DNA from: an uncultured Acidobacteriota bacterium
Lineage (GTDB): Bacteria > Acidobacteriota > Thermoanaerobaculia > UBA5066
Direction: 5' to 3'
Length of the DNA stretch: 64,000 nucleotides
Assembly (NCBI GenBank): GCA_963836285.1
Contig: CAWIIN010000001.1
Span: 482,080-546,079, forward strand
Part shown: positions 1-64,000 of the stretch, piece by piece
Position numbering within the stretch: position 1 is the stretch's first letter
How the letters are laid out: every line of letters begins with the position of its first letter
Program-made: the position numbers and the translations under genes
Notes under the pieces: model-generated
The model's input: the letters and a program-made list of their open reading frames with translations, nothing else
What the model was told of the DNA's origin: nothing
Database searches by the model: none

Positions 1-604
1 GCAGGAGCGTCGCGTAGCCACGCCTCACGGCCGCCTCGAGAGCGAGCGCGACGCGCTCGGGCCCGGTGGCGGAACGATCGGCGTCCGCCTTCGCGACGCG
101 CTCTCGCAATCCGAGTTTTCCCGGGAACGGGATCGCCTGTTGGGCCATGAGCTCGAGGCGCGACATCTGCTGCGCCCCGAGCGACGGCGAGGTTCCGTCG
201 TTGACGTACGTCAGCGAGACCATCGGATCGGGCAGCGCTCCGGCCGGCGAGACGCGCGCACGGGCGGCCGCGGCTTCCTGCCTCGCCGCGGCAAGCTCCG
301 GATTGTTCGCGAGCGCCTCGGCGACGAGCGCGTCGGCTTCCGCCGACGAGGTGAGCGCGGAGCCCGCGCCCGCCGTCGCGGGCGCGCCGGGGGCGGGCGC
401 CGCCGACGCGGTGCCCGCTCGGGGGATTTCTTCAAAGGGTGTGCGGACGGACTCCGCTCGAGAGGGGCCGGCCCACGCGGCGACCAGCACGACCGCCGGG
501 CAAAGGACGCCCACGGCACGCCGCCACCACGAAGCGAACCCGGCTCCCGTCCTGGCACGGGACCCTCTAGGAAATTCTCTCTTCTTCTCTCTTCTTCCAG
601 CCAT
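1..604 (-). CDS. TolC/CzcC-family outer membrane efflux protein, N-terminal part (3' end runs off the window)
   Basis: My own minus-strand translation from the ATG at 604..602 gives MAGRREKKREF..WWRRAVGVLCPAVVLVAAWAG (signal-like). It continues ..AEALANNPELAAARQEAAAARARV..LPDPMVSLTYVNDG..FPGKLGLRE, a typical outer membrane factor N-terminal repeat. It is absent from the ORF track because it is open at the window edge. Confidence 0.7.
   Translation of the reverse strand, partial: MAGRREKKREFPRGSRARTGAGFASWWRRAVGVLCPAVVLVAAWAGPSRAESVRTPFEEIPRAGTASAAPAPGAPATAGAGSALTSSAEADALVAEALANNPELAAARQEAAAARARVSPAGALPDPMVSLTYVNDGTSPSLGAQQMSRLELMAQQAIPFPGKLGLRERVAKADADRSATGPERVALALEAAVRRGYATLL
425..598. repeat. 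TTCTTAGAAGG-core inverted-repeat element, copy 1 (degenerate; inside the 5' end of the TolC-like CDS)
   Basis: The left arm is GATTTCTTCAAAGGGTGTGCGG (425..446). The right arm is CCCTCTAGGAAATTC plus a polypyrimidine tract (563..598). Confidence 0.55.
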
Positions 605-676
605 CTCGATCTCCTCGCGCGAAACGCCTCACGGAGCCGCCCGGAGCGGGCGGCGCAAGAACGATTCTGCGCGGAG

Positions 677-1015
677 TCAGACGCGGAAGACGGAGTGGAG
701 GACGTGCAACGGCGCCGCGCGCGCGCGCGGCGTGACGGGCGCCGGGAGGCTCGGCGAGGCGGGAGCCTCGACCACGACAGCGGGAAGCGTCGCCTCGGCG
801 AGGACGGCCGCGGGCGCGTGGGCGGCGCCGATCGCCGCGGGGGCCGGCGGCACGGGCTTCAACGAGCAGTGGCAGGGCGGGGCGCCCTCGTCCGCCGTCC
901 GGGAGCAGCAGTCCATCTTCGCGGCGCCCCCGCAGGGAGCGGCAGCCGCGAGGCACGCCGCGGGCGCCACCGCGAGCGAGCACGCAAGCAGGACGAGAGG
1001 GAGAGCCCGTCGCAT
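677..1015 (-). CDS. small secreted Cys-rich hypothetical protein (112 aa)
   Basis: This is the tail of track ORF 677..2254. From the ATG at 1015 it reads MRRALPLVLLACSLAVAPAACLAAAAPCGG..MDCCSRTADEGAPPCHC. It has a clear signal peptide and lies directly upstream of the TolC-like gene on the same strand. Confidence 0.5.
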   Translation of the reverse strand: MRRALPLVLLACSLAVAPAACLAAAAPCGGAAKMDCCSRTADEGAPPCHCSLKPVPPAPAAIGAAHAPAAVLAEATLPAVVVEAPASPSLPAPVTPRARAAPLHVLHSVFRV

Positions 1016-1102
1016 CGGCGCCATTCTACGCGCCGGCTCCAGGCTCCCCATGATGCAGAAGCTTCGACCCGGCCCGGCCCGGGATTCGCATGGGCTCGCG
1101 GA

Positions 1103-1630
1103 ATGGTGAAAAAACTGCTCGCCCTCTGCGTTCTTCTTGGCGCCGCGACGCTGCCGGCGCTCGCCCAAACCCCCGTCGCCGGCGAAAAAGGCCGCTTCGC
1201 GGCGGGATTCGACGCGGGCGCGACGTTCCCGTTCGGCAGCGGGTACGACACCGGTTGGGCGCTCGACGGCTCGTTCGACTACTACGTCGCGCGGCTCCTC
1301 GCGGTCCGCGCCTCCGCGGGCTACGCGCGATCCTCGACGGATCTCGCGGACCCCTTCACGCGGGCTTCGTTTCTCGTCTCGGCGGTCCTTCAGTTCGAGA
1401 ACGGCGCTCTGCGCCCGTACGCGCGCGCGGGCCTCGGCGTCTACGTCGTGTCGCCGCCCGTCGGCGCGACGCGGGGGCGGCTCGGCGCGCACGTCGGCGG
1501 CGGCGTCGAGTGGTTCTTCCGGCCGCGGACTTCCCTGACCGGCGAGCTCCTCCTCCACCTCCTGCCGTCCGCCGAGGACCGAAGCGCGTCCTCCCTCGAC
1601 CTGACGGTCGGCCTCAGGACGTACTTCTAG
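1103..1630 (+). CDS. outer membrane beta-barrel protein (OmpW/OmpA-barrel-like)
   Basis: From the ATG at 1103 inside track ORF 140..1630 the protein reads MVKKLLALCVLLGAATLPALAQ (signal peptide). It shows alternating beta-strand patterns and ends in an aromatic residue (..LTVGLRTYF). Confidence 0.7.
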   Translation: MVKKLLALCVLLGAATLPALAQTPVAGEKGRFAAGFDAGATFPFGSGYDTGWALDGSFDYYVARLLAVRASAGYARSSTDLADPFTRASFLVSAVLQFENGALRPYARAGLGVYVVSPPVGATRGRLGAHVGGGVEWFFRPRTSLTGELLLHLLPSAEDRSASSLDLTVGLRTYF

Positions 1631-1644
1631 CGCCGGGGCTCCCG

Positions 1645-2046
1645 CTACTTCCGGGCGAGGACGACGGTCCCGCTCACGGCGCCGCAGCAGGCTCCTCCGC
1701 CCGTCGCCTGTCCCGCGTACGTGCCCGTCAGCCCGCCATCGGGCGTCAGCGTCATCGTGCCGCTCGCGGACCCGCCGCAGGGAGAGAAGCCGATGCCGAA
1801 GACGAGCGTCGCGCCGCTCACGGAGCCGGTGAGGGTGCCGACACCGGGCAGGTCCGCGACGACCTTGCATCCCGTCTGGAAGAGCGTGACGTCGAGCATC
1901 TGCGTCGACCCGCAGGAATCCGTGAACGTGCCGGCGTACTGGCCGGTGATCGGAACGCACGAGCTCGGCTGGGTCGGGGTCTCTTCGTTCGAACAGGACC
2001 AGAGAAGGACGGCCGCCGCGAGGGCTGCGGCGCGGGCCGACCTCAA
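1645..2046 (-). CDS. putative lipoprotein, hypothetical
   Basis: This is the C-terminal part of track ORF 1645..3069. A TTG at 2046..2044 overlaps the upstream TGA (TTGA). The N-terminus is LRSARAAALAAAVLLWSC (lipobox-like LLWSC) and the rest is G/T/S-rich. Confidence 0.45.
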   Translation of the reverse strand: MRSARAAALAAAVLLWSCSNEETPTQPSSCVPITGQYAGTFTDSCGSTQMLDVTLFQTGCKVVADLPGVGTLTGSVSGATLVFGIGFSPCGGSASGTMTLTPDGGLTGTYAGQATGGGACCGAVSGTVVLARK

Positions 2047-3362
2047 GCCGCCCGCCCGCGCCGCGCCGCGGCGAGCCTCTCGACGGTCCCGACGCAGTCC
2101 TTCGCCTTGTAGGCGCGGCCCCCCGTCTCGAGGAGGACGCGGTCGAAATCGCGGCACAGGCGGATGAGCCGGGCCGCGTTGCCCCGCGTGACCGGGAAGT
2201 CGAGCGCGAGCGAGAACCCGTCGGGCGCATAACCGCGGGGCGAGGCGTCCGCACGGTGCCTCTTGATGACGGCGAGCGACGAGACGACCTCCGCTTCCTG
2301 CTGCAGGACGAGCGCGCGCGCGAACGCCTCCTCGGCCTTCTCCTTCGGGACGAAGAGCTGGTACTGGATGAACCCGCCCGGCCGGTAGGACTCGTTCCAG
2401 CCCGGCAGGTAGTCGAGGAGGAACGAGTACGCGACGAGCGACTGGCGATACCGCGCCCGGCCCGCGAGACGGCCTGCGAGGAACTTCGCGGCGTTCACGA
2501 GACGCATCTGCGGGCCGCGGGCCGTGAGCTTCAGGCCGAGGAGGAGGAGCGGGACCGGGAGGGGACCCGTCCCGATGTCTGCGACCTGCTCCTCGACGGA
2601 GAGTCCCGTCGGCTCCTCCGGCGCGGCCGCGTGCTCGTTCGCGACGTGGACCACGCTGCGCCCGAGACCGCGCCCCGGGGCGAAGCAGTCCATCCAGCCG
2701 ACCACGTACTCCCAGGCGCTCTTGGCGCCGTCGAGCCCGGCGAGCGTGGCCGCCAGGTCGCGCGTCGCGAAGGCCTCGACGTCGAGATAGCCGGATCGGA
2801 CCCGCTTGAGGCGGAGCGCGACCTCCACGACCGGGTCGGCGGCGCGCGTGTTCCCGACGATCTCCGTCATTTCCGGGGTCCCGGCGCGCACCTCCTCGAG
2901 CCGGTCGTCCGGCCGGAGCACGACGACGCCCTCGAGGTGGTCGCCGATCGTCCCGCGCTTCCAGCCGTTCTTCCCGTGGACGTTCACGGCGACCGCGCCG
3001 CCGAGGGTGACGTGCATCGTGCCCGTGACGACCGGCGGCCAGAACCCTTTCGGGATGGACGTCTTCCACAGGTCCCCGAGCGTGAGACCGGCGCCCGCCC
3101 TCACGATGCCCGAGTCCTCGTCCAGGCTCCGGATCGCGTTCAGGCGTCCGAGCTCGACGACGGGCCCGTCCGGATTGAGGGCCGCGTCGCCATACGATCG
3201 GCCCGCGCCCCGGAAGACGGGCGTTTCACCGCGCGCGCGGCAGTCCGCGAGGACGGCGGCGAGCTCCTCGACGGACGCCGGACGGTGAACGGGCGCGACG
3301 CAGAAGTTGTAGAGGCCGAAGCCCTCGACGCGCTCGGGAGCGGGTCGCGCGGGAGCCGTCAC
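2043..3362 (-). CDS. FAD-binding oxidoreductase, DprE1-like (decaprenylphospho-beta-D-ribofuranose 2-oxidase family)
   Basis: 439 aa with a GTG start. It has an FAD-binding PCMH-type N-terminus (RGAGRSYGDAAL, GGAVAVNVHGKN). The C-terminus resembles DprE1, and the gene is paired with an SDR immediately upstream. Confidence 0.75.
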   Translation of the reverse strand: MTAPARPAPERVEGFGLYNFCVAPVHRPASVEELAAVLADCRARGETPVFRGAGRSYGDAALNPDGPVVELGRLNAIRSLDEDSGIVRAGAGLTLGDLWKTSIPKGFWPPVVTGTMHVTLGGAVAVNVHGKNGWKRGTIGDHLEGVVVLRPDDRLEEVRAGTPEMTEIVGNTRAADPVVEVALRLKRVRSGYLDVEAFATRDLAATLAGLDGAKSAWEYVVGWMDCFAPGRGLGRSVVHVANEHAAAPEEPTGLSVEEQVADIGTGPLPVPLLLLGLKLTARGPQMRLVNAAKFLAGRLAGRARYRQSLVAYSFLLDYLPGWNESYRPGGFIQYQLFVPKEKAEEAFARALVLQQEAEVVSSLAVIKRHRADASPRGYAPDGFSLALDFPVTRGNAARLIRLCRDFDRVLLETGGRAYKAKDCVGTVERLAAARRGRAA

Positions 3363-4102
3363 GGCGGGCCGATCCTCTTGAAGACGAATCGGGGGACGTG
3401 GTGGAGCGCGAGGCCGAGGAGGCCCCAGCGGCGGGGGACGTAGAAGACCTCGTGCCGTTTCTCGAGACGGTCCGCGATCGTCCGCGCCGCGACGTCGGGC
3501 GCGACGACCCAGAGGAGGTCCTTCCTCCCGTCGAGCATCCGCGTGTCGAGGAAGCCCGGCTTCACCGTGGAGACCGTGACGCCGAGCGGGAAGAGGCGGT
3601 TCCTCAGGCCCTCGAGGAACGTCGTGAGCGCCGCCTTGGAGGCGTTGTACGCGGGGTTGCCTTTCCGGCCGCGGTCGCCCGCGATCGAGGAGATCGCGGC
3701 GAGGTGGCCGCGGCGCGCGGCGCCGAAGTAGTTCGCGGCGAGACCGAGCATGCGGACGGCCGCGACCGCGTTCACCTGCATCGTCTCCACGTCCCGCCCG
3801 GGGTCGCTCGAGACGCCGTCGCCCGCGTACATGACGCCCGCGTTGTAGAGGAAGAGGTCGCAGTGCCCCGCCGCCTCGAGGGCCTCGCGGAACGCCGGCT
3901 CGATCCGCGACGCGTCCGTCAGGTCGCAGACGACGCCGCGAACGGTCGCGGCGGGGTGGCGCGCGGCCAGCTCCGCGACGAGGGCGTCCAGCTTCCGGGG
4001 CGCGCGGCCGAGAATCGTGACCCAGCAGCCGCGCGAGGCGTATTCCGCCGCGAGCGCGCGGCCCAGGCCGTCGGTGGCCCCGACGAGGACGACTCTCTTC
4101 AC
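3359..4102 (-). CDS. short-chain dehydrogenase/reductase, DprE2-like
   Basis: 247 aa. It carries the Rossmann motif VLVGATDGLGRA, NAG, and the catalytic YNASKAA. Its stop overlaps the DprE1-like start (GTGA). Confidence 0.8.
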   Translation of the reverse strand: MKRVVLVGATDGLGRALAAEYASRGCWVTILGRAPRKLDALVAELAARHPAATVRGVVCDLTDASRIEPAFREALEAAGHCDLFLYNAGVMYAGDGVSSDPGRDVETMQVNAVAAVRMLGLAANYFGAARRGHLAAISSIAGDRGRKGNPAYNASKAALTTFLEGLRNRLFPLGVTVSTVKPGFLDTRMLDGRKDLLWVVAPDVAARTIADRLEKRHEVFYVPRRWGLLGLALHHVPRFVFKRIGPP

Positions 4103-4138
4103 GCGTTCTCCCGTCTCATCTTCGCAGAGGGCGCCGTC

Positions 4139-5146
4139 TCACGGCCAGAGGCGCTCCTTCTCCTCGTGCCAGTCGCGCGTGACGTCGAGCCAGAACGCGA
4201 GGCCCGCGTGGGGGCCGAACGGAGCGTAGAGCCGTACGATCCGCCCGTCGGGAACCCTGCGCCCCCGGAAACGCAGGGCCGCGACCTTCTTGCGCGACCA
4301 CGCGTCCAGGCCCAGCTTGCCGTGCCGGCCGAGGAGGCGTCCGAGCGTGTCGGCCGCGTAGGGGCCGAAGCCCTTCTCGGAGCGGATCTCCTCCTCGACG
4401 TCCTCGGCCGCGCGGGAGGCGTCCTCCCAGCGCGAGAGGTCGAGCGCGCCCGAGGCGACGCGCTCCGCGAACGCGGCGAGGTAAGGCGCCCGGTAGCCGA
4501 ACTTGAGCCGCTCGAGGTCGCGGGCCGAGAGACCGGCCACGAACGCCGCGTCGGGGAAGGCGCCACCCCGGTCGAATCGGCCGACGAGGTTCTTCACCAT
4601 GACCTTCGTGAGGCCCCACGTGCAGTTCGTCGTCGCGAGGACCTTCACGGCGTCCTCGAAGAGCGTCGGCGCGCGCAGGATCCTCCCCGCCCCGCGCCGC
4701 GCGATCCACGCGAAGCGCGGATCGCCGGCGCAAAGGGAATGGAAGGAAGCGAGTTCTGCTCGGAGGTCCAGGACGCGGTCGAGCACGCGACGAACGGCGA
4801 CGCGGGATGGAAGGTCCGAAGAGACCGGAAGAGATTCTTCGAATGGTAATTGCCCTCGCCCCCCCGCCGCCGAAACCGCGCTTGAGGCGCCGCCCCGCCG
4901 GGCCGCGCCGCCCCTCCCCTCTTCGCCCTTCGAAGAAATCCCTTGCGCCGAAGGCGCGACCGGTGATGCGGATGCGATCAGTCCGCTCGAACCGCGATGC
5001 ACGCGCAACTGCACGGGGCATTCACCGTCCAAGAAAACAAATCCGAGCCTGTGCTCCTCCGCATCCCAATGGAACGGAGGCAGGTCGTACCACCCGTGGC
5101 TGCGCACGACGAGGTCGAGGTCGAGGGGCTCGAGCGCGACCCTCAG
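4139..5146 (-). CDS. AlkA-like (HhH-GPD superfamily-like) DNA glycosylase family protein carrying an in-frame repeat-element insertion
   Basis: This is the C-terminal 335 codons of track ORF 4139..5971. Motifs are PLDLDLVVRSHGWYDLPPF.., ..GAGRILRAPTLFEDAVKVLATTNCTWGLT.. and ..FPDAAFVAGL. The start is uncertain: a CTG at 5146 gives a CTGA overlap with the PBP1A stop, or a downstream GTG could be used. Confidence 0.6.
   Translation of the reverse strand: MRVALEPLDLDLVVRSHGWYDLPPFHWDAEEHRLGFVFLDGECPVQLRVHRGSSGLIASASPVAPSAQGISSKGEEGRGGAARRGGASSAVSAAGGRGQLPFEESLPVSSDLPSRVAVRRVLDRVLDLRAELASFHSLCAGDPRFAWIARRGAGRILRAPTLFEDAVKVLATTNCTWGLTKVMVKNLVGRFDRGGAFPDAAFVAGLSARDLERLKFGYRAPYLAAFAERVASGALDLSRWEDASRAAEDVEEEIRSEKGFGPYAADTLGRLLGRHGKLGLDAWSRKKVAALRFRGRRVPDGRIVRLYAPFGPHAGLAFWLDVTRDWHEEKERLWP
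4808..4941. repeat. inverted-repeat element, copy 2 (in frame inside the glycosylase CDS)
   Basis: A purine-rich tract precedes the left arm GAGATTCTTCGAATGGTAA (4831..4854). The right arm is CCCCTCCCCTCTTCGCCCTTCGAAGAAATCC (4911..4941). Confidence 0.8.
5021..5050. repeat. additional solo arm in the glycosylase CDS
   Basis: TTCACCGTCCAAGAAAACAAATCCGAG compares with the right-arm consensus TTCACCTTCTAAGAAATC followed by CGAATCC. The core matches at 13 of 15 positions. Confidence 0.5.
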
Positions 5147-7590
5147 AACGGAGTCGCTCCCCCGATGCCGGGTCCGGGCGCGAGCTCGCCGCTCCCGTGC
5201 GGACAGCGCTGCTTCGGCTCGGTCCCCTGGAGAAAGACCTCGTCGAGAGACGCCGGGCACTCCTCGGTCACGAGGAGGCCGGTCGTCGGGTCGATCGAAG
5301 CCGTCACGACGCCGGGCGTCCTCGGGAACGGCGTCTCGAACGAGTGCGACGGGAGCCGGCGCACGAAGTCGGCCCAGATCGGCAGCGCGGCCGTCGAGCC
5401 CGACAGGTTGAGGCCCCGGTTGTCGTCGAACCCGACCCACACGGCGACGAGGAGGCGCGGAGAGAAGCCGATGAACCAGGCGTCGCGGCCGTCGTTCGTC
5501 GTGCCCGTCTTGCCCGCGAGAATCCCCTGCGCGCCGAGCCTCCTCGCCGACGCGCCCGTTCCGTGGTCCACGACGCCCCGCAGGACCGAGTCCAGCACGG
5601 ACACGGCGTCGGCGTCCGCCGCCCGCACGATCGGCGTGTCTTCCGACTCCATGCGGCGGGCCGACGGCGTTACGAGGCCGACGAGCGCGTTCGGCCGCAC
5701 GCGGAACCCGCCGTTCGCGAACGTGCAGTACGCGGCCGCGATCTCCATCGGGCTCGTCTCGAACGCGCCGAGCGCGAGCGACGGGTACGGCTTCAGCGGC
5801 GACGAGATCCCGGCGCGCCGCGCCGTCTCGACGATGTCCGGAAGGAGCGTCCGGCCGGGCGCCGTCCCGGTCACTGCGATGCGCACCGTCGGGATGTTGA
5901 TGGACTGCTCGAGCGCCTGCCGGGCCGTCATCGTGCCGCGGTACTCCCCGTCGTAGTTCTTCGGCGACCACGTCTCGTCCTCGCCCTTGCCCCAGACGAG
6001 CGCGATCGGCGAGTCGAGGTAGAGCGACGCGGGCGTGATCGGGGGCACGAGGTCGCGCTTGGCGAACGCGGTCAGGTAGACGAACGGCTTGAAGAGCGAG
6101 CCCGGCTGGCGGCGCGCCTGCACGACGCGGTTGAACTGCGAGACCTGGTAGTCGCGACCGCCGACGAGCGCCCGCACGGAGCCCGTGGAAGGGTCCAGCG
6201 CGATCAGCGCCGCCTGGAGCTGGTTGTCCTCTTCGCGGGAGCGCAGCCGGCGGAACTTCTTCTCGAGCTCCTCGAGCCCCTTCTGGACCGCGGCCTGCGC
6301 GGAGAGCTGCATGTCGGGGTCGAGCGTCGTGTAAATCGACGAGCCGTCCTCCTTCGAGAAGCCCGGGATCTCCTTCGCCTGGTTCAGCACGAAGTCCACG
6401 AAGTGGGGCGCGACGACGCCCGTCGGAGGAGCCGCGATCCGCGTGAGCGGGGCCGCGTTCGCGACGTCGAAGGCCGCGCGGTCGATCTTCTTCTGCTCGA
6501 GCATCCCCCTCAGGACGACCGCGCGCCGCTGCCGCGCGTTCTCGGGGTTCCGGAACGGCGAGTACTTGCCCGGCGACGAGATGAGACCCGCGAGCAGGGC
6601 GGCCTCGGGCAGCTCGAGACGCGAGGCGCTCTTGCCGAAGTAGAAGCGCGAGGCCTCCTCGACTCCCGTCACGGAGACCGAGCCGCGCTGGCCGAGGTAG
6701 ATTTCATTGAGGTACGCCTCGAGGATCTGGCTCTTCGAGTACTTCGCCTCGAGGATGACGGCCATCAGGGCCTCGACGGCCTTGCGCTTGAGCGTGCGCT
6801 CGGGCGTGAGGAACATGTTCTTGACGAGCTGCTGCGTCAGGGTCGACGTCCCGTGGACGCCCGCGCGCCGCGTGACGCTCTGGAGCACGGCGCCGACGAG
6901 GCGCCGCGGGGAGATCCCCGCGTGCGTGAAGAAGTCGCGGTCTTCCGTCGTGAGGATCGCGTCGAGGAGGATCTTCGGCACCTGGCCGAGCGTCACGAGG
7001 GTGCGGTCCTGCATCTTCTCGTCGAAGACCGTACCGACGATTTCCGGCTCGAAGACGACGTCCGGGAGTGGCGCGCCGTCCTCGACGCGGCGGACGGACG
7101 CGACGCGCCGGCCGGAGAACTCCAGGACCGCGGCCACGCCCGGCGTGCGCCCCCAGGCGGTCTCCCGGTCGTTCACGGAGACGGTGACGCGCCCCGGCGA
7201 AAGCGCGAACTGGCCGGGCTCGAGCGGCGGCTTCGGGACCTCCGCATACCGCAGCCGCGCGAGCCGGCGCGTCACGTCGTCGGGAGCGAGGGCGTCGCCC
7301 GGCCGCACGACCCAGACGTCCGAGTAGAGCCGCGTCGGGAGGCTCCAGCGCCGCCCGTCCATCGTCTTCGAGACGACGCGCGAGAAGTAGAGGACGACGA
7401 CGACGCCCGCGACGGCGAGCAGCGCCGCCGTCGCTCCGAGTGCGAAGATCACCGGCCGCGGGACGCGGGCGAGGAGACGGGCGGACGCGACGCTGACGGC
7501 CTTCAGGCGCGCGGACACCGCGGCCGCGACAGCCGCGAGGCGGGAGGCGAGCGCCTGGAATCTCCCGGGACCCGGCTCGGAATCGCTCAC
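5143..7590 (-). CDS. mrcA: penicillin-binding protein 1A (bifunctional glycosyltransferase/transpeptidase)
   Basis: 815 aa. It has the GT51 motifs EDRDFFTHAGI, GTSTLTQQLVKN and RKAVEALMAVILE. The transpeptidase motifs are SLFKP, SIN and KTGTT. Confidence 0.9.
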   Translation of the reverse strand: MSDSEPGPGRFQALASRLAAVAAAVSARLKAVSVASARLLARVPRPVIFALGATAALLAVAGVVVVLYFSRVVSKTMDGRRWSLPTRLYSDVWVVRPGDALAPDDVTRRLARLRYAEVPKPPLEPGQFALSPGRVTVSVNDRETAWGRTPGVAAVLEFSGRRVASVRRVEDGAPLPDVVFEPEIVGTVFDEKMQDRTLVTLGQVPKILLDAILTTEDRDFFTHAGISPRRLVGAVLQSVTRRAGVHGTSTLTQQLVKNMFLTPERTLKRKAVEALMAVILEAKYSKSQILEAYLNEIYLGQRGSVSVTGVEEASRFYFGKSASRLELPEAALLAGLISSPGKYSPFRNPENARQRRAVVLRGMLEQKKIDRAAFDVANAAPLTRIAAPPTGVVAPHFVDFVLNQAKEIPGFSKEDGSSIYTTLDPDMQLSAQAAVQKGLEELEKKFRRLRSREEDNQLQAALIALDPSTGSVRALVGGRDYQVSQFNRVVQARRQPGSLFKPFVYLTAFAKRDLVPPITPASLYLDSPIALVWGKGEDETWSPKNYDGEYRGTMTARQALEQSINIPTVRIAVTGTAPGRTLLPDIVETARRAGISSPLKPYPSLALGAFETSPMEIAAAYCTFANGGFRVRPNALVGLVTPSARRMESEDTPIVRAADADAVSVLDSVLRGVVDHGTGASARRLGAQGILAGKTGTTNDGRDAWFIGFSPRLLVAVWVGFDDNRGLNLSGSTAALPIWADFVRRLPSHSFETPFPRTPGVVTASIDPTTGLLVTEECPASLDEVFLQGTEPKQRCPHGSGELAPGPGIGGATPF

Positions 7591-7641
7591 CTTCGCGAGT
7601 CTAGCGGACGCGCCGCGGTGCTACGATGCGACCGATTTTCA

Positions 7642-8184
7642 ATGGCGACGACCTTCGCGGAACTTCTCCGGCGCCTCGACGCGTGGACGGGTCGCATTCC
7701 GCTCGGCGAGCTCGAATCCGCCCTCGCGGACGTCAGGATCGCCACGGACGACGTGGGGCCGCACCTGATCTTCGGGTCCGAGACGTACCGGCGGAATCTC
7801 GTGCACGCCGGGCCGGCGTACCAGGCGCTCGTCCTGTGCTGGAGGAGCGGGCAGCGAAGCCCGATCCACGACCACGCCGGGTCGAGCTGCGGCGTGCGGG
7901 TCCTCTCGGGCGAGGCCGTTGAGACCGTGTTCGGGCGCACGCGCGCCGGGATGGTCTATGCCATGCGCTCGCGCACTCTCGGGCCCGGCACGATTTGTGC
8001 GACTCAGGACGCCGACATTCACCAGGTCTCGAACCTCGCGGACGACGCCCGGGATCTCGTCACGCTCCACGTCTATTCGCCGCCCCTCCTGAACATGGGG
8101 ACGTACTCTCTCTTCGATCCTCACGTCCGCGCGTTCCACGAGCCCGTGCACGAAGAAGCGCTCGTCGACGGCGGCGGCATCTGA
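7642..8184 (+). CDS. cysteine dioxygenase type I-like cupin protein
   Basis: From the ATG at 7642 inside track ORF 4807..8184 the protein reads MATTFAELLRRL... It contains SPIHDHAGSSCGVRVLSGE and the cupin His motif HVYSPPL. Confidence 0.65.
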   Translation: MATTFAELLRRLDAWTGRIPLGELESALADVRIATDDVGPHLIFGSETYRRNLVHAGPAYQALVLCWRSGQRSPIHDHAGSSCGVRVLSGEAVETVFGRTRAGMVYAMRSRTLGPGTICATQDADIHQVSNLADDARDLVTLHVYSPPLLNMGTYSLFDPHVRAFHEPVHEEALVDGGGI

Positions 8185-8208
8185 AGGCCACGGCGGAGAG
8201 GCCGCCCC

Positions 8209-8214
8209 TATAAT
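8209..8214 (+). promoter_or_regulatory. candidate -10 box TATAAT, 9 nt upstream of the ATG (near-leaderless transcript)
   Basis: A perfect TATAAT hexamer, which is rare in this GC-rich sequence. No good -35 element was seen. Confidence 0.35.
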
Positions 8215-8223
8215 CCGCGCCTC

Positions 8224-8673
8224 ATGTCGAAGGCGGCGCTCTTCGTCCTCGGTCTCGGCGCGGGCGCGATGACGGCCATCCAGGCGGTCGTGAACGCGCG
8301 GCTGAGGCAGGCGGTCGCCTCGCCCCTCCAGGTCGCACTCATCTCCTTCGGCGTCGGCACGATCGTGCTCGTCGGCGTCGTGGCCGCCACCGCCCCGTCC
8401 TGGGCGGGGACGTCCCTCTCCTCCGTGCCCTGGTGGGCATGGACCGGCGGCGTCCTCGGGGCCGGGTACATCACGACGGCCGTCGTCCTCGCACCGAGGA
8501 TCGGCTCTCTCGCCCTCATGGCCCTCCTCATCGCGGGCCAGATCCTCGCCGCGCTCGTCCTCGATCATTTCGGGCTGCTCGGCCTGAAGAGGATCCCCGC
8601 GACGCCGGCGCGCCTCGCGGGAGCGGCGCTGCTCCTCGTCGGCCTGTTCTTCGTGCTGCGCCGGGGCCAGTAG
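8224..8673 (+). CDS. DMT-superfamily small membrane transporter (DUF606/YdcZ-like)
   Basis: 149 aa with about 5 hydrophobic helices. The sequence resembles YdcZ family proteins. Confidence 0.7.
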   Translation: MSKAALFVLGLGAGAMTAIQAVVNARLRQAVASPLQVALISFGVGTIVLVGVVAATAPSWAGTSLSSVPWWAWTGGVLGAGYITTAVVLAPRIGSLALMALLIAGQILAALVLDHFGLLGLKRIPATPARLAGAALLLVGLFFVLRRGQ

Positions 8674-8679
8674 GGCGCG

Positions 8680-8886
8680 TCAGGCCGTCCCGAGCAGGAC
8701 GGCGTTCTCGCGGGAGCGCAGCGTGCCGTCGGCGTTCATGACGAGGATCTCGGCGCGCGTGAGGCCGGCGAGGTGCCGTGCGGTCCGCATGGCTTCGTCC
8801 CGCGTCTCGAAAGAGGCCATCGGCTGCCCGGTTCCGACCTCGTGGACGAGCCAGAGGCCCTCCTCGTGCACGACCATGAACCTCAT
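8680..8886 (-). CDS. DUF2188-like small protein
   Basis: MRFMVVHEEGLWLVHEVGTGQPMASFETRDEAMRTARHLA..ILVMNADGTL. The start was chosen at the internal ATG of track ORF 8680..8979. Confidence 0.45.
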   Translation of the reverse strand: MRFMVVHEEGLWLVHEVGTGQPMASFETRDEAMRTARHLAGLTRAEILVMNADGTLRSRENAVLLGTA

Positions 8887-8971
8887 CCGGCGCTCCCGCA
8901 CGGGCTCGAGTCTGCTGTCCGGACGTCGGTGCCACCAGAGCATGAACATGCCCCCCGGAACGTGCGCCGTG

Positions 8972-9913
8972 TCACGCAATCCAGCCTGCGAGGATCGCGG
9001 CGGCCGTCGCGGTCGCCGCGAGAAGCCAGAGAGCGACGCCGAGGACGACCGGCCTCGCGCCCACGCGGGAGATCGCCTCGCGTGTGAGGGTCGTCCCGAT
9101 CAGAAAGAGCGTCACGACGAGGACGCGGGTCGCGCCCGCCGCTACCGTGTGCCCCGCCCCCCGGAGCGCGGGCGCCGAGGTCACGACCGCCGCGGCCCCG
9201 ACGAAGCCCGCGAGAAACCACGGGACGGCCGGGCGGACTGCGGCGCTCTTCCCTGTCCGGTGCGCGTGGAGTCGGGCCGCGACGAGCGCCACGGGGACGA
9301 TCCAGAGGGCGCGTGCCAGCTTGACGGTCGTCGCGACCTCGACGGCCTTCGGTCCGTACGCGGCGGCGGCCCCGACGACCGAGCTCGTGTCGTGGATCGC
9401 GAGCGCCGCGAAGAGCCCGAACCGCGCCTCGTCGAATCCGAGGAGGTGCCCGATCGGCGGAAAGACGACGAGCGCCGCCGCGTTGAGAAGGAAGACCGTC
9501 GCGAGAGCCACGGACACCGACTCCGACTTCGCCTGGATCGCCGGGGCGACGGCGGCGATGGCGCTGCCGCCGCATATCGCGGTCCCCGCGGTGACGAGGA
9601 TCGCGGTGTCCTCCTCGACGCCGAGCGTCCGCGTGAGGGCGAACCCCGCCGCGCACGTGAGCGCGATCCCCGCGGCCGTGTAGCCGACGCCCCGGGCGCC
9701 CACGCGCGCGACGACGGCGAGGTCCGCGGCGGCCCCGAGCCCCACGACGGACAGGCCGAGAAGGAGGTGGGCGAGGCGCTTGGTGCCGCCGGGCCACGGG
9801 TTCCCGGCGGCGAGGGCGACCGCGATGCCGAGCACGAGCGCGCCGCCCGCGGGCACGAACGGCGCGAGACACGCGGCCGCGAAGACGGGGACGAGGACGC
9901 GGCCGGCGCGCAC
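8972..9913 (-). CDS. YeiH/UPF0324 family membrane protein (putative sulfate exporter family)
   Basis: 313 aa polytopic membrane protein with the motif TAICGGSAIAAVAP, typical of the YeiH family. Confidence 0.75.
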   Translation of the reverse strand: MRAGRVLVPVFAAACLAPFVPAGGALVLGIAVALAAGNPWPGGTKRLAHLLLGLSVVGLGAAADLAVVARVGARGVGYTAAGIALTCAAGFALTRTLGVEEDTAILVTAGTAICGGSAIAAVAPAIQAKSESVSVALATVFLLNAAALVVFPPIGHLLGFDEARFGLFAALAIHDTSSVVGAAAAYGPKAVEVATTVKLARALWIVPVALVAARLHAHRTGKSAAVRPAVPWFLAGFVGAAAVVTSAPALRGAGHTVAAGATRVLVVTLFLIGTTLTREAISRVGARPVVLGVALWLLAATATAAAILAGWIA

Positions 9914-9936
9914 GGCCGGAGTGTAGGCTAGCGCCG

Positions 9937-10806
9937 ATGGCTTCCCCGCACCGCGACGCCTCGGTCCGGGTGCACGTCGTTCGCCGCGACGGAGACGCGT
10001 CGCGGCGCGACCGGGACTCCCTGACGGCCGAGGAGCCGCTCGAGATCCGCCTGCGCGAGGAAGGCGGCCCGGCGACCCGCTTCGTCGTCACGATGCGCAC
10101 GCCCGGCGACGACGACGACCTCGCGGTCGGCCTCCTCTACGCGGAGGGCGTCATCCGGGGAGGCGCCGACGTTCTCGCGGTCGGACCGCCCGACGATCCG
10201 GGCCTCGCCCCGGACCTCGCCCGAAACGTCCGCGTCGTCACGCTCGCTCCGGGCCGGGCCGCGTGCGCTCCGCGGCGGGCGACCGTCATGGGATCCGCCT
10301 GCGGCGTCTGCGGCCGGACGTCAGTTTCCGACGTGATCGCTCTCGCGGCCGCGGCTCGCGCGCGCGCGGAGGCGTCGGTCGCGGGAGACACCGCGACCGA
10401 TCTCGCGATCCCCGCGGCCGTGCTGACGCGCCTGCCGGATCTCCTGCGCGAACGCCAGGCCGTGTTCGCCTCGACGGGCGGGCTCCACGCGGCCGGATTC
10501 TTCGAGCTCGACGGGACGCTCGAGGTCGCGCGCGAGGACGTCGGCCGGCACAACGCGACCGACAAGGCCGTCGGGGCGCTCCTGAGGGCGGGGCGGGCGA
10601 CGCCGCCGGTCCTCGTCGTCTCCGGACGGCTCGGCTTCGAGATCGCGCAGAAGGCGGCCCTCGCGGGCGCGAGGATCGTCGCGGCGGTCTCCGCGCCCAC
10701 GAGCCTCGCCGTGGACCTCGCCGAGGAGGCCGGGATCACGCTCGTCGGGTTCCTCAGGGGCCCGCGTTTCAACGTCTACGCGCACCCGGAGCGCATCCGG
10801 GGCTAG
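9937..10806 (+). CDS. fdhD: formate dehydrogenase accessory sulfurtransferase FdhD
   Basis: 289 aa with the motifs SACGVCG, EDVGRHNATDKAVG and SGRLGFEIAQKAALAG. Confidence 0.85.
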   Translation: MASPHRDASVRVHVVRRDGDASRRDRDSLTAEEPLEIRLREEGGPATRFVVTMRTPGDDDDLAVGLLYAEGVIRGGADVLAVGPPDDPGLAPDLARNVRVVTLAPGRAACAPRRATVMGSACGVCGRTSVSDVIALAAAARARAEASVAGDTATDLAIPAAVLTRLPDLLRERQAVFASTGGLHAAGFFELDGTLEVAREDVGRHNATDKAVGALLRAGRATPPVLVVSGRLGFEIAQKAALAGARIVAAVSAPTSLAVDLAEEAGITLVGFLRGPRFNVYAHPERIRG

Positions 10807-10842
10807 CCGCCGCCTCCCCGCTCGGGCGGCCGGTGGCATGCG

Positions 10843-11292
10843 TCACTCGTCGAGGGCCCAGCTCGTCCCGTCCCGGCGCAGGCGAACGGACACGCTCGTG
10901 AGGTCCGGGAGGGCGCCCGGATCGCGCGGGTCCGTGCACGAGAACCCGGCGCTCCAGTAGGCGACGGATTCCTCCCGGTGGACGAGCCGGGCCTCCGTGA
11001 ACGTGCACCTCACGCGCGACGCGTCCTCGCTCGGGAATGCCTGCCCGGCCGCGCGCGGGGCCAGCACCGCGGCGCGGCCCGCCACGAGCGCGCGCATCGC
11101 CTCGTCTTCGCGGGCCGCTTCCTCCCACGCGGGCAGACCCGCCTCGGGCGCGACCGCGGCGGTCGCCACGGGCGTTCGATGCTCGAGGCGGATTGGCGCC
11201 TTCGAGTCCAGCATCTTCCCCATGCCGACCGCGAGGAGGGCGACGAAGGCGAGCCCGAGGCCGGCGAAGATCCAGGCGCCGCGGTTTTCCAC
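10843..11292 (-). CDS. membrane-anchored hypothetical protein
   Basis: From the GTG at 11292 inside track ORF 10843..11682 the protein reads VENRGAWIFAGLGLAFVALLAVGMG (one TM helix), followed by a soluble domain. I recognise no family. Confidence 0.4.
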   Translation of the reverse strand: MENRGAWIFAGLGLAFVALLAVGMGKMLDSKAPIRLEHRTPVATAAVAPEAGLPAWEEAAREDEAMRALVAGRAAVLAPRAAGQAFPSEDASRVRCTFTEARLVHREESVAYWSAGFSCTDPRDPGALPDLTSVSVRLRRDGTSWALDE

Positions 11293-11309
11293 GCTCTGCT
11301 CCCGGCCGC

Positions 11310-13364
11310 CTACCTGAGGAGATTGTCCTCGACGAACTTCACGCCGGCGTAGAACTGGAAGTCCTGGTTCTTCTTCTTCGAGAAGCCGTGTCCCTCGTCG
11401 TTGGCCATGAGGAACCACACGGGTCCGCCGTTCTTCTTGATCGCGGAGACCATCTGCTCGGCCTCCGTGTACGGCACGCGCGGGTCGTTCTTCCCCGCGA
11501 CGATGAACATCGGCTTCGTGATGTTCCCCGCGCTCGTGAGAGGCGAGACCCTCTCGAGGAACGCACGCATCTTCGGGTCGCGCTCGTCGCCGTACTCGAC
11601 GCGCCTGAGGTCGCGACGGTAGGCCTCCGTGTGCTCGAGAAACGTCACCCAGTTCGAGATCCCGACGACGTCGACCGCGCACCGGAACCGGTCGTTGTAG
11701 TGCGTCATCGAGGCGAGCGTCATGTAGCCGCCGTAGGAGCCGCCCGTCACCATCACGCGGCTCTTGTCGAGCCCGGGCTGCGCGGCGATCCAGTCGAGGA
11801 GGGCGCCGACGTCCTTGACCGTGTCCTCGCGCTTCTCACCGTTGTCGAGCGCCAGATACGTCTTGCCGAACCCGCTCGAGCCGCGCACGTTCGGGAAGAT
11901 CATCGCGACGCCGAGCTCGTTCATGAAGAAGTTGTTGCGTCCGAGGAAGCCCGGCTGGAACTGTCCCTCCGGTCCGCCGTGGATGTTCACGATCACGGGC
12001 CGCGGCCCCGCGAACGAAGCGGGCGGGCGATACAGGAACCCCGTGATCGTCTTCCCGTCGAAGCTCTTCCACGAGATCGCTTCCGGCTCGGAGAACGTCG
12101 CCGCGTCGAGGCCGCCCGTCTCGCTCTCGGTCCAGCGCGCGAGCCGGCCCGTCGTGACGTCCACAGAGTAGACGTCCGACGGCGAGCGCGCCGACGAGAG
12201 CGAGAACGCGAGCTCCTTCGAGTCCGAGCGGAACCGCAGGGAGCCGATCGTGCCGAGCGCGAGCTTCGGGAGCGGCAGCTCGCGGCGCGTCTTCAGGTCG
12301 AGGACATGGAGCGTCTCGGCCCCCGCGTCGTTGAGGACGTACGCGATCTTCGAGCCGTCGTCGGACAGGTCGAAGCCGTTCACGTCCCACTTCACGTCCG
12401 GCGTGAGCACGTCCCACTTCCGCGTCTCGACGTCGACGGCGACGAGCCGGTGGAACTCGTCGTCCTTGTCGCTCGTCAGGTAGACCGTCCTGCCGTCCGG
12501 GGAGAACCGGGCGCGCCCGTAGGAGACCATTTCCTTCGTCTCCGGCGTGAACAGGGTCTTCGCCCCGCTCGCGACGTCGACGAGGTAATAGCGGCTCTCG
12601 TTCGCCGAGATCGCTTCCGCGACGAGCAGGGACCGGCCGTCCGGCGCCCAGTCCGTGGCAAACCAGCCGCCGCCTTTCCCCTGCAGGACGAGCCGCTCCG
12701 TCTTCGAGTCCGACGGGTCGACCACGTAGACGTCGTTGTCCCGGCCGGTCCGTTTCGTGGATTCGTACGCCAGCCACTTGCCGTCGCGCGTGAACGGGCC
12801 TTCCGTGTTCCGCGACTTGCCGTCCGTGAACATCGACACCTTGCCCGTGCGCCCGTCGCGCAGGAAGAGCTGGAACCACTCGCCGCCGCCGACGTCCTTT
12901 CCGAACACGATGTCGTCGCTCTTCGGGCGGTACCGGGCGTTGCCGACGCGTTCCGGGTAGAACGTGAGCTGCGTCCGGGCCCCGCCCGGCATCGCGACGC
13001 GGTGAATCTGCGGGACGTCCGCGAAGCGCGTCGTGATCAGGATCTCGCGCCGCGTCGGGTGCCAGTCCGAGAAGCCCGCGGCCCGGGAATCCCCGTACGA
13101 AGCGGCCTGCGCGGCGATCGCCTTCGGGATCGGCGGGATGCCGTCCAGGACGAGCTGCTCGTTCGGGACGACGACGTCATCGGCGCACCGCGCCGGGAGA
13201 GGGAAGAAGAGAATGCTGCTCAGAAAGAAGAGAAAGGAAAGAGGAAGAGAAAGGGGGAAATGAAGGAAAGGACGAAAACGAAGAGAAGATTTTCTTAGAA
13301 GGTGAAGAGGGGCCGCAGCCCGCCCGCCCCCGGTGCCGTGAGTCGTGCGCATCGCAACCTCCAC
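11310..13364 (-). CDS. S9 family serine peptidase (prolyl oligopeptidase/dipeptidyl aminopeptidase with beta-propeller)
   Basis: 684 aa with TolB-like propeller repeats (FSPDG, WAPDG). The catalytic motifs are GGSYGGYM, ..D.RV.. and the His region NDEGHGF. The first ~60 codons are encoded by the repeat element, so the start is uncertain. Confidence 0.85.
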   Translation of the reverse strand: MEVAMRTTHGTGGGRAAAPLHLLRKSSLRFRPFLHFPLSLPLSFLFFLSSILFFPLPARCADDVVVPNEQLVLDGIPPIPKAIAAQAASYGDSRAAGFSDWHPTRREILITTRFADVPQIHRVAMPGGARTQLTFYPERVGNARYRPKSDDIVFGKDVGGGEWFQLFLRDGRTGKVSMFTDGKSRNTEGPFTRDGKWLAYESTKRTGRDNDVYVVDPSDSKTERLVLQGKGGGWFATDWAPDGRSLLVAEAISANESRYYLVDVASGAKTLFTPETKEMVSYGRARFSPDGRTVYLTSDKDDEFHRLVAVDVETRKWDVLTPDVKWDVNGFDLSDDGSKIAYVLNDAGAETLHVLDLKTRRELPLPKLALGTIGSLRFRSDSKELAFSLSSARSPSDVYSVDVTTGRLARWTESETGGLDAATFSEPEAISWKSFDGKTITGFLYRPPASFAGPRPVIVNIHGGPEGQFQPGFLGRNNFFMNELGVAMIFPNVRGSSGFGKTYLALDNGEKREDTVKDVGALLDWIAAQPGLDKSRVMVTGGSYGGYMTLASMTHYNDRFRCAVDVVGISNWVTFLEHTEAYRRDLRRVEYGDERDPKMRAFLERVSPLTSAGNITKPMFIVAGKNDPRVPYTEAEQMVSAIKKNGGPVWFLMANDEGHGFSKKKNQDFQFYAGVKFVEDNLLR

Positions 13365-13436
13365 CTTCTAAGAAGTCCGAATCCGGATCTTCATCCGAGT
13401 CCGAATCTTCATCCGTATCCGAATCTTCTTCTTAAG
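13201..13436. repeat. inverted-repeat element, copy 3 (fills the spacer between the Gre-domain gene and the S9 peptidase and extends into the peptidase ORF)
   Basis: An ~85-nt polypurine tract precedes the left arm GATTTTCTTAGAAGGTGAAGAGGGG (13288..13312). The right arm is CCTCCACCTTCTAAGAAGTC (13358..13377). Three tandem 18-nt units, TCCGAnTCCGnATCTTCA, follow (13376..13429). Confidence 0.85.
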
Positions 13437-15522
13437 CAAAAACCTCGATCTTCCGGATCGTCACCTCGTCGCCGAGCACCGTCGCCTTCTCGCCGACGAT
13501 CTTCCCGAGGAGCGCCTTGCCGAGCTCGGAGAGATACGAGTAGACGCCCTCTTCGGGCTTCGAGTCCCACGGGCCGAGGAGCGTCAGGACCTTCGTGCCC
13601 TTCGGGCCCTCGAGCGTCACGCGCGCACCCGGGCGGACCTCCGTGGTGTCGATCGCCGCCGGGTCGAGCGCGCGGGCCTTGCCGAGCTCTTCCTGGAGCT
13701 TGCCGGCCCGGGCCGAGAGGAGCTGCTGTTTGTCGCGGCGGGCCTTGTACTCGAAGTTCTCCGAGAGGTCGCCCTCCGCCGCCGCGAGCGCGATCCCCTT
13801 CGTGTTCTCGGGGATCTCGACCTTCAGGATGCGCTCGAGCTCGGCGCGCTTCCTTTCGACGGCCTCCGCGGTGACGAAGAAGGTGTCGTCCTCGGCCTTG
13901 CGGAGGTCCTTGAAGCGCATCTCGGCCGCCGCGAGGAGTCCGTCGCGGCGCAGCGGCTCGAGCTCGTGGTGCCGAGAGAGCCCCTGGAGGAACGTCCGCG
14001 CTTCCTCCACCGAGGCCTGCTTGACGAGCCAGCCCGCCACGAGGCCCGTGCGGTCGAACATCTCCCGCACTTTCGTCCGGAGCCCGCCGAGCTCCTCCCA
14101 GGAGATCGCGTCGAGCAGACGCCCGAGAACCGCCGGGGTCAGGCGCGCGCGGAACGCGTCGTCGCTCGCGGCACGCTGGGCGAACCAGACGAAGGCGCGC
14201 GGGCCCGAGCGCGGGTTCTTGAGGAGCCTGTCCAGGGTTCTCTCGCGCGTTGCGGCGTCGGCCTCCGCGAGCCTGCGGTCGATGAACTCGATCGTCCGAG
14301 CGTCCTCCTCCTTGAAGATCCATTCCGCGAGGATCGCCGGCGCCTCCGTCGGGTTCTCGCGCACGAGAACGTCGAGCGCGCGCTCGCGGATCGTGCGGTC
14401 CGACAGGCGCGCGAGGAGGGCGAGCGGCTCGCCGAGGACGTGCCGTTCGATGTCCGTCGCATGGGTGACACCGGGCACCTTCTCCACGAGGACCGCGATC
14501 TCGAACGCGGTCGCGGAGTCCCGGTCCTCGAGCGCCTCCGCGTCCGCCACGAGGATCTTCGCCATCGCGAGCGCGAGCTCGGTCGAGCGCTTCTGGTTCT
14601 TGCGGAACAGGTCGAGGCGGTCCTTGACGGCCGCCCTCTCGAACTTCGCGAGCAGCGTCGCGTCCGCGGCGGTCGCCGACTGCGACCACTCGACCGTCGC
14701 GTTCTTACCGCTTCCGTGGACGACGACCTGCGGGTTCTTCTTCGCGGCCGTCCACCACGAGGACCACGCTTCGTCGGCCACGAGACCCTTCACGGCGTCC
14801 TTGACCTCCGTCATCGTGAGCGTCCGGTCGAACGAGTCGATGAGGTGCTTGAGGGCCGCGCCGGGATCGGCGAGGACGCGTGTCTTCAGCGCGTCGGGAT
14901 TCGAGAATTTCTCGTTCAGGAAGTGTCCCGGCGGGAGGGGCACGAGCTGGCGCGACGCGATCCCGATCGGCACCGCGACGCCCTTGGCGGCCTCGAAGTC
15001 GAGCCGGACCACGCTGAGCGCGAAGTTCGTCTCGACGACCTGGCCTGCCCCGCGGTTGGCCATCGCGAAGACCTTGCCGGTCTCGAATGGGAGCCACGCC
15101 TCCGCCTTCTCGGCCCGGGCGAGCCCGTCGGCGGGGTCTTTCGCTTCGCGAAACTTGAAGCGCCCCAGGAGGCTCGTGAGCGAGGAGTTGCCGGGCCACG
15201 CCGCGGCGAGCACGTCCTCGAAGAGGCGGTGAAAGCCGTCGGGCGTGGAAGGCGTCGCTCCCGCGCGGACGGCGTCCTTGAGGATCGTCCAGCGAAGGCG
15301 CGCGGCCTCGAGGCCGCCGGACTCCTTCTTCAGCGCGGCGTCGGCCGCGCCCGCGAGGGCCTGGAGCCGGGGCTTCTGCCCGGCGCGGGCGAGCCCGCGC
15401 AGGGCCACGAGAAGGACCTCGGCGTTCGCGACGGGATCGGCGAGCGCCTCCTGGAATGCCGTCTCGACGAGATCGTAGCGCTTCTCCGCGAGAAGGCTCT
15501 GCAGCGAGGCGCCGGTCGTCAA
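13432..15522 (-). CDS. large GreA/GreB C-terminal-domain protein
   Basis: 696 aa. The C-terminus, ..AAAEGDLSENFEYKARRDKQQLLSARAGKLQEEL..VRPGARVTL..YSYLSELGKALLGK, matches the Gre factor coiled-coil tip and C-terminal domain. It follows a ~540 aa helical N-terminal extension. Confidence 0.7.
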   Translation of the reverse strand: MTTGASLQSLLAEKRYDLVETAFQEALADPVANAEVLLVALRGLARAGQKPRLQALAGAADAALKKESGGLEAARLRWTILKDAVRAGATPSTPDGFHRLFEDVLAAAWPGNSSLTSLLGRFKFREAKDPADGLARAEKAEAWLPFETGKVFAMANRGAGQVVETNFALSVVRLDFEAAKGVAVPIGIASRQLVPLPPGHFLNEKFSNPDALKTRVLADPGAALKHLIDSFDRTLTMTEVKDAVKGLVADEAWSSWWTAAKKNPQVVVHGSGKNATVEWSQSATAADATLLAKFERAAVKDRLDLFRKNQKRSTELALAMAKILVADAEALEDRDSATAFEIAVLVEKVPGVTHATDIERHVLGEPLALLARLSDRTIRERALDVLVRENPTEAPAILAEWIFKEEDARTIEFIDRRLAEADAATRERTLDRLLKNPRSGPRAFVWFAQRAASDDAFRARLTPAVLGRLLDAISWEELGGLRTKVREMFDRTGLVAGWLVKQASVEEARTFLQGLSRHHELEPLRRDGLLAAAEMRFKDLRKAEDDTFFVTAEAVERKRAELERILKVEIPENTKGIALAAAEGDLSENFEYKARRDKQQLLSARAGKLQEELGKARALDPAAIDTTEVRPGARVTLEGPKGTKVLTLLGPWDSKPEEGVYSYLSELGKALLGKIVGEKATVLGDEVTIRKIEVFA

Positions 15523-16082
15523 CCCAGCATTCCCTTCTTCAGGTCCTCGGACGGCGGCTTCGGCCCGAGCCAGAGCGCAAAGAGGGCCTCCGCGAACTCC
15601 TTGCCCTCGATGACGCCGAGAGCCTTGTCCCCGAGGGACACGGTCGTCCCGGTGCCGGGGACGTACGAGAGAGCGAGCGTCTCGCCGTCCTTCACGTCCG
15701 GGACCAGCGTGTAGAGCTTCGCGATCGCGGCCTTCTGGGACGCCGCCTTCTCCTTCGCGTTCGCCTCGAACCCTTCCGCGAAGGCGTCCGTGAGCTTCGT
15801 CTTGCCCACGTCGCGCAGGAACGTCATGCGGACGGCCTTCGCCTCGTCCGTCGCGAGGATCGCGGCGGCGTCTTTCGACGGCGTCTCGAGGTACAGGCCC
15901 CCGACGTACACCTTGAAGAACGCCTTCTTGCGGAGGCCGAGGCCGTTGAGCTTGAGCGTCTTGCCCCCCACGGAAATGGTCTCCGGCATGTTGACGCCCG
16001 CGAGCTCCTTCGCGGCGGCGGGGCGGACCGGAAGGGCGACGAGCGCCGCGGCGGCGAGCGTGAGAAGCGTGGAACGTTTCAT
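15519..16082 (-). CDS. secreted chalcone isomerase-like family protein
   Basis: 187 aa with a signal peptide, MKRSTLLTLAAAALVALPVRPAAA. It carries LNGLGLRKKAFFKVYVGGLYLE, typical of the bacterial chalcone isomerase-like family. Confidence 0.7.
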   Translation of the reverse strand: MKRSTLLTLAAAALVALPVRPAAAKELAGVNMPETISVGGKTLKLNGLGLRKKAFFKVYVGGLYLETPSKDAAAILATDEAKAVRMTFLRDVGKTKLTDAFAEGFEANAKEKAASQKAAIAKLYTLVPDVKDGETLALSYVPGTGTTVSLGDKALGVIEGKEFAEALFALWLGPKPPSEDLKKGMLG

Positions 16083-16169
16083 GGCAGTCCTCCTCGAACC
16101 GAACGACGATTCTAGCTTTGCTTCGGACCCGATCCGCTCCGGAAGCGCCTCGGACTCGGAGATGCCGCT

Positions 16170-16265
16170 AATTTCCTAGAAAGTGAAAGAATCGATTCGT
16201 ACCGCAGGAGCCAGGAGACAGCCGATGCGCAAGCCCAGCGCTCATTCACCTTCTAAGAAATCTTC
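16170..16265. repeat. inverted-repeat element, copy 4 (intergenic)
   Basis: The left arm is AATTTCCTAGAAAGTGAAAGAATCG. The right arm is CTCATTCACCTTCTAAGAAATCTTC. Confidence 0.8.
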
Positions 16266-16281
16266 AACGGCGACCGGCCGG

Positions 16282-16986
16282 ATGAGGCGTCGACGGGCGA
16301 CGAGGCCGCCTTCCCGATCTTCTCCGAAAGCAAAGAAAGCCTCCTCGGTGCCCGTCTTCCCGACCCTCCAGGTCGTCTTTGACTCGATCGAGGTCCGGCA
16401 CAACGGCTGGCCGGGCGACGCGGCGCGCCCGACGGACCTGTCCTTGATCGTGCAGCTCGAGACCCCCTCCGCCGCCGCCCCGGACGCGGCGCTCGCCTCG
16501 GCGCGCATGCCGTTCCGCGCGGCCACGGGCGACACGGTCGCGGCCGTGGACCTGCCGCCCGACGCCTCCGGGCGGCCGTTCTTCGGCAAACCCGTGAGGG
16601 TTTCGAACCACGTGAACCTCCACGCGCGGCTCTTCGTCGACCGGACGAACACGGTCGGCCCGATCCTCGGCGCGGCCCTGAACACGGTCATCGGGACGTT
16701 CGTCGGAAAGATCCCGCTCCTCGCCTCTCCCGTGAGGGACGTCCTCCACGTCCAGATCGGGAACGTGATCTCGACGGAGCTCGCGCGCGCGACGGCGATC
16801 GTCCCCGCGGACGACTCGATGGCGGGCACCCATCCCGTCGCGATCGCGCTCGTCGCCCCGCGCACGATCCCCGGCGTCTACGCGCCGCCCGGAAGCCCGG
16901 AGGGCTACCGAAAGGGAGTCGTCGTGGAGGAGGGCGACCTCGTCGCCCTCCTCCACCTCACGCTGACGCTCGTCCTGCCGGGCTGA
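16282..16986 (+). CDS. hypothetical protein
   Basis: This is the internal ATG of track ORF 16183..16986. Codon third positions are GC-rich after ~16330. The upstream part of the track ORF lies in a repeat element. I recognise no family. Confidence 0.4.
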   Translation: MRRRRATRPPSRSSPKAKKASSVPVFPTLQVVFDSIEVRHNGWPGDAARPTDLSLIVQLETPSAAAPDAALASARMPFRAATGDTVAAVDLPPDASGRPFFGKPVRVSNHVNLHARLFVDRTNTVGPILGAALNTVIGTFVGKIPLLASPVRDVLHVQIGNVISTELARATAIVPADDSMAGTHPVAIALVAPRTIPGVYAPPGSPEGYRKGVVVEEGDLVALLHLTLTLVLPG

Positions 16987-16989
16987 GGG

Positions 16990-19050
16990 TCAGCCCCGGA
17001 TCTCGCCGAACTTCGCGACGCGCGCGAACTGGTCGCGGATCGCCATGAGGAGCGCGATCCGGTTCGCCTTCACGTCGGGGTCCTCCGCCATGACGAGGAC
17101 CTCCGTGAAGAAGCGGTCGAGGCCCGGCCCGAACGACGCCATGATCCCGAGCGCGTCGTGGAAACGGCGCTGCCCGAGCAGCTCGTCGACCATCCCGCGC
17201 GCCTGAAGGAAGTCCGACGCGAGCGCCTGCTCGGCCGCGTCCGTCATCCGCGCGGGGTCGGCCTCGCCGACGGCGCCGGGCGCCTGCTCGAGGATGTTCT
17301 GCATCCGCTTGAAGGCGGCGGCGAGCGGTGCGAAGTCGGCTTCCGCGCGCATCGCGTCCACCGCCTCGACACGCTCGGCGACGTCGAGCGGGTCCCGCGC
17401 GTCGGCGGCGAGGACGGCGTCGATCGTGTCCGCTCGGCGCCCCGCGCGCTCGAGGAGAAAGCGCAGACGCTCGGTCAGGAACCCCGAGAGCTCCGGCACG
17501 ACCTCCTCCCGCCGGCGCGGGAGCGAGCCGTGGAGCTGGAGGGCATCGGAGATCGCGACCGGCACGTCGAGGTGCCACGTGCGATCCAGGAGGATCTTCA
17601 CGACGCCCAGCGCCGCGCGGCGGAGCGCGTACGGGTCGCGCGAGCCGGTCGGGGCGAGCCCGAGGCCGAAGAGTCCCGTGAGCGTGTCGAGCCGGTCCGC
17701 GAGCGCGACGACGGCGCCCACGTCCGAGCGCGGAGACGCGTCGTCCGCGGAGGCCGGGTGGTACTGGTCGTAGATCGCCTGCCAGATCTCTTCCCGCTCG
17801 CCCTCGCGCCGGGCGTAGAGCCCGCCCACGACGCCCTGCAGGTCGGGAAACTCGCGCACCATGTCCGTCACGAGGTCGGCCTTCAGGAGACGCGCCGCGC
17901 GGACGACCGACGAGGTGTCGGCGATCTGGAGGCGCGCCGCGAGCCGCTCGGCGAGGTCCTGCACGCGGCCCGTCTTCCTGAGGTAATCGCCGAGCGTCTC
18001 CTGGAACTGGAGCCGCCCGAGCCGCGTGAGACGGTCCTCGAGCTTCGTCTTCCCGTCGTCGTCCCAGAAGAACCGTGCGTCCGCGAACCGGGCGGACGTG
18101 ACCCACTCGTTGCCCTGCGCGATGAGCCCCTTCGGGTCGCCCGTCTGGTCGCACACGGCGAGGAACGCCGGGAGGAGCGCCCCGTCCCTGCGGATCGGAA
18201 GCATCTTCTGGTGCTCGCGCATCGACGTCACGAGGATCTCCTCGGGGAGATCGAGAAACGCCTCGTCGAACGCGCCACGCACGAGGCCAGGCCACTCGAC
18301 GAGATGCGACCATGCTTCGAGGAGCGACGGGTCGACCGCGGGCGTGCCACCGATCCCTTCCGCGAGCGCCTTCGCCTGCTCCTCGAACGCCGCGCGGCGG
18401 ACCGCGAGCTCGGGCTCGACGTGGGCGGCGCGGAGCTTCGCGAACCAGTCGGGGACGCCCGTCACGACGAGCCGGCTTCCCGCGAGCGTGCGGTGGCCGT
18501 ACGTCGTGCGGCCGCTCTCGACGCCGAAGACCTGCATCGGGATGACGAGGCCGTCGAAGAGCGCGATGACGGAATGGACGGGCCGGATCCAGAGAGGCGC
18601 CCCGTCGCCCCAGCGCATCATGCGCGGGAACGTCATCTTCTCGACGAGCGGGGGAAGGAACTCCGCGATCACCTCGGACGCCGGGCGCCCCGGGACGACC
18701 TTCTTCGCGACGACGTAGGCGCCTTTCGGGAGATGGGCGACCGTGAGATCGTCCAGGGGGATCCCGTGCGAGCGCGCGAAGCCGCGGGCCGCCGGCGTCG
18801 GCCGGCCGTCGGCGTCGAAGCCCTTCGAGGCCGGGGGACCCGTCACGTCGACGGTCACGTCCGGCTGCCGGTCGGCCACGCCGTCTCCGACGAGGATCAG
18901 CCGGCGCGACGTGGAGTGGACGGCGAGCGAGCCGCCGAGCCGCGCTTCGACGAACGCCTCCGAGACGCGGGCGAGGAGGTCCTCGCGGGCTCCGGGCAGG
19001 ACGCCCGCCGGGATCTCCTCGGCGAGGATCTCGAGCAGAAACTCAGACAT
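16990..19050 (-). CDS. glyS: glycine--tRNA ligase beta subunit
   Basis: From the ATG at 19050 the protein reads [16 protein letters not shown].., a typical GlyS N-terminus. It is 686 aa and overlaps the glyQ stop by 8 nt. Confidence 0.9.
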
Positions 19051-19969
19051 CGGATGGCTCCGCGGCCGCGTCTTCCGTCGCCGGCGCAGGGGCCACGGCT
19101 CCCTTCGGGAGCAGCGGAAAGCCGAGCGACTTGCGCGACGCGACGTAGGCCTTCGCGCACTCGACCGCAAGGGCTCGGACGCGTTTGATGACGCCGACGC
19201 GGTCCGTCGCGGAAACGGCCCCGCGCGCGTCGAGGATGTTGAACGCGTGCGAGCACTTGAGCGTGAAGTCGTACGCGGGAAGAACGAGCCCCGCCTCGAG
19301 GCAGCGTCTCGCCTCGGCTTCGAATTTCTCGAACAGCGCCTGCCACAGGGACGGGTCCGCGACCTCGAACCCGTACTTCGAGACCTCGTACTCGTCCTGT
19401 CCGCGCACCTCCCCGTACGGGATACCGGGCGCCCATTCGATCTCGTACACGCTTCTCTTCTTGGCGAGGAACATCGTGAGGCGCTCGAGGCCGTACGTGA
19501 TCTCCGCCGTGATGGGCGCGAGGTTCTGCCCGCCCGACTGCTGGAAGTACGTGAACTGCGTGATCTCCATCCCGTCGAGGAGCACCTGCCACCCCACGCC
19601 CCACGCGCCGAGCGTCGGAGACTCCCAGTTGTCCTCCTCGAAGCGGAGGTCGTGCTCCTTCGGGTCGATCCCGAGGGCGACGAGACTCTCGACGTAGAGG
19701 TCCTGGATGTCGGCGGGAGCCGGCTTGATCACGACCTGGAACTGCTGGTGTTTGACGAGCCGGAACGGGTTCTTTCCGTACCGGCCGTCCGCCGGCCGGC
19801 GCGAGGGCTGCACGAAGCCCGCGCTCCAGGGCTCGGGACCGAGGACGCGAAGGAAGGTGGCCGGGTGCATCGTCCCCGCGCCGACCTCGACGTCCCACGG
19901 CTGCTCGATGAGGCAGCCCTTGGACGACCAGTAGGCCGAGAGCTTCAGGATCAGGGTCTGCAGGTCCAT
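19043..19969 (-). CDS. glyQ: glycine--tRNA ligase alpha subunit
   Basis: 308 aa, highly conserved: [41 protein letters not shown].. Confidence 0.95.
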
Positions 19970-19999
19970 GAGGGGACGCCGAGTGTACCGAATCCGCGT

Positions 20000-20635
20000 T
20001 CAGCCGAGCGCGCCGAGGAACCGGTAGCTCTTCAGTTCGTGTCCGAGGAAGCTCCTCCGCGCCTCGCGGACGAAGTCCTCGAGCGCGTCGAGCGCGCCCG
20101 GAGCCGGCGGCCTCGCCGCGAGCACGGAAAGCGGGTGCTTGCGGACGGCCGCGAGCGCCTTTCGGGCGGCCTCGGGCGCCTCCTCCTCGTCGAGGACGCC
20201 CGCGAACCTCAGGAGCCAGGTCTCGAAGTAACGGGTCGCGAGCGGCGCCGGGGCGCCCGCCTCGAGCGCGTCGAGGACGTGTCTCACGAGACGGTAGACG
20301 TCTCCCCCGAGCTCGGATTCGGGCACGAACGTGAGGGCGCTTTCGGCCATGTACGGAAGGAGCATTGCCGCAGAGGCGTTCGCGGCGAGGTCGAAGGCGC
20401 TCCGGACGATCTCGAGACCGTCCACGCGCGCGAGGTCCGCGCCTTCCTTGCGGAAGTAGGTGAGCGAGAGCTCCGTGAGGAGCTGGAGCGCGGCGGCGCG
20501 TTTCGACCTGCCGCGCGCCCCGCGAACGGCCGCGCGGACGACGCCGTGGTCTTTCGTGAGGAACGCCGCGACGAGATCCTTCTCGGAGAGCGGGTCAAGC
20601 TTCAGAATGAACGCCGTGGTCGAGACGAGCGCCAT
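20000..20635 (-). CDS. recO: DNA repair protein RecO
   Basis: 211 aa with an OB-fold N-terminus (AFILKLDPLSEKDLVAAFLTKDHGVVRAAVRGARG). The recO-glyQS synteny is conserved. Confidence 0.8.
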   Translation of the reverse strand: MALVSTTAFILKLDPLSEKDLVAAFLTKDHGVVRAAVRGARGRSKRAAALQLLTELSLTYFRKEGADLARVDGLEIVRSAFDLAANASAAMLLPYMAESALTFVPESELGGDVYRLVRHVLDALEAGAPAPLATRYFETWLLRFAGVLDEEEAPEAARKALAAVRKHPLSVLAARPPAPGALDALEDFVREARRSFLGHELKSYRFLGALG

Positions 20636-21944
20636 GCGTGACGATTCTGCGCCCGCCGGCCGGACGGGACTGCCGCGCGCCGTCGTCCGACTCGGGTGGG
20701 TGTCGTTCCTGACGGACGTCTCGTCCGAGATGATCGTCCCTCTCCTCCCGGCGTTCCTGACGACGCTCTCGGGCGTCCCCGCGACGGCGCTCGGCTGGAT
20801 CGAGGGCGTCGCGGACGCGACCGCGTCGTTCGTGAAGATCCTGTCGGGCAGGTGGACGGACCGCGCGAAGGCGAAAAAGCCGCTCGTCTTCCTCGGCTAC
20901 GGCCTGTCGTCCTGCGCGCGGCCACTGATCGGCCTCGCGCCGGGCTGGCCGGCGATCGTCGTGATCCGCTTCTTCGACCGCGTCGGGAAGGGCATCCGCA
21001 CCGCCCCGCGCGACACGATGATCGCGGCGGCGGCGCCGCCCGAGCGCCGCGGCGCAGCGTTCGGACTGCACCGCGCGTTCGACAACGCGGGCGCGGTCTT
21101 CGGCCCGCTCCTCGCGGCGGGGCTCGTGGGATGGATGGGGCTGGGCCTCAGGACGGTCTTCCTGCTCGCGGCCATTCCGGCGGCTCTCTCACTCCTCGTC
21201 CTGGCGTTCGGGGTGAAGGAAGATGGGAAAAGAGAAGAGAAGATTTCTTTGAAGGTCAAGGGCGCTGGGGTGGGCGGTGCGCCGCTCGACTCGCGCCGCG
21301 GTTCCCCGCCGCCCTCTTTACCACTCGAAGGAAAATCCACCGTCCCCCCGGCCGGGGCATCACCGGATGCGCTCGGGTCCGAAGCCAAACTCCCCCCGGT
21401 CTTCTGGCGCACTTCAAGCGTGTTCGCGCTCTTCGCGCTTGCCGCGTCGTCGGACACGTTTCTTCTTCTCAAAGCGAAAGAGATCGGGATCGCCGCCGCC
21501 TGGCTGCCCATCCTCTGGGCGTTCTCGAACGCCGTGAAATCCCTCTTCTCGACGTGGGGCGGGGGGCTGTCGGACCGTTTCGGCAGGCGGCGGCTGCTCT
21601 TCGCCGCATGGACGCTTTACGCGGTCTGCTACGCCGGCTTCGCATTCGTCACGTCCGCGGCGCCCCTCGTCGCGCTCGTCGGCGTCTACTCCCTCTACTA
21701 CGCGCTCTCGGAGGGAACGGAGCGTGCGCTCGTCGCCGACCTCGTCGCCCCCGAGATGCGCGGCCGGGCGTTCGGCTGGATGAACGGCTTCGTCGGCTTC
21801 GCGGCGCTACCCGCGAGCGTCGTCTTCGGCCTCGTCTGGCAGGCTGCGGGCTCGAAGATGGCGTTTCTGGCGGGATCGGCCGTCGCGGCGGTCGCCGTCC
21901 TGGGCCTCGTGACGCTCGTTCCGAAGCGGCGCAAGGCCGGGTAA
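20634..21944 (+). CDS. MFS transporter with a repeat-element insertion in the central loop
   Basis: The sequence shows 12-TM-like hydrophobicity, FLTDVSSEMIVPLLPAFL, and the GRWTDR motif between TM2 and TM3. The start is uncertain: the ATG at 20634 overlaps the recO start codon. Confidence 0.7.
   Translation: MRDDSAPAGRTGLPRAVVRLGWVSFLTDVSSEMIVPLLPAFLTTLSGVPATALGWIEGVADATASFVKILSGRWTDRAKAKKPLVFLGYGLSSCARPLIGLAPGWPAIVVIRFFDRVGKGIRTAPRDTMIAAAAPPERRGAAFGLHRAFDNAGAVFGPLLAAGLVGWMGLGLRTVFLLAAIPAALSLLVLAFGVKEDGKREEKISLKVKGAGVGGAPLDSRRGSPPPSLPLEGKSTVPPAGASPDALGSEAKLPPVFWRTSSVFALFALAASSDTFLLLKAKEIGIAAAWLPILWAFSNAVKSLFSTWGGGLSDRFGRRRLLFAAWTLYAVCYAGFAFVTSAAPLVALVGVYSLYYALSEGTERALVADLVAPEMRGRAFGWMNGFVGFAALPASVVFGLVWQAAGSKMAFLAGSAVAAVAVLGLVTLVPKRRKAG
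21214..21338. repeat. inverted-repeat element, copy 5 (in frame in the central loop of the MFS transporter)
   Basis: A purine tract precedes the left arm AGATTTCTTTGAAGGTCAAGGGCG (21241..21264). The right arm is GCCCTCTTTACCACTCGAAGGAAAATCC (21311..21338). Confidence 0.8.
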
Positions 21945-21954
21945 GATCCCCCGC

Positions 21955-22200
21955 ATGTCTGGACCCGTGTGGAAGCGCCTCCACCAGAAGGGCGCCTGCG
22001 ACTCCTGCGGCGAGACCTGCGACGAGCGCTACGCCGTCGGCACCGTCTTCGACTTCACGTTCCGGCCCGACGCGGCCTACTGCCCTTCCTGCTACGCCCG
22101 TTACGGGAGCCGCACGGACGAGCGGGACCCCGACGCCGTGAACCACATGCAGGCGCCGCGAACGCTGTCGCGCCCGAACTCGGTCAGCGACGTCGAGTGA
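21955..22200 (+). CDS. small zinc-ribbon-like protein (CxxC..CxxC), hypothetical
   Basis: 81 aa with CDSCGETC and CPSCY motifs. Its stop overlaps the GTG start of the next gene (GTGA). Confidence 0.45.
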   Translation: MSGPVWKRLHQKGACDSCGETCDERYAVGTVFDFTFRPDAAYCPSCYARYGSRTDERDPDAVNHMQAPRTLSRPNSVSDVE

Positions 22201-23432
22201 TCCTCGAACGGTTCGCCGGATCGCCCCTTCTCCCGATCGCGGAGAAGGTGGCGGCGGGGACGCGCCTCTCGATCGAGGACGGCGTCGCCCTGTTCGCGTC
22301 GCCAGACGTGCTCGGAGTCGGCGCGCTCGCGAACCACGTCCGCGAGAGAAAGCACGGGAACACGGCCTACTACAACGTCAACCGGTACCTGAACCCGACG
22401 AACCTCTGCTGGGTCGACTGCGCGCTGTGCGCGTGGGCGCGAAAGCCCGGCGTCGAGGGCGGATACACGATGTCGATCGAGGAGGCCGTCCGCGAGGCCG
22501 CCTCCGGCTGGCACGACGGGATCACGGAGCTGCACATCGTCGGCGGGCTCCACCCGTCGCTCCCTTACTCCTGGTACCTCGACCTCCTCCGCGCGCTGAA
22601 GGCGAGGTTCCCCGGCGTCCACCTCAAGGCCTGGACGATGGTCGAGGTGGACTGGATCGCGCGCGTCGCGAAGAAGGACGTCGTGACGGTCATCCGCGAG
22701 CTCCGGGATGCCGGGATGGACTCGTGCCCGGGCGGCGGGGCCGAGATCTTCGAGAGGCGCGTCCGCGACGTCATCTGCCGCGACAAGATCTCCGGGGAGC
22801 GCTGGCTCGAGGTCGCGCGACTGTGCCACGAGAGCGGCGTCAAGACGAACGTCACGATGCTCTACGGAAGCGTGGAGACCATCGAGGACCGCGTCGATCA
22901 CCTCGTCCGCATCCGCACGCTGCAGGACGAGACGCACGGCTTCCTCGGGTTCATCCCGCTCGCGTTCCACCCCGAGGAGACGCAGCTCCCTCACCTGCCC
23001 GCGGCGACCGGCATGACGGACCTGAAGGTCATCGCCGTCTCGCGCCTCATGCTCGACAACGTCGACCACGTGAAGGCGTACTGGGTGCAGATCGGCGAGA
23101 AGCTCGCCCCCGTCGCCCTCCACTTCGGAGCGGACGATCTCGTCGGCACGGTGACGGAGGAGACGATCACGCACGCGGCCGGCGCGACGACGGAAGCCGG
23201 GCTCTCGCGCGCGCAGATGGAGGCTCTCATCCGCGGCGCGGGCCGCGAGCCGTTCGAGCGCGACGCGTTCTACGAGCGCGTCGTGCGGGACGAGGCGGGA
23301 CGTGTGACTCGCGCGAACCGGCACGATTTCCGAGGTCACGAGCAAGAGGGAGATTCTTCGAAGGTCGGAAGGAAAAACACGGACATCGTGTCGCCTGCGG
23401 TCGGACTCGACGCCGCGATCGCGTCGAGCTGA
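22197..23432 (+). CDS. radical SAM menaquinone (futalosine pathway) enzyme, MqnE/MqnC family
   Basis: From the GTG at 22197 the protein shows YYNVNRYLNPTNLCWVDCALCAW (the CxxxCxxC cluster), GITELHIVGGLHP and GFIPLAFHPE. The last ~25 codons run into a solo repeat arm. Confidence 0.8.
   Translation: MILERFAGSPLLPIAEKVAAGTRLSIEDGVALFASPDVLGVGALANHVRERKHGNTAYYNVNRYLNPTNLCWVDCALCAWARKPGVEGGYTMSIEEAVREAASGWHDGITELHIVGGLHPSLPYSWYLDLLRALKARFPGVHLKAWTMVEVDWIARVAKKDVVTVIRELRDAGMDSCPGGGAEIFERRVRDVICRDKISGERWLEVARLCHESGVKTNVTMLYGSVETIEDRVDHLVRIRTLQDETHGFLGFIPLAFHPEETQLPHLPAATGMTDLKVIAVSRLMLDNVDHVKAYWVQIGEKLAPVALHFGADDLVGTVTEETITHAAGATTEAGLSRAQMEALIRGAGREPFERDAFYERVVRDEAGRVTRANRHDFRGHEQEGDSSKVGRKNTDIVSPAVGLDAAIASS
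23350..23372. repeat. solo left arm at the 3' end of the mqn gene
   Basis: GAGATTCTTCGAAGGTCGGAAGG. No convincing partner arm was found. Confidence 0.55.
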
Positions 23433-23456
23433 TCGTCCGGCCGCCTCTGTGGCTCC

Positions 23457-24797
23457 CTAGTTCGGCGCCGCCTCCATCTGCTTCTTGATCGCCGCGATCA
23501 TGCGGTCCGATCGCTGCTCGGCCGGCAGCGCTTCGGCATACGCGAGCATCTCCTCGAGCGTTTTTTTCGCCGCGGCGGGGTCCCCCTTCTTCTTCAGGAT
23601 GTCGACCCGTCCGCGGTAGACGACGAGCTTTCGCGGGCCGTACGCGCGCGCCATGGCGCGGTCCGAGGCCGCGAGGGCCTCGTCGTACTTCTGCATCGCG
23701 GCGTACGCGACCGCGAGGCGGGCTGGCGGGTTGTAGTCGTCCGGAAAGTCCTTCTCGGACGCGAGGAGCGCCGGGACGACGCGCTCGGGCTGTCCGAGCG
23801 CGAGGCAGATCCCCGTGCGGTGCGCGTCGAAGACGGCGCGTTCCGCGGGCGTCTTCGCCTTCGCGGCCTGCCCTTCGAGGTACTCCGCGCAGCTCTCGAG
23901 GATCTTCTTTCTTCCCGCGTCGTCCTTCGCGGCTTCCCGCTCGTCGGCGAGGGACTGATACAGGGAGGACACGTCGTCGGCCGCGAGGCCCGTCTTCGGC
24001 CCCTCGACGACCTCGCGCGCGTAGCCGGCGAACGTCGCGACGAGGCCCGCCTTCCGCGGATCGTCGTCCTTCAGCCCGAGGGCGCAGTCGAGCCCCGAGC
24101 CTGCGACGTTCGCGGCGGACGGCGTCGTCTTCAGGTGGCTCCACGCGTCGCGCGCCGTTGCGGCGCAGGCCTCACGTTCGCCGGACGTGGAGAGCGCGAA
24201 GAGGAGCGATTCGACGACCCGCGGGTACGACGAGGAGCCGGGCTCGAGCGTCTCGAGCGCCTTGCGGTACGCGGCGGCGGCCTCCTTGTAGCGACCGTCC
24301 GCGTAGAGCCGATCCGCTTCCGCGAGCGGGGCGGCAGGAGCCGACTTCCCGCGCGCCGCCTTCTCGCCGTCGTCCAGGACGCGGACCATCTGGGGAACGG
24401 TCGCGCCCCCCACCCATCTCAGGACGATCTTCTCGGCCGCGGGGTCGATCACGTAGAACGACGGCCACACCTTCACGGGATACTTCCCGAGCACGGCCGC
24501 GTTCTCCTTCTTCTCGGTGTTGATCGAAAGCCAGACGAACCGTCCGGCCTGCCGCCCGAGCGCCTTGTCCGTGAAGACGAAGGCCCTCATGGAGCGGCAC
24601 GTGTGTCACCAGGGTGCCCAGGCCTCGAGGAAGATCGGCTTCTTCGAGGCCCGCGCCGCGGCGAGCGCCTTCGGGTAGTCGTCCGCGATGAACGGGAGGA
24701 CTTCGCGCGGTGCCGGAGCCGAGGACGCGAAAGAGGCCCCGCGGGGACGGCGAAAAGGGCGGCGGCGACGGCCGCCGGGAACAGGTGGAATGCTCAT
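23457..24797 (-). CDS. thioredoxin-fold + TPR protein with an in-frame TGA at the redox motif (WAPW-U-HTC), a candidate selenoprotein
   Basis: Track ORFs 24606..24797 and 23457..24590 are in the same frame. They are separated only by the TGA at 24608..24606 and 5 codons. The join reads [17 protein letters not shown], i.e. the thioredoxin WCxxC site. TPR-like repeats follow downstream. The N-terminal frame is doubtful. Confidence 0.6.
24552..24597 (-). promoter_or_regulatory. candidate bacterial SECIS-like hairpin starting 9 nt 3' of the in-frame UGA
   Basis: Hand-folded pairs are CCGCUC/GGGCGG, GAG/CUC, GCCUU/AAGGC and GUC/GAC, with the apical loop UUCACG. It was not scored with any model. 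Confidence 0.35.
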
Positions 24798-24842
24798 GAG
24801 CGAACTATACGGCCTCCGGGCGGGAGGGTTTGCCCGGCGGCC

Positions 24843-24868
24843 GGAAGAGTCCCTTAGAAGGTCATCGG
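24843..24868. repeat. solo left arm that supplies the stop codon of the BNR gene
   Basis: GGAAGAGTCCCTTAGAAGGTCATCGG. On the minus strand CCTTCTAA provides ..M T F stop. Confidence 0.45.
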
Positions 24869-27800
24869 CACGTAGCTGCCGTCGGACGTCGCGTTGTCGT
24901 TCAGGACGCCGTACGCGGCGAAACGGGAGCTTCCGGAGATCCTCTCGATCTTCGCGTAGCCGGCGCAGAGCCCCGAGCGCCGCGAACGGCCGGCCGAACT
25001 GGAACCATTGCCCGGGGCCGAGAGGCTGGTCGGCGGGGACGCTGGCGAGAGGGCTGCCGTTCGAGTCCGAAGAGGGTCACACGCAGACCGATCGAGTCGC
25101 CCGCGTCTCCCCGGTTCACGAGCGCGAGATTCGAGCGCTGTGCCGCGTTCTCCTGGAGACCGTAGACGAACGCCGTGCCGGTCGCGCACTCGGCCGGCGT
25201 GAGGCCCGGGTAGAAGAGTCCGTACGAGCCCGCGGGCGCGAGCGGCACGTACGTGCGCGCCCCGACCGCGAGCGCGCTCGCGGGCGTGCCCGGCGCCGCC
25301 TTCACGAGGAGGGATCCGCCGACGTCGCGCCCGTCGTTCTCGATCGGAAGCGTCGTGCGAAGGAACGCGATCGCGTCCGGAACGATCCGCTGCTCCCCCG
25401 CCGCGAGGGTCAGGGCGATCTCGCCCGTGCCGCTCCCGAAGGCGGCCGTGTACGCGAGCGCGAGCGGAAGCGGAGACGCCGTGAGGTTCGTCAGCGTGAG
25501 CTCGGTCCGGAAGCGCGCGCCGAGGCCCGCGACGTCGAGGACGATCGGCACGAGCCGGTCCGCGCCCGAACCGTCGTCGCCGAGCAGGGGCGGGACGTAC
25601 GAGCCGTCCGACGTGACGCCGTCGTTCAGGACCGCGTACGCCGTGAACGGGGAGGCGCCGGAGACGCGGGTCACGACCGCCCTCCCGGACGCGGCCTTCC
25701 CCGCGAGCGGCTGGTCGTACTGGAACCAGCCCCACGGGCCGAGGGCGAGATCGGGCAGCGTCCCGAGATCCTCGCCGTTCGGGCCCTGGAGCGCGACGCG
25801 CACGACGATCGACGACCCGCCGGCGTTCACGACCGCCACGTTCGAGCGCTGCGAGGCGCCCTGCTGGAGGCCGAAGAGCGTTGCGGACGCTCCCGTCGAC
25901 CGGGCCGCCGGGTATGCGAGGCCGAACGTCCCGGCGCCTCCCGCGGGATCGGGCGTGAAGGTGCGCGCCCCCGCGAAGACGAGACCCGGCGATCCGACGC
26001 CGCGGAACGTCGCGAGGAGCGTTCCGACCTGGCTCGAGCCGTCTGCGGGAATCGGCAGGCCCTGGCCGCGCAGCCAGTCGACGATGCCGGGCAGGACGCG
26101 CATTTCTCCCGCCGCGAGCGTGAGGCGCGCGAACCCCGAGCCGGAGCCGACCGAGGCGGTGTAGGAGAGGATCACGTCCGTCGGCGCACCCGCGCGCGCG
26201 ACGAGGGTGAGCTCGGACCGGTAGTGGCTGCCGCCGACGCCCGAGGCCTCGAGGACGACCGGGACGAGGAGCCCGACGTCCCCGGCGGCCGGGGCGGGTG
26301 CGGTGACGTTGACGGTGAGCGTGGCCGCTCCCGTCCCTCCGCTCGCATCGCGCGCCGTGAGCGTGACGTGGAAGGCCCCGGGCACGGCGTACGCGTGCGC
26401 CGCCGGCGCCGGCCCCGTCGCTCCTCTCCCGTCGCCGAAGTCCCAGGCGAGCGTCACGGCGTCGCCGTCCGGATCCGTCGCCGAGCCGACGAACGCCACG
26501 GGAGCGCCGGCTTCGACCGTGAACCCCGGCGCCGGAGACTGGATCACGGGGACGGGCGGCCGATTCGAGATCGACGCCGCGGACGGCGCCGAAAAGAAGA
26601 GGTCGAGGGCGGAGCCCGTGTCGTCCGCCCACGAGACGACGATCGTTCCGCCCGCGCCCGCGGAGACCGAGACGCGGCCGGGTCCGCCGATGCCGTCGAC
26701 GGGATCGCCCGCGCTCCCGGAGAGCCCGCCGTTCGCGGAGAGGTTTACCGGGGGCGTGAACGTCGCACCGCCGTCCGTCGAACGCGCGACGCGGGCGTCG
26801 CTCTGGACGTCGTTCGCGTCGAACTCCTCCCAGGCGACGTCGATCGCACCCGAGGGCTCGAAGACGACGGACGGCACGTAGGACTGGTCCGCCGCCGCCG
26901 AGAGGAGGACGGGGCTCGAGAACGAGGTGCCGCCGTTCGTCGAGCGCCTGAACGTGATCTGCCGGTTCTGGAGCGCGTTCGCGACGATCGAGCGCGTGTA
27001 GAACGCGAGCGCGACGCTGTCGTCGGGCCCGACCGCGAGGTCCGGCGCGAGCGCGTAAACCGCCGCGTCCGACACGGTCGCGGCCGCCCCGAACGCGGCG
27101 CCCGCCTTCGAGACGGAGAGCCGGACCGCGGAGGACGTCGAGGACTGCTTCGTCCACGCGAGGAACGCGTCGTTCTTCGAGTCGAGGGCAATGCCCGGCC
27201 GCGCGAAGACCGACGGGGCATCGAAGATCGGAACCTGTGTCGAGAAGGCCGTCCCCCCGTTCGTCGAGCGGGACCACTCCACGACCGGCGCCGTGTCCGA
27301 GAGGTCGTACCAGACGACGACGAGGTTTCCGTTCCCGTCGGCGGCGATGTTCGGCAGCTCCGCGATCCGTCCTCCGGCGCTCACCGCGGCGGGCGCCGAG
27401 AACGTGGCGCCGCCGTCCGCCGAGCGCGCGAAATAGACGCGCGGCGCGGTGTCGGCGATCGTCCGCCCCTGCCAGACGACGAAGATGCGCCCGGTCGGGT
27501 CGATCGTGAACGTGCTCTCGTACGCGAAAGACCCGTTCGGGTTCAGCGCGAGCGGCGGGGAGAACGTCGTCCCGCCGTCCGTCGAGCGCCTGTAGGCGAC
27601 GTTCGAGCCGGTCACCGCGGAGGTGTCGTCGTCCGCGACCGCGTGCAAGACGCCCGCGGCGTCCGACTTGACCGTGCCCGTGGAGAAGCCGGCCGACCCC
27701 GTGACGTTCACGGGAGCCGGGAGCGCGCCGGAAGGCCTCACCGTGAGGCGCATGCGTGTCCCGCGGACGAGGCCGCCGGCGGACGCCGCGACGCCGAGGA

Positions 27801-29592
27801 CGTAATCGCCCGGCGGCGTCGAGGCCGGCACCGCGACCGTGAGGCGCACGGCCTGGCCGGGCATCGCCGAACCGCTCGCGAGAGTCAGGCCGAGGCCGGC
27901 CGGAGCGAGGTCCGGGGCGAGCGCGAGCGTTCCCGCGAAGCCGCTCTCGCCCGAAGCGGCGAAGTCGAACGTCGCGGTTCCGCCCTGCGGAGCGGCCGCG
28001 TATGTCGTGACCGCCGAGAGGCCGAAGTCGGGCGCGAGCGCGTCGAACGCCTCCGGGACCGCCGCCGCCCAGACGTCCGCATCGCCCGAGCGTTCGTCCG
28101 TCCAGGCGGCGTAGAAATTGCCGCCGTCCGCCGCGAGGCCGTCGTACGACGTGTGGCCGAATCCCCCGAGGCTGTGCGGCGCCGGCGCCCACGGGGAATT
28201 GCGGTCCGTGAGCCGGAAGTTCTTCCCCCACGTCGCGCCGCCGTCACGCGAGATCGCCATGTACTGGTCCGTCAGGGTGTCCCGGGCCGCGTCGTTCCGG
28301 CGGTCGGCCCAGCGCACGCCCACCGTCCCGTCCGCCAGCGCGGCGACCGACGGAAACGCCTGCGTCGTGGACGTCCCGTCGTCGTTGAGCTTGCGGGCCG
28401 CGGAGAACGTCGCTCCGTTGTCCGTCGAGCGCGCATAGAAGACGTCCGAGCGGTCCGTCGTGCCGGTCGAGACGGCGGCCCAGACGACGTGGACGACGCC
28501 GCTTCCGTCCACGGCGAGCGAGGGACCGGAATTCGACGCGGCGGCGCCGCCGCCCGCCGTCACGGGGCCCGCGGGCCGGAACGTCGCAACCGTATGCAGG
28601 GAGCCGAAGAGCTGTCCGCCGTCGGTCGAACGCGTGATCGAGATTCCGCCGGGCGAATAGTGTCCGTCCTGGTACGCGACGTACACGTCCCCGTTCGGCG
28701 CGACCGCTACCGCCGCATGGTCGACCGGGGCGCCATCGATCAAGTTGAGCGACGCGGGCGGCAGGAAGGTGGCCCCGCCGTCGGAGGAGCGCGCGAAGAA
28801 GATCGCCGTGACGCCGTAGTACGTGAAGTAGTCGGTCCACGCGACGTAGACCTGCCCCCTCCGCGGCGACGACGCGCCGTTGTCGACGGCGACCGCGGGC
28901 CTGTCCATCACGTCGTAGCCGTTCTCGACGTAGCTCGAGGGGCTCGAGGACCCCGAGAACGTCTCTCCGCCGTCCGTGGACTTCGCGAGCTCGACGCCGG
29001 TCGGGTCGCCGTTCGCCGCCGCGAGGGATGCATAGTAGATCTCGCCGGCCGAGCCGATCGCGACCGACGGGCTCCCCCAGTTGTAGATGCCGTCGGGCTC
29101 CGGGATCCGCATGTGGGCGAACGTCGCACCACCGTCGTTCGAGACGCCGTAGCCGGCCGCCGAGTACGTCGAGTCCTCGAAGCCGACGAAGACGCGCGAG
29201 CCCCGCGCGGCGACGGACGTCGTGCGGCTCGCGTGATGGTCGACGTCGAGCGTCGGGTCGTTCACACGGACGTTCTGGCGCGGAGCCGGAGCGGCGAGCG
29301 CCGCCGCCGCCGCGGCGCGCGCCTCCGGGACGCGCGGTCTCGCCGGGACGCGCGCCGGAGCCGGCGCGAGAGAGTTCGCGACGAGAACTGCCTGCCGGGC
29401 TCCCGGCGACAGCGCGGACAGGATCCCGGGCTCGAGCGCCCAGGAGAGCCGCGACGGCGTGGCGGGCGCGGTCCCGTCGGGAGCCGGACGCGGCCCGGCC
29501 GCCGAACCCGGATGAGAGACGAAGAGAAAGAGGGGAAGGAGGAGAAGATTTCTTAGAAGGTAAGAAAGATTGCGGGGGCGGCGCTGCGACAA
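24854..29592 (-). CDS. giant secreted BNR/sialidase-like repeat + PKD-domain protein with a tandem C-terminal domain; the 3' end is broken by two +1 frame shifts
   Basis: Track ORF 24901..29592 shows repeated S-x-D-x-G-x-T-F/W motifs (STDGGATF, SRDGGATW). A PKD domain is present (VAFVGSATDPDGDAVTLAWDFGDG). The true C-terminus continues in two other frames and ends ..YGVLNDNATSDGSYVPMTF at 24854. Confidence 0.8.
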
Positions 29593-29674
29593 ATGGCTCC
29601 TCCTCGAGGCGACCGAACGAAGGACCCCAGCAATTCTCGTGCAGACCTCCCGTGTCCACTTTCTAAGAAGAATC
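29511..29674. repeat. inverted-repeat element, copy 8 (5' end and upstream region of the BNR gene)
   Basis: A polypurine tract precedes the left arm AGATTTCTTAGAAGGTAAGAAAG (29546..29568). The right arm is TCCACTTTCTAAGAAGAATC (29655..29674). Confidence 0.85.
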
Positions 29675-29695
29675 AGCGGCGCGTAGCGCCGCTGA
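29661..29695 (-). terminator. intrinsic terminator downstream of htrA
   Basis: On the minus strand a perfect 10-bp stem, TCAGCGGCGC-TAC-GCGCCGCTGA, is followed by TTCTTCTT. That T-rich tract is the repeat-element arm. Confidence 0.6.
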
Positions 29696-29736
29696 CGGGG
29701 GGTGCGGGGGGCGGGTGAGCCCCCCGCCCAGAAGGC

Positions 29737-31308
29737 TCATTCTTCCGGCTTTACAGCCGTGAGGAACTTCTGCGACTGTCCGCGCGGGCCCTGCCGCTGG
29801 ACGTAGAAGCGAATGTACTTGCCCTTCGCCGCCCTCTTGATCGCGGCCTGCATCTCGTCGACGGACCCGACGGCCGTGCCGTTCACCTCGAGGATGACGT
29901 CACCCTCGAGGAGGTTAGCGTCGGCCGCCGGAGAGACCGGCTTCACGTGCGCGATGACGACGCCCTTCGTCGTGTCCTTGTCGATCCCGTAGGCCCGGCG
30001 CACGCGGGGCGTCAGGTCGTCGATCTCGAGGCCGAGCATTTTCTGGCGCGACGAGACCTTGCCCTCCTCATCGTCGGAGGCGGCCGGCTTCTCTCCGTCC
30101 TCGGGGCGCGTCTCGAGCGTCGCGACCGCGGTCTGCTCCTTCCCGTCGCGGATGTAGCCGATCGTGATCTTCGCGCCCGGCGCCCGGCTGGACACGTAGT
30201 CGATGAGGTCGCGGTTGTTCTTCACGGTCACGTCGTCGACGCGCGTGATGATGTCGCCGTGCCCAAGGCCGGCCTTGTCGCCGGGCTTGCCCTTCTCGAC
30301 GGACTGGACGAGCGCGCCCTCGGGAGACTTGAGGCCGTAGGCGTCCTGCCACTTCCGGTTCACGGACTCGACCTGCACGCCGAGATAGCCCCTTACGACC
30401 TTGCCCTTCTTGAGCTGCGGGAGGAGCCTTCGCGCGACGTTGACGGGAACCGCGAAGCCGATGTTCTGGCCGATGCGCGAGATCGCCGTGTTGATCCCGA
30501 CGACCTCGCCGTTCACGTTCACGAGGGGTCCGCCCGAGTTTCCGAAGTTGATCGCGGCGTCCGTCTGCAGGAGGTTCTCGAACGCGCTCGTGGCCCGCGA
30601 GAGGCCCGCGTACCGCCCCTTGCCCGAGATGACGCCGACCGTGACGGACTTGTCGAAGCTGAGCGGGTCGCCGATCGCCATGACCCACTCGCCGACGCGG
30701 ATCTTGTCGCTGTCGCCGAGCCTCACGGTCGGGAACGGCTTCGTCCCGTCGATCTTGAGGAGCGCAAGGTCGGTCGCCGGGTCGCGCCCGACGATCTTCG
30801 CCTTGTACTCGTCCTGGTCGCCGACCTTCACCTCGACCTTGTCCGCGCCCTCGATCACGTGGTTGTTCGTGAGGATGTAGCCCTCGGGGTCGATCAGGAA
30901 GCCCGTGCCGCCCGAGAGCTGTTTCTGATCTTCGTCGTCGTCTGAGCCCCGCCGGTGGGGATTGTCCGGGCCGAAGAAAAACTCGAAGGGGTCCGTGCCG
31001 CCGTCGCCGCCGAAGTTGTGGTACGAGCGCCGGCGCCGGTCGGCCTTCACGATGTCCGTCGCCGTGACGGAGACGATCGCGGGCGCGATCTGCTCGGCGA
31101 TGTCCGCGAACGACGGGAGCGCGAGCGCCGTTCCGCCCGCGGCCTTCGAAGCCGGGACGGCCGGAACGGCGGACGCCGGCGCGGCCTTCTGGGCCGTCGC
31201 GAGGCGCGTGAGATCGAGACTGCCCGCGAGGATCATGCCGAAGACGACGGATCCCGTGAGCAGCGCGGCGAGAGACAGGACTTTCGTTTTCGTTCGCATA
31301 CCGTCCAT
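29737..31308 (-). CDS. HtrA/DegP-family periplasmic serine endoprotease with two PDZ domains
   Basis: 523 aa with an N-terminal TM/signal segment. The catalytic motifs are TNNHV, D..LLK and GNSGGPLVN. Two PDZ-like regions are present. Confidence 0.9.
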   Translation of the reverse strand: MDGMRTKTKVLSLAALLTGSVVFGMILAGSLDLTRLATAQKAAPASAVPAVPASKAAGGTALALPSFADIAEQIAPAIVSVTATDIVKADRRRRSYHNFGGDGGTDPFEFFFGPDNPHRRGSDDDEDQKQLSGGTGFLIDPEGYILTNNHVIEGADKVEVKVGDQDEYKAKIVGRDPATDLALLKIDGTKPFPTVRLGDSDKIRVGEWVMAIGDPLSFDKSVTVGVISGKGRYAGLSRATSAFENLLQTDAAINFGNSGGPLVNVNGEVVGINTAISRIGQNIGFAVPVNVARRLLPQLKKGKVVRGYLGVQVESVNRKWQDAYGLKSPEGALVQSVEKGKPGDKAGLGHGDIITRVDDVTVKNNRDLIDYVSSRAPGAKITIGYIRDGKEQTAVATLETRPEDGEKPAASDDEEGKVSSRQKMLGLEIDDLTPRVRRAYGIDKDTTKGVVIAHVKPVSPAADANLLEGDVILEVNGTAVGSVDEMQAAIKRAAKGKYIRFYVQRQGPRGQSQKFLTAVKPEE

Positions 31309-31421
31309 GGATGATAGGCCCTCATCGGTCGCCGGCAGGTGGGTTCGCCGGCGCCTCGCCTCCCTGAGGGCAAGGTTCGTGCCGGACCCGATGCGTCACA
31401 AAGGCGCGGGTCCGGCGCCGT

Positions 31422-32525
31422 TCAGCGGCGTCCGGCGGGCTCCACGTCCTCGGGCCGGATGTTGTAGAAGAACGTCACGGTCACGCCCTCGCGGTCGTGC
31501 CCGAGGTCCGAGGGCAACGGCCGGAACGGCGACGCATGCGCGATCGCGAGGAAGGCGGCGTTGTCGAACGGCGGGACTCCCGAGTTCGACAGGATGCGCT
31601 CGGCCTCGACCCGGCCGTCCTTCAGGATGTAGAAGCGGATCGTGAGCCGGCCCTTCACGCCGTAGCGCGCGAGAGCGGGCACGTCCCAGTTGCGCTTGAT
31701 CTTCCGGATCATCTCGGCCGCGTACGCGCCCCAGTCGTACCCGACCGTATCGAAGGACAGGGGGCCGGAGTCCACGAAGCCGCCGTCGCGGTCGTAGCCG
31801 CCGCCGCCCTCACCGCCCTGTCCGGCGTCCTGCTGGGCCGCGCGGCGCGCGTCCTGCGCGCTGATCGAGCCGAGGTCGAAGGACGGAAGGCCCCGGAGCC
31901 GGCGCGCGTTCGCCCGCTCCTCGAGCGTCGGGGGATCGCTCATGTCCGTCAGCGGCCCGAGGTCCGTGAGCTTCCGCCCGGACTCGCCCGCCTGGGACCC
32001 CTGCGGCGGCCGCGGCGCCGGAGCGGCCGGACTCCCTTCCCGCCCGGCCGCGAGATCGCGGATCCCGGCCTCCGCGCGGGCCTTCGGGACGGGTTGGACG
32101 GGAAGCTGCGGGTCCCCGCCGTGCGCCTGTCGGTTCACGTCGGAAGGGAGCGGCCTCGGGCCCGGCTGGGCGGTCTTCGCTCCCGGAGCCTGGAAGAACT
32201 GGATCGGAATCGACGGGTCGGGAGGGGTTCCTTTCATGAGCGAGATGATCCCGAGAGGGTCGGGCTGGTTCTCCAGGGACCGCTCGGGGACCTTGATCGT
32301 CAGGAGGGCAATCACGAGGAGGAGGTGCAGGATGACCGAGAGCGCGAGGGCCCGCTCGGTGTTCAGCCGCCAGTCGCGCGCGGTCGCCGCCGCCCGCGCC
32401 CCCGGCAGAAACTCCGGAGTCTCGGCCATCGCCGCCGGAGAGAACGGATCCTCCTCCGGAGACAAGCCCTGGGGTGGCGGCCACGGGGCGAGGATCTCCC
32501 GCCCTTCGACGGCTTCGTCGTTCAA
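31422..32525 (-). CDS. TonB-family energy transducer
   Basis: 367 aa with one TM helix (ALALSVILHLLLVIALL) and a Pro-rich linker. The C-terminal TonB domain reads YAAEMIRKIKRNWDVP..GRLTIRFYILKDGRV. Confidence 0.7.
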   Translation of the reverse strand: MNDEAVEGREILAPWPPPQGLSPEEDPFSPAAMAETPEFLPGARAAATARDWRLNTERALALSVILHLLLVIALLTIKVPERSLENQPDPLGIISLMKGTPPDPSIPIQFFQAPGAKTAQPGPRPLPSDVNRQAHGGDPQLPVQPVPKARAEAGIRDLAAGREGSPAAPAPRPPQGSQAGESGRKLTDLGPLTDMSDPPTLEERANARRLRGLPSFDLGSISAQDARRAAQQDAGQGGEGGGGYDRDGGFVDSGPLSFDTVGYDWGAYAAEMIRKIKRNWDVPALARYGVKGRLTIRFYILKDGRVEAERILSNSGVPPFDNAAFLAIAHASPFRPLPSDLGHDREGVTVTFFYNIRPEDVEPAGRR

Positions 32526-32644
32526 TCGAATGACGGTGAGATCGCTGATGGATATCCCCTCGAGAGGGCGCCCTGTTGTCGCGCGGCGCGTTCCTATGGG
32601 AAGTCCGTGCCACTTCCCGCGAGCATGTTAGCGGCTTTCGATCC

Positions 32645-32673
32645 TTGCCCGACGGGCGCCCGGCGCCTATAAT
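32645..32673 (+). promoter_or_regulatory. sigma70-like promoter TTGCCC-17 nt-TATAAT upstream of rimP-nusA-infB
   Basis: The -35 element TTGCCC is at 32645..32650. A 17-nt spacer separates it from a perfect TATAAT at 32668..32673. Confidence 0.5.
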
Positions 32674-32683
32674 CAAGACGCAG

Positions 32684-32726
32684 CTTTCAAGGGGCTTGAA
32701 AGAGGGCATCCGCCCTCTTTTTTTTT
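32684..32726 (+). terminator. leader hairpin plus intrinsic terminator (candidate attenuator) between the promoter and rimP
   Basis: Hairpin 1 is CTTTCAAG-ggg-CTTGAAAG (32684..32702). Hairpin 2 is AGAGGGC-atcc-GCCCTCT (32701..32718), followed by a run of 9 T. The two stems share 2 nt. Confidence 0.6.
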
Positions 32727-32766
32727 GCCCCCTGCAGGTGTGCGGAAGTGCCGGGGAGCGGACACG

Positions 32767-33240
32767 ATGACCGGAAACGGCCTGCCGATCGACGCGGGGA
32801 CGGAGATCCTCCTTCAGGGGCGCCTCGGGGCGCTCGGGCTGGAGCTCTGTCACCTGGACTGGGCCGCCGGCCGCGGCCGCGCCACGCTGACGCTCTTCAT
32901 CGACGGGCCCGGAGGCGTGACGCTCGAGGATTGCGAGGCCGCCTCTCACGCCGCCTCTGAGGTCCTCGACCCGCTCGAGGGACGCCTTCCCGCCTATGTG
33001 CTCGAGGTCTCGTCGCCCGGACTCGACCGTCCACTCTGGACCCTCGCCGACTGCGAGCGATTCAAGGGACGCCGCATCACCGTCCGCCTCGGTCAGAAGG
33101 TCGAGGGGACCGCGAAACTCAAGGGAATCCTCGAGGATGTCCGGGGCGAAGCCCTGACCGTCCTTGATGAGGACCAGCACCGACGCTACACTGTGCGATT
33201 CGGCGACGTCCGGATCGCGCGTCTCGTCCCCGAATTGTAA
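32767..33240 (+). CDS. rimP: ribosome maturation factor RimP
   Basis: The protein runs from the ATG at 32767, with the motifs LEVSSPGLDRPL and the C-terminal KGILEDV..LTV... It sits upstream of nusA. Confidence 0.85.
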   Translation: MTGNGLPIDAGTEILLQGRLGALGLELCHLDWAAGRGRATLTLFIDGPGGVTLEDCEAASHAASEVLDPLEGRLPAYVLEVSSPGLDRPLWTLADCERFKGRRITVRLGQKVEGTAKLKGILEDVRGEALTVLDEDQHRRYTVRFGDVRIARLVPEL

Positions 33241-33263
33241 AACCCGACGGAGAACACGACACG

Positions 33264-35015
33264 ATGAGCACCCAGCCCCCGACGGACAGCGGCCCGGCGC
33301 CCGAGAAGAAAAAGTCCCGCGCGCCGAAGGGCGCGGCGAAGCCGCGCGCCAAGGCCGCCAAGGCGGCGGCCGCGCCGCCCGCGACGAAGGCCGACGAGAT
33401 CATCGAGGCCCTGAAGGCCGCGGCGCGCGACAAGGAAATCGAGTTCGAGCGCCTCGTCGCCGCGCTCGAAGAGGCGATCGCGACGGCCGCGCGCAAGGTC
33501 TACAAGGTGCGTGAGATGGCGGCGCGGTTCGACCCGGCGACCGGCCTCCTGACCGCCTGGACGCCCTACCGGATCGTCGAGCAGAAGACGAAGCCCGAAG
33601 AGCCCGAGCCGGAGGCCGCGCTCGATCCGGACGACGTGCCCCTCGGCGCCGCCGCGGCGCCCGTCCCGGCCGCGGCTGCCGTCCCCGTCGATCCCGACAA
33701 GGAGATCCGCCTTCCCTGGATCGAGGTCCTGCCCGAGGAGGCTGCCGCGCTCCTGACCGGAGACCTCGCCGGCCAGATCTGGCAGGCCGTCCGGAATCCG
33801 AAGGGCGAGGCTTCGGTCGGCGAGGAGGAGATTCTCGACCCCGCCGCCACCGCCCTCGCGATCGGCGACGAGATCCGCCTGTACCGCTCGACCGACGGCC
33901 TCGGCCGCATCGCGGCGCAGAGCGCCAAACAGGTGCTCTACCAGAAGCTCCGCGAGGCCGAGCGGGACAACATCTACAACGAGTACTTCCCGAAGGTCGG
34001 GGAGCTCATCACGGGCACGGTGAAGCGTTTCGAGCGCGGCGACATGATCGTCGACCTCGGCCGCACCGAGGCCGCGATCCCGCGCGAGCACCAGTCGCGC
34101 GCCGAACGCTACACGCAGGGCGAACGCGTGCGCGGCGTCCTCGTGGACGTCCACAAGAACCCGAAGGGCTCGCAGATCATCCTCTCGCGCACGGCGCCCG
34201 AACTCCTCATGCGCCTCATGGAGATGGAGGTCCCCGAGATCTACGACGGCACCGTCGTGATCCGCGGGTGCGTCCGCCAGCCCGGCGACCGCGCGAAGGT
34301 CGCCGTCTCGTCCCGCGAGCGCGACGTGGACCCGGTTGGCGCCTGCGTCGGCATGCGCGGCGCGCGCGTGCAGGCGATCATGCGCGAGCTGCGCGGCGAG
34401 CGCATCGACATCATCCAGTACTCGGACGACCTCATCACGTACGCCCAGAACGCGCTCTCCCCCGCGAAGATCACGCGCGTCTCGGCGATGCCGGCCGACG
34501 AGGAGGGCGAGCCCGAGATCGGCGCCGACGGCGAGCCCATCGAGCCGGTCCCCACCCTCGAATGCATCGTCGAGGAGGACCAGCTCTCCCTCGCGATCGG
34601 CAAGCGCGGCCAGAACGTCCGGCTCGCCGCGGCCCTCATCGGCGCGCGGATCGAGATCAAGAGCGAACAGGCCGTCAAGGCCGAGGTCGCGCAGGCCCTG
34701 CAGCGGATGCTCATCGCGTCCCAGCGACGGGGCACGTCCCTCGCCGAGGTGCCCGGGCTCGAGGAGTCCTCCGCGGCCGCGTTCGTCGCCGCGGGCTTCG
34801 CGACCGCGGGAGATCTCCTCGACGCCGCCTCCGGCGAAAGCGAGAGCCCGCTCACCGAGGTCGCGCTCGACCCGGCAGTTCGCGACGCGGCGATCGAGGC
34901 CGTGCGCGCCTACGAAGAGGCGCCCGAGGACGAGGACGAAGGCGAGACGCTCGAATTCCAGGAAGTGACCGAGACCGAGGGCGAAAAAGGCCCCGAGGGA
35001 GACCCGCAGACTTGA
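33264..35015 (+). CDS. nusA: transcription termination/antitermination factor NusA (K/A/P-rich N-terminal extension, insert in the N-terminal domain)
   Basis: 583 aa. It has the S1 domain (GELITGTVKRFERGDMIVDLG), KH domains (SRTAPELLMRLMEMEVPEI, ACVGMRGARVQAIMRELRGERIDI, GKRGQNVRLAAALIG) and an acidic tail. Confidence 0.9.
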   Translation: MSTQPPTDSGPAPEKKKSRAPKGAAKPRAKAAKAAAAPPATKADEIIEALKAAARDKEIEFERLVAALEEAIATAARKVYKVREMAARFDPATGLLTAWTPYRIVEQKTKPEEPEPEAALDPDDVPLGAAAAPVPAAAAVPVDPDKEIRLPWIEVLPEEAAALLTGDLAGQIWQAVRNPKGEASVGEEEILDPAATALAIGDEIRLYRSTDGLGRIAAQSAKQVLYQKLREAERDNIYNEYFPKVGELITGTVKRFERGDMIVDLGRTEAAIPREHQSRAERYTQGERVRGVLVDVHKNPKGSQIILSRTAPELLMRLMEMEVPEIYDGTVVIRGCVRQPGDRAKVAVSSRERDVDPVGACVGMRGARVQAIMRELRGERIDIIQYSDDLITYAQNALSPAKITRVSAMPADEEGEPEIGADGEPIEPVPTLECIVEEDQLSLAIGKRGQNVRLAAALIGARIEIKSEQAVKAEVAQALQRMLIASQRRGTSLAEVPGLEESSAAAFVAAGFATAGDLLDAASGESESPLTEVALDPAVRDAAIEAVRAYEEAPEDEDEGETLEFQEVTETEGEKGPEGDPQT

Positions 35016-38000
35016 AGACGACCGCCGCCAAGTTCACCGTCGCCCAGCTCGCGAAGATGATGGGCAAACCCGCGAAGGAGGTGCTCTTCCTCCTCCAGGG
35101 CATCGGCGTCGACGTCAAGACCGCCGAATCCGTCCTCGATGCCGCTACCGCAACCGCGCTTCTCGCGGGCAAGACCCAGGCGCCGAAGTCCCTCATCGTG
35201 CGGCAGGCACCGACGGCCCCTTCGGCGGCCGCCGCCGCGACCGCGGCGGCCGCGAAGGCCCGGACGGAGCGCGCGGCGCTCAAGCGCATCAAGATCGTCG
35301 AGAAGACGGCCGACACGGAACTCGCGGAGCCCACCGAGGCCGCGAGCGGGACCCCGGCCGCCGAGACCGCCACGGCCGCAACCGAGACTCCCGCCCCGAG
35401 CGCCGCAGAAGCACCCGCGGCGCCCCCCGCCGAGGCGCGCGCGGCCGAGGCGGCGACTCCCGAGCCGAAGGCGGAGACGAAGCCCGAGCCGCCCGCGGCT
35501 CCGGAGGTTGCTCACGCCCCCGCCGCGGCCCCGGCGACGTCCGTCCCGCGTCCGTCCGCCCCCCCCGCGCGCGTCGCGCGTCCTCCCCTGCCGCCGCAGC
35601 CGGCGCGTCACGCGGCTCCGCCGACACGCCCCGCCGCGCCTCCGGCACCCGCGGGCGCTCTCCAGCGCCTGCTGAAGCGCGAAGGCGGCCTGCCTCCGCG
35701 GCCGACCGGGAACCCGGCGACGCCGGTCCCGCCGCCGCAGCTGCGCGGCGACCTCATGTCGGCCTACGGCGCGAGCGCCGGTCCGAACTCACCGGGCGTC
35801 ACACACGTTCGTGCCGCCGCCCCCTCCGCTCCCGCGCAGGCCGGCGCCCCCTCGACGCCAGCCGCTCCGCTTCGGGGCGCCGGTGGTCTCGGACGCGCGG
35901 TCATCGCGCCTCCGAGCCCGTCCACGCTGCGTCCGATCCGCACCGCCACTCCGGTCATGCCGTCCGGACCCCGTCCCGGCATGCCGCCGCGCCCGTCGGG
36001 CTTTCCTCCCCGTCCGGGCTTCGCGCCCCGTCCCGGCTACGCGCCGCGGCCGGGCGGCCCCGGCGGTCCGGGATTCGGCCCCCGTCCCGGCTTCGGCCGT
36101 CCGCCGCTCGGCGGGCCCGTTGCCCCGGCGCTGCCGGACAGCGCCGACCGGCGGAAGAAGGACGCGACGAAGCCCGGCCTCGCCGCCAAGAAGGGCGACG
36201 CGAAGAAGACGGAGTCGAAGAAGCCGCGTACGAAGGAGGTCTCCGCTCTCGAGGAAGACGTGCGGGAGTACCTCGGGTCGTACAAGCAGGACACGTACGA
36301 GGACATTCCGACACCGATCACCGAAGGCTCTGACGAGGCTCTCGCGGCGGCCGCCGGAAAGCCGCTCAGCAAGTCGGCGCAGCGCCGCGCGGGCAAGAAG
36401 ACGATCGCGACGGAGACGGGCGAGGTCGTCGAGGTCAAGAAGAAGGCGTCCGGCCCCGTGTTCCTCTCCGAGGGCGTCACCGTCAAGGAGCTGTCGGAGA
36501 AGCTCGGCGTCCTCGCGAAGGACCTCATGAAGGCGCTCCTCGCGCGCGGGATCTTCGCGACGATCAACCAGACCGTCGACCCGAAGCTCGCGATCGACAT
36601 CGCCAAGGAGTTCGGGGTCGAGGCGGCCGTCGTCTCGTTCGAGGAGGAGCTCGAGCTCTCCCGCCAGCAGAACGCGATCGACCACGCCGCCGACGCGCCG
36701 GACACGAACCTCGCGGACGCGTCCGCGGGCGGCGAGCGCGTGCCCCGCGCCCCCGTCGTGACCGTCATGGGCCACGTCGACCACGGCAAGACCTCGCTTC
36801 TCGACGCGATCCGCAAGGAGAACGTCGCCGAGGGCGAGGCGGGCGGCATCACGCAGCACATCGGCGCCTACCGCGTCGAGACGAAGGGCAAGACGATCGT
36901 TTTCCTCGACACCCCGGGGCACGAGGCGTTCACGCTCATGCGCTCGCGCGGCGCGAAGGCGACGGACATCGTCGTCCTCGTCGTCGCGGCCGACGACGGC
37001 GTCATGCCCCAGACGTCCGAGGCGATCGACCACGCGCGGGCCGCGAAGGTCCCGATCGTCGTCGCGATCAACAAGATCGACAAGCCGGACGCGAACGTCC
37101 AGCGCGTCAAGCAGGAGCTCGCCGAGAAGGGCGTCCTCGTCGAGGAGTTCGGCGGCGACGTCGTCGCGTGCGAAATCTCCGCGAAGAAGAAGGTCGGGAT
37201 CGACCAGCTCCTCGAGATGATCCTCCTGCAGGCAGAGGTTCTCGAGCTCAAGGCCGTCGCGACGGGCGCCGCCCGCGGCGTCGTCCTCGAGTCGCGTCGC
37301 GAGGCCGGCAAGGGGACGCTCGCGACCGTGCTCGTCCAGCAGGGCACGCTGCACGTCGGCGACGTCTTCTTCGCCGGAGCGGCCGTCGGCCGCGTCCGCG
37401 CGATGCACGACGACCGGGGGGCGCGTCTCGCCGAGGCCGGCCCCGCGACCCCCGTCGAGGTCATGGGGTTCGAGGACCTTCCGAACGCAGGCGACACGCT
37501 CCAGGTCGTCGGCGACGAGAGCAAGGCGCGCCAGGTCTCCTCGTACCGCTCCCAGAAGGAGCGCGAGGAGTCGCTCGCGAAGTCCTCGCGGATGTCTCTC
37601 GACTCGCTCTTCAACCGCATGAAGGAGGGCGTCGCCAAGGACCTCGCGCTCATCGTGAAGGCCGACGTCCACGGCTCCGAGGAAGTCCTCGTTCAGACGC
37701 TCGGCAAGCTGCCGTCCGACAAGGTGAAGGTCTCGATCCTGCACTCGGGCGTCGGTGCGATCTCCGTGAACGACGTGCTCCTCGCGGCCGCGTCCGAGGC
37801 GATCATCATCGGCTTCAACGTGAAGCCCGAGAAGAAGGCCCAGGACCTCGCCGACCACGAGGGCGTCGAGATCCGGCTCTACTCCGTCATCTACACGCTC
37901 ACGGACGACATCAAGAAGTCCATGGCCGGCCTCCTCGACACCGTCAAGAAGGAGGTGACGCGCGGCCACGCGGAGGTGCGCGAACTCTTCAAGGTGCCGA

Positions 38001-38251
38001 AGATCGGCACGATCGCGGGCTGCATGGTCACGGACGGGACCATCCCCCGTTCCGCGGGCGTCCGCCTCGTGCGCGACCACCGGGTCATCTACGAGGGCAA
38101 GATCGGCTCGCTCCGGCGCTTCAAGGACGACGCGTCCGAGGTCAAGCAGGGCTTCGAGTGCGGCATCGGGATCGCCGGCTACCAGGACGTGAAGGTGGGC
38201 GATGTGATCGAGGCCTTCGTCGTCGAAGAGGTCGCGGCGTCGCTGACCTGA
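35012..38251 (+). CDS. infB: translation initiation factor IF-2
   Basis: A TTG at 35012 overlaps the nusA stop (TTGA); ATG at 35054 or 35057 are alternative starts. The N-terminal region is P/A-rich. The GTPase motifs are [21 protein letters not shown] and NKID. The C-terminus is conserved. Confidence 0.9.
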
Positions 38252-38260
38252 TATCGAATA

Positions 38261-38414
38261 GCGGGGAAAGACCGGAAGAAGGGATTTCTTCGAATGAGTG
38301 GGGAGCGGTCGGACGCCGAGTGACCGCACGTTCGGGCCCGCCGCACCGGCCCCACTCAACCTTCTAAGAAATTCCGAATCCGAATTCCCTCTTCCAATCC
38401 GAAATCCGAATCAC
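38261..38414. repeat. inverted-repeat element, copy 9 (fills the infB-DUF503 spacer)
   Basis: The left arm is GGATTTCTTCGAATGAGTGGGG (38282..38303). The right arm is CCCCACTCAACCTTCTAAGAAATTC (38350..38375). A CCGAATC-rich tract runs from there to 38414. Confidence 0.85.
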
Positions 38415-38756
38415 ATGATCGTCGCCATCGCCGTCTTCGACTTCCACCTGCCGTCCTCGAGGGGGCTCAAGGAGAAGCGGGCGTTCCTGCGCCCGCTCAA
38501 GGCGCGGCTCCGCGGCGACTTCGAAATCTCGGCCGCCGAGGTCGCGCACCAGGACCTCCTCCAGCGTGCCGCTCTCGGCGTCGCCGCGGTTGGGCCGGAT
38601 CGGGAGGCGCTGGAGCCGTTGCTGCAGAAGATCCTGTCGTACGTCGAGGGATACGCCGAAGAGAACGGCGCCGAGATCGCGGCGGAACGCCACGAATTCC
38701 TCAATTACGGCGACGTCGGCGCCGCGGGAAGCGCGTTCGGAGCCAACGGAGACTGA
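38415..38756 (+). CDS. DUF503 (YlxP-like) protein
   Basis: MIVAIAVFDFHLPSSRGLKEKRAFLRPLKARLR.., the typical DUF503 N-terminus. It occupies the usual position between infB and rbfA. Confidence 0.75.
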   Translation: MIVAIAVFDFHLPSSRGLKEKRAFLRPLKARLRGDFEISAAEVAHQDLLQRAALGVAAVGPDREALEPLLQKILSYVEGYAEENGAEIAAERHEFLNYGDVGAAGSAFGANGD

Positions 38757-38757
38757 C

Positions 38758-39144
38758 ATGGTGCGGGAAAAGAAGACCGGGCCGCCGAGCCGGCGCCCGA
38801 AACAGGTCGGGGACGTCGTGCGCGCGGAGCTCGCGCGCCTCCTCCGGGAGGACCTGCGCGATCCGGCGATCGGGTTCGCGACGATCACGGACGTCGTCAT
38901 GGCGGACGACCTGCGCTCGGCGCGCATTCACGTCTCCGTCTTCGGGCCAAAGGACCAGTTCGAAAAGACGGTCGCCGCGCTCAACCACGCGCGCGGCCAC
39001 CTGCGCCCTCTCGTCGGGCGGAACTGCGGGCTCCGCTACGCCCCCGAGCTCCACTTCGTGGAGGACCACACGCTCGAACGGGGCGCGCGCATCGAGGAGC
39101 TCCTGAGGAAGCTCCCGAAGGGCGATCCGGGCGAGGCCGAATGA
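38758..39144 (+). CDS. rbfA: ribosome-binding factor A
   Basis: The protein runs from the ATG at 38758, with the motifs RRPKQVGDVVRAELARLL, ATITDVVMADDLRSARIHVS and YAPELHFVED. Confidence 0.9.
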   Translation: MVREKKTGPPSRRPKQVGDVVRAELARLLREDLRDPAIGFATITDVVMADDLRSARIHVSVFGPKDQFEKTVAALNHARGHLRPLVGRNCGLRYAPELHFVEDHTLERGARIEELLRKLPKGDPGEAE

Positions 39145-40157
39145 CGGGCCGCGACGCCGGGCTCGACGACGCCTATCGTGCCGTCACGGACCTGCTCCGG
39201 AACGGCCGGCGCTTTCTCCTCACGGGGCATCGCAACCCCGACGGCGACGCCCTCGGCTCCGCGCTCGGACTCGCGCAGGCCCTCGAAGCGGCCGGCAAGG
39301 AGGCGCGCGTCGTCATGCGAGACGCATGGTCGTCCGCCTACGACGGCATGCCCGGCATCACGCGCGTCGAGGTCCTCGACGCGCTCCCCGCCGACTGGCC
39401 CGCCGCGTACGACGCCATCCTCGTCATGGAGTGCCCGGAGTCCGAAAGAACGGGCTGGCCGAACCTGTTTGCCGGACGCGTCGTCAACGTCGACCACCAC
39501 CCGGGCAACGGTCGGTACGGCGCGCTGAACCTCGTCGACCTGCCCGCGGCCGCCGTCGGCGAGATCGTCGCCGACCTCCTCGACCTTCTCCAGTGGCCGC
39601 TCACCGCCGACGTCGCGACGAACCTCTGGGTCTCGCTCGTCTCGGACACGGGCTCGTTCCGCTACTCGAACACGACGCCGAAGGCTCTCGCTCTCGGCGC
39701 CCGTCTCGTCGCCGCGGGAGCCCGCCCGGGACCCGTCAACGAGTTCCTCTTCGAGGCGGCGCCCCTCTCCTCGCTCAGGCTCGAGGCGCTCGTCCTCGGG
39801 ACTCTCGCGCTCCACGCGGGCGGCGCCGTCGCGACGGTCGAGCTTCCCCGCCGCTTCCTCACCGAGAGCGGCTCGCGCGAATCCGACACGGAGGGTCTCG
39901 TCAACCGCGCGCGCGGCATCCACGGCGTGAAGGCCGCGCTCCTCCTGCGCGAAGGCGAGGAGGGCGAGATCCGGTGCTCGCTGAGGAGCAAGGGAACGGT
40001 GGACGTGCGGAGCGTCGCGGCCCGGCACGGCGGCGGCGGGCACCGCAACGCCGCGGGCTGCCGGATCCCGGGCTCGCTCGACTCCGCGAAGGCGGCGCTC
40101 GTCGCCGAGATCGCGGCCGCCGTCTCGGCCGATGCCGGCGCCGCGGAGGCTCCTTGA
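39141..40157 (+). CDS. DHH-family phosphoesterase (NrnA-like oligoribonuclease/pAp phosphatase)
   Basis: 338 aa with the motifs GHRNPDGDALGS, DHHPGN and GGGHRNAAG (DHHA1). An ATGA overlap joins it to rbfA. Confidence 0.8.
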   Translation: MTGRDAGLDDAYRAVTDLLRNGRRFLLTGHRNPDGDALGSALGLAQALEAAGKEARVVMRDAWSSAYDGMPGITRVEVLDALPADWPAAYDAILVMECPESERTGWPNLFAGRVVNVDHHPGNGRYGALNLVDLPAAAVGEIVADLLDLLQWPLTADVATNLWVSLVSDTGSFRYSNTTPKALALGARLVAAGARPGPVNEFLFEAAPLSSLRLEALVLGTLALHAGGAVATVELPRRFLTESGSRESDTEGLVNRARGIHGVKAALLLREGEEGEIRCSLRSKGTVDVRSVAARHGGGGHRNAAGCRIPGSLDSAKAALVAEIAAAVSADAGAAEAP

Positions 40158-41080
40158 AGGCACGGCTCGCGGGGCCCGACGGCCTTCTCCTCGTGGACAA
40201 GCCACCCCGGCTCACGTCGCACGACGTCGTAGACGTCGCCCGCCGCCTCCTCGGGACGCGCCGCGTCGGCCACACGGGGACCCTCGACCCCGCCGCGACC
40301 GGCCTGCTCGTCCTCTGCGTCGGCCGGGCGGGACGGCTGCAGTCCTTCCTGACGGGCTGGGACAAGACCTACGAGGGCACGATCGCGTTCGGCGTCGCGA
40401 CGGACACGTACGACGCCGTCGGGGAGCCGGTCGGCGAGCCGCACCCGTCGCCCGCGCCGTCGCGCGAGCGGCTCGAAGAAGCCTGCCTCGCATTCACCGG
40501 CGAGATCCTGCAGGTCCCGCCTCCGTTCTCGGCGAAGAAGATCGCCGGCCGGAGGTTCTACGAGCTCGCGCGCTCCGGCGAGCCCGTCCCGGACACGCCG
40601 AAGAAAGTCACCGTGCGGTCCCTCGAGATCCTCGGGCTCGACGGCGCCACCGCCCGCTTCCGGGTCTCGTGCACCTCCGGGACCTACATCCGCTCGCTCG
40701 CGCACGACATCGGGCGCGCGCTCGGCGTCGGCGCGCACCTCGGGGGCCTCCGCCGGACGTCGATCGGCCCGTTCCTCCTCGACGAGGCGTGCACGCTGCC
40801 CGCTCTCGAGGCCCTTGCTCCCGCGCAACGGCTCGCAAAGCCGTCCTGGCGCTCGCTTTCGGAGATCCCGCTTCCGTTCCCGGCCGTCGCGCTCGCGCCG
40901 GCCGAGGCCACGAGGGTCCGGAGCGGCCACGGCGTGCCCGTTCGCGTGCCGGAAGGGGCGGCGGGGGCGTCGATGGTGCGACTCACCGCCGACGGAGAGC
41001 TCCTCGCGCTCGGCGTCCTCGAGCCCCTCGGCCGCGGCGCCCTCGCGCTCGCGAAGCCGAAGGTCGTCCTCGCAGGATAA
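40154..41080 (+). CDS. truB: tRNA pseudouridine(55) synthase TruB
   Basis: A TTG at 40154 overlaps the upstream stop (TTGA). The motifs are GLLLVDKPPRLTSHDVV, GHTGTLDPAATGLL and the PUA-like C-terminus. Confidence 0.9.
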   Translation: MKARLAGPDGLLLVDKPPRLTSHDVVDVARRLLGTRRVGHTGTLDPAATGLLVLCVGRAGRLQSFLTGWDKTYEGTIAFGVATDTYDAVGEPVGEPHPSPAPSRERLEEACLAFTGEILQVPPPFSAKKIAGRRFYELARSGEPVPDTPKKVTVRSLEILGLDGATARFRVSCTSGTYIRSLAHDIGRALGVGAHLGGLRRTSIGPFLLDEACTLPALEALAPAQRLAKPSWRSLSEIPLPFPAVALAPAEATRVRSGHGVPVRVPEGAAGASMVRLTADGELLALGVLEPLGRGALALAKPKVVLAG

Positions 41081-41128
41081 GACGGGCTTGATCGGCGGTT
41101 GGGATCTTTCGGGTCATTCCCAGATGAC

Positions 41129-41134
41129 TATAAT
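41129..41134 (+). promoter_or_regulatory. candidate -10 box TATAAT, 6 nt upstream of the antitoxin ATG (leaderless mRNA predicted)
   Basis: A perfect TATAAT hexamer. Its spacing puts the transcription start at or next to the ATG at 41141. Confidence 0.4.
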
Positions 41135-41140
41135 GGTCTC

Positions 41141-41431
41141 ATGAGGAAAGCCTCCGTCTCGGAGCTCAAGTCGCACCTGTCGGCCCACCTCGCCCGCGTC
41201 CGGCGCGGGGAAGAAGTCCTCGTGACCGACCGAGGGCGTCCCGTCGCCCGCCTCATCGGCGTTCAAGGTACCCAGGCCCTGGGGGACGCGCTTTCGGCCC
41301 TCGCGGCCGACGGGCTCATCCGACCTCCGGAACGGGGTCTCCCCCCGGCCCTCCTCCGCCCGTCTCCTGCGCGCGATCCGAAGGGCCGTGTCCTCGCCGC
41401 GGTGCTCGAGGAGCGGCGGAGCGGCCGTTGA
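41141..41431 (+). CDS. type II antitoxin, Phd/YefM family
   Basis: MRKASVSELKSHLSAHLARVRRGEEVLVTDRGRPVARL.., the canonical Phd/YefM N-terminus. Its stop overlaps the toxin start. Confidence 0.8.
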   Translation: MRKASVSELKSHLSAHLARVRRGEEVLVTDRGRPVARLIGVQGTQALGDALSALAADGLIRPPERGLPPALLRPSPARDPKGRVLAAVLEERRSGR

Positions 41432-41862
41432 GGTTCTGGGACTCCTCTGCCCTGGTGCCGCTGCTGACGGAAGAGCGTTCGAGCGCGGCGATTCGGGCGC
41501 TGCTGCGCGAAGACCGCGCGCTCTGCATCTGGTGGGCGGCGCGAACGGAGTGTCTTTCGGGCCTCCAGCGCCGCCGCCGCGAGGGCGCGCTCGGTCTTCG
41601 CGCTTTCGACGCTGCCCGTCGCCGGCTTTTCGACCTCGAGGCCGCCGCCACGGTCGTCCAGCCTTCCGAAGCACTTCGGAACCGGGCCGATCGCCTGCTC
41701 GCCGTCCATGGCCTGCGCGCCGCCGACGCGTTCCACGTCGCAGCCGCTCTCGTCCTCGCGGGAGACCGGCCGGAGGGCCTTGCATTCGTCACGCGGGACG
41801 GGCGCCAGGGCGTCGCCGCCGCACGCGAAGGGTTTCAAGTCCTGCCGGGCGAAGAAGTTTGA
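41428..41862 (+). CDS. vapC: type II toxin, PIN-domain VapC family
   Basis: 144 aa with an MRFWDSSALVPLL.. N-terminus (PIN acidic residue). It also carries ..LRAADAFHVAAAL.. and the ..FVTRD.. motif. Confidence 0.8.
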   Translation: MRFWDSSALVPLLTEERSSAAIRALLREDRALCIWWAARTECLSGLQRRRREGALGLRAFDAARRRLFDLEAAATVVQPSEALRNRADRLLAVHGLRAADAFHVAAALVLAGDRPEGLAFVTRDGRQGVAAAREGFQVLPGEEV

Positions 41863-41864
41863 CC

Positions 41865-42023
41865 GGCGGCCACGGCGTGCCCGTGAGCGTCCCCGAGGGC
41901 GCGGCCGGCGGCGCGATGGTGCGCCTGACCGAGGGCGGCGAGCTCCTCGCGCTCGGCTTCCTCGAGCCCCTGGGCCGCGGCGCTCTCGCCCTCGCACGCC
42001 CGAAAATCGTTCTCGCGGGTTGA
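41865..42023 (+). pseudogene. displaced duplicate of the truB 3' end (52 codons plus stop, no start)
   Basis: Aligned by eye to 40922..41080 it is about 80% identical at nucleotide level. The peptide GHGVPVSVPEGAAGGAMVRLTEGGELLALGFLEPLGRGALALARPKIVLAG matches the real TruB tail at 44 of 51 residues. Confidence 0.7.
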
Positions 42024-42623
42024 ACTCCCACGCGCGTGCCGGCCGTCGCGATCAACACGCGTGAAAATATGAGACCTTCAGCCATGGGGATGTTGGCGCT
42101 CACTTCGGAGCGCGATAGAGGGAATGAACATGTCTTGCGCCGGATCGTCAGCAATCGCGCGCACTTTTGCCGCCGCGCTTGTTGTTGCGATCGAAACGTA
42201 GGCGGCCAGATGCAAAACTACGATCGCGTCCGATCGGCCAGGTCTTTCAAGAGGATCGAGTCCTCAGAGCTTCATACAGCAGGAGGGCTCCTGCAGAACC
42301 CGGGGTTGCCGTGACGACTGAGAAAGCCGGCCGTGAGGAGAGCGACCATCCAACCGAAAAGGGCCGGAAGGTCCGCCTGGATCGTGATGAACCGGAGGCC
42401 AGCGGCCCGTACGGCCGGCAAAGGCTCTCGAGTCCTTCCAGTCGAAGGGTCGCACCGCTGGGACTTCGACGAAAAAAGGACCGTGGCACCGAGGTGGAGA
42501 GGTGACCCGCAGGCCGGGACTGCGCCAAAGCCTTCCCCTTCATCACTTGCCGTCCGATTGACCGCCTTCCGCGTTCCCGGTAGACTTCGCCGGTTGAAAA
42601 ATTAGAGAAGGAAAGTAAAGACA

Positions 42624-42893
42624 TTGGCCCAGCTCACCACGAAGAAGGCGGAAACGATCACGACGTACCGGCGCCACGACAGCGACACGGGCTCGCCCGA
42701 GGTCCAGGTGGCTCTCCTCTCCAAGCGCATCTCCGAGCTGACCGAGCACTTCAAGGCGCACGCCAAGGACCACCATTCCCGGAGGGGCCTCCTCCAGATG
42801 GTCGGCCGGCGCCGCCGGCTGCTCGATTACGTGAAGAAGCGCGACGCGGACCGGTATCGCGCTCTGATCGAGCGCCTCGGACTGCGCAAGTAG
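42624..42893 (+). CDS. rpsO: 30S ribosomal protein S15
   Basis: 89 aa with a TTG start preceded by GAGAAGGAAAG. The motif [35 protein letters not shown] is present. Confidence 0.95.
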
Positions 42894-42927
42894 TCCTTTT
42901 CTTCATCGGCAATCGTCCGGCGGCACC

Positions 42928-42955
42928 TCCCGGCCCGCGTTCCGCGGCCCCGGGG
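42928..42955 (+). promoter_or_regulatory. interrupted GC-rich hairpin in the rpsO-pnp spacer (possible rpsO terminator or pnp leader processing site)
   Basis: Hand-folded pairs are CCCGG/CCGGG and CCGCG-ttc-CGCGG. No T-tract follows the hairpin. Confidence 0.3.
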
Positions 42956-43004
42956 AGACGTGCCTGCCGGCCGGAGAGCCGGGCCAGCGAAAGGAACGAA
43001 GCCC

Positions 43005-45247
<2,243 letters not shown>

Positions 45248-45248
<1 letters not shown>

Positions 45249-45299
45249 GGACGAAGAGAAGACGAGGAGAAGAGAAGATCTTCTTAGAAGGTAAGAGGG
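45248..45299. repeat. half element after pnp (polypurine tract plus left arm only)
   Basis: GAGGACGAAGAGAAGACGAGGAGAAGAGAAGATCTTCTTAGAAGGTAAGAGGG, followed directly by the terminator hairpin. Confidence 0.8.
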
Positions 45300-45322
45300 C
45301 CCCGGCCACGCCGGGGCCTTTT
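45298..45322 (+). terminator. intrinsic terminator after pnp (possibly bidirectional)
   Basis: The stem GGCCCCGG-ccacg-CCGGGGCC is followed by TTTT. It sits where the spacer of a half repeat element would be. Confidence 0.6.
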
Positions 45323-45324
45323 CG

Positions 45325-47088
45325 TTAGCGCGCGAAGAGCGCGTCGCGGCTCGTCTTCGGAAACTCCCTCAGGCGCCGCTCCGGCGGCGCGACGCCCTGG
45401 GGCTCGACGAGCGCCATCCCCCGGTCCCCGGTCCTGACCCAGTAGCGGAACGCGCGCAGCGCGGTGTCGTAGGAGCGGTCGTCGCCGCCTTCCTCGACGT
45501 AGCGGCGGATTTCCTCGGCGGCGGCCTCCGGTCCGAGCTCCCCTTCCGCGAGCGTCGCGTACACGAGCGTGTCCGAGAAACGGTGGCGCGCGTCGTAGAT
45601 CGTCGACGGGAGGAGGGGCACGAGGGACAGCACCACGGCCGGCGCGGCGAGAAGCATCGCGGCTCTCCAGTTGTGTCGTCGAATTTCTCCGAGTGTGAAG
45701 AGAAGGAAGAGCCCGGCGCCGAGGGCCAGCGGCCCGGCAACGGCAACGCGGTATCGGGACGTCGTCTGGACGAGGAGACACGCCGCGAGCGGCGTGAGGA
45801 TCCCGACGAATGCCAACAGCCCTTCCTCCTTTCTCAGAACGCCGCGCGACAGCGCCGCGCAGATCCCGACTCCCCCGATTCCCAGCAGGCACGGAAAGAC
45901 CGGGAGCATCCTCAGGATCTTCAATCGGTCCCTGAAAAAGTAGAAGTTCGCATTGTCCGGGACCTCGAAGACGTTGAAGAACGTCGCGAGCTTTTTCAGG
46001 AAGAGCTTCGGGAGCTCGAGCGGCGTCTCCCGGTAGCCCGCGAGGACGAGCTTCGCGGTCTTCCACGTCGATCCGCCCGCTTCCTCCAGGATCTCCTTCA
46101 TCCCGGGAGGCGGGTTCGTCGTCGCGTCGGCGCCGAAGCCGTTCCCCCAGGCGAGGCCGATCGCCTGCCGCGTGTCGAACGTGAGCGGCGGGACGCCGGC
46201 GGAGACGTTCCGCACGGCGAGGACGCCGAGCGGCATCGCGAGGCCGAGGAAGCCCGAAGCCACGGCCAGAGAGCGGCGGCGAACGCCGCCGCCCGGGGAT
46301 TTCTTTGAAAGTGAATAGAGAGAGAAAAGCGCAAGGGGGAGGACCGTCTGCTTCATGAGGGTCGCCGCGCCGCCGAGCAGGCCGAGCGCGAAGGCGCCCC
46401 ACGCCGCGCGCATCGATCTCCCGCGATCCCCGCTCGAAGAAACCCCTTCGTGCTCATCGGACCTGGCCCGCGAGACGAGCGGCAGCGCGACGAGAAGCGT
46501 CGACAGGTGCGCGACGGGACCGTCGCGGTAGAGGAAGAAGTCGTGGAAGACGAGCGGGCCGTAGCCGCCGTAGAGGATGCCCGCGGCGACGGCGCACCAC
46601 GCGGCGACACGAAGCGATCGGTCGTCGACCGGCGCGCCGCCCCTCTTATCCTTTCCAAGAAAATCTTCTCCGACTCTTTGAACTGCCGCCGCGAGAACGG
46701 CCGAGGCGACGCACGCCAGCAGCATCTGCAGCAATCTCGCGGGCAGGAACGGCGACCCGAAGATCTTCCGGAGGACCGCGAGGCCGTACGGATACAGCGG
46801 TCCGGCGTAGTACGCGTTTTTCTGGTACCAGCGCTCCCACGTCTCCGGAGGACCGTACTCCCGCTGCCAGTTGAAATACGCGCGGTAAGCCGGGACGTCG
46901 GCCCAGTTCCCCGCGGCGAGCCGCGCCGACCACTCGACGTACGCGTGCTCGTCCGTTTCCGTCCAGAGGTACCACGACGCGAGCGGTGTCGCGAGAAGCG
47001 ATGCGAGCGCCGCCGCCCGCAGCGCGAAGACGAACGCGAACGCGGCGAGCGGCGCCGCGACGCGCGCGCGGGACGGGAGCGACGGCAC
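45325..47088 (-). CDS. polytopic membrane glycosyltransferase (GT39/ArnT-PMT-like) with a C-terminal soluble region; carries repeat-element arms in frame
   Basis: 587 aa with many TM helices. The N-terminal motif region is ETDEHAYVEWSARLAAGNW..GPLYPYGL, typical of ArnT-like enzymes. Confidence 0.65.
   Translation of the reverse strand: MPSLPSRARVAAPLAAFAFVFALRAAALASLLATPLASWYLWTETDEHAYVEWSARLAAGNWADVPAYRAYFNWQREYGPPETWERWYQKNAYYAGPLYPYGLAVLRKIFGSPFLPARLLQMLLACVASAVLAAAVQRVGEDFLGKDKRGGAPVDDRSLRVAAWCAVAAGILYGGYGPLVFHDFFLYRDGPVAHLSTLLVALPLVSRARSDEHEGVSSSGDRGRSMRAAWGAFALGLLGGAATLMKQTVLPLALFSLYSLSKKSPGGGVRRRSLAVASGFLGLAMPLGVLAVRNVSAGVPPLTFDTRQAIGLAWGNGFGADATTNPPPGMKEILEEAGGSTWKTAKLVLAGYRETPLELPKLFLKKLATFFNVFEVPDNANFYFFRDRLKILRMLPVFPCLLGIGGVGICAALSRGVLRKEEGLLAFVGILTPLAACLLVQTTSRYRVAVAGPLALGAGLFLLFTLGEIRRHNWRAAMLLAAPAVVLSLVPLLPSTIYDARHRFSDTLVYATLAEGELGPEAAAEEIRRYVEEGGDDRSYDTALRAFRYWVRTGDRGMALVEPQGVAPPERRLREFPKTSRDALFAR
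46297..46446. repeat. inverted-repeat element, copy 11 (in frame inside the GT39-like CDS)
   Basis: The left arm is GGATTTCTTTGAAAGTGAATAGAGAGAGAAAAG (46297..46329). The right arm is TCCCCGCTCGAAGAAACCCC (46427..46446). Confidence 0.65.
46640..46671. repeat. solo right arm inside the GT39-like CDS
   Basis: CCCCTCTTATCCTTTCCAAGAAAATCTTCTCC. Confidence 0.6.
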
Positions 47089-47145
47089 GCCGGATTCTAG
47101 GCGCGCGACGCTCGCGGGGAGGGCAACTCACTCTCAGGCTCGATC

Positions 47146-47154
47146 TGGTAAATT
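47146..47154 (+). promoter_or_regulatory. candidate extended -10 (TGgTAAATT) upstream of actA
   Basis: An AT-rich motif 14 nt upstream of the actA ATG. No clear -35 element was seen. Confidence 0.25.
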
Positions 47155-47167
47155 CCCGGCCCTCCGA

Positions 47168-47820
47168 ATGCCGCAGATCTTCAACCGGTCGACGAACGCC
47201 ATCGCGCGGATTTCCATCTGGGGCGCCGTGTTCATTCTCACGGGCGTCGCCTGGGCGGCGTCCGTCCTGAACCGCTCGGCCTACAACACGAACCAGGGCG
47301 TCGCGATCAAGCAGCCGATTCCATTCGCGCACGAACACCACGTCGGGGGCCTCGGGATCGACTGCCGCTACTGCCACGCGTCGGTCGAGAAGAGCTCCAC
47401 GGCCAGCATCCCGCCGACGGCGACCTGCATCAACTGCCACAAGCTCATCTGGAACGACAGCCCGATGCTCGAGCCCGTGCGCGAGAGCTTCCGGACCGGG
47501 AAGCGGCTGAACTGGGCGAAGGTCTACGACCTGCCGGACTTCGTCTATTTCGACCACAGCATCCACGTGAACAAGGGGATCGGCTGCGTCACGTGCCACG
47601 GCCGCGTGGACCGGATGCGGCTGACCTACCAGTACCCGTCGCTGCAGATGGAGTGGTGCACCGGATGCCACCGAGACCCGGAGAAGTACCTCCGCCCGAA
47701 GGACAGGATTTTCGACCTCGCGTGGAAGGCCGACGACCAGGCCGCCCTCGGCGCCGCCCTGAGGAAGGAGTACGGGATCCGCTCCTCCTACGCCCTCACG
47801 AACTGCAGCACGTGCCACCG

Positions 47821-47824
<4 letters not shown>
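47168..47824 (+). CDS. actA: alternative complex III subunit ActA (pentaheme cytochrome c)
   Basis: 218 aa with an N-terminal TM helix. There are five CxxCH motifs: CRYCH, CINCH, CVTCH, CTGCH and CSTCH. Confidence 0.85.
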
Positions 47825-50769
<2,945 letters not shown>

Positions 50770-50964
50770 CGAGAGAAGAGCGAGAGACGAAAGAGATGAG
50801 GAAAGAAGAGGGGAAGAGAGATTTTCTTCTGAAGGGAATGGGGCGGGAGTCGCGCCGCGGCTCGCGACGCGCGGCGGTGCCGCCCTCTTCCCCTTCTAAG
50901 AGAATCCCCGGTCTCCCCTCTTCACCTTCTCAGAGATTCTTCTCTTCTCCTTTCTTCGTCTCCG
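50770..50964. repeat. inverted-repeat element, copy 12 (fills the actB-actC spacer; two right arms)
   Basis: A ~50-nt polypurine tract precedes the left arm GAGATTTTCTTCTGAAGGGAATGGGG (50818..50843). The right arms are CCCTCTTCCCCTTCTAAGAGAATCCCC (50883..50909) and CCCCTCTTCACCTTCTCAGAGATTC plus a polypyrimidine tract (50916..50964). Confidence 0.9.
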
Positions 50965-50977
50965 GGGGTCTGTTCTG

Positions 50978-52347
<1,370 letters not shown>

Positions 52348-52351
<4 letters not shown>

Positions 52352-52962
52352 GCTTCCTCTCGCGGTTCTTCCCGCGCCACGTCGCGCCCGGGTTCGGGAC
52401 GCCGGGCCCGCGCGAGGGCGGCGGCAACCTCCCGCCGCACCTCTACGGCGTCATCGCCGAGTTCGCGGGCGCGCCCGCCCTCGTCCAGGCCGTGCACCGG
52501 GCCCGCGCGGAGGGCTACGTCGTCATGGAGGCCTACACGCCGTATCCCATCGAGGAGCTGAACGACGCGATCGGGCACGGCCCGTCGCGCGTGCCGCTCC
52601 TCGTCCTGGTCGGCGGGATCCTCGGGTGCCTCGGCGGCTTCTTCCTCCAGTACTGGACCGCGGCGATCGCGTACCCCGTGAACGTCGGCGGGCGCCCTCC
52701 GAACAGCTGGGTCGCCTTCATCCCGATCACGTTCGAGTGCACGATCCTCGGGGCGGGGATCGCCGCGGTCCTCGGGATGCTCATCCTGAACGGCCTCCCG
52801 ATGCCGTTCCACCCGGTCTTCGGCGTGGACCGGTTCCAGCTCGCGTCCCGCGACCGCTACTTCCTCATGATCCTCGCGCGGGACCCGAAATTCCGGGCCG
52901 GAGACACGTTCCGCTTCATGGAGACGCTCGGCGGCGTCCACGTGCAGGACGTGGAGGACTGA
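52348..52962 (+). CDS. actD: alternative complex III subunit ActD (DUF3341)
   Basis: A GTG at 52348 overlaps the actC stop (GTGA). The protein reads LYGVIAEFAGAPALVQAVHRARAEGYVVMEAYTPYPIEEL and has two TM helices. Confidence 0.85.
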
Positions 52963-53711
52963 TGCGCCGCGCGCTCCTCCCCCTCGTCGCGCTCGCTCTC
53001 GCCGGCTGCCGCAACGACATGCACGACCAGGCGAAGACGAAGCCTCTTCGCGAGTCGCCGTTCTTCGCGGACCACGCGTCGGCCCGGCCCCTGCCCGAGG
53101 GCGTCGTCGCGCGGGGCTTCCTTCGCGCCGACGCGGTCCTCTACCGCGGCCTCGGCCCGGACGGGAAGTTCGTCCTCGACCTCCCGGTTCCCGTCACGAG
53201 GCCACTTCTCCTCCGCGGGCGCGAGCGCTTCGACGTCTACTGCTCGCCCTGCCACGGGCGCGCGGGCGACGGCCAGGGAATGATCGTCCAGCGCGGCTTC
53301 AAGAACCCGAGCACGTTCCACGTCGACCGACTCAGGAACGAGCGCGCCGGCTACTTCTTCGACGTCATGACGAACGGCTTCGGCCAGATGTCGAGCTACG
53401 CCTCGCAGGTCGCGCCGGAGGACCGCTGGGCGATCGTCGCCTGGATCCGCACGCTGCAGGCCTCACAGGACATGCCGAGAGAATTTCTTGCTAAAGACGA
53501 CGAAGGGAAGCTCGAGGCGAAAACGGCAAGCGGCGAGGCAGGGGCCATGGCGCAGAAGAGTTCCTTAGAAGGTGACAGCGGGGTAACGGCCGCGCACCCG
53601 GCCCCCGGCGCGGCTCCGGCGGCGCCCGGGCCCTCTTCACCTTCTAAGAAATCTTTCTCTTCATCTTCGTCTTCCCCTTCCTCGTCCTCTCCTCCGAGCA
53701 AGACGCAATGA
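52962..53711 (+). CDS. actE: alternative complex III subunit ActE (monoheme cytochrome c lipoprotein) with an ~80-codon repeat-element-encoded tail
   Basis: It has the lipobox LALAGC and a single CSPCH heme motif. The conserved body ends near ..WAIVAWIRTLQASQ (~53470). The ORF then stays open through the repeat element to a stop that overlaps the actF ATG. Confidence 0.8.
   Translation: MRRALLPLVALALAGCRNDMHDQAKTKPLRESPFFADHASARPLPEGVVARGFLRADAVLYRGLGPDGKFVLDLPVPVTRPLLLRGRERFDVYCSPCHGRAGDGQGMIVQRGFKNPSTFHVDRLRNERAGYFFDVMTNGFGQMSSYASQVAPEDRWAIVAWIRTLQASQDMPREFLAKDDEGKLEAKTASGEAGAMAQKSSLEGDSGVTAAHPAPGAAPAAPGPSSPSKKSFSSSSSSPSSSSPPSKTQ
53478..53695. repeat. inverted-repeat element, copy 13 (between the actE body and actF; two left arms)
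   Basis: A left-arm-like sequence, GAGAATTTCTTGCTAAAGACGACGAAGGG, lies at 53478..53506. The left arm GAAGAGTTCCTTAGAAGGTGACAGCGGGG is at 53555..53583. The right arm GGGCCCTCTTCACCTTCTAAGAAATC plus a polypyrimidine tract is at 53628..53695. Confidence 0.9.
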
Positions 53712-54922
53712 CCGAAACTCACCCGCAGAAGGCTCTCGTCGCGTCCGACTGGGCGCCCCCCGCCGCCGATCTCGCGCGCGTCGGGCGCCGCGCGCTCGCG
53801 GTCGGCGTCGTCTTCGCCGCGGCTTCCCTCGCGGGGTTCGTCGCGAACCCCGCCCAGTTCTACCGCTCGTACCTCGTCGCCTTCGCGCTCGTGCTCGGCG
53901 TGACGCTCGGCTCGCTCGCGGTCTCGATGCTCCACCACATGTCGCACGGGGCCTGGGGCCTGATCATCCGGCGCATCCTCGAGGCCTCGTCGCGGACGCT
54001 GCCCCTCGTCGCGCTCTTCGCGGTCCCGCTCGTCTTCGGCTTCCGCCACGTCTACCCGTGGGCCGACTCCGCGCGCGTCGCGGGCGACGAGATCCTGCGC
54101 CACCGCGCGGCGTACATGAACCCGACAGGCGTCGTCGTGCGCCTCGCGCTCTGCCTCGCCGTGTTGACGTTCTTCGCGCTCGCCCTGAGCCGGCTCTCGA
54201 AGCGCCAGGACGACGCTCCCTCGGCGGGCCTCGAGCGCCGCATGCAGCTCATCGCGGCGCCGGGCCTCGCGATCTACTGTCTCCTCATCACCGTCGTCGC
54301 GATCGACCTCCTCATGTCGACGGACGCGCACTGGTACTCGGCGATCTACGGGATTTACGTCGTCGGGGGCCAGGCGATCGCCGGGATGGCATTCACCCTC
54401 CTCGCGGCGCTCACGCTCGCGCGACGCGGGCCGTTCCGGAGCGCCGTCCAGGACCGCCACGTGCACGACTGGGGCAAGCTCCTGTTCGCCTTCACGATGC
54501 TCTGGGCGTACTTCGCCGTCTCGCAGCTCATCATCGTCTGGTCGGGCGACCTCCCGGAGGAGATCACGTTCTACAAGGCGCGCGTGAATGGCGGCTGGCT
54601 CGCCGTCTCGCTCGTCCTCGCGCTCTTCCAGTTCGTCGTCCCGTTCTTCTTCCTCCTCTCGGCAAACCTCAAGAAGAACCTCGGGAAGCTCTCGGCCGTC
54701 GCGCTCCTTCTCCTCGTCATGCGCGGCGTGGACCTCTTCTGGCTCGTCGCGCCCGCCTACCACCCGGAGGGCTTCTCGATCCACTGGCTCGACCTCGCCG
54801 TTCCCGTCGCCCTCATGGCGCTCTGGATCGCCGCGTTCGTGCGCGAGCTCGGGAAACGCCCGCTCCTCCCCGTGAACGACCCGAACCTGCCGGTCGCGAT
54901 GGAGGTGCACGCGCATGGCTGA
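53708..54922 (+). CDS. actF: alternative complex III subunit ActF (NrfD-like membrane subunit)
   Basis: 404 aa polytopic protein at the position after actE. An ATGA overlap joins the two genes. Confidence 0.85.
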   Translation: MTETHPQKALVASDWAPPAADLARVGRRALAVGVVFAAASLAGFVANPAQFYRSYLVAFALVLGVTLGSLAVSMLHHMSHGAWGLIIRRILEASSRTLPLVALFAVPLVFGFRHVYPWADSARVAGDEILRHRAAYMNPTGVVVRLALCLAVLTFFALALSRLSKRQDDAPSAGLERRMQLIAAPGLAIYCLLITVVAIDLLMSTDAHWYSAIYGIYVVGGQAIAGMAFTLLAALTLARRGPFRSAVQDRHVHDWGKLLFAFTMLWAYFAVSQLIIVWSGDLPEEITFYKARVNGGWLAVSLVLALFQFVVPFFFLLSANLKKNLGKLSAVALLLLVMRGVDLFWLVAPAYHPEGFSIHWLDLAVPVALMALWIAAFVRELGKRPLLPVNDPNLPVAMEVHAHG

Positions 54923-55346
54923 GCCCCGCGGACCGGGCGCCCCTCACGGCGGCCCCATCGACTCCGAGCTCAACTTCAAGGGGATCTTCGGCTTCGTCGG
55001 CGGGCTCGCCCTCGTCTGCGCGGTTGCCTTCGCCCTCATGTGGGGCCTCGCCGTGCTGGAGAAGAAGCGCCTCGAGGGCCAGGACGCGCCGCCGCCCGTT
55101 CTCGCCGAAGCCCGGGCGAAGAGCGTCCCTCAGGGTCCGATCCTGCAGAGCGACCCCGAGCGGGACCTCAGGACGCTCCGAACCCGCGAGGAGGCGGTCC
55201 TGTCCGGGTGGGGCTGGACCGACGCCGCACGAACCCACGCCCGCGTTCCCGTCGACCGCGCTCTCGAGATCGTCGCCGCGAGAGGTTTCCCTCCTCGCAC
55301 CGCGCCTCCGCCCGCGGCCGCTCCCGCTCCCGAGGTGAAGAAGTGA
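54915..55346 (+). CDS. single-pass membrane protein in the ActG position
   Basis: 143 aa with one TM helix (FGFVGGLALVCAVAFALMWGLAV). It overlaps both neighbouring genes. Confidence 0.5.
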   Translation: MAEPRGPGAPHGGPIDSELNFKGIFGFVGGLALVCAVAFALMWGLAVLEKKRLEGQDAPPPVLAEARAKSVPQGPILQSDPERDLRTLRTREEAVLSGWGWTDAARTHARVPVDRALEIVAARGFPPRTAPPPAAAPAPEVKK

Positions 55347-56176
55347 TCCGAACCGTCTCCGGCGCGATCGTCGTTGCCCTCGCCCTCCATGCGGGCAGCC
55401 TTCGCGCGGGCGCGCCCGGCGCTCCGGCCGTCGACGCGCCGCTCCCGACGCCTCCCCTGAAGGACATCGGCTTCGACCAGAAGATCGGCGACGGCGTTCC
55501 GCTCGATCTCGCGTTCCGCGACGAGGCCGACAGGATCGTGCACCTGCGCGACTATCTCGGCCGCCGGCCGGTCATCCTGTCCCTCGTCTACTTCAACTGC
55601 CCGATGCTCTGCGGCATGACGACCGACGGCCTCGTCCGGAGCCTGCGCGCCCTGCGTCTCTCCGTCGGGTCCGACTTCGACGTCCTCTCCGTGAGCTTCG
55701 ACCCGCGCGAGACGTCCGAGATGGCCTCCGCGAAGAAGGGCCCCGTCGTCCGCCAGTACGGACGCGCGGGCGGCGCGGAAGGCTGGCACTTTCTGACCGG
55801 CGACAAGGCGTCGATCGACGCGCTCACGAAGGCCGTCGGGTTCCGATACGTCTGGGACGCCGAGCAGAAGCAGTTCGCGCACGCGACCGGAATCCTCGTC
55901 CTGACGCCCCGGGGGCGGATCGCGCGCTACTTCTTCGGGATCGAGTACCCGGCCAAGGACGTCCGCCTCGGGCTCGTCGAGGCGTCCGAGGAGAGGCTCG
56001 GCAACGTCGTCGACCAGCTCCTCCTCCTTTGCTATCACTACGACCCGAAGGCGGGCCGGTACACGGCCACGGTGCAGAACATCGTGCGCGGCGGGGCCGC
56101 CCTCACGCTCGCGGCCGTGGCGGGCCTCGTCCTCACGCTGCTGCGCCGCGAGAAGCGGCACGCGGGAGACGCCTGA
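55343..56176 (+). CDS. SCO1/SenC family copper chaperone
   Basis: A GTG at 55343 gives a GTGA overlap. It has a thioredoxin fold with the CPMLC motif and the conserved His region [12 protein letters not shown]. There is a C-terminal TM helix. Confidence 0.85.
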
Positions 56177-57159
56177 TGCCCCGCATGCCCGACAGCCCGC
56201 TCCTGCCGCCGCAGGCCTCGGACGTTGCGCGTTCCGTCGACCACCTCATGCTCTTCGCGCTCTCGGGGCTCGTCTTTTTCTCGGCCCTCATCGCGGTCCT
56301 CGTGCTCGTCTTCATGGTCAAGTACCGGCGCCGGCACGCCGGCGAGACGGGCGTGGACATCTACGAGACGAACCCGAAGGCCTACGTCCTCGAGATCGTC
56401 TGGTCGGTCATCCCCCTCGTCCTCCTCCTCGTCCTGTTCGGGTGGGGAACGAAGGTTTTCTTCGAGCAGAACCGTCCGCCGGCAGGCGCGGCCCAGTACT
56501 GGGTCACGGGCCGGCAGTGGATGTGGAAGATCCAGCATCCGAACGGGCGGCGCGAGATCAACGAGCTCCACGTGCCGGTCGGCCAGGCCATCCAGCTCCG
56601 GATGATCTCCGAGGACGTCATCCACGACTTCTTCGTGCCCGCCTTCCGGATCCACGTGGACGTCCTTCCCTCGCGCTACACGACCTACTGGTTCAAGGCG
56701 AACAAGACCGGCGAGTTCCATCTTTTCTGCGGCCAGTACTGCGGCGCCGAGCACTCGAAGATGGTCGGCAGGGTCGTCGTCATGGAGCCGCGCGAATACG
56801 AGGCGTGGCTCGCGGGCGAGCCGGTCGGCGGCGCGGTCGGCGCGGTCGCCTCCGGGGAGCAGCTGTTCGTCTCGAAGTCGTGCAACACCTGCCACCATCC
56901 GGACAGCTCGGCGCGCGCGCCGATCCTGAACGGCCTCTTCGGCAAGGAGGTCACGCTCCAGGACGGAACGAAGGTCACGGTGAACGAGGACTACGTCCGC
57001 GAGTCGATCCTGAACCCGGCCGCGAAGATCGTGCAGGGCTACCAGCCCGTCATGCCGACGTTCAAGGGGCAGGTCACCGAGGAGGAGCTCATCCAGCTCG
57101 TGAACTACGTGAAAACGCTCAAGGCGCCCGACGCCGGCGCGGCGGAGGCCCGGAAATGA
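56176..57159 (+). CDS. ctaC: cytochrome c oxidase subunit II with fused cytochrome c domain (caa3 type)
   Basis: It has two TM helices and the CuA site [15 protein letters not shown]. The C-terminal CNTCH heme c motif is present. Confidence 0.9.
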
Positions 57160-58805
57160 CGACGTCCCCGAACACGGCCCTGCCCGTCCAGCCGCCCCGC
57201 ACGCACTACCTCAACGCGGCCTACGGGCTCAAGTCGTGGCTCCTCACGCGCGACCACAAGCGGATCGCGCTTCTCTATCTCGTCTCCGTGAGCATCTTCT
57301 TCGCGCTCGGCGGCCTCATGGCGGTCCTGATCCGCATGGAGCTCGTGACGCCGGAAGGCGACCTGTTCCAGCCGGACATCTACAACCGCCTGTTCACGAT
57401 GCACGGCGTCCTCATGATCTTCTTCTTCCTGATCCCGGGCGTGCCGGCCGTCCTCGGGAACTTCCTGATCCCGCTCATGATCGGCGCGAAGGACCTCGCC
57501 TTCCCGCGCATCAACCTCCTCTCGTGGTACCTGTACACGATCGGAGGCGCCTTCACTCTCTGGGCGCTCCTCCATGGCGGCGTCGACACCGGCTGGACGT
57601 TCTACACGCCGCTCTCGACGAATTACGTGAACACGGCCGTCCTGACGGTGGGCGTCGGCATCTTCATCGCCGGCTTCTCGTCGATCCTCACGGGCCTCAA
57701 CTTCATCGTCACGATCCACAGGATGCGGGCGCCGGGCCTCACGTGGTTCCGTCTGCCTCTCTTCGTGTGGAGCTCGTACGCGACGAGCATCATCCAGATC
57801 CTCGGGACGCCCGTCGTCGCGATCGCGATCCTTCTCGTGGCCGCGGAGCGCGCCCTTCACATCGGCGTCTTCGACCCGAAGCTGGGAGGCGACCCCGTGC
57901 TCTTCCAGCACCTGTTCTGGTTCTACTCGCACCCGGCCGTCTACATCATGATCCTGCCGTCGATGGGCGTCGTCTCCGAGCTCATCGCGACGTTCTCGCG
58001 CAAGCCGATCTTCGGCTACAAGTTCGTCGCGTTCGCTTCGATCGGAATCGCGGTCCTCGGCTTCCTCGTGTGGGGCCATCACATGTTCGTCGCCGGGCAG
58101 TCCATCTACGCGGGCGTCGTCTTCTCGGTCCTCTCGATGCTCGTCGCGGTCCCGTCCGCCGTGAAGGTCTTCAACTGGACGGCGACGCTCTACAAGGGCT
58201 CCATCTCGTGGGACACGCCGATGCTGTACGCCCTCGGCTTCATCGGTCTCTTCACGATCGGCGGCCTCACGGGCGTGATGCTCGCGACGCTCGGGATCGA
58301 CGCGCACGTGCACGATACGTACTTCATCATCGCCCACTTCCACTACATCATGGTCGGCGGCGCGATCATGGGCTACCTCGGGGGCCTTCACTTCTGGTGG
58401 CCGAAGATCACCGGGCGTCTCTATCCCGTCTTCTGGTCGAAGCTCTCGGCCCTCGTCATCTTCATCGGCTTCAACGTCACGTTCTTCCCGCAGTTCATCC
58501 TCGGGTACCTCGGGATGCCCCGGCGGTACCACTCGTACCCGCCGGAGTTCCAGGTCCTGAACGTCATGTCCTCGGCAGGCGCCACGATCCTCGGGCTCGG
58601 CTACCTCATCCCGCTCGTCTACTTCATCTGGTCCATGCGGTACGGCCCGCGGGCGACCGCGAACCCGTGGGGCGCGACCGGTCTCGAGTGGCAGACGACC
58701 TCTCCGCCGCCCGTCGAGAACTTCGCCCACCAACCCGTCGTGACGGCGCCGCCCTACACCTACGTCGCGCCGCCGGTCGGAAGGGAGGTCGCCGATGTCG
58801 TCTGA
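57156..58805 (+). CDS. ctaD: cytochrome c oxidase subunit I
   Basis: 549 aa, highly conserved, with [19 protein letters not shown] and [12 protein letters not shown]. Confidence 0.95.
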
Positions 58806-59454
58806 GACGCATGGCAGCCTCCCCGACCTCGCCCACCACTTCGACAGCTACGAGCAGCAGAAGGAGTCCGCGACCCTCGGGATGTGGACGTTCCTCGTCA
58901 CGGAGATCCTGTTCTTCGGCGGTCTCTTCGCGGCGTACAGCCTCTACCGCTCGCTCTATCCGGAGGTCTTCCGCGCCGCGAGCCACACGCTGGACATCAG
59001 GCTCGGGACCCTCAACACCGCCATCCTGATCGGCAGCTCGCTCACGATGGCGCTCGCGGTCCGCGGCGGGCAGACCGGCCGGCCGAAGGCGACGTTCGGG
59101 ATGCTTCTCGCGACGCTCGCCCTCGGCTCGACCTTCCTCGCCGTCAAGGCCTTCGAGTACGCCGACAAGTTCCACCACCATCACGTGCCGGGGCCGTCGT
59201 TCCACTTCGAGGGGCCGGATGCGCCGCACGCGCAACTCTTCTTCAGCCTCTACTTCCTCATGACGGGACTCCACGCTCTCCACATGATCATCGGGATCGC
59301 GATCCTCGTCTGGATGCTGCGGCCCGCGTGGCAGGGGGTCTGGACGCCCCGGAACCACAACTTCGTCGAGGGCTTCGGCCTGTACTGGCACTTCGTGGAC
59401 CTGGTCTGGATCTTCCTCTTCCCGCTCCTCTACCTCATCGGACGGCACCACTGA
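58795..59454 (+). CDS. ctaE: cytochrome c oxidase subunit III
   Basis: 219 aa with the motifs [17 protein letters not shown] and [17 protein letters not shown]. Confidence 0.9.
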
Positions 59455-59780
59455 TGGCCGACACGCACGATTCCGCCTCGTCGTCCACGCACGTGATGCC
59501 CGTCTCGACGTACCTCCTCGTGTTCCTCGCGCTCCTCGGCTTCACGGCGCTCACGGTCGCGGCGGCCTACGTGGACCTCGGCTGGGCGAACAACGCGGTC
59601 GCGCTCGGGATCGCGATCACGAAAGCGACGCTCGTGGTCCTCTTCTTCATGCACGTGAAGGAGAACTCGCGGCTCATCCCGGCCGTGATCTTCTCCGGCC
59701 TCTTCATGCTCCTCCTCCTCCTCGTGAACCTGCTCGCGGACTACGGCACGCGCGGCTGGCTCGGGGTCGAGGGGCGCTAG
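59454..59780 (+). CDS. cytochrome c oxidase subunit IV (prokaryotic CtaF/CoxD-like)
   Basis: From the ATG at 59454 the protein is 108 aa. It has three TM helices and the motif KATLVVLFFMHVK. Confidence 0.75.
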   Translation: MADTHDSASSSTHVMPVSTYLLVFLALLGFTALTVAAAYVDLGWANNAVALGIAITKATLVVLFFMHVKENSRLIPAVIFSGLFMLLLLLVNLLADYGTRGWLGVEGR

Positions 59781-59790
59781 GTCGGACCGC

Positions 59791-60345
59791 CTAGCTGTAG
59801 AGCTGCTCGCGGGGCGGACGGACGGTCACGTCCTCGGGGTGCTCCCGCGCCACCTTCTGGACGACGAGGCAGTTCCAGCAGACCGGCGCGTGCGTCCGGA
59901 AGAGGTCGGGCAGGGTCTCGGGCGCGACGTCCGGCCACCCGACGACCCGCCCGTCCGGAGCGCGCAGGCCCGGTCGCTGCTCGGCCCACGCGACGTCGTG
60001 GATCGGGCGGCCGCAGAACGAGCAGCTCTTTCCGGCGTACCAGTTCGCGACGAGCGTCCTCACGAGGCACTCGTCCGGGCCCTTCTCGATCTGCTTGAGG
60101 CACTCCTGACCGCAGCCCTGCTTTTCCGGCCAGCGCGAGCACTCCGAAAGGCGGAGCGCCTCGTGCCCGGTCAGGACGCCGGCCGCGGCCCGAAGCCCGT
60201 CCACGCGCACGGCCGCGGGCTTTTCGTTCTCCGGGCACGTGATGAGGCGCCGCCGTCTCCAGGCGATCCAGGCCGTTCCGAGGACGGCCCCGACCAGGAC
60301 GAGCGCGAAGAGTGCCACGAGGAGCGCGGCCGTGGTCATGGACAT
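59791..60345 (-). CDS. membrane-anchored Cys-rich hypothetical protein
   Basis: This is the tail of track ORF 59791..62124, starting at the ATG at 60345. The protein reads MSMTTAALLVALFALVLVGAVLG (TM helix). CPEN.., CSRWPEKQGCGQEC, CSFCGRP and CWNC motifs follow. Confidence 0.5.
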   Translation of the reverse strand: MSMTTAALLVALFALVLVGAVLGTAWIAWRRRRLITCPENEKPAAVRVDGLRAAAGVLTGHEALRLSECSRWPEKQGCGQECLKQIEKGPDECLVRTLVANWYAGKSCSFCGRPIHDVAWAEQRPGLRAPDGRVVGWPDVAPETLPDLFRTHAPVCWNCLVVQKVAREHPEDVTVRPPREQLYS

Positions 60346-60477
60346 GGGACACCCCCCGCTCAGCTTCGGATCGGCAGGGGCCCGTGGCCATGATGCGCCG
60401 GAATCAGGAGCCGCTCTCCTGTATATTGAGCCCCTGAGAACGGGCTGCGGCTCTCGCGCGGCCCTCTCTTTCCCGGC

Positions 60478-62205
60478 ATGAAGGACGTTCCCCGTTTCCT
60501 CGCCTATTTCCGCCGCCGGCCCGGGGTCTACGCCGCCGGATTCGGGACGATGCTCGCCTCGACGGGCCTCTTCCTCGCGATGCCGGGCCTCGTCCGGAGG
60601 GCCATCGAGGAGCTCGGGACGGGCGTCACTTCGGGACGGCTCTTCCGCCTCTCGGCGACGATCGTCCTCCTCGCCGTCGGGGACGCGATCGCGCTCTTCC
60701 TGACCCGGCGCCTCCTCATCGGTGCGTCTCGCGACGTCGAGTACGAGATGCGCCAGGACCTTTTCGCGCACCTCCTGCGGCTGCCGCCCGCGTGGTACCG
60801 GCGAAATCGCGTCGGCGACCTCATGAGCCGCGCCGTGAACGACCTGTCCGCCGTGCGGATGCTGCTCGGGCCCGGGATCATGCAGGCCGGCAACACGCTC
60901 CTCGTCGGCACGTTCTCCCTGATCCTGATGTTCCGCGTTTCGCCGGCCCTGACCGGCGTCGCGCTCGCCGTCTTCCCCGTCATCGCGGTCGCGACGAAGG
61001 TCATGGGACAGGCCACGCACAGGCGGTTCACGAAGATCCAGGAGTTCTTCAGCGAGATCTCGGCGGAAGCGCAGGAGAACTTCACGGGCCAGCGTCTCGT
61101 GCGCGCCTTCGCGCGCGAGACGAGCGAGGAGGCGCGGTTCGACGCGAACAACGAGGAGTTCCGGCGCCGCAACCTCGGTCTCGCACGGCTGAACGCGCTG
61201 TTCTTCCCGCTCCTTCAGTTCCTCGTGGCGCTCGGATTCGCCCTGACGCTCTGGGCGGGCGGGCGGTTCATCCTCGCCGGGAAGCTCACGGTCCCCCGGT
61301 ACGTCGAGTTCAACCTCTACATGATGGAGCTCATCTGGCCCGCGATCGCGCTCGGCTGGGTCGTGAACCTCTGGCAGCGCGGCACGGCGTCCTGGAACCG
61401 GATGATGGACGTCTGGGACGCGACGCCGCTTCCGGAGGAGGCCGAGGGCGGAGAGCCCCTCTCCGGAGACGTCGAGTTCCGCGGCCTCACGTGGGGGTAC
61501 ACGGACCGCCCCGTCCTCGACGACGTGTCGTTCCGGGTGCCGCGCGGCGCGACCGTCGCGATCGTCGGCCGCACCGGCTCGGGCAAGTCGACGCTCCTGA
61601 ATCTCCTCCTGCGCGTCGACGACCCGCCTCCCGGGACGATCTTCGTCGGCGGCCGCGACGTCGCGAAAGAGCCGCTCCCGCTCGTGAGGCGGAGCCTCGC
61701 CGTCGTCCCGCAGGAGACGTTCCTCTTCTCCGACACGCTCGCCGCGAACGTCGCGTTCGCGCGGCCGGACGCCTCCCGCGCCGAGGTCGAGGCCGCCGTC
61801 CTCGCCGCCGGTCTCGCGCCCGACCTCGCGCGCTTCCCGAAGGGCCTCGACACGGTCGTCGGCGAGCGCGGGATCACGCTCTCGGGCGGCCAGAAGCAGC
61901 GCACGGCCCTCGCGCGCGCGCTCCTCTCGGACGCGCCGATCCTCGTCCTCGACGACGCGTTCTCCTCGGTCGACACGGAAACGGAGGCCCGCATTCTCGC
62001 GGGACTGCGCGCCGCGGCGGGCGGCCGCACGGTCTTCCTCGTCTCCCACCGGCTCTCCACGCTTCGCAACGCGGACTTCCTCGTCGTCCTCGACCGCGGC
62101 CGCATCGCCGAGACGGGTACGCACGAGGAGCTCCTCGAAAAGGGCGGCGTCTACGCCGCGATCGCCGAGCGCCAGCGCCTCGCCGAGGAGATGGAGGCCG
62201 CCTGA
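60478..62205 (+). CDS. ABC exporter, fused permease/ATPase (MsbA-like half transporter)
   Basis: 575 aa with a 6-TM domain. It carries Walker A GRTGSGKST, the signature LSGGQKQR and Walker B ILVLDDA. Confidence 0.9.
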   Translation: MKDVPRFLAYFRRRPGVYAAGFGTMLASTGLFLAMPGLVRRAIEELGTGVTSGRLFRLSATIVLLAVGDAIALFLTRRLLIGASRDVEYEMRQDLFAHLLRLPPAWYRRNRVGDLMSRAVNDLSAVRMLLGPGIMQAGNTLLVGTFSLILMFRVSPALTGVALAVFPVIAVATKVMGQATHRRFTKIQEFFSEISAEAQENFTGQRLVRAFARETSEEARFDANNEEFRRRNLGLARLNALFFPLLQFLVALGFALTLWAGGRFILAGKLTVPRYVEFNLYMMELIWPAIALGWVVNLWQRGTASWNRMMDVWDATPLPEEAEGGEPLSGDVEFRGLTWGYTDRPVLDDVSFRVPRGATVAIVGRTGSGKSTLLNLLLRVDDPPPGTIFVGGRDVAKEPLPLVRRSLAVVPQETFLFSDTLAANVAFARPDASRAEVEAAVLAAGLAPDLARFPKGLDTVVGERGITLSGGQKQRTALARALLSDAPILVLDDAFSSVDTETEARILAGLRAAAGGRTVFLVSHRLSTLRNADFLVVLDRGRIAETGTHEELLEKGGVYAAIAERQRLAEEMEAA

Positions 62206-64000
62206 TGGCCGACCACCACGAGGAAGAGGCTCTCGGGACGGCGTTTGAACCGCGGCTCGTGCGCCGGCTCTTCGGCCTCGCGAAGCCCTACCGCGGATAC
62301 GCGGCGGGCGCGCTCGTCATGCTCCTCTTCGAGTCCCTCGCGCAGCTCGCGAGCCCGCTCCTCACGGCGGCGGCGATCGACCTCGTCTTCACGCGGGAGC
62401 GGACGGGCGCCGGTCCCGCCGCGCTGGGAGTCGACCGCTTCTTCCGGCTCTTCGGGATCGACCTCACCGCGGGTCACGGCATCGAGTGGATCGCCGCTCT
62501 CTCGGTCGGCATGGCGCTCCTCGCGTTCGTCCTCATGATGGTCATGGTCTGGTGGACGTCCACGATGGGCCAGGGCGTCATGTTCGACCTGAGGACGCGG
62601 ATCTTCGGGCACCTCCAGCACGCGGACGTCGCCGTCTTCGACCGGACGCCCGTCGGGCGCCTCATGACGCGCCTCACGACGGACGTCGACGCCCTGAACG
62701 AGCTCTTCACGTCCGGCTTCGTCGCGCTGCTCGGCGACGTCGCGGTTCTCACGGGGATCGTCGTCATCCTCTTCGTGCTGAACCCCGCGCTCGCCGCCAT
62801 CACGTTCGGGATCCTCGTCCCGATGCTCTGGGTCACGAACTGGTTCCGCAAGGGCGCGCGCGACACGTACCGCGACGTGCGCGTGAGGATCGCCCGCGTG
62901 AACGCGTTCCTCCAGGAGCACATCTCCGGGATCGCGATCGTCCAGCTCTTCCGGCGCGAGAGAGTCGCGGCGAACGAGTTCGCCGCGGTCAACGACGCCC
63001 ACCGCGCCGCGAACATCCGCTCGATCTTCTACTACTCGGTGTTCTACCCGGCGCTCGACTTCCTGTCCGCGATCGGCATGGCCTCGATCGTCTGGTACGG
63101 CGGCTGGCAGGTCGTCCGCGGGCACATGACGATCGGGGCCGTGGTCGCGTTCCTCCAGTACAGCAAGCGCTTCTACCGGCCCCTCATGGATCTCTCGGAG
63201 AAGTACAACATCCTGCAGGCCGCCATGGCCTCGTCCGAGCGGATCTTCCAGCTCCTCGACGTGCAGCCCGCGGTCGTGGCGCCCGCGGCGCCGTTCGTTT
63301 CCTCGGGGCCCCTCCGCGGCGAGGTCGCGTTCGAGGACGTGCGCTTCTCGTACACGCCGGGCGAGGAGATTCTCAAGGGCGTCTCCTTCCACGTCCCGCC
63401 GGGCCAGACGGTCGCTCTCGTCGGCGCGACCGGCGCCGGCAAGTCCACGATCCTGAACCTCCTCCTGCGCTTCTACGACGTCACGTCGGGGGGCGTCCTC
63501 GTCGACGGGGCGGACGTGAGGCGCTACGAGCCCGTCCGCCTCCGCGAGCACTTCGGCATCGTGCTGCAGGACACGTTCCTCTTCACGGGCACGATCGCCG
63601 AGAACGTGTCGTTCTTCGACCCGGAGATGCCGCGCGCGCGGATCGAGGAGGCGTGCCGCGAGGTCGGCCTCGGGCCGCTCCTCGCGCGGATCCCGGGCGG
63701 GCTCGACGCGAAGCTCACGGAACGCGGCGGCGGCCTGTCCGTCGGCGAGAAGCAGCTCGTCTCCTTCGCGCGCGCCCTCGCGCGCGATCCGAGGATCCTC
63801 ATCCTCGACGAGGCGACGTCCTCCGTCGACCCCGAGACGGAGAAGACGATCGAACGCGCCGTCCAGCGCGTTCTCGCCGGCCGGACGTCGATCGTCGTCG
63901 CGCATCGTCTCTCGACGATCGTGCGCGCCGACCGGATCCTCGTTCTCTCGCACGGCGAGGTGAAGGAGAGCGGCACGCACGCCGAGCTCCTCGAGCAGGG
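62205..64000 (+). CDS. second ABC exporter half transporter (3' end beyond the window)
   Basis: My own translation from the ATG at 62205 (TGATG overlap) reads MADHHEEEALGTAFEPRLVRRLFGLAKPY... It carries Walker A GATGAGKST, the signature LSVGEKQL and Walker B ILILDEA. It is absent from the track because it is open at the window edge. Confidence 0.9.
   Translation, partial: MADHHEEEALGTAFEPRLVRRLFGLAKPYRGYAAGALVMLLFESLAQLASPLLTAAAIDLVFTRERTGAGPAALGVDRFFRLFGIDLTAGHGIEWIAALSVGMALLAFVLMMVMVWWTSTMGQGVMFDLRTRIFGHLQHADVAVFDRTPVGRLMTRLTTDVDALNELFTSGFVALLGDVAVLTGIVVILFVLNPALAAITFGILVPMLWVTNWFRKGARDTYRDVRVRIARVNAFLQEHISGIAIVQLFRRERVAANEFAAVNDAHRAANIRSIFYYSVFYPALDFLSAIGMASIVWYGGWQVVRGHMTIGAVVAFLQYSKRFYRPLMDLSEKYNILQAAMASSERIFQLLDVQPAVVAPAAPFVSSGPLRGEVAFEDVRFSYTPGEEILKGVSFHVPPGQTVALVGATGAGKSTILNLLLRFYDVTSGGVLVDGADVRRYEPVRLREHFGIVLQDTFLFTGTIAENVSFFDPEMPRARIEEACREVGLGPLLARIPGGLDAKLTERGGGLSVGEKQLVSFARALARDPRILILDEATSSVDPETEKTIERAVQRVLAGRTSIVVAHRLSTIVRADRILVLSHGEVKESGTHAELLEQ

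Follow-up and report, generated by a model that had tools for sequence, protein, structure and literature searches.

The gene considered here lies on the minus strand of the window (the whole stretch of 64,000 nt that was analysed) and encodes a DNA glycosylase of the AlkA/OGG fold with an HhH domain (Table 1). Its start is uncertain: translation may begin at CTG 5146-5148, which overlaps the TGA of the upstream PBP gene, or at GTG 5107-5109, and the codon map contains no ATG, GTG or TTG adjoining the conserved N-terminus. In the source annotation the gene is reduced to its C-terminal 215 aa, from GTG 4786, which lies 12 nt past the insert described below; this call is short because of the insert. 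The annotated protein (P0055, 215 aa) is 100% identical to the C-terminal part of the window glycosylase, whose homologues are 291-337 aa long. Evidence for the identity of the protein came from a PDB profile match (4ejy, E 3.8e-7) and from Foldseek matches of its model to AlkA (2jhj, E 2.5e-9) and to OGG1 structures. The N-terminal beta domain, HhH domain, Gly-rich hairpin and Asp of HhH-GPD glycosylases of the AlkA/OGG type are all present. GFGPYAAD and LGLD are invariant across the family alignment, as is SHGWYDLPPF of the N-terminal domain, and the window protein keeps all invariant columns, including the HhH hairpin residues and the Asp of the downstream LGLD. A Tyr occupies the place of the Lys of bifunctional OGG enzymes, which we take to be what is expected of a monofunctional enzyme. 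Since a Pfam scan of the protein detected no family at E < 0.01, it should be considered a member of a divergent subfamily.

The insert in this gene belongs to a repeat family that is found throughout the window. The arm pattern CTTCACCTTCTAAGAAAT, with up to three mismatches, matched 11 times in the window (0.00 expected), and the arm HMM located inverted arm pairs at six intergenic sites. The repeat consists of two inverted AT-rich arms (~25 nt; 25-40 nt across the family), a GC-rich core of 35-115 nt and a pyrimidine-rich tail. The arm consensus is approximately GATTTCTTAGAAGGTGAAGAGGGG, and each arm holds the near-palindrome TTCTnAGAA. The arm may resemble 16S rRNA at its 3' end together with the sequence that follows it (..CACCTCCTTTCTAAGGA..). 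Stop codons occur in three of the six frames of the family consensus, so that in-gene copies are either core variants or lie in stop-free frames. The spacers of eight window copies resembled each other in composition only (local alignment 11.3 vs 10.2 for shuffled sequences), and a GC-rich box beside one arm was the only part that recurred. An Rfam gathering search of the whole window gave no match, and thus the element is not a curated RNA family. We also considered whether arms form a constant element of gene starts, and dropped this idea because the distance from arm to start codon was broad, with no sharp peak, among 125 arms. With regard to distribution, the family is confined to the clade: arm density there was 1.40 per 10 kb, whereas intermediate and outgroup loci totalling 450 kb had 0 arms.

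Table 1. Glycosylase gene, its insert and other repeat copies in the window
Feature	Position	Strand	Evidence or description
AlkA/OGG-fold HhH DNA glycosylase gene	4139..5148	minus	Stop codon 4139-4141; ORF and codon map
Inserted block, 147 nt, 49 codons	4798..4944	minus	GISSKGEEGRGGAARRGGASSAVSAAGGRGQLPFEESLPVSSDLPSRVA; missing from empty-site orthologues
Arm, 5' end of insert (coding direction)	4918..4944	minus	ATT TCT TCG AAG GGC GAA GAG GGG = ISSKGEEG; arm HMM, orthologue alignment, codon table
GC-rich core (spacer)	4855..4917	minus	Encodes Gly/Ala/Arg/Ser-rich stretch; orthologue identity, spacer comparison
Arm, 3' side of insert (coding direction)	4831..4854	minus	TTA CCA TTC GAA GAA TCT CTT = LPFEESL; column-for-column alignment with orthologous arms
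Pyrimidine-rich tail, 33 nt	4798..4830	minus	CCG GTC TCT TCG GAC CTT CCA TCC CGC GTC GCC = PVSSDLPSRVA
Arm 0, arm-like motif over conserved strand LGFVFLDGE	5020..5043	minus	E=2 in window
Intergenic copy, paired arms	13278..13391	.	Conserved at orthologous gB/gA site in relatives
Intergenic copy between divergent genes	16158..16273	.	Orthologous site conserved in 5 relatives
Second in-frame copy, central loop of MFS transporter	21220..21340	plus	Arms 21242-21262 and 21312-21338
Intergenic copy, paired arms	29539..29669	.	Arm pattern and HMM
Intergenic copy	38279..38382	.	Left arm with same TTCTTCGAA variant as glycosylase copy
In-frame arm fragments, loops of GT-C-like membrane protein	46291..46672	minus	46291-46322, 46425-46446, 46640-46672
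Intergenic copy, one left arm and two tandem right arms	50817..50945	.	Pattern and HMM
Intergenic copy, exact 18-nt arm-core pattern	53555..53665	.	Long hairpin, RNA fold z = -4.39

Two arms had been placed in the glycosylase frame by the first-pass annotation, and both were recovered there (4831-4854, encoding LPFEESL, and 4911-4946, encoding ISSKGE). The arm HMM matched 4918-4946 at E=0.017, and the 3' arm was too degenerate for it in the window. The arms in the loops of orthologues matched at E values of 4.7e-4 to 5.7e-3 in an 880-kb search, in which the matches in L001 and L003 were to the ISSKGE-side arm and that in L012 to the LPFEE-side arm. The 5' arm has the core TTCTTCGAA for the family version TTCTTAGAA, so the in-frame TAG of the family is gone, and the 3' arm has TTCGAAGAA for TTCTAAGAA, so the in-frame TAA is gone. 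It is the TTCGAA at the centre of both cores, in place of the family TTCT(A/T)AGAA, that removes these stops from the glycosylase frame, and it also keeps the two arms of the insert complementary to each other. The hairpin has decayed in the in-gene copy, unlike that of an intergenic copy: its RNA fold was no more stable than shuffled sequence (z = -0.28). The tail of the insert matches extensions rich in purines/pyrimidines that intergenic copies carry, such as 38262-38300. At the protein level, a predicted tryptic peptide of the insert is GQLPFEESLPVSSDLPSR, and a junction-spanning peptide would cover ..SAQGISSK.

Comparison with orthologues revealed that the insert is an addition to the gene. 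The SHGWY-to-RGAGRI distance is 273-282 nt in L019, L023 and all distant orthologues; clade members with the repeat have 300-468 nt, and the window gene has 423 nt. In the DNA alignment the filled sites have common junctions and there is a clean empty site, which reads ...GGCGCG followed across the junction by CGTTCGCC in L019. The earlier proposal of an insertion between the N-terminal block and the RVLDL block, in the manner of Rickettsia palindromic elements (RPEs), is supported by these empty sites, and the arm-less orthologues that it had named as a check (here L019, L023 and the distant homologues) lack the peptide segment altogether. The lineage-specific insert that it expected also exists, with 49 codons, but it does not end at the arm, since the 33-nt tail lies beyond. 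An ancestral linker of variable length was ruled out as the source of these differences, because the outgroups all measure 273-282 nt and two nested clade members have the same length.

The copy is present in ~20 relatives from the Thermoanaerobaculia, bounded by the same junctions and in a full, one-arm or fused-arm state. The PBP tree and the gene tree each show full copies in both of their subclades, with the empty L019 lying among carriers, and a TTCGAA/TTCAAA core is common to all in-gene copies. These sequence comparisons point to a single old insertion that would later have been trimmed by deletions. GCGCGG(G) flanks the insert in L001 and L003 only and occurs as a single copy at the empty site; this motif is common in the present GC-rich DNA, and for that reason a GCGCGG target-site duplication is indistinguishable from chance.

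The minus-strand ORF (stop at 4139) was found to be open through 4826-4945, as had been stated in the first-pass annotation. It should be noted that an open frame by itself is weak evidence here, because four frames are open for >300 codons at the insert site in this 72%-GC DNA. Better evidence was provided by the 18 intact orthologues, all 18 of which keep the frame: the SHGWY-RGAGRI distance takes more than 10 different values among them (273-468 nt), and all are multiples of three. On this comparative basis the insert is probably translated within the glycosylase protein. Four other clade orthologues (L005, L025, L028 and L030) are frameshifted; all are from MAGs with MFD-prefixed isolate names, which we take to be long-read assemblies, and assembly error is a plausible cause of these frameshifts.

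In the AlphaFold model of the glycosylase (modest overall, pLDDT 66.7), strands lie within residues 2-63 and helices begin at residue 116, whereas residues 67-110, between the beta domain and the HhH domain, have pLDDT <50 and no secondary structure. The PDB matches of the protein start directly after the insert. The insert is thus predicted to be a structure-free linker at a place where the fold tolerates extra sequence, and the surface loop that had been expected for it appears in the model as an inter-domain linker without structure.

The glycosylase is not the only gene with such a copy. In the MFS transporter the loop peptide reads ..KREEKISLKVKGAG..PSLPLEGKS.., and homologues show full, half and absent states in the same loop, a decay series like that of the glycosylase. 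The GT-C-like membrane protein probably also carries an in-frame copy, as extra loop residues were observed in its close relatives only; evidence for this case is weaker than for the glycosylase and the MFS transporter. In high-GC metagenome contigs, 16 out of 73 arms (~22%) lay inside ORFs according to a relaxed in-ORF classifier. In-frame copies therefore occur in several unrelated protein genes, as RPEs do.

We observed that the insert belongs to the family, is missing from the outgroups, has common junctions and a conserved frame, lies in a linker of low model confidence and has counterparts in other genes, and we consider it probable that the glycosylase insert is a copy of the clade repeat that entered by one ancestral insertion, is read through and persists as a tolerated passenger. 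The comparison suggests that a copy of this MITE/REP-like unit would have entered the gene once, by transposition, in the ancestor of the Thermoanaerobaculia (Acidobacteriota) clade. Its landing site would lie between the ..APSA(R/Q) and VRRVL.. codons, at the hinge leading from the N-terminal beta domain to the first helix of the HhH catalytic domain. Ribosomes may then read through the insert and translate a full-length protein, in which a 49-residue Gly/Ala/Arg/Ser-rich linker, predicted to be disordered, would be bounded by ISSKGE and LPFEESL. The peptide would be neutral and no required part of the enzyme, and individual lineages would later have shed one arm, the core or the whole block, each time by a number of bases divisible by three, since the catalytic domain that follows has to stay in frame.

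A purely neutral passenger, however, fails to explain why the nucleotide sequence of arms is conserved inside genes. Orthologues have an identity of 0.75-0.83 in the arms, vs 0.575 for the spacer and 0.66-0.69 for the coding flanks; the 3' arm (33% GC) has a mean identity of 0.83 among 14 orthologues and the tail has 0.77 in 17. Codons that are uncommon in the background persist in the glycosylase loop arms, namely CCA (1%), TCT (4%) and AAT (12%). Judged from these sequences, the in-gene arms look constrained rather than neutral. A further observation concerns arm 0, which had been listed as a further arm (5021-5050). It is not inserted sequence: besides its poor score in the window, the motif adds no length to the gene and covers a conserved FLEGE-coding strand, and outgroups without the repeat family have this strand too, in the form FVFLHGG or FVFLDGD. 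The motif matches the consensus far better in orthologues (for example, GTTTTCTTAGAAGGTGAAT in L005 and GATTTTCTTAGAAGGTGAAGAC in L043). Its Leu codon is TTA in 10 and TTG in 8 out of 20 genes, and these codons account for 0.2% and 1.9% of the Leu codons in the background of the same genes; GAA was used in 16 of 17 cases vs 16% in the background.

Such data raise the alternative that the arms are not the ends of a mobile element and represent a short DNA signal (an uptake-type site or a site for an abundant protein) that is kept or spread at the nucleotide level. A signal of this kind would accumulate wherever it is tolerated, coding DNA included, so that the glycosylase loop would be one of many tolerated places. 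At arm 0 the gene has the same length as in the outgroups, and yet 20 clade genes encode F-L-E-G-E by way of the arm consensus. The rare codons of the loop arms and the better conservation of arms than of spacer or flanks agree with such a signal, as do the unrelated spacers of different copies and the finding that intergenic copies occupy orthologous positions between genomes with 70-90% identity in the flanking proteins. In addition, arms inside ORFs use the three stop-free frames (SPSKK, FLEGE and LHLLRK), and uptake sequences show the same behaviour in Haemophilus and Neisseria (PMC2817400). On the other hand, what was added to the glycosylase and MFS transporter genes is an entire block of 120-147 nt, comprising two arms, core and tail, that is missing from the outgroups. 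Such blocks, which have the architecture of intergenic copies, are not produced by a drive acting through point mutations, and known uptake signals are far shorter than the arms (25-40 nt). As a replacement for insertion, we therefore regard the signal as rather unlikely. A slightly more favourable, though still tentative, possibility is that the arm is a functional DNA or RNA signal of Thermoanaerobaculia that selection or molecular drive could keep even in conserved coding sequence.

A single ancestral insertion also has to be weighed against repeated hits, in which the same loop, as a hot spot or the sole permissive place, was struck independently several times and the copies are not orthologous. 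In L030, which belongs to a different clade, the same glycosylase loop contains arm-like sequences in swapped order. A second, unrelated palindrome (CTATCCGGCGGCTGC-GAAT-GCAGCCGCCGATAG) is present in frame in this loop in L026 and L035 and, in L008 and L024, lies nested within the first element; the insertion site is preceded by a small GC hairpin (GCGCCTTCGGCGC); and two insert-free genes are nested among carriers. However, all carriers of the main clade have an identical right junction, and their left junction occurs in three forms that differ by small in-frame deletions. They also share the tail, the arm-core variant TTCGAA and, within the spacer, a ..CGGCGGCGGGC.. box that can be aligned, and they form one clade in two independent trees, which makes independent origins improbable.

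Finally, it is very improbable that the insertion broke the gene, leaving the N-terminal part dead or separately expressed and only the HhH domain made from GTG 4786, with arm and pyrimidine tract serving as its upstream region in the way seen at normal gene starts of the genome: the source call does begin at that codon, the conserved N-terminus has no ATG, GTG or TTG start, intergenic copies lie 33-44 nt upstream of the start codons at 38415, 50979 and 53709, and the in-gene arm ends ~40 nt before 4786, but the frame is kept at many lengths in the intact orthologues, the N-terminal domain is still strongly conserved (SHGWYDLPPF), GTG 4786 is not conserved (L001, for example, has GCG, encoding Ala), and no sigma-70-like promoter was found in 4000-5400. 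A scan of the same interval for intrinsic terminators detected nothing either, and an internal promoter or terminator in the insert is unsupported.

The RPEs (RPE-1 and relatives; Ogata et al. 2000, 2002; summarised in PMC10969869) in which such selfish DNA within protein genes was first seen, offer the best-known parallel to an in-frame insert of this type. Both they and the window family (11 arms and 6 paired sites) are multi-copy palindromic repeats of ~100-150 bp that occur between genes and in frame in unrelated housekeeping genes. RPEs are read as an extra peptide compatible with the fold, as is probable for the glycosylase insert, and like it they occupy orthologous positions across species and degrade progressively. 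Unlike RPEs, the present repeat resides in free-living Acidobacteriota with ~70% GC, its conserved unit is the AT-rich arm and not the whole element, its consensus contains stops, and its arms are held at the nucleotide level; an informal comparison revealed no sequence resemblance. Because of the host and its base composition, descent from the Rickettsia families is very unlikely.

No report of such insertions in a high-GC lineage was known to the first-pass annotation. The genomes of Opitutus terrae and Thioalkalivibrio have a GC content of ~65%. Intragenic REPs of the GTAG and CGTC superfamilies have been described (Di Nocera et al. 2013, PMC3733652); O. terrae has the highest count of one intragenic palindrome type, and uvrA of both O. 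terrae and Thioalkalivibrio carries such palindromes (PMC3733652), so that earlier reports do exist. As in the present family, with its inverted doublets and an intragenic share of ~22% of arms, these are short palindromes, often inverted dimers that encode 20-30 residues, in protein genes including uvrA and uvrB (PMC3733652). In contrast to them, no GTAG or CGTC tag was seen in our arm consensus, and the arms are AT-rich, not GC-rich stem-loops, and are parted by a GC-rich core.

In-frame fusions of bacterial MITEs are described as 'not unusual' (PMC10969869). MITEs such as ERIC, BOX, QMITE1 of Coxiella and those of Anabaena (PMC10969869, PMC5896051) are likewise small non-autonomous repeats with inverted ends, some of which have landed in ORFs and lengthened the protein. 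The inverted arms of 25-40 nt correspond to terminal inverted repeats, although they are not certainly true termini because purine/pyrimidine-rich extensions lie outside them, and unlike MITEs the window copies are old, fixed at orthologous sites and not similar over their full length. The USS and DUS of Pasteurellaceae and Neisseriaceae (PMC2817400, PMC2346458) are, like the arms, dense short motifs over-represented in both orientations, with inverted intergenic pairs; within genes they too favour particular reading frames and poorly conserved positions, and it is at the DNA level that they are maintained. By contrast, the length of the arms is two to three times that of these signals, and the arms come with core and tail as an inserted block.

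Our results indicate that in-frame colonisation by palindromic repeats, best known from the reduced AT-rich genomes of Rickettsia, is substantial in a free-living acidobacterial class with ~70% GC. The decay series in ~20 genomes, from full to half to fused arms to clean loss, should help to show how proteins take up foreign segments and lose them again. In comparable metagenome-assembled genomes, gene finders are likely to mis-start or split genes with such elements. That AT-rich arms and near-forbidden codons (TTA, CCA and TCT) are retained inside genes suggests a role of the arm at the DNA or RNA level. If this is true, codon choice in many genes, and locally the peptide as well (FLEGE, SPSKK, ISSKGE and LPFEE), has been reshaped by the arm signal, and the in-frame 'insertions' are the visible tip of a genome-wide signal system undescribed in this phylum, to which the retention of arms in genes would be a testable lead.

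A copy of a palindromic repeat lies within a minus-strand gene for an AlkA/OGG-fold glycosylase, and comparison with 60 orthologous loci in MAGs of Thermoanaerobaculia, Acidobacteriota or Holophagales shows that it is an insertion. Each locus was measured from one invariant anchor, SHGWY, to another, RGAGRI. This distance was 273-282 nt in all distant orthologues versus 423 nt in the window, and 300-468 nt in the clade of Thermoanaerobaculia relatives carrying the repeat family, except for two members at outgroup length (L019, 276 nt; L023, 273 nt). In the DNA alignment, L019 presented a clean empty site (..GGCGCG joined to CGTTCGCC..), and the added block was bounded by a Gln codon (4945-4947) and a Val codon (4795-4797). 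The block (4798-4944; 147 nt, 49 codons) extends past its two arms, which are AT-rich inverted copies of each other located where the first-pass annotation had placed them (4911-4946 and 4831-4854). On the coding strand, the first arm (ATT TCT TCG AAG GGC GAA GAG GGG) is separated by a GC-rich core of 63 nt from the second (TTA CCA TTC GAA GAA TCT CTT). The last 33 nt (CCG GTC TCT TCG GAC CTT CCA TCC CGC GTC GCC, encoding PVSSDLPSRVA) form a pyrimidine-rich tail resembling the flanks of intergenic copies (cf. 38262-38300). An HMM of the arm recovered 4918-4946 in the window (E=0.017); the second arm was too degenerate to score there and aligned with orthologous arms, and the loop arms of orthologues had E values of 4.7e-4 to 5.7e-3 when 880 kb was searched.

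Allowing three mismatches at most, the pattern CTTCACCTTCTAAGAAAT matched the window 11 times against 0.00 expected, and the matching arms were used to build the arm HMM. The clade had 1.40 arms per 10 kb, other loci totalling 450 kb had no arms, and the distribution of the family matches that of the glycosylase-gene carriers. As RNA, an intergenic copy formed a long hairpin (z = -4.39); the stability of the in-gene copy did not exceed that of shuffled sequence (z = -0.28). Intergenic copies have a long purine-rich tract on one side and a pyrimidine-rich tract on the other (13200-13280, 13376-13435, 38375-38412, 53655-53700; GAAGAGAAAGG.. / ..TCCGAATCTTCATCC). The genes downstream of them begin 33-44 nt past the arm and lack an obvious Shine-Dalgarno sequence. 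The window also holds diverged direct repeats of 40-86 nt (26755-29016, minus strand), mostly about 160 nt or multiples thereof apart in an ORF of about 1600 codons, which look like a repeated protein domain, and short tandem repeats with an 18-nt period (35988-36095; ..CCCGTCCGGGCTTCG..).

Repeat features of the window and states of the glycosylase insert among orthologous loci (L numbers)
Feature	Window position or loci	Strand	Basis or encoded peptide
Inverted arm pair	13278-13391		arm HMM
Inverted arm pair	16158-16273		arm HMM
Inverted arm pair	29539-29669		arm HMM
Inverted arm pair	38279-38382		arm HMM
Inverted arm pair	50817-50945		arm HMM
Inverted arm pair	53555-53665		arm HMM
Solo arms	21237, 45269, 46291		arm HMM
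Complete copy in MFS transporter gene	~21220-21340 (arms 21242-21262, 21312-21338)	+	KISLKV...SLPLEGK
Arm fragments in GT-C-like gene	46291-46322, 46425-46446, 46640-46672	-	SLYSLSKKSPGGG, EGVSSSGD, GEDFLGKDKRGG
Full copy	window, L001, L003, L011		anchor distance and DNA alignment
Shorter full copy	L009, L012, L014, L025		anchor distance and DNA alignment
5' arm only, tail present or absent	L002, L007, L043		anchor distance and DNA alignment
3' arm and tail	L006, L015, L016, L018, L022		anchor distance and DNA alignment
Arms fused, core gone (SSKGEFENL)	L017		anchor distance and DNA alignment
No insert	L019, L023		anchor distance and DNA alignment

No Pfam match was found for the host protein. 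A profile built from this protein and its homologues matched solved 3-methyladenine and 8-oxoguanine glycosylases (4ejy, E 3.8e-7; 3i0w), the AlphaFold model matched, over its full length, Archaeoglobus fulgidus AlkA (2jhj, E 2.5e-9) and OGG1 structures, and the HhH hairpin GFGPYAAD and the Asp of the downstream LGLD motif were invariant among homologues. The ORF ends at 4139 and has no stop across 4826-4945. At the position of the homologues' start codon the window has GTC. One candidate start is CTG at 5146 (window 5143-5148), which aligns with the start codon of glycosylase homologues and overlaps the TGA stop of the upstream penicillin-binding-protein (PBP) gene in a CTGA overlap that contains no canonical start codon; the other is GTG at 5107, the choice of gene callers in many close homologues. 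The source annotation (P0055) covers only the C-terminal 215 aa, beginning at GTG 4786, 12 nt past the insert.

Since the DNA is 72% GC, an open frame in itself means little, and what counts is that the frame is kept across different lengths. The anchors were in one frame in 18 of 18 intact orthologues with more than ten insert lengths, and for ten independent unconstrained length changes, the probability of all being divisible by three is roughly (1/3)^10. Thus, the insert would appear to be read through by translation. The four clade exceptions (L005, L025, L028 and L030) are all from MAGs whose isolate names have an MFD prefix, which we take to be long-read assemblies, and small indel errors are plausible in them. 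The AlphaFold model (mean pLDDT 66.7) comprised a beta domain (residues 2-63) and helices from residue 116; residues 67-110, lying between the domains, lacked secondary structure and had pLDDT values under 50, which makes the insert an interdomain linker.

The states of the insert point to a single old insertion followed by decay. All in-gene copies had a common right junction and tail, and their left junctions took three forms differing by small in-frame deletions. They also all carried a TTCGAA or TTCAAA core in place of the family's TTCTAAGAA and TTCTTAGAA. Read in the glycosylase frame, each arm of the family consensus contains a stop codon, TAG in one case and TAA in the other. Neither stop occurs in the variant, whose arms stay mutually complementary. 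In neighbour-joining trees of the PBP protein and of the glycosylase C-domain DNA, built with no support values, all carriers formed one clade of two subclades, with full copies in both and L019 nested among carriers.

Other genes also contain the family. The MFS copy lies in the central loop and agrees with the glycosylase copy in orientation and frame; the source call P0121 (414 aa) runs through it, and MFS homologues displayed full, half and absent states, as in the glycosylase. A gene for a GT-C-like membrane protein (45328-47088, minus strand; 587 residues) has arm fragments in frame in its loops, two of which are longer in close relatives only. A metagenome scan for the exact 17-mer returned at least 120 contigs, 58 of those listed having GC of at least 64%. 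Among the matches listed, 16 of 73 evaluable arms were inside ORFs (open through the arm, GC3 at least 0.82 on both sides), encoding peptides that include SPSKKS, FLEGE, LHLLRK and ISLKV. In other lineages, a second, unrelated palindrome (CTATCCGGCGGCTGC-GAAT-GCAGCCGCCGATAG) was inserted into this glycosylase loop, also in frame (L026 and L035, both at about 10100-10350; L008 and L024). It was followed by GTCAAGGGCGCGC...GCGCGCCCTTGAC in L026, L008 and L024, and was nested within the first element in L008 and L024. These last two are contigs of one MAG (MFD01872.bin.1.215) with identical glycosylase regions, reflecting either duplication or assembly or binning redundancy. The loop of L030 has arm-like sequences in a different arrangement.

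The region 5021-5050 had been proposed as a further arm. It is not an insertion: it scored only E=2 with the arm HMM in the window and leaves the length unchanged. Its codons give LGFVFLDGE, a strand found in all homologues, and the strand (5020-5043) is no different in length from that of outgroups, which have FVFLHGG or FVFLDGD in GC-rich codons. In clade genes (L001-L043), those codons reproduce the arm consensus (as in L043, GATTTTCTTAGAAGGTGAAGAC) with the very rare codons TTA, GGT and GAA, and weak arm-like versions occurred in a sister clade lacking the family (L026, L028, L030, L035). The strand Leu codon was TTA in 10 and TTG in 8 of 20 genes; in the C-terminal domain these genes use TTA for 0.2% and TTG for 1.9% of Leu residues. 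The Glu codon of the strand was GAA in 16 of 17 versus a background of 16%. Loop arms retained CCA, TCT and AAT (background usage 1%, 4% and 12%). Identity among orthologues was 0.75-0.83 in arms, 0.575 in the core and 0.66-0.69 in adjacent coding flanks; in the most conserved 50-codon block, 0.72 of third codon positions were identical. Two intergenic copies (13278-13391 and 16158-16273) occupied orthologous sites in L001, L003, L005, L009 and L024, where flanking proteins were 70-90% identical and some of the core was conserved along with the arms. A further conserved box, TCTTTCTAAGCAGCATTCT, adjoins one gene start. Taken together, codon bias, arm identity and orthologous intergenic copies indicate that the nucleotide sequence of the arms is itself maintained, or restored again and again. 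Our analysis does not explain this, which is the main reason for retaining the alternative that the arm may be a signal, whether uptake-sequence-like or a protein-binding site.

On the basis of these results, the insertion is real, the core reading of the first-pass annotation is correct, and the family is one of protein-coding palindromic repeats in Thermoanaerobaculia. Its behavior is like that of Rickettsia palindromic elements, which also have in-frame copies inside genes. With regard to MITEs, inverted ends were present and full-length similarity among copies was absent; GCGCGG flanking the insert in L001 and L003 may be a target-site duplication or a chance occurrence in GC-rich DNA. Searches of the literature for repeats of Thermoanaerobaculia and Acidobacteria brought up no account of this family. 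The genomes of Opitutus terrae and Thioalkalivibrio are high in GC, and for this reason the suggestion that in-gene palindromes were unreported for high-GC lineages fails. It is refuted by intragenic REPs, including those in uvrA and uvrB, known in several organisms, with the highest count of one type in O. terrae (PMC3733652). The glycosylase insert also fits the wider observation that in-frame fusions can arise from small repeats in bacteria (PMC10969869). What this case adds is an unusually complete decay series, together with an unexplained nucleotide-level conservation of arms inside genes.

What the first reader, a model, noticed from the sequence alone, without database searches (positions are those of the whole stretch)
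21214..21338. Element copy in frame in the central cytoplasmic loop of an MFS transporter
The + strand ORF reads ..LAFGVKEDGKREEKISLKVKGAGVGGAPLDSRRGSPPPSLPLEGKSTVPPAG.. across the polypurine tract, left arm, spacer and right arm. No stop occurs in that stretch.

The insert lies between the two six-helix halves of the transporter, which is the position most tolerant of insertions. This fits a selfish element that survives only at permissive sites.
Basis: partly seen in the sequence, partly recalled or inferred. Interest (0 to 1): 0.65.

Follow-up and report, generated by a model that had tools for sequence, protein, structure and literature searches.

The report
Repeat element translated inside transporter loop
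A copy of a palindromic repeat that litters this soil acidobacterium's genome sits in frame in the flexible linker between the two halves of a membrane transporter. It has stayed there across a whole genus, and in some relatives a loop segment including a repeat arm is flipped end to end without breaking the protein.

Summary
Window 21215-21338 holds a polypurine tract, a left arm (41 bits against the family profile, where a composition-matched control genome gives nothing above 18 bits), an 83% GC spacer and a right arm. All of it is read without a stop inside the MFS gene (20634-21944).

The insert is residues 197-235. It lies between helix 6 and helix 7 and is modelled as disordered.

- **Family:** about 480 arms in this genome. 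All 25 genomes of the genus have it; none of 16 outgroup genomes do.
- **Orthologues:** same-genus orthologues carry element DNA at the same site (63-241 nt). The two outgroup orthologues have a 51-nt GC-rich loop with no motif. The insertion is therefore old, about 117 nt.
- **Closest known kind:** Rickettsia palindromic elements.

- The arm core is 95% identical across 14 species, while synonymous sites beside it are 50-68% identical, despite very rare codons.
- A different loop segment of at least 115 nt, including an arm, occurs in opposite orientations in orthologues whose flanks are 96-97% identical. Both orientations stay open.
- At least 77 of 354 element loci genome-wide lie in frame in genes.

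How the element spreads is unknown. No Y1 transposase was found and no target-site duplication.

The parts
20634..21944 (+). MFS transporter gene (436 aa with this start; the start codon is uncertain, and source annotations of this gene and its orthologues range from 414 to 445 aa)
   Evidence: PF07690, E 4.8e-39; thousands of homologues; conserved synteny glyQ-recO-MFS-small ORF-radical SAM.
21215..21244 (+). Polypurine tract of the element, translated as K-E-D-G-K-R-E-E-K-I (overlaps the native VKE codons at its 5' end)
   Evidence: The profile consensus has a GA-rich 25 nt upstream of the core. GC is 44% together with the left arm.
21245..21264 (+). Left arm TTCTTTGAAGGTCAAGGGCG. The consensus TAG is replaced by TTG, which is required in this reading frame. 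Peptide: (I)SLKVKG.
   Evidence: 41 bits; other genes of this genome carry the same EEKISLKVK reading, and in that frame the arm never has TAG.
21265..21311 (+). GC-rich spacer (83% GC), translated as AGVGGAPLDSRRGSPP
   Evidence: It aligns with the spacers of L002, L003, L009, L011 and L012.
21312..21338 (+). Right arm variant CCCTCTTTACCACTCGAAGGAA plus flank AATCC, translated as PSLPLEGKS. The consensus TAA is replaced by CGA.
   Evidence: the right arm is present in 16 of 22 in-genus loci; the PFEE/TFEE frame is used by 20 other in-gene arms.
21339..21389 (+). Remainder of the loop (TVPPAGASPDALGSEAK). It is 51 nt, the same length as the whole outgroup loop, and is probably the native linker. 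Its first codons resemble a common right-flank variant of the element (AAAACCACCG).
   Evidence: L021 and L022 loops are 51 nt. GSEA[KN]LPP is widespread among orthologues. Searches show the flank variant.

Best explanation
**Origin.** In an ancestor of this Thermoanaerobaculia genus, one copy of an abundant palindromic repeat was inserted into the DNA for the central linker of an MFS transporter. The repeat has a polypurine tract, a 20-nt AT-rich arm, a GC-rich spacer, an inverted arm and a pyrimidine-rich flank. The insertion lies directly after the last residues of helix 6.

**Effect on the protein.** The copy is read through in a frame in which the consensus arms would give TAG and TAA. 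It therefore carries the stop-free variants TTG and CGA. It adds 39 disordered residues (197-235) between the two six-helix halves. The transporter tolerates this, and both halves remain under strong purifying selection.

**Later history.** The loop has been reshaped by deletions, duplications, capture of a second small palindromic repeat, and inversion of loop segments. Nearly always the length stays a multiple of three with no stop.

**Shown:** family membership, frame, position, absence from outgroups, turnover and inversion in orthologues, and arm conservation.

**Inferred:**
- The event was a single insertion.
- The peptide has no function of its own.
- The arms persist because their nucleotide sequence is maintained, either by selection as a cis signal or by homogenisation with other copies.

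The enzyme or process that spreads the family is not identified.
For: **Family and score**
- 273 arms against 2 in the control, 483 against 1 with the profile, and 41 bits for the MFS left arm.

**Frame and structure**
- the frame is open.
- six helices on each side, with pLDDT below 50 at residues 199-249.

**Orthologues**
- same-genus loops are 63-241 nt and carry recognisable arms. L002 has a near-consensus complete element with both tracts in frame. The outgroup loops L021 and L022 are 51 nt, GC-rich and have no motif.
- the family is present in 25 of 25 genomes of the genus and 0 of 16 outgroups, matching the distribution of the insert.

**Foreign composition**
- codon log-likelihood is -0.37 per codon in the insert against +0.55 to +0.61 in the halves. 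The arms use ATT, TCT, TTG, TTA and CCA, each 0-5% of its synonymous codons.

**Gene still selected**
- flanking positions 1 and 2 are 91-92% identical and position 3 is 50-68% identical.
- the arm core GAGAAGATTTCTTTG is 95% identical, and 97% at third positions.

**Not an isolated case**
- at least 77 of 354 element loci are in frame in genes.
- In frames where the consensus has a stop, TAG is replaced by TCG or TTG.

**The family does insert**
- the copy at 38252-38415 is present in 3 genomes, with a remnant in a fourth.
- That site is a 9-12-nt gene junction in 11 same-genus genomes.
Against: - No truly empty site exists within the genus. The insertion is inferred from only two outgroup orthologues at 55-57% identity.
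- The own copy no longer folds better than shuffled sequence (z -0.89), and its right arm is below the profile threshold.
- In Ser/Thr kinase paralogues of this genome, arms lie over native segments with no length change at the left arm. Arms can therefore also arise or spread without a simple insertion.
- 4 of 21 relatives' loops are not a multiple of three. Two of these assemblies also show frameshifts in neighbouring genes. The other two are unresolved and could be real disruptions.
Confidence: 0.85

Rival explanations
1. The arms are a functional cis-acting signal, for example a recognition or recombination site of a genus-specific system. The copy in the MFS loop is kept because of that function. 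On this reading the loop is an intragenic invertible cassette whose orientation recodes the linker.
For: -: the arm core is 95-97% identical across 14 species, against 50-68% at neighbouring synonymous sites.
- the codons conserved there are very rare.
- a loop segment is found in both orientations. A quick tree gives at least 5 orientation changes, and one pair of sisters has flanks 96-97% identical.
- arms are retained while the spacers of homologous copies diverge to 23, 46 and 130 nt.
Against: - No invertase or other partner protein has been identified.
- Both orientations have been seen only between lineages, never within one sample.
- Many lineages have lost one arm or both.
- The own copy has a weakened hairpin.
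- Ascertainment inflates the conservation figure, because only loci with a recognisable arm were compared.
- Gene conversion from hundreds of other copies could give the same pattern.
Confidence: 0.2
2. There was no insertion. The arms were written onto a native, already long loop by gene conversion or by a mutation-plus-drive process, as with DNA uptake sequences. The spacer would then be native loop DNA.
For: -: in kinase paralogues the arms overlie native segments on either side of the alphaC helix, with no length change at the left arm.
- spacers of different copies are mostly unrelated to each other and are GC-rich like ordinary DNA.
- PMC2346458: uptake sequences are known to sit inside genes and as inverted pairs.
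Against: - The loop is 117 nt longer than in the outgroups, and that is the size of one element.
- The stretch after the element is 51 nt, the full outgroup loop length.
- At 38252-38415 a clear gain of 79-239 nt replaces a 9-12-nt junction, so the family does insert as DNA.
- Homologous occupied alleles have very different spacers. Fast spacer decay therefore explains why spacers are unrelated, without invoking native DNA.
Confidence: 0.07
3. The gene is a pseudogene or an assembly artefact, and the open frame across the element is accidental.
For:: four relatives have loops out of frame.
Against: -: the frame is open in this genome and in the 54 aligned protein-database orthologues (these were collected as called proteins) plus 17 of 21 genome loci.
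- both halves are strongly conserved at amino-acid level but not at third positions.
- two of the four out-of-frame assemblies also have frameshifts in neighbouring conserved genes.
- an independent contig confirms the loop sequence.
Confidence: 0.02

Closest known systems
Rickettsia palindromic elements (RPE; Ogata et al. 2000, 2002, as summarised in PMC10969869)
   Same: - Palindromic repeats of about 100-150 bp, present in many copies.
- A large share are inserted in frame in unrelated protein-coding genes and read through as extra peptide segments at structurally tolerant places.
   Different: - No sequence relationship, and a different phylum: free-living Acidobacteriota with 70% GC.
- Only the two roughly 20-45-nt arms are conserved. 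The spacer is free in sequence and length, whereas each RPE is reported to encode a conserved peptide (PMC10969869).
- All six orientation and frame combinations are used, with stop-free arm variants.
- The arms stay conserved at orthologous sites across a genus.
- Loop segments invert in frame.
Bacterial MITEs (Correia/NEMIS, ERIC, BOX, RUP; PMC10969869)
   Same: - Short non-autonomous repeats with terminal inverted repeats.
- Mostly intergenic, occasionally intragenic with in-frame fusions.
- Presence or absence varies between relatives.
   Different: - No target-site duplication at the one occupied/empty site examined. The native 9-12 nt were replaced instead.
- No parent insertion sequence was identified.
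- The outer ends are fuzzy purine and pyrimidine tracts of variable length.
REP/BIME elements and REPINs mobilised by RAYT transposases (from general knowledge)
   Same: - Hundreds of short palindromic units.
- Often found as inverted pairs near gene ends.
   Different: - No Y1 (IS200/RAYT-type) transposase domain was found in this genome, which is 92% complete.
- The arms are AT-rich in a GC-rich genome.
- Many copies lie inside genes.
DNA uptake sequences of Pasteurellaceae and Neisseriaceae (PMC2346458)
   Same: - A clade-specific motif with hundreds of copies in both orientations.
- It lies inside genes as well as in inverted pairs at gene ends.
- It is conserved at the nucleotide level.
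   Different: - The motif here is much longer and comes with real DNA gain: 117 nt here, 79-239 nt at 38.3 kb.
- Competence and biased uptake are untested.
Intragenic invertons (bioRxiv 10.1101/2023.03.11.532203, also PMC10028968)
   Same: A segment inside a coding region, bounded by inverted repeats, is found in both orientations. Both orientations keep the frame and recode the protein locally.
   Different: - Both orientations are shown here only between lineages, not within a population.
- No invertase is identified.
- The recoded part is a disordered linker.

Membership tests
The window's own repeat family (polypurine tract, TTCTTAGAAGGTGAAGAGGG arm, spacer, inverted arm) | Left arm with upstream purine tract matching the family profile | tested here: met
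   41 bits at 21220-21269. The control genome has no hit at 18 bits or more.
The window's own repeat family (polypurine tract, TTCTTAGAAGGTGAAGAGGG arm, spacer, inverted arm) | Inward-facing right arm at a typical distance (the commonest spacer length is 40-50 nt) | tested here: met
   - The spacer is 47 nt.
- The right arm is the ..CCA[CT]TCGAAGAA variant. It scores below the profile threshold.
- It is shared with 15 orthologous loops and with intergenic copies such as window 38300.
Rickettsia palindromic elements | Palindromic repeat of about 100-150 bp inserted in frame in protein-coding genes and read through | tested here: met
   - the frame is open.
- at least 77 of 354 loci lie in frame in genes.
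Rickettsia palindromic elements | Sequence homology to an RPE family, and a conserved element-encoded peptide along the whole element | tested here: not met
   - Only the arms are conserved. Spacers are unrelated to each other.
- Rfam gives no hit.
- The family is restricted to one Thermoanaerobaculia genus.
- No direct comparison with RPE sequences was run.
MITE | Terminal inverted repeats | tested here: met
   the arms are reverse complements of each other. 68 pairs were found by mismatch search and 134 by profile.
MITE | Target-site duplication flanking the insertion | tested here: not met
   in the occupied versus empty comparison at 38252-38415 there is no duplication, and the native junction is replaced. 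This is one site only.
MITE | Related autonomous insertion sequence with the same terminal repeats | not tested
   No search for arms flanking a transposase gene was made.
REPIN/RAYT system | A Y1 (PF01797) transposase gene in the genome | tested here: not met
   no match in the own genome (92% complete). The control genomes gave hits.
DNA uptake sequence | Preferential uptake of motif-bearing DNA by a competent cell | not testable with these tools
   This needs uptake assays. Only the distribution pattern was seen.
Intragenic inverton | A segment within a coding region found in both orientations, both keeping the frame | tested here: met
   - L005, L010 and L014 against L031 and L032 score 88-106 on the reverse complement and 13-21 forward.
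- P0039 against P0058 scores 111 on the reverse complement and 23 forward, with flanks 96-97% identical.
- This is seen in orthologues, not in the window's own copy.
Intragenic inverton | Both orientations coexisting in one population, and a dedicated invertase | not testable with these tools
- only fragments exist for the window itself.

The most novel reading that the evidence does not exclude
The repeat arms are the maintained cis sites of an undescribed, genus-specific DNA system. Inside genes such as this MFS transporter they create in-frame invertible cassettes. Recurrent flipping recodes a disordered linker (for example GVPSDAGACCLSEASSRAKEEGTP to GVPSSLARELASLKQHAPASEGTP) without breaking the protein. 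On this reading the arms are kept by selection on their nucleotide sequence and do not decay as selfish DNA would.
Probability: 0.2. Interest if true: 0.8.

Novelty: new variant of a known kind. Interest (0 to 1): 0.55.

Why it matters
Repeats read through inside proteins are textbook-known almost only from Rickettsia. This is a second system, in a free-living, high-GC soil lineage, and apparently undescribed in the literature searched. At least a fifth of its repeat loci lie in frame in genes.

The MFS loop gives an unusually clean natural series:
- a short loop in outgroups
- a full element in some species
- deletions, duplications and in-frame inversions in others

This series shows how a membrane protein's linker absorbs foreign DNA.

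The arms resist decay at synonymous sites and use the genome's rarest codons. That argues against pure junk and makes the question of what recognises these arms directly testable. For annotation, these loops explain the length variation and the apparent frameshifts in this gene family.

Tried and rejected
- **Rfam** scan of the whole window: nothing.
- **Plasmid collection** blastn with the element: nothing.
- **RNA fold** of the own copy: no better than shuffles, z -0.89. I make no claim that this copy has a functional hairpin.
- **Y1 transposase** search: none.
- **Spacer type A versus type B as an inversion between the two arms.** The reverse complement aligns better in some pairs (z up to 5.7 against 1.9). 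For the closest pair, P0004 and P0005, it is only z 1.9 against 1.1. The spacer ends are themselves palindromic. I leave this unresolved.
- **P0101/L033 as an empty site.** Rejected. It keeps the right-flank variant GAAAAAACCAACG, so it is a deletion derivative.
- **Out-of-frame loops in four relatives as evidence of gene splitting.** Two of the assemblies have frameshifts in neighbouring conserved genes. I do not treat the frameshifts as biology.
- **Public reads.** Only short fragments cover the window.
- **Literature.** Searches for a described repeat family in Thermoanaerobaculia found none.

Full report
**1. What is at the coordinates**

The + strand ORF from ATG 20634 to the stop at 21944 encodes a 436-aa protein. 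It matches Pfam MFS_1 (PF07690, E 4.8e-39). It reads ..LAFGVKEDGKREEKISLKVKGAGVGGAPLDSRRGSPPPSLPLEGKSTVPPAG.. with no stop.

On the DNA the stretch divides as follows:
- purine tract, 21215-21244
- left arm TTCTTTGAAGGTCAAGGGCG, 21245-21264
- spacer, 21265-21311
- right arm CCCTCTTTACCACTCGAAGGAA, 21312-21333, with flank to 21338

GC content is 44% for tract plus left arm, 83% for the spacer and 48% for the right arm, in a gene of 70% GC. The start codon is uncertain, because the divergent recO gene starts at the same place. This does not affect the loop.

**2. The repeat family is real and the copy belongs to it**

Other copies in the window have the same plan: 13260-13400, 38290-38400, 50810-50960 and 53570-53700. 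The plan is GA-rich tract, TTCTTAGAAGGTGAAGAGGG, GC-rich spacer, CCCTCTTCACCTTCTAAGAA, pyrimidine-rich tract.
- In the whole 3.87-Mb genome the 20-mer has 273 matches with up to 4 mismatches. A third-order Markov control gives 2.
- A 50-nt profile finds 483 arms at 16 bits or more, against 1 in the control. The MFS left arm scores 41 bits.
- 134 inward-facing pairs have spacers most often 40-50 nt long, 75% GC and mostly unrelated to each other.
- Rfam has no match. Two literature searches found no description of such a family in this class.
- All 25 genomes of the genus carry 36-192 arms with up to 2 mismatches. None of 16 outgroup genomes of the same order carries any.

**3. Position in the protein**

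An AlphaFold model built on 54 orthologues has mean pLDDT 78 and pTM 0.78.
- It shows helices up to residue 193 and from residue 255, six transmembrane helices on each side.
- Residues 199-249 have pLDDT below 50.
- The insert, residues 197-235, therefore lies in the disordered central linker.
- That this linker is cytoplasmic follows from the general MFS topology (established knowledge). It was not tested here.

**4.

Homologues at 65-88% identity are named MFS transporters of Acidobacteriota or Thermoanaerobaculia. They lie in the same gene order, glyQ-recO-MFS-small ORF-radical SAM.

The stretch between the conserved anchors VKE and LPP varies:
- It is 21 to 100 residues (counted from VKE to the L of LPP) in 54 proteins.
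- It is 63 to 241 nt in 19 same-genus genomes.
- Nearly all carry recognisable element DNA at the same place.
- L002 has a near-consensus complete element, with both tracts entirely in frame: gaagaagagaagatTTCTTTGAAGGTGAAGAGGG..CCCTCTTTAACACTCGAAGAAtcttcttctttgtcttc.
- The two outgroup orthologues (another family of the order, 55-57% identity) have a 51-nt GC-rich loop with no motif.

The own loop is 168 nt, so the excess is 117 nt. That equals the insert at 21222-21338, and the remaining 51 nt equal the outgroup loop length. I found no empty site inside the genus. L033 lacks both arms but keeps a right-flank remnant, so it is a deletion derivative. The simplest reading is one insertion before the genus radiated.

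**5. Foreign composition and retained gene function**

- Codon log-likelihood per codon is -0.37 in the insert, against +0.61 and +0.55 in the two halves.
- The arm codons are very rare among their synonyms: ATT 5%, TCT 4%, TTG 1%, TTA about 0%, CCA 2%.
- Across 14 species the 120 nt on each side of the loop are 91-92% identical at codon positions 1 and 2, but only 50% and 68% at position 3. This shows purifying selection on both halves.

**6. The copy is not decaying like junk**

The 15-nt arm core GAGAAGATTTCTTTG is identical in 10 of the 14 species that keep a left arm. Mean pairwise identity is 95%, and 97% at third positions. The right arm is present in 16 of 22 in-genus loci, with 83-89% identity.

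Only loci with a recognisable arm were compared, which inflates the figure. Even so, identity over 15 nt is not expected where neutral sites are 50-68% identical. Either the nucleotide sequence is under constraint or it is homogenised from other copies.

Nearly all copies share the minority TTG variant, which is 10-12% of arms. This argues for common descent and against frequent conversion from consensus copies.

**7. Frames and stops genome-wide**

I used a codon-usage classifier. It gives a median of +38 per 60 codons for true frames and negative medians for all other frames.
- 77 of 354 element loci have both 180-nt flanks coding in the same frame with no stop across.
- This is a lower bound. 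The MFS copy itself was missed because only one arm scored.
- All six orientation and frame combinations occur.
- In frames where the consensus has TAG, TGA or TAA, the arms carry TCG, TTG or CGA instead.
- The MFS copy uses the EEKISLKVK frame on the left and the PFEE-type frame on the right. Both need such variants. Both peptides recur in other genes of this genome.

**8. Turnover and inversion in the loop**

Orthologous loops show the following changes:
- spacer deletion (L013, L017)
- loss of one arm (L016, L019, L020; L006, L008)
- duplication of the right arm (L015, P0012, P0072)
- capture of a second, roughly 70-nt palindromic module

That second module occurs in opposite orientations:
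- L005, L010 and L014 against L031 and L032 give local scores of 88-106 on the reverse complement and 13-21 forward.
- The two orientations encode GVPSSLARELASLKQHAPASEGTP and GVPSDAGACCLSEASSRAKEEGTP.
- On a quick maximum-likelihood tree built without the loop columns, the orientation changes at least 5 times.
- The sisters P0039 and P0058 (SH-aLRT 99) differ in orientation.
- Their DNA is 96-97% identical over 570 and 540 nt of flank, while the loop scores 111 on the reverse complement and 23 forward.
- The inverted part includes the arm, which is a left arm in one and a right arm in the other.

Both loops are multiples of three (156 and 147 nt). The loop is bounded by short purine and pyrimidine inverted repeats: AAGGAG at VKE, and CTTCCTCC or CTCCCTCC at LPP.

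Whether the spacer between the two arms of the own type of loop has also flipped in relatives is unresolved.

**9. Does the family insert?**

The copy at window 38252-38415 lies between a stop codon and the next start.
- It is present in G000, G014 and G006, with a remnant in G003.
- In 11 same-genus genomes the site is a 9-12-nt junction, TGAGGCGGTCGCCGTG.
- There is no target-site duplication. The native junction is replaced.
- The three occupied alleles keep the arms but have spacers of 23, 46 and about 130 nt.

So the family does add DNA, and spacers diverge much faster than arms. This explains why spacers of different copies look unrelated. No Y1 transposase is present.

**10. A caution from the kinases**

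In a family of Ser/Thr kinase paralogues the arms lie over native segments on either side of the alphaC helix: VAVKVLPEDFLEGEEGKARFQREA...AAIYSFEEIPSSSS. There is no length change at the left arm. This suggests that arms can also spread by conversion. For the MFS loop the 117-nt excess argues for insertion.

**11. Out-of-frame loops**

Four relatives have loops that are not a multiple of three.
- The G020 and G007 assemblies also show frameshifts in the neighbouring recO or radical-SAM genes, so assembly error is likely.
- G006 and G003 are unresolved.

**12. Comparison with known systems**

The closest known kind is the Rickettsia palindromic element: many copies, often in frame in unrelated genes (PMC10969869). 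The differences are these:
- no sequence relationship
- conservation confined to the arms
- use of all frames through stop-free variants
- persistence of the arms at orthologous sites
- in-frame inversion

It is not shown to be a classical MITE, because no target-site duplication was seen. It is not a REPIN system, because there is no Y1 transposase. Its distribution resembles uptake sequences (PMC2346458), but it brings real DNA gain. The inversions resemble intragenic invertons (10.1101/2023.03.11.532203), but were seen only between lineages.

**13. Verdict**

- It is incomplete about why the copy persists.

Earlier notes of this scan had already flagged the family and other in-frame copies in this genome. 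I treated them as leads and re-derived the family statistics independently.

Noticed in passing
window 38252-38415: An intergenic element copy shows clear presence/absence variation.
- It is occupied in G000, G014 and G006, with a remnant in G003.
- In 11 same-genus genomes the site is a 9-12-nt gene junction.
- There is no target-site duplication, and the downstream start changes from GTG to ATG.
- The spacers of the occupied alleles are 23, 46 and about 130 nt.
   Followed up: yes
outside the window: G000:C2:1274952, C2:438062-438163, C2:457390-457491 and further paralogues at C2:425-457 kb: Ser/Thr kinase paralogues carry both arms laid over native segments flanking the alphaC helix: ..VAVKVLPEDFLEGEEGKARFQREA..AAIYSFEEIPSSSSSS... 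The 'spacer' encodes the helix. At the left arm there is no length change, which points to conversion, not insertion.
   Followed up: partly
L005, L010, L014, L031, L032, L039-L041 (orthologous MFS loops); own genome G000:C3:640486-640533, C1:571162-571209, C2:1079952-1079991: A second, low-copy palindromic repeat (..CCTTGGCGCGTGAACTCGCTTCGCTCAAACAGCACGCGCC..) is intergenic in this genome. In relatives it has entered the MFS loop, where it is read in both orientations.
   Followed up: partly
L009, L012/L024, L015/L028 (G021, G020, G007): These few-contig assemblies show frameshifts in the conserved recO, radical-SAM or MFS genes within about 4 kb. Apparent frameshifts in these genomes should not be read as biology.
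   Followed up: partly
window 20607-20636: The divergent recO and MFS genes have overlapping start regions (CAT at 20633-20635, ATG at 20634-20636). Source annotations of this gene and its orthologues range from 414 to 445 aa, and orthologue calls overlap recO by about 29 nt. The true MFS start is uncertain.
   Followed up: no
window 38370-38412 and other copies (for example G000:C1:631135-631165, C2:602817-602847): Some arms are flanked by a GGATTC tandem hexamer run (ggattcggattcggatt) in place of the purine tract.
   Followed up: no
window 46276-46686: Two further arms were classified as in frame inside a minus-strand gene by the codon test. This agrees with an earlier first-reader note about a GT39-like glycosyltransferase.
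   Followed up: no

Follow-up and report, generated by a model that had tools for sequence, protein, structure and literature searches.

The minus-strand frame at 24797..23457 most probably forms one gene, whose product is a thiol-disulfide oxidoreductase of the thioredoxin fold that has an active-site selenocysteine (Sec) encoded by the UGA at 24608..24606, a tetratricopeptide repeat (TPR) tail, and, in the relatives, a route of export. We put the probability of this reading at nearly nine in ten. Coordinates are those of the window, the whole 64,000-nucleotide stretch of DNA that was analyzed. The first-pass annotation had read the site as a UxxC selenoprotein, and that reading is now supported by the alternation of Sec and Cys at one column, by coding constraint on both sides of the TGA, and by a hairpin that is found with the TGA only.

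The gene belongs to an uncurated and systematically misannotated family within the well-known UxxC thioredoxin-fold selenoprotein class; the decoding mechanism is not new. Members of this thioredoxin-TPR family are frequent in Thermoanaerobaculia (Acidobacteriota). In public annotations, nearly all of those with the TGA are truncated there, to 372 to 385 aa, under the name "tetratricopeptide repeat protein" or "hypothetical protein." The truncated annotation loses both the signal peptide and the catalytic site. Once the Sec codon is recognized, the gene would encode an exported redox enzyme in full length, in a lineage of soils and sediments that is widespread and mostly uncultured, and the family would be an addition to the bacterial selenoproteome.

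A single reading frame across the TGA

The window has a G+C content of 70%. On its minus strand, a frame runs from an ATG at 24797 to a TAG at 23459..23457, and the sole break in this frame is the TGA at 24608..24606. Two ORFs split by the TGA alone had been described here in the first pass, and the ORF listing and the translation bore out both the geometry and the coordinates: the two are in the same frame, one of 63 aa at 24797..24606 (-) and one of 377 aa at 24590..23457 (-). Past the TGA, the frame is open from 24605, and the joined product is 446 aa long. The whole gene (23457..24797, minus strand) comprises 446 codons, including the UGA at codon 64, and the TAG stop. The TGA takes the first position of the active-site motif W-A-P-W-[U]-H-T-C. 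The predicted Sec codon (24606..24608, minus strand; residue 64) therefore opens U-H-T-C, which occupies 24608..24597.

Because TGA, the usual stop codon for the other genes of the window, ends most of the ordinary ones, it has not been reassigned globally. A GC3-based scan of the window, with gene junctions and antisense artifacts excluded, left 24608..24606 as the sole in-frame TGA flanked by coding signal, and this search brought up no further selenoprotein gene. Two "same-frame" junctions, RecO/GlyQ and DegP/BNR, were considered as candidates and rejected as ordinary adjacent genes. Downstream of the gene, a weak terminator-like stem-loop with a T run lies at 23376..23392 (-), 65 nt past the stop codon; one such terminator-like site was found versus 0.9 expected in shuffles.

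Among 321 related loci in species-representative genomes, we took the DNA of the best 80 for comparison; almost all of these are from Thermoanaerobaculia or Acidobacteriota MAGs. An alignment of homologues at the TGA column had been suggested in the first pass, and the column holds Cys or Sec codons: TGA in 67 of these best 80 loci and TGC or TGT in the other 13. Neither TAA nor TAG occurs there in any of the best 80 of the 321 related loci. Most of the sampled species, 84%, have the Sec state. Around the column, the motif [AST]WAPW-x-H[TS]C hardly varies among the compared loci, and in-frame protein conservation extends on both sides of the TGA, even in loci with an overall identity of only about 50%. 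Over the 28 codons that precede the TGA, the Sec forms differ from one another at 14815/9899/21283 first, second, and third codon positions. This order (third > first > second) holds both upstream and in codons 25 to 52 downstream, and the ratio of synonymous to nonsynonymous differences in the Sec forms is 0.63 upstream versus 0.62 downstream. Because the codon-position pattern and the ratio match those of the downstream part, the upstream part is translated in this frame.

A protein search found close homologues in two length classes. Most are 372 to 385 aa long and start at the Met just past the TGA; a minority of 442 to 471 aa have thioredoxin domains and begin with a typical signal peptide. 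The public calls for nearly all TGA forms thus agree with a different reading of the locus, in which it is either a nonsense-mutated pseudogene or two genes, one for a 63-aa peptide and one for a 377-aa TPR protein that starts at the ATG at 24590. The first-pass annotation had raised both possibilities itself. However, the Met at 24590 lies within the protein and is invariant (CRSMRAFVF), in the Cys forms as well, and the TGA splits the thioredoxin domain. The same TGA occurs in 67 other species-level genomes at the same column, with equal coding constraint upstream and downstream. Homologous full-length Cys forms are 442 to 447 aa long. Among them, the metagenome forms P0002 to P0004, which are 78 to 79% identical to the window's protein, each read WAPWCHTC in one continuous gene, and P0058 to P0062 likewise have WAPWCHTC. 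As far as comparative sequence data can decide, they exclude both a private nonsense mutation and two separate genes, and we consider this alternative almost certainly wrong.

In an NJ tree of the loci, the Cys forms stand at at least four separate places against a background that is otherwise all Sec, a count that is approximate because the tree is without bootstrap support. P0002 to P0004 are a further Cys case, within the window's own clade.

The hairpin downstream of the UGA

Folding and a comparison of the Sec and Cys forms revealed a SECIS-like hairpin within the coding sequence at 24548..24601 (-). Its lower helix pairs 24601-24592 with 24557-24548 (columns 8 to 17 with 52 to 61). The upper helix pairs 24588-24575 with 24570-24558 (columns 21 to 34 with 39 to 51) and is interrupted by a bulged C at 24579 (column 30). 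The apical loop, UCAC, is at 24574-24571, 31 nt past the UGA. The hairpin had originally been placed at 24597..24552, 9 nt past the UGA. That hairpin is real, but it is only the inner part of the element. Because the full conserved helix spans about 24601..24548, the hairpin starts 4 to 6 nt past the UGA, not 9.

The 70 nt past the TGA in the window fold with a minimum free energy (MFE) of -35.6 kcal/mol (z = -2.78), and 0 of 200 shuffles were as stable. Nearly every TGA form adopts the same fold. Over columns 8 to 62 (55 nt), the MFE was -30.9 +/- 3.1 kcal/mol in 68 Sec forms (the 67 loci and the window) versus -18.9 +/- 4.8 kcal/mol in the 13 Cys forms (Mann-Whitney p = 2e-8, or 2e-7 with divergent Sec forms only). 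The background, from 1496 other segments of the same genes, was -19.3 +/- 4.9 kcal/mol, and 0.9% of these segments reached the Sec mean. For the structure described above, 86.6% of cells are paired in the Sec forms versus 64.7% in the Cys forms. The first-pass annotation had made its proposal depend on a conserved hairpin in Sec-containing homologues, and the Sec forms do indeed keep the hairpin, whereas it has degenerated in the Cys forms.

Codon usage in this region reveals selection on the RNA structure, with unusual choices that preserve the pairing. At position 7 past the U, directly following the invariant Met, 53 of the 68 Sec forms and 1 of the 13 Cys forms encode Arg by AGG, a codon that accounts for only 7.7% of the Arg codons in the rest of the gene. 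At codon 20, 67 of 68 Sec forms use GCC, and 9 of 13 Cys forms use GCG; at codon 16, 67 of 68 Sec forms use CTC. Covariation across the hairpin was weak, with only three pairs that change on both sides and a shuffle control that was not significant. Strict covariation is weak because there is hardly any variation in the hairpin columns, and the analysis is confounded by coding constraint. RNAalifold returned an implausible consensus of -3 kcal/mol for the 68 Sec forms, and pairs were counted instead on the MFE structure common to the individual sequences.

The bacterial SECIS consensus (bSECISearch) has a conserved G in a small apical loop. The apical loop here has no invariant G; of the 68 sequences, 49 have G, 18 have C, and 1 has A directly after UUCAC. 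Some bacterial SECIS elements are known to depart from the consensus (PMC9312934). At gathering thresholds, no Rfam family matched in the window.

We suggest that the 54-nt hairpin, 4 to 6 nt past the UGA, may serve as the SECIS element. In this scenario, which is the standard bacterial route, SelB with Sec-tRNA(Sec) would bind the hairpin and bring Sec to the ribosome, which would then read on through the C-terminal 382 residues. The many natural Sec/Cys pairs, in which the hairpin persists alongside Sec and erodes alongside Cys, may provide a clean data set on the constraint that a SECIS element places on coding sequence. They also bear on the preference for Sec over Cys in what would be an extracytoplasmic thiol oxidoreductase.

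Domain architecture, predicted export, and related proteins

For profile searches, we replaced the U by C. The thioredoxin-fold domain, assigned from Pfam and from an AF2 model, covers residues 39 to 150 approximately (24348..24683, minus strand) and spans the UGA. Pfam Thioredoxin_7 (PF13899) matched residues 39 to 101 with 37.2 bits (cut-off, 27), and PF00085 matched residues 46 to 121 with 25.8 bits (cut-off, 23.5). Because both matched ranges include residue 64, the thioredoxin models align straight across the TGA. This agrees with the earlier description of the site as a thioredoxin W-C-x-x-C motif in which TGA replaces the first Cys codon. The remainder of the protein, from about residue 153 to residue 446 (23460..24341, minus strand), is an all-helical TPR-like superhelix according to Pfam, AF2, and Foldseek. 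It has two invariant cysteines, C211 and C238. Pfam TPR_12 and TPR_19 scored just under their cut-offs in the C-terminal part.

The AF2 model was built on the Cys homologue P0002 (79% identical to the window's protein) and has a pLDDT of 92 and a pTM of 0.87. Residues 1 to 23 are disordered, which is consistent with a signal peptide. Residues 35 to 150 form a beta-alpha-beta thioredoxin fold that contains C63-H-T-C66. The Cys equivalent to U comes after the strand of residues 54 to 59 and directly before the helix of residues 64 to 73. In the model, this is the canonical nucleophile position, at the N terminus of thioredoxin helix 1. The proline of the VWP motif (P112) is invariant and is located in the loop before strand 3. 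Residues 153 to 440 are all helical, with about 17 helices, and LGN, consensus TPR proteins, and other TPR superhelices were the top Foldseek matches in the PDB.

This architecture suggests how the protein may work. In the relatives, a cleavable signal peptide would direct export, and the protein would act in the periplasm or the cell envelope. The U-H-T-C redox center would cycle through a U64-C67 selenenylsulfide as that of a thiol-disulfide oxidoreductase. The TPR superhelix, about 290 residues long, would most likely bind a partner or a substrate protein.

The window's own copy differs from its relatives at the N terminus. The relatives start with MRTTxFxAALAAALxAAPAA...APREVLPF. The as-assembled N terminus of the window's copy is MSIPPVPGGRRRRPFRRPRG, in a longer reading MSIPPVPGGRRRRPFRRPRGASFASSAPAPREVLPF, and has no hydrophobic core. 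A core homologous to that of the relatives, LFPAAVAAALFAVPAG, sits in the +1 frame. Compared with the relatives, the copy carries an additional base near 24788-24783 and lacks one within the G run at 24740-24737, so that the signal-peptide region (24737..24794, minus strand) is out of frame as assembled. Judged by its sequence, the copy as assembled would not be exported. The Sec family might then be genuine and the window's copy nevertheless inactive or decaying, with a signal peptide scrambled by the two indels and a product that is cytoplasmic or unstable. The missing hydrophobic core and its presence in the +1 frame agree with such decay. However, the two indels cancel out precisely, which brings the frame back, and everywhere else the gene is undamaged and strongly conserved. 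Assembly error is suggested by L008, the closest genome relative, which comes from a bin of the "MFD" MAG series and is frameshifted in a different way within this GC-rich stretch. Other long genes of the window are unbroken, e.g., the IF2 ORF at 34268..38251. Assembly indels are therefore likelier than a damaged copy as the cause of the frame shift, and we regard decay of this copy as unlikely.

Known UxxC Sec families with a thioredoxin fold include Trx, the PF13098 "thiol:disulfide interchange protein," and DsbA-like, DsbG-like, and Prx-like proteins (PMC1794560 and PMC13188914). Like these, the protein described here has the UGA at the N-terminal, nucleophilic Cys of a CxxC motif in a thioredoxin fold, has Cys orthologues, and has a hairpin directly downstream, inside the ORF. 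Its predicted export is shared with the Dsb-type members. Unlike them, it belongs to a sequence family of its own, with Thioredoxin_7 as the best Pfam match and PF13098 under the cut-off, and it carries the fused TPR domain of about 290 residues. No TPR entry appears among the prokaryotic selenoprotein families in the family table of a 2026 review or in the text of a 2022 review (PMC9312934).

Three NCBIfam models of selenoproteins with the same fold, one of them of the Thioredoxin_7 type, have a weak and local likeness to the thioredoxin domain: NF041383 (VPGUxxT type 2; 19.8 bits versus a cut-off of 275), NF041199 (Trx7/PDZ (seleno)protein; 18.2 versus 300), and NF045694 (TsoB; 27.6 versus 805). 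The motifs in these models are VPGUxxT, CxxU, and UxxxxU, whereas the motif here is WAPWUHTC, and the partner domains are PDZ and rhodanese/DsbD, whereas here the partner is TPR. The scores against models of the DsbD C-terminal/TlpA/DsbE type were also far below the cut-offs (30.2 versus 330 for NF001419, 17.5 versus 359 for NF011941, and 16.1 versus 230 for NF047696), and the protein is not assigned to these families.

The E. coli chaperedoxin YbbN/CnoX (PDB 3QOU) has the same domain order, a thioredoxin fold followed by TPRs. It was ranked sixth by Foldseek (E = 2.7e-5) with both domains aligned, in a superposition that is poor (TM scores of 0.20/0.30; rmsd of 25 Å). YbbN is cytoplasmic, and the compartment therefore differs, because the relatives of the thioredoxin-TPR protein carry signal peptides. 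The sequence identity to YbbN is 15%. Compared with YbbN, the protein described here has a TPR part of roughly double the length and a full U/CxxC active site with Sec. A sequence search of solved structures yielded a single match, PDB 2KUC, a "putative disulphide-isomerase," to the thioredoxin core past the active site (E = 3.2e-5). In contrast to the protein described here, 2KUC is a single domain of 130 residues with neither TPRs nor Sec.

A broader reading is possible, and we offer it tentatively, at odds well short of even. The protein might represent an undescribed family of exported, "chaperedoxin-like" thioredoxin-TPR proteins in which Sec is ancestral and dominant, Cys has arisen at least four times, and the SECIS element does without the consensus loop G. 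If this were true, a SECIS element without the G of the apical loop would point to a SelB whose RNA specificity differs somewhat.

Probable selenocysteine use in the lineage and genome context

The first-pass annotation had noted that selA, selB, selC, and selD are all missing from the window, and our searches agree. ARAGORN found no tRNA genes in the window and no tRNA-Sec in 60 of the fetched loci, where a single tRNA-Leu was the only hit. With approximate E. coli SelA, SelB, and SelD queries, tblastn gave no selA, selB, or selD match in the window or in the 80 loci; the sole match was to the GTPase of IF2 at 36755-37468. In all, selA, selB, selD, and tRNA-Sec were not seen in about 600 kb of related loci. 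An fdhD gene had also been reported in the window, and this claim was not confirmed: no scanned ORF had a match to the FdhD family. A Sec trait is on record in Acidobacteria (PMC1794560). A literature search for a tie between Thermoanaerobaculia or Thermoanaerobaculum and selenocysteine found nothing relevant.

Two related MAGs (L075/L081 and L044 (L083)) have a PrdB/GrdB-family gene about 0.7 to 0.8 kb from the Sec-form gene, on contigs of 861 kb and 1.5 Mb. This gene matched PF07355 with 49 bits (cut-off, 22), and it has a TGA that aligns with the first Cys of VCP[MF]C in full-length homologues. The first Cys of the CxxC is the known Sec position of PrdB/GrdB, an experimentally established selenoprotein family. 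The PrdB-like TGA gene beside the Sec form may thus provide indirect, lineage-level support for the use of Sec. A hairpin past the PrdB-like TGA in L075 was no better than shuffles (z = -0.13). In L081 and L083, an MsrA gene close to the PrdB-like gene encodes Cys (GCFWG) and not Sec.

The UGA might also be recoded, by the SECIS/SelB route or by near-cognate read-through, to insert Cys or another residue, for instance with a selC*-type tRNA-Cys. Opal-suppressing tRNA-Cys of the selC* type and allo-tRNAs do exist, and allo-tRNAs occur in Acidobacteria (PMC5389517). However, that report describes selC* genes in Firmicutes, Thermodesulfobacteria, Nitrospirae, and Proteobacteria and none in Acidobacteria (PMC5389517). 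The combination seen here, a conserved hairpin and a catalytic redox Cys at which TGA and TGY have been exchanged repeatedly, is the standard signature of Sec, and the PrdB-like gene is a second, classical selenoprotein family with the same pattern in the lineage. We therefore consider insertion of Cys or another residue very improbable, and Sec remains the preferred reading of the UGA.

There is no conserved operon partner among the 80 loci, since every neighbor is common to at most 12 of them. MqnE and a BNR/PKD protein are neighbors of the gene in the closest relatives only.

A PrdB/GrdB-family gene beside Sec-form Trx-TPR genes

Two MAG contigs, one of 861 kb and one of 1.5 Mb, carry a PrdB/GrdB-family gene about 0.7 to 0.8 kb away from the Sec-form Trx-TPR gene, in which TGA occupies the active-site column. 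At locus L075 this neighbor occupies positions 4935-5708 of the minus strand, and the same gene is found at 10001-10744 in locus L081, on the same contig as L075, and at 10001-10750 in L083. An in-frame TGA (L075 5198..5196) replaces the first Cys of the motif VCPMC, which is the known Sec position of the PrdB/GrdB family. Gene callers break the gene into two ORFs, one of 160 aa and one of 85 to 87 aa. Many homologues are 160 aa long and others are about 245 aa; those of about 245 aa that we read have Cys. The 160-aa homologues are probably cut at the same TGA.

Flanking genes and the 5' end of the Trx-TPR gene

The selenoprotein gene of the window is convergent with a gene for the aminofutalosine synthase MqnE (21969-23432, plus strand; TIGR03700, 473 bits). 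On its 5' side and on the same strand is a gene for a 1563-aa BNR/PKD repeat protein (24901-29592, minus strand). Both adjoin the selenoprotein gene only in the closest relatives (L001-L013), so neither is a functional partner of the Trx-TPR family.

Just 5' of the ATG at 24797 there is a -10-like box, TATAGT (24809-24804, minus strand). The CCGTATAGT motif is kept in most close relatives, with the TATAGT end 6 nt 5' of the start codon, and appears in the upstream translation as a conserved "PYS." More distant relatives apparently have a TATGAT-like box at the equivalent position. Because the box is so near the ATG, we suggest that the Trx-TPR mRNA is leaderless. A two-hexamer sigma-70 scan found no full promoter.

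In the window, the signal-peptide coding region (24797-24737, minus strand) is not in frame: a base is inserted near 24788-24783 and a G is lacking at 24740-24737, after which the reading frame is regained. The closest relative, L008, has one frameshift within the same stretch (about 3000-3020). In intact relatives, the N terminus reads MRTTxFxAALAAALxAAPAA. The disturbance probably stems from indels introduced when this repetitive, GC-rich stretch was assembled.

Cysteines of the TPR domain

Two cysteines, C211 and C238 (24167-24165 and 24086-24084, minus strand), are invariant across the Trx-TPR family and sit in neighboring TPR-domain helices. Possible roles are a structural disulfide, if the protein is exported, or a second redox site.

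Putative respiratory genes elsewhere in the window

The first-pass annotation had placed fdhD in the window, but a search of 33 ORFs with Pfam or NCBIfam models gave no FdhD family match. A 1205-codon open frame, measured stop to stop (47152-52351, plus strand), combines an N-terminal TAT-type molybdopterin-oxidoreductase signature with QrcB-like and QrcC-like parts, and the next gene encodes an NrfD-family membrane subunit. The arrangement resembles that of a quinone-interacting complex of the alternative-complex-III or Qrc type. Farther downstream are genes for SCO1/SenC (54923-56173) and cytochrome oxidase subunit III (58744-59454).

What the first reader, a model, noticed from the sequence alone, without database searches (positions are those of the whole stretch)
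40922..42023. Phd/VapC toxin-antitoxin mini-cassette bracketed by a diverged duplication of the truB 3' end
The last ~159 nt of truB (40922..41080) recur at 41865..42023, immediately after the vapC stop. Identity is about 80% by eye. The length is the same, the frame is still open, the stop position is the same, and the peptide is 44/51 identical.

Between the two copies lie only a TATAAT-driven, apparently leaderless phd-vapC pair.

This is the footprint expected when an integrating element carries its own copy of the target gene's 3' end and displaces the resident one. Here the cargo is a ~0.9-kb TA module in the middle of the conserved truB-rpsO-pnp block, and no integrase is visible.

Many of the differences between the copies do not change the amino acid. 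This suggests the second copy came from a different truB allele rather than decaying in place.
Basis: seen in the sequence. Interest (0 to 1): 0.65.

Follow-up and report, generated by a model that had tools for sequence, protein, structure and literature searches.

The report
Recombination scar beside toxin-antitoxin cassette
The last 52 codons of the tRNA-modifying gene truB really do occur twice around a small toxin-antitoxin pair, and the best reading is a scar left when two different versions of this gene-swapping hotspot were joined out of register; this is a tidy but ordinary example of how small genes move between bacteria without their own integration enzyme.

Summary
Window 40922-41080 (the truB 3' end, copy A) recurs at 41865-42023 (copy B), 943 nt downstream. 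The copies share 127/159 nt and 44/52 aa, and other assemblies carry the same structure.

The copies are not a decayed in-place duplication. dN/dS is 0.17, and at most differing sites each copy carries a state seen in related species.

The integrating-element idea is not supported.
- Two related contigs carry the homologous phd-vapC cassette in the same truB-rpsO spacer with no duplicate. There the vapC stop lies inside the rpsO -35 box (GTTTGACCGG).
- The window keeps that box at the vapC end. Copy B follows, then a decayed MntA-HepT toxin-antitoxin remnant, then a second, functional rpsO promoter.
- The nearest tyrosine recombinase gene is about 52 kb away.

The locus is therefore a chimera of two alleles of one insertion hotspot. 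One allele runs truB-phd-vapC-(-35). The other runs truB-hepT/mntA-promoter-rpsO. They are joined out of register by one illegitimate junction and one homologous exchange.

Which copy is resident is unresolved. Relatives carry five other cargoes in this spacer, so I score interest as low to moderate.

The parts
40154..41080 (+). truB, intact, 308 aa, with a TTGA overlap on the upstream DHH-family gene
   Evidence: Pfam TruB_N 3.2e-48 and TruB_C_2 5.4e-12. It is the same length as in the relatives.
40922..41080 (+). Copy A: the last 52 codons plus stop of the functional truB. The stop is TAA, found in no relative.
   Evidence: All 4 states private to copy A lie at third codon positions.
41081..41123 (+). 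43-nt linker between the truB stop and the start of cassette homology
   Evidence: Homology to the cassettes of L224 and L225 begins at 41124-41126. I did not examine this linker any further.
41124..41140 (+). Cassette promoter and probable operator (ATGACTATAATGGTCTC), with TATAAT at 41129-41134, 6 nt before the phd ATG (leaderless)
   Evidence: The motif is conserved in acidobacterial homologues. Delta-proteobacterial homologues have a Shine-Dalgarno leader instead.
41141..41431 (+). phd (Phd/YefM-type antitoxin, 96 aa)
   Evidence: Pfam PF02604, E 1.6e-11. A homologous gene sits in the same position beside the related vapC genes in most loci.
41428..41862 (+). vapC (PIN-domain toxin, 144 aa), with a 4-nt overlap on phd. 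It has a 3-4-residue C-terminal extension that reads into flanking DNA.
   Evidence: Pfam PF01850, E 1.2e-8. D5, E41, D100 and D124 are invariant in alignment A1. The extension and stop lie in GTTTGACCGG, as in L224 and L225.
41857..41866 (+). Relic rpsO -35 box (GTTTGACCGG) holding the vapC stop. It marks the end of the 'Q' allele piece, and the illegitimate junction follows it.
   Evidence: In L224 and L225 the same 10-mer lies 17 nt before the rpsO -10 box TAGACT. In relatives without inserts the -35 box follows the truB stop directly.
41865..42023 (+). Copy B: a truB 3' fragment (52 codons plus TGA) cut off from any truB body. It is a pseudogene fragment from another allele.
   Evidence: Five private states are spread over codon positions 1, 1, 2, 3 and 3. 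GC3 is 0.90, as in functional truB genes.
42024..42556 (.). Lower-GC non-coding stretch contiguous with copy B: the rest of the 'P' allele piece
   Evidence: GC is 0.57-0.65. No Rfam match. The RNA fold is no better than shuffles, z 0.51.
42224..42406 (-). Decayed MntA (nucleotidyltransferase) - HepT toxin-antitoxin remnant. The MntA C-terminal piece is at 42302-42406 and the HepT N-terminal piece at 42224-42265.
   Evidence: tblastn with intact pairs from G011, G013 and G009 gives 66-69% aa and E 4e-11 for MntA, and E 0.003 for HepT. The intact proteins hit NTP_transf_2 and HepT-like in Pfam.
42558..42586 (+). Functional rpsO promoter, TTGACC-17 nt-TAGACT. Window 42524-42608 matches species G011 at 89.5% over 86 nt, and the stretch from the -35 box through the -10 box is identical to G011, although G011 belongs to the other subclade.
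42624..42893 (+). rpsO (ribosomal protein S15)
   Evidence: Pfam PF00312, E 1.5e-36.
43005..45248 (+). pnp (polynucleotide phosphorylase)
   Evidence: Gene call and Pfam families on L226. The rpsO+pnp 5' tree places the genome with G022, G010 and G021.

Best explanation
The truB-rpsO spacer of this Thermoanaerobaculia genus is an insertion hotspot. In the plain layout the rpsO -35 box follows the truB stop within a few bases.

The window is a chimera of two alleles of that hotspot.
- Allele Q is truB - 43 nt - phd - vapC - rpsO(-35). The vapC stop lies inside the -35 box, as in the related contigs L224 and L225.
- Allele P is truB - (hepT, mntA on the other strand, already decaying) - promoter - rpsO.

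DNA of one allele entered a cell carrying the other. The two were joined out of register. The end of Q's GTTTGACCGG was ligated to codon 256/257 of P's truB with at most 1-3 nt of microhomology. The other end was resolved by ordinary homologous exchange in the conserved flank.

Topologically this is the same as a 943-nt circle (truB codon 257 to the -35 box) entering by a single crossover in the truB 3' end.

The result keeps one intact truB, the intact TA pair and one intact rpsO promoter. It leaves a 52-codon truB fragment as a scar.

Shown: the anatomy, the two-allele origin of the copies, the relic -35 box, the TA remnant and the hotspot.

Inferred: the recombination route, and that no dedicated enzyme was involved. 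Which allele was resident is not resolved.
For: (1) The repeat is real and present in other assemblies.

(2) The copies come from two alleles.
- dS is 0.65, dN is 0.107 and dN/dS is 0.17.
- If copy B had been neutral since an in-place duplication, about 30 non-synonymous differences are expected against 11 seen (P about 1e-6; about 0.02 at the lower bound of dS).
- Each copy is closer to some relative than to the other copy. Copy A is 86.6% identical to G024, copy B is 87.3% identical to G020, and A to B is 80%.
- Holding A and B as sisters costs 8.4 lnL units, AU p 0.056.
- Copy B's private states are only 5 of 156 and are spread evenly over codon positions. Copy A's 4 private states are all at third positions.

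(3) L224 and L225 hold the homologous cassette (75% nt over 743 nt; VapC 74-75% aa) in the same spacer, without a duplicate. Their vapC stop sits in GTTTGACCGG, 17 nt before TAGACT. More distant VapC homologues end at VLP plus 0-3 residues, so the longer extension in the truB-locus group plausibly reads into flank.

(4) The window has that 10-mer at 41857-41866 and a second -35 box at 42558, with TTGACCG on both sides of the roughly 700-nt piece.

(5) That piece is copy B plus an MntA-HepT remnant plus a G011-like promoter.

(6) The spacer is a hotspot.
- It is 72-90 nt in most species.
- G011 holds an RHH-PemK/MazF pair.
- G015 and G019 hold a fasciclin gene.
- G001, G002 and G020 hold an approximately 700-aa membrane protein gene.
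- L224 and L225 hold a META/YscW lipoprotein gene.

(7) The nearest Phage_integrase-family gene is about 52 kb away.

(8) The same cassette family shows similar scars elsewhere. L050 has two fragments of a kinase 5' end. L100 has a partial tRNA-Ala copy. Flanking direct repeats occur in 9/124 loci against 8/423 at shifted control positions, Fisher p 0.006.
Against: - No genome with an intact P allele (truB-hepT-mntA-rpsO) was found in 63 family genomes, so P is inferred only from the window.
- The illegitimate joint shows no convincing microhomology. A CCGG match needs a 2-nt deletion.
- The 159-nt trees are nearly unresolved once L224 and L225 are added, so no donor lineage can be named.
- rpsO+pnp and the truB 5' part do not reveal a clear imported tract.
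- L224 and L225 could instead derive from a window-like layout by deletion between the two TTGACCG repeats.
- Nothing is known about competence or transfer routes in this uncultured group.
- A lost integrase cannot be strictly excluded.
Confidence: 0.6

Rival explanations
1. Site-specific integration. An element with an integrase and an attP site containing a truB 3' end integrated into truB, supplied copy A and displaced the native copy B. All of the element except phd-vapC has since been deleted, the TA pair surviving because its loss is toxic.
For: A partial duplicate of the target gene's 3' end bracketing foreign DNA is the classic footprint. The copies come from different alleles. Copy A has a unique TAA stop while copy B has the genus-typical TGA. 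In L100 the same cassette family lies between a partial and an intact tRNA-Ala gene.
Against: There is no integrase within about 52 kb. Only 43 nt plus the TA pair lie between the copies. The right end of the 'element' is an rpsO -35 box shared with L224 and L225, where the cassette sits in the spacer with no duplicate. The element would therefore itself be a chunk of a truB-rpsO locus. The longest identical runs between the copies are 17-18 nt, with no defined core. None of more than 100 homologous cassette loci lies beside a truB fragment.
Confidence: 0.12
2. In-place tandem duplication of truB 3' end plus cassette, followed by deletion and divergence. Copy B would simply be a decayed copy of copy A.
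For: The copies have the same length and register, and direct repeats can arise by replication slippage or unequal sister exchange. The AU test does not quite reject A+B as sisters (p 0.056).
Against: dN/dS of 0.17 is far below the roughly 0.5 expected. At 18 of 31 differing coding sites copy B, not copy A, carries the relatives' majority state, and GC3 of copy B is undiminished. Copy B is followed by an MntA-HepT remnant, not by a second cassette.
Confidence: 0.07
3. The structure is a metagenome-assembly chimera of two co-occurring strains' alleles.
For: The genome is a metagenome-assembled one (3 contigs, 92% complete). The two halves do look like two alleles.
Against: A Logan contig (100% over 2089 nt) and an ENA contig (99.9%) with different ends contain both copies and both junctions. 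The junction shares no long k-mer that could mislead an assembler.
Confidence: 0.03

Closest known systems
Homology-facilitated illegitimate recombination (one homologous anchor plus an illegitimate join), as described for naturally transformable bacteria (my own knowledge: de Vries and Wackernagel 2002; the term is used in PMC6382021 and PMC8116780, listed)
   Same: Foreign DNA is added next to a conserved gene with no dedicated recombinase. One end lies in homology and the other is a join with little or no homology.
   Different: The textbook outcome replaces or deletes recipient DNA. Here the join is out of register and duplicates 159 nt. The process is inferred from a scar and was not observed. 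Microhomology at the joint is at most 1-3 nt.
Integration hotspots between core genes, where cargo is swapped through flanking homology (my own knowledge: Oliveira, Touchon and Rocha 2017; flexible islands in Alteromonas, PMC4898812, listed)
   Same: One spacer between conserved genes (truB and rpsO) carries at least six different cargoes in one genus, mostly without mobility genes.
   Different: The scale is very small (0.8-2.2 kb), most of the cargo is toxin-antitoxin pairs, and a promoter element (the rpsO -35 box) serves as the boundary.
Genomic islands at tRNA or gene 3' ends with attL/attR partial duplicates
   Same: A partial duplicate of the target gene's 3' end brackets foreign DNA, and the gene stays intact.
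   Different: There is no integrase and no identical core. The inserted unit is itself a segment of the same locus from another allele.
Phd/YefM-VapC type II toxin-antitoxin modules
   Same: An antitoxin gene with a Phd/YefM domain overlaps a PIN-domain toxin gene by 4 nt, the acidic PIN residues are conserved, and a palindrome spans the -10 box.
   Different: Nothing unusual in the module itself apart from the leaderless start and the C-terminal extension that reads into the rpsO -35 box.

Membership tests
Type II toxin-antitoxin, Phd/YefM-VapC | Antitoxin with a Phd/YefM DNA-binding domain | tested here: met
   PF02604, E 1.6e-11, 44.2 bits against a cut-off of 29.8.
Type II toxin-antitoxin, Phd/YefM-VapC | PIN-domain toxin with conserved acidic residues | tested here: met
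   PF01850, E 1.2e-8. D5, E41, D100 and D124 are invariant in 7 homologues.
Type II toxin-antitoxin, Phd/YefM-VapC | Two-gene operon with the antitoxin first and overlapping or coupled genes | tested here: met
   phd at 41141-41431 and vapC at 41428-41862 overlap by 4 nt. The pair is conserved in most homologous loci.
Type II toxin-antitoxin, Phd/YefM-VapC | Toxicity neutralised by the antitoxin; RNase activity | not testable with these tools
   Needs expression in a laboratory strain.
Site-specific integrative element at a gene 3' end | Integrase or recombinase gene in or beside the element | tested here: not met
   The nearest PF00589 match is at G000:C1:576135, about 52 kb from the locus. 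The flanks are core genes.
Site-specific integrative element at a gene 3' end | Partial duplicate of the target gene end flanking the insert | tested here: met
Site-specific integrative element at a gene 3' end | The same element found at the same target in other genomes, with an element-borne copy | tested here: not met
   L224 and L225 have the cassette in the spacer without a duplicate. No homologous cassette in about 180 other loci lies beside a truB fragment.
Homology-facilitated illegitimate recombination, or out-of-register allele exchange | The two sides of the junction derive from different alleles of the same locus | tested here: met
   Relic -35 box at the vapC end plus a second complete promoter. 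The copies diverged under coding constraint.
Homology-facilitated illegitimate recombination, or out-of-register allele exchange | Short microhomology at the illegitimate joint | tested here: inconclusive
   CCGG occurs on both sides but needs a 2-nt deletion. In register only 1 nt is shared.
Homology-facilitated illegitimate recombination, or out-of-register allele exchange | An identifiable imported tract on the homologous side | tested here: inconclusive
   The trees of the truB 5' part and of rpsO+pnp do not resolve a donor. Only the promoter stretch is G011-like.
MntA-HepT (nucleotidyltransferase-HEPN) toxin-antitoxin remnant | Sequence similarity to both partners, in the right order and on the right strand | tested here: met
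   MntA C-terminus E 4e-11 and HepT N-terminus E 0.003, adjacent on the minus strand. The intact reference proteins hit PF01909 and PF01934. Both genes are truncated and cannot be functional.

The most novel reading that the evidence does not exclude
Small toxin-antitoxin cassettes of this family may spread, or resist replacement, in a characteristic way. Because losing the pair is toxic, incoming alleles of a hotspot might only establish by additive, out-of-register joins. Alternatively the cassette may travel as a mini-circle carrying a fragment of the neighbouring gene as its homology arm. Either route would leave partial duplicates of whatever gene lies next door: truB here, a kinase 5' end in L050, tRNA-Ala in L100. 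That would make TA pairs self-propagating without any recombinase, and would make their flanking scars a readable record of failed replacements.
Probability: 0.12. Interest if true: 0.65.

Novelty: new member of a known kind. Interest (0 to 1): 0.33.

Why it matters
It gives a base-level example of how integrase-free islets between core genes are built. A 75-nt spacer, in which a promoter box abuts a stop codon, has taken up at least six different cargoes in one genus. The truB fragment preserves the exact out-of-register join between two of those alleles.

It also corrects the tempting reading of such a footprint as a site-specific element. It explains the neighbouring 'mystery' 600 nt as a dead second toxin-antitoxin pair. 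It hints, weakly, that this cassette family is flanked by such scars more often than chance.

None of this changes what is known about TA systems or recombination in kind.

Tried and rejected
- Rfam on 40800-43100 gave no match. The RNA fold of 42024-42560 was no better than shuffles.
- I looked for the META lipoprotein gene of L224 and L225 in the 600-nt stretch and found none.
- I looked for near-identical cassettes. The genome contigs and metagenome-contig scans gave at most 68% and 55% aa identity. Only the protein search found the 74-75% relatives.
- I tried to name the resident copy by trees and AU tests. Copy A groups with G021 and G024 (97/96) without L224 and L225, but the tree collapses once they are added. 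The position of the truB 5' part is unresolved.
- I tested a donor tract running into rpsO-pnp. That region groups with G022, G010 and G021, so no foreign signal is seen.
- Public runs gave only two tiny contigs covering 42343-42558, so there was no read-level test of excision.
- A possible 11-nt repeat TTGAYCGGCGG at both cassette ends (41090-41100 and 41858-41868) is, by my rough estimate, within chance.
- The literature searches found TA pairs fenced by direct repeats (PMC7935541) but no description of this truB case.
Full report
**Observation**

The claimed repeat exists. The repeat finder reports 40923-41076 and 41866-42019 as a 154-nt ungapped direct repeat at 81% identity, 943 nt apart. 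blastn of the two cassette flanks gives E 2e-40.

Read as codons, 40922-41080 and 41865-42023 share 127/159 nt and 44/52 residues. Both frames are open and both stop at the same position. The 32 differences fall 6/5/21 on codon positions 1/2/3.

- truB at 40154-41080 hits TruB_N and TruB_C_2.
- phd at 41141-41431 hits PhdYeFM_antitox.
- vapC at 41428-41862 hits PIN.
- rpsO is at 42624-42893.

An ENA contig (99.9% identical) and a Logan contig (100% over 2089 nt, spanning both copies) show the same structure. I therefore do not think it is an assembly artefact.

**The organism and its relatives**

Record titles of hits in the same order name Thermoanaerobaculia, in the Acidobacteriota.

In 40 relatives, 24 of them in the same genus, every truB is single. 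Only this genome has a second fragment.

The normal truB-rpsO spacer is 72-90 nt. The rpsO -35 box (TTGAC) follows the truB TGA within a few bases, or within about 20-25 nt in the closer clade. A -10 box TAGACT lies 17 nt further on.

The spacer is nevertheless an insertion hotspot.
- G011 holds an RHH antitoxin plus a PemK/MazF toxin.
- G015 and G019 hold a fasciclin-domain gene.
- G001, G002 and G020 hold a 2.2-kb insert encoding a membrane protein of about 700 aa.

**Two alleles, not decay in place**

Between the copies dS is 0.65, dN is 0.107 and dN/dS is 0.17.

Suppose copy B had been a neutral pseudogene ever since an in-place duplication. Then dN/dS should be about (1+w)/2, near 0.5, and about 30 non-synonymous differences would be expected. 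Eleven are seen. P is about 1e-6 at the point estimate of dS and about 0.02 at its lower confidence bound.

Each copy is closer to some relative's truB than to the other copy. Copy A is 86.6% identical to G024, copy B is 87.3% identical to G020, and A to B is 80%.

At the 31 differing coding sites copy B carries the relatives' majority state 18 times and copy A 12 times. Copy B has only five states seen in no relative, at codon positions 1, 1, 2, 3 and 3. That looks like roughly 3% of neutral decay after it was cut off. Copy A has four private states, all at third positions, as expected for a gene under selection. GC3 is 0.88 in copy A and 0.90 in copy B.

Which copy is the incomer does not resolve.
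- Without L224 and L225, copy A groups with G021 and G024 (97/96). Holding A and B as sisters costs 8.4 lnL units, AU p 0.056.
- With L224 and L225 added, the 159-nt tree is a polytomy.
- The truB 5' part and rpsO+pnp give no clear foreign signal.
- Copy A ends in TAA, unique among all relatives. Copy B ends in the usual TGA.

**What the cassette's relatives show**

The closest VapC proteins (74-75% aa, also 144 aa long) came from the large protein search. Their contigs L224 and L225 are from relatives whose rbfA-to-truB region is about 81% identical to the window.

Both carry the layout truB - META/YscW lipoprotein gene (opposite strand) - phd - vapC - rpsO, with no truB fragment.

Cassette homology to the window runs from 41124/41126 to 41866. 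It starts just before the TATAAT box and ends exactly at the junction with copy B.

In L224 and L225 the vapC stop lies inside GTTTGACCGG, and this 10-mer sits 17 nt before TAGACT. It is the rpsO -35 box. More distant VapC homologues end at 'VLP' plus 0-3 residues. The longer tail and stop of the truB-locus group therefore plausibly read into flanking promoter DNA.

The window keeps GTTTGACCGG at 41857-41866, yet no -10 box follows it. Copy B follows instead. The working rpsO promoter (TTGACC-17-TAGACT, 42558-42586) lies 700 nt further on.

**What follows copy B**

The 'empty' 42024-42556 stretch has lower GC, no Rfam match and no special fold.

Its minus strand carries two gene fragments. One covers the C-terminal third of an MntA-type nucleotidyltransferase (42302-42406; 66-69% aa; E 4e-11). 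The other covers the first residues of a HepT RNase (42224-42265; E 0.003). They lie in the order found in intact pairs elsewhere in G011, G013 and G009.

It is therefore a dead second toxin-antitoxin pair.

Window 42524-42608 matches G011 at 89.5% over 86 nt, and the stretch from the -35 box through the -10 box is identical to G011. G011 belongs to the other subclade, with rpsO only 90% identical. The rpsO leader and gene, by contrast, match the window's own clade. The locus is a fine-scale mosaic.

**Explanation**

The 943-nt unit from copy A to GTTTGACCGG is one contiguous piece of an allele 'Q': truB - phd - vapC - (-35).

The stretch from copy B to the promoter is one contiguous piece of an allele 'P': truB - hepT/mntA - promoter - rpsO.

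They are joined out of register at 41866/41867, which puts Q's -35 box against codon 256/257 of P's truB. Microhomology at the joint is weak. A CCGG match would need a 2-nt deletion, and in register only one base is shared.

One illegitimate join plus one homologous exchange in the conserved flanks produces this structure. So does a 943-nt circle entering by a single crossover in the truB 3' end, which is topologically equivalent. It needs no integrase.

The nearest tyrosine-recombinase gene is about 52 kb away. I put about 0.6 on this reading. The anatomy is shown and the route is inferred.

**Rivals**

- A decayed integrase-bearing element at the truB 3' end (0.12). It is weakened by the missing integrase, by the relic -35 box at the 'element' end, and by the duplicate-free cassettes in L224 and L225.
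- In-place duplication and decay (0.07). It is contradicted by dN/dS and by the shared states.
- Assembly chimera (0.03). It is contradicted by the other assemblies.
- A caveat on polarity. L224 and L225 could have lost copy B by deletion between the two TTGACCG repeats. That would not change the two-allele conclusion.

**Beyond this locus**

Homologous cassettes occur in more than 559 genome loci across many phyla, and none is next to truB. Several, however, show analogous scars.
- In L050 the cassette lies beside a Ser/Thr kinase 5' end and is followed by two further diverged fragments of that 5' end. The orthologous locus L049 has the cassette but no fragments.
- In L100 the cassette lies between a partial and an intact tRNA-Ala gene, with no integrase in view.

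Flanking direct repeats of at least 35 nt occur at 9 of 124 loci against 8 of 423 shifted control positions, Fisher p 0.006. This is a modest enrichment that I did not pursue further.

**Comparison with what is known, and verdict**

The module is an ordinary Phd/VapC pair. The footprint resembles an attL/attR duplicate but fails the integrase and shared-element tests. The process resembles homology-facilitated illegitimate recombination and cargo swapping at core-gene hotspots.

I class it as a new member of a known kind. Interest is about 0.33.

Noticed in passing
window 42024-42623: The lower-GC 'non-coding' 600 nt flagged separately by the first stage contains a decayed MntA (nucleotidyltransferase)-HepT toxin-antitoxin remnant on the minus strand (42224-42406). 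It also holds the rpsO promoter (42558-42586).
   Followed up: yes
L042 (G011:C1, truB-rpsO spacer, 805 nt): A different toxin-antitoxin pair (RHH/CopG antitoxin plus PemK/MazF toxin) occupies the same spacer in another species of the genus. Its rpsO promoter stretch, from the -35 box through the -10 box, is identical to the window's.
   Followed up: partly
L050 1056-2225 (G051:C183), compared with L049/L105: A homologous phd-vapC cassette sits beside the 5' end of a Ser/Thr kinase gene. It is followed by two further diverged fragments of that kinase 5' end (about 1976-2117 and 2141-2225). The orthologous locus in L049 has the cassette but no fragments.
   Followed up: partly
L100 2264-3661 (Thermoanaerobaculia MAG DASYLL010000261): A homologous cassette lies between a 90-nt partial copy (90% identical) and the intact tRNA-Ala(GGC) gene. 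No integrase gene is seen within 3 kb. This is a TA-only islet at a tRNA gene.
   Followed up: partly
L071, L096, L101, L169 (cassette flanks): Non-coding direct repeats of 35-122 nt flank homologous cassettes in unrelated phyla. Over 124 loci such repeats are about four times more frequent than at shifted control positions (p 0.006). Their nature (att-like sites, repeat elements) was not studied.
   Followed up: partly
window 41124-41143 and homologues: The -10 box lies inside a palindrome (ATGACTATAATAGTCAT in the cleanest copies). Acidobacterial copies start translation 6-7 nt after TATAAT (leaderless). Delta-proteobacterial copies of the same cassette carry a Shine-Dalgarno leader.
   Followed up: partly
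L039-L041 (G001, G002, G020 spacers, 2230 nt): An open frame of about 700 aa for a membrane protein with no Pfam match fills the truB-rpsO spacer on the opposite strand in three species. The three spacers are 90-92% identical to one another.
   Followed up: no
G006:C20 and G007:C2: truB is split into 2-4 overlapping frame pieces in these two genomes. This is probably indel errors in the assemblies and not real pseudogenes.
   Followed up: no

Follow-up and report, generated by a model that had tools for sequence, protein, structure and literature searches.

In senX3-regX3, MIRU repeats carry ORFs that run in the direction of the adjacent genes and overlap their stop and start codons (Supply et al. 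1997, as related in the review PMC3184786). According to the same review, the homologous regions of a related species are without the repeat. Repeats fused in frame to genes include RPE (Ogata et al. 2000), BRE, BOX/RUP/SPRITE and REP2, in the part of PMC3184786 that reviews them. For genes coupled by termination-reinitiation, reinitiation was almost abolished at a spacing of ~20 nt (Huber et al. 2023, PMC10666635), and gene overlaps are enriched among the subunits of complexes (PMC10666635).

Here we compare with these systems a palindromic repeat copy that lies between actB and actC in an uncultured bacterium of the Thermoanaerobaculia. The window, the whole stretch of DNA that was analysed, is 64,000 nt long. 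We suggest that the 70-codon ORF carried by this copy is probably a translational relay that preserves termination-reinitiation coupling between the two genes, and that its peptide is incidental. This reading was derived from sequence comparison.

The actB-actC junction

The operon comprises, in order, actA (multihaem cytochrome c), actB, actC, actD, actE (cytochrome c) and actF, followed by SCO1 and COX2/COX1. NCBIfam matches on the window genes identified it as an alternative complex III operon, and the Pfam families NrfD, ActD (PF11821) and Cytochrome_CBB3 were found on the orthologous genes of three relatives (loci L001, L002 and L006). The features of the junction and its surroundings are the following.

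47821..50769, + strand: actB, the molybdopterin-like/Fe-S subunit of the complex (ACIII); NCBIfam TAT-variant molybdopterin signal, QrcB/QrcC-like
50766..50978, + strand: candidate relay sORF of 70 codons; a bridging ORF is present in all six fully sequenced filled junctions, window included
50770..50819, + strand: purine-rich outer tail of the left arm (G 44%, A 33%), 48 nt longer than in L120 and L007
50820..50843, + strand: degenerate left repeat unit, GATTTTCTTCTGAAGGGAATGGGG, as judged against the consensus of 309 aligned units and by comparison with L120 and L007
50844..50882, + strand: GC-rich self-complementary centre, which forms the tip of the long hairpin; family copies show no conservation here
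50883..50906, + strand: right repeat unit, CCCTCTTCCCCTTCTAAGAGAATC, read as PSSPSKRI in a reading frame common to all five lineages
50916..50939, + strand: duplicate of the right unit, 33 nt further on, with the reading PSSPSQRF (repeat search, nhmmer)
50940..50977, + strand: CT-rich outer tail followed by GGGGG; a local hairpin (-15.8 kcal/mol) pairs the actC start region
50978..52351, + strand: actC, the NrfD-like membrane subunit; its start, MSASADRPPVIAPGYTP, is consistent with homologues
53541..53670, + strand: second copy of the junction repeat, forming an in-frame C-terminal tail of ~50 aa on ActE (52962-53711)

The preliminary description had placed at 50766-50978 an ORF coupled at both ends, and both these coordinates and the 70-aa translation proved exact. 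The ATG at 50766-50768 lies inside ATGA, over the actB stop codon (TGA, 50767-50769), and the TGA at 50976-50978 lies inside TGATG, over the actC ATG (50978-50980). The two ends are -4 and -1 overlaps, the geometries associated with reinitiation in PMC10666635. The actB-actC spacer measures 208 nt and is filled by the sORF and a single copy of the palindromic repeat, as had been proposed; about 11-12 copies occur in the window. The remaining operon junctions had been said to overlap by 1-11 nt, and from actA through the gene after coxA each was indeed an overlap of 1, 4, 8 or 11 nt, with actA and actB overlapping by ATGA. The true start of ActE is the ATG at 52962, in TGATG, and not 52959. The tail that the second repeat copy adds to ActE is missing from three aligned relatives, and the ATGA overlap with actF is retained. 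The C-terminus of ActB (...GKA*) agrees with that of the insert-free relative L006.

The 3′ end of actB is purine-rich, with a Shine-Dalgarno-like (SD-like) stretch, GGGGAAGG, that now lies upstream of the sORF start. G-rich or GGAGG motifs were also found 9 nt upstream of the actC ATG in the window, L007 and L120. The motif is an SD-like GGGGG in the window and a canonical GGAGG in L120, so that independent initiation of actC is also possible there. A local hairpin in the window and L007 contains both the actC start and GGGGG, and its 5′ half lies within the last sORF codons; the junction sequence TCCGGGGGTCTnTTCTGATGTCCGC is common to the two.

The spacer RNA was predicted to fold at -109 kcal/mol (z = -3.7). 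Over 93 nt, the right arm is 40% C and 14% G. The only terminator-like match in the spacer was a weak 6-bp stem at 50953-50968, and Rfam gave no match there (E≤1; the sole match was a chance snoRNA elsewhere). An internal promoter for actC, named in the preliminary description as a point against coupled translation, was sought as a sigma-70-like signal; none was found in the spacer, which is a weak test.

The repeat family and its translated copies

Alignment of 309 units gave a conserved unit of ~25 nt, CCCTCTTCACCTTCTAAGAAATC(C/T)T, with a weaker CT-rich tail on the outer side. Within the unit the only palindrome is TTCT-N-AGAA (4+4). Family units occur singly or as inverted pairs: a profile search of 930 kb recovered 316 units, with 87 inverted pairs of 69-258 nt and 141 single units. 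Inward of the unit nothing is conserved and there is no information content, the centres of the pairs measuring 31-216 nt, and the outer tails are optional and reach ~50 nt. An exact-pattern scan of species-representative genomes returned at least 112 stretches, and all of the matches listed were from Thermoanaerobaculia/Acidobacteriota MAGs. One of these, L022 (MFD05942.bin.2.82), was 87-94% identical to the window over 9 kb, and on this basis the window belongs to the Thermoanaerobaculia. No description of this repeat in Thermoanaerobaculia turned up in a literature search; the family appears to be undescribed, and very abundant in this group.

The coding frame and strand on both flanks of each element were called from GC3 periodicity, a procedure validated on the act genes. 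Sixteen of the 51 co-directional pairs, together with 34 single units, were in frame within long ORFs. The upstream ORF read through the whole element and stopped just past it in 8 further pairs, and at least 22% of the copies are inside ORFs. The left unit has a TAG and a TGA in its consensus and the right unit a TAA; a single frame escapes all three, and it gives the usual reading, (D/I)FLEGEEG ... PSSPSKK(I/S)F. That the hosts are real proteins was confirmed with Pfam, which placed domains on both sides of the insert or across it in nine of them, namely UvrD, a double ABC ATPase, MurE, RNase R (inside the RNB domain), alanine racemase (Alr), Fmt, PheT, a DnaE-like polymerase and an MFS transporter. 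In Alr, the sequence enclosed by the two units is native to the gene. Annotation of these MAGs should treat short ORFs and odd protein tails as derived from the repeat.

The same junction in relatives

Junctions were collected from the genomic contexts of ActC homologues and from two collection scans. Twenty were fully sequenced, 14 of them insert-free and 6 filled, window included. A metagenome scan with an ActC N-terminal DNA pattern returned 4 loci, one of which was informative (L120), and L124 begins inside actC, so that the junction is not covered. Among the proteins, P0001 (505 aa), apparently an assembly duplication, was unhelpful, and P0086 is longer only at its C-terminus, which has no bearing on the junction. 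The junctions were as follows.

Insert-free, -14 overlap: L003, L004, L005, L122, L123, L127-L129, L131, L132
Insert-free, -4 overlap: L121, L130
Insert-free, +7 gap: L006
Insert-free, +14 gap: L125
Window, repeat of this family: sORF of 70 aa, start ATGA, stop TGATG
L120, same repeat family: sORF of 40 aa, MKRFLLKVIGQKSRIGSRAAAAQPSSPSKKTPGVLFGGPF; start TGATG, stop TGATG
L051, same repeat family: sORF of 25 aa, MNRPPSSPSKKIFFSFPKQEFPDFF; start ATGAATAG, stop TGATG
L001, same repeat family: sORF of 43 codons, start GTG 4 nt after TAA, stop TGATG
L007, same repeat family: contig begins with gATG inside the element, MKRIPLKVIGLPPSLPSKRISGGLF; start cut off, stop TGATG
L126, unrelated palindrome: sORF of 71 aa, start TAATG over the actB stop, TAG directly followed by the actC ATG
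L002, other hairpins: sORF of 65 aa, start GTGA over the actB stop, TGA followed by 3 nt and then ATG

The preliminary description had looked to relatives for a direct overlap of actB and actC, and the insert-free junctions have one, or else a gap of 7-14 nt. It had also taken stops in this frame, in relatives with the element, as a point against its reading. There were none: the frame is open in L120, L051 and L001 and across all the visible sequence of L007. Stops interrupt both remaining frames in the window, L120 and L007, and one of them is stop-free in L051 and L001. All filled junctions among the 20 fully sequenced had a bridge, L007 being cut off inside the element.

Within the window's family, the distance from the right core to the TGA is 74, 32, 20, 44 and 53 nt in the five lineages, all equal modulo 3; the centre is 33 nt shorter in L007, and the left tail is 48 nt longer in the window. 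In all there are six length differences, and each is divisible by 3. Three different ways of building a start codon are seen at the actB stop. The TAG of the family consensus falls in the sORF frame, where the window and L120 have CTG and L007 has TTG. These five lineages are not independent, since one ancestral insertion is common to them. In L120 the hexamer CTGATG stands on both sides of the element, and the visible part of L007 is consistent with this, the family ends being too variable for a systematic test of target-site duplication.

Two further filled junctions carry other sequences. In L126, whose ActC is 75% identical, the 215-nt spacer is built on a different palindrome, GTCATTCTGAGCGCAGCGAAGAATC..., and folds at -109 kcal/mol, and the 197-nt spacer of L002 contains two other hairpins (-111 kcal/mol). 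As the first of the two L002 hairpins is similar to a degenerate member of the window's family, there may be two independent insert types and not three.

The length of the encoded peptides is 25-70 aa among the close relatives and reaches 71 aa with the unrelated inserts, and residues are in common only where the core of the DNA repeat is conserved (PSSPSKK). The window's peptide includes the stretches DFLLK... and ...RIPGLPSSPSQR, and the peptides of L126 and L002 are unrelated to it. It is the ORF that is conserved, and not the peptide sequence.

Explanations of the bridge and comparison with known systems

The insert-free relatives show the ancestral state, in which actC would be translated by termination-reinitiation at an actB overlap or at most 14 nt away. 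A lineage-specific palindromic repeat has separated the two genes by 208 nt. As reinitiation is reported to fail at ~20 nt, an untranslated gap of this length should leave actC, together with the nine genes that follow it, without coupling. With the sORF in place, a ribosome leaving actB would restart at the ATG of ATGA, the purine-rich actB end acting as Shine-Dalgarno sequence, and its passage through the element would melt the -109 kcal/mol hairpin. It would stop at the TGA of TGATG, whose A is common to the actC ATG, and restart on actC. The 11-gene act/cta operon would in this way stay chain-coupled and the actC start region exposed, and translation would probably also shield the C-rich, G-poor right arm from Rho. 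Selection would then act on the open and coupled state of the ORF, not on the peptide sequence. The motif GG[A/G]AAGG at the actB end precedes the actC start in the insert-free L006 and the sORF start in the filled loci; the sORF therefore appears to have inherited the original initiation site of actC. The bridge is most likely kept for continued translation and not for its peptide, because it is kept at all filled junctions with various inserts. The proposal of the preliminary description, that the element was accommodated so that ribosomes can traverse it and re-initiate, thus gains support from the comparison with relatives, and the same comparative evidence suggests that the ribosome hand-over from ActB to ActC is under strong selection.

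It is unlikely, on balance, that the bridge is a neutral by-product with no selected role. On that account the composition of the arms, rich in purines or in pyrimidines, makes the element stop-poor, descendants inherited a single ancestral insertion that happened to be open and coupled, and actC uses its own SD-like site, for which the motifs 9 nt before its ATG in the window, L007 and L120 are candidates. The openness of the element does agree with this. At least one stop-free frame crosses the paired elements in 79% of cases in sense and 76% in antisense, about one frame in three being open, and "open in some frame" was rejected as evidence of selection since antisense is as open as sense. 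When ends and length were held constant, 40% of dinucleotide shuffles of the window's insert, and 16-69% across inserts, left the interior open. The six length differences, all multiples of 3, tell against a by-product, although the triplet-like CT/GA repeats of the tails may favour slippage or indels in multiples of 3. The start codon made in three ways and the loss of the consensus stop from the sORF frame also count against it, as does the lack of any unbridged filled junction among the 20 that were fully sequenced (L007 is cut off inside the element).

The probability of a complete bridge was estimated by requiring an open frame that begins between -8 and +10 nt relative to the actB stop and ends in a stop between -12 and +4 nt relative to the actC start. 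In whole-spacer dinucleotide shuffles with random length modulo 3, these were satisfied in 3.1% of cases for the window, 1.7% for L126 and 3.5% for L002. A single bridged junction is by itself mildly unusual; bridging goes beyond chance because it recurs in relatives. The joint probability for three insert types is 1.8e-5, or 5e-4 if only two types are independent, and that the unrelated inserts of L126 and L002 are bridged too (joint chance ~2e-5) is hard to reconcile with a by-product. The family-wide test is a point in favour of a by-product. The preliminary description had raised the possibility that copies within operons keep an open, coupled frame more often than expected, and this was not borne out: under a relay model with 26 frameshift perturbations per element, 10 of the 32 junction copies were bridged against 6.6 expected, which is not significant (P≈0.08; P = 0.08 and 0.15 with windows of ±6 and ±20 nt). 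Tight operon coupling is probably lacking at many of the 32. A further clear relay-like case came to light at L084 1510.

Intercistronic REP sequences are known to modulate mRNA stability. A functional RNA hairpin, serving as a stabiliser, a processing site or an attenuator that sets the ActAB:ActCDEF ratio in the manner of REP, ERIC or Correia elements, with the ORF incidental, would fit the strong folding of all three insert types (-109, -109 and -111 kcal/mol). We consider this improbable. Among same-family relatives the hairpin strength varies from -19 to -117 kcal/mol, most relatives are without any insert, and no terminator-like T-run follows the main hairpin. A function in RNA only would predict neither preservation of the frame nor start and stop overlaps at both ends.

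A genuine small protein, the alternative offered in the preliminary description and conceivable as an accessory subunit or assembly factor of alternative complex III, is very improbable in spite of an ORF that is kept, within an operon and with good coupling geometry, as a search of 5.8 billion protein clusters gave no homologue and Pfam and NCBIfam no match, and as the peptide is of low complexity, charged and without a hydrophobic segment, has no codon bias and a GC3 of 0.63 against 0.95-0.98 in actB, actC and actF, varies in length and shares residues only at the repeat core, is replaced by unrelated peptides in L126 and L002, and is entirely absent as an ORF from most relatives.

Under the relay reading, a mobile repeat is tolerable inside an operon if it is translatable, and the junction offers a natural experiment on translational coupling, empty in 14 cases and filled in 7 by two or three inserts. 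More tentatively, relay ORFs might be a general, repeatedly evolved way for the operons of stoichiometric membrane complexes to survive invasion by structured repeats, and the repeat family itself might have been shaped to be translatable. This wider reading is possible but doubtful. If it is true, selection for ribosome continuity makes unrelated inserts each acquire a doubly coupled bridging ORF, and one stop-free frame, DFLEGEEG...PSSPSKK, lets the repeat persist in the genes and operons of a free-living, high-GC bacterium. A repeat ORF that overlaps its operon neighbours is already known from MIRU, and what is added here is the cross-species and convergent evidence for selection on a bridging ORF. 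In-frame repeats in essential proteins are best known from the RPEs of Rickettsia, and in-frame fusions have been reported in other bacteria too.

The family resembles REP/BIME/REPIN sequences in having short units (20-40 nt in those), single or in inverted pairs, many per genome, often just after stop codons and forming mRNA hairpins. Unlike in REP, the unit is AT-richer, has only a 4+4 palindrome and lacks a GTAG/CGTC tag in its consensus; with at least 22% of the copies in ORFs it is not extragenic either, and thus it is not REP. The inverted 25-nt terminal units, small size and lack of a transposase gene are like those of a MITE. Copies of this family have no internal sequence in common and their centres range over 31-216 nt, so they are not classical MITEs.

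By analogy the repeat may be likened to RPE, as an abundant palindromic repeat translated in frame inside housekeeping proteins and at C-termini. RPE-like elements are palindromic, ~100-150 bp long and present in many copies, and 87 pairs of 69-258 nt with a hairpin fold were found here; 16 pairs and 34 single units lie within long ORFs with the frame kept, nine host proteins have Pfam domains around or across the insert, and the ActE tail is missing from relatives. RPE is known from Rickettsia, and this repeat is not; the RPE host has a reduced intracellular genome, whereas the present one is a free-living soil bacterium of ~70% GC. Unlike in RPE, only ~25 nt are conserved, and the unit can be single and can flank native sequence, as in Alr. 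RPE are fusions, while the junction case is a free-standing coupled ORF.

The closest precedent is MIRU, which is likewise a repeat inside an operon with a same-direction ORF overlapping the stop and start of its neighbours. MIRU form direct tandem arrays of 40-100 bp units in Mycobacterium, whereas here an inverted pair of 25-nt units with a variable centre occurs in Thermoanaerobaculia. The repeat is not a direct tandem and hence not MIRU; only a partial, 33-nt duplication of one unit is seen, and arrangement and host set the two apart. The present case goes beyond MIRU in that the insert has been conserved long enough for comparison across species, and in that unrelated inserts at one junction have converged. 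With ordinary termination-reinitiation coupling (PMC10666635) it shares the canonical -4 and -1 geometries and an operon for a heteromeric membrane complex. It would differ from such coupling in having two successive reinitiations linked by an ORF that crosses a mobile repeat and has no meaning otherwise.

Repeats at the actB-actC junction and a second relay-like ORF

In L120 (260-386) and L007 (1-81), loci from relatives that carry the repeat family at the actB-actC junction, the motif (C)TGATG was found on either side of the element, L007, whose contig begins inside the element, being consistent in its visible part. These flanking motifs may have arisen when an ancestral TGATG stop/start overlap was duplicated as the target site. 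If so, both the start and the stop of the sORF bridging actB and actC would have been created automatically by the insertion. The same junction is occupied by another repeat elsewhere:

L126, 1286-1500: unrelated palindromic repeat filling the actB-actC junction in a more distantly related Thermoanaerobaculia MAG

Its sequence is GTCATTCTGAGCGCAGCGAAGAATC / GATCCTTCGCTTCGCTCAGGATGAC and it reads …CHSERSEES….

Another relay-like ORF on the window's repeat family was detected in a different operon (L084, approximately 1440-1560), with the sequence MLRKVFRPGAAPLARRVRAAARPSPSSPSKKIFLFS. It starts at an ATG within ATGCTTAG, over the stop of the upstream gene, and ends at a TGA overlapping the TTG start downstream.

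Copies within and beyond genes of the window

One copy of the family lies in the 3′ end of an act gene:

53541-53670, plus strand: repeat-family copy within actE (52962-53711), translated in frame

The C-terminal tail of ActE, about 50 aa long (…SSLEGDSG…PSSPSKKSFSSSSSS…), is this translated copy, and three relatives lack such a repeat-derived tail. The ATGA overlap between actE and actF was kept despite the copy. Two further copies (21230-21349 and 46288-46320) are in frame inside long ORFs, one in an MFS-like protein (…EEKISLKVKG…) and the other in a minus-strand membrane protein of 587 aa (…SLSKKSPGG…).

At 13180-13440, on the minus strand, the frame of a gene continues open for more than 80 codons past its TAA stop, across a complete element with long tails of GAATCC-like hexamer repeats (…DFLEGGG…PSSPSKKIF…). 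The stop may have arisen recently, or the open stretch may be an extension of the read-through type. At 45250-45330, a canonical intrinsic-terminator hairpin (GGCCCCGGC…GCCGGGGCCTTTT) comes after a lone left unit that lies immediately 3′ of a stop codon.

Other repeats were also present in the window. A long coding region at 26750-29020, which looks like a repeat-domain protein, contains diverged direct repeats (families D1, D2 and D4) spaced at about 162 nt and multiples of this period. Short CGGGCTT/CCCGTCC-type repeats with an 18-nt period, at 35988-36095 in a stretch of 77% GC, are probably a low-complexity Pro/Gly-rich coding segment.

Housekeeping proteins and the possible mobile unit

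In-frame units were found in housekeeping proteins at ten sets of loci (L025, L029, L040, L047/L065, L059/L091, L066, L073, L074, L105 and L108), the hosts being UvrD, an ABC ATPase, MurE, RNase R, a glycosyltransferase, Alr, Fmt, PheT, a DnaE-like polymerase and an MFS transporter. For RNase R and, separately, for the glycosyltransferase, the insert occupies an identical site in two genomes. In the alanine racemase (L066, 832-1044), the two inverted units enclose native conserved Alr sequence and not a repeat-specific centre. Therefore, the single 25-nt unit, rather than the inverted pair, may be the mobile or repeated entity.
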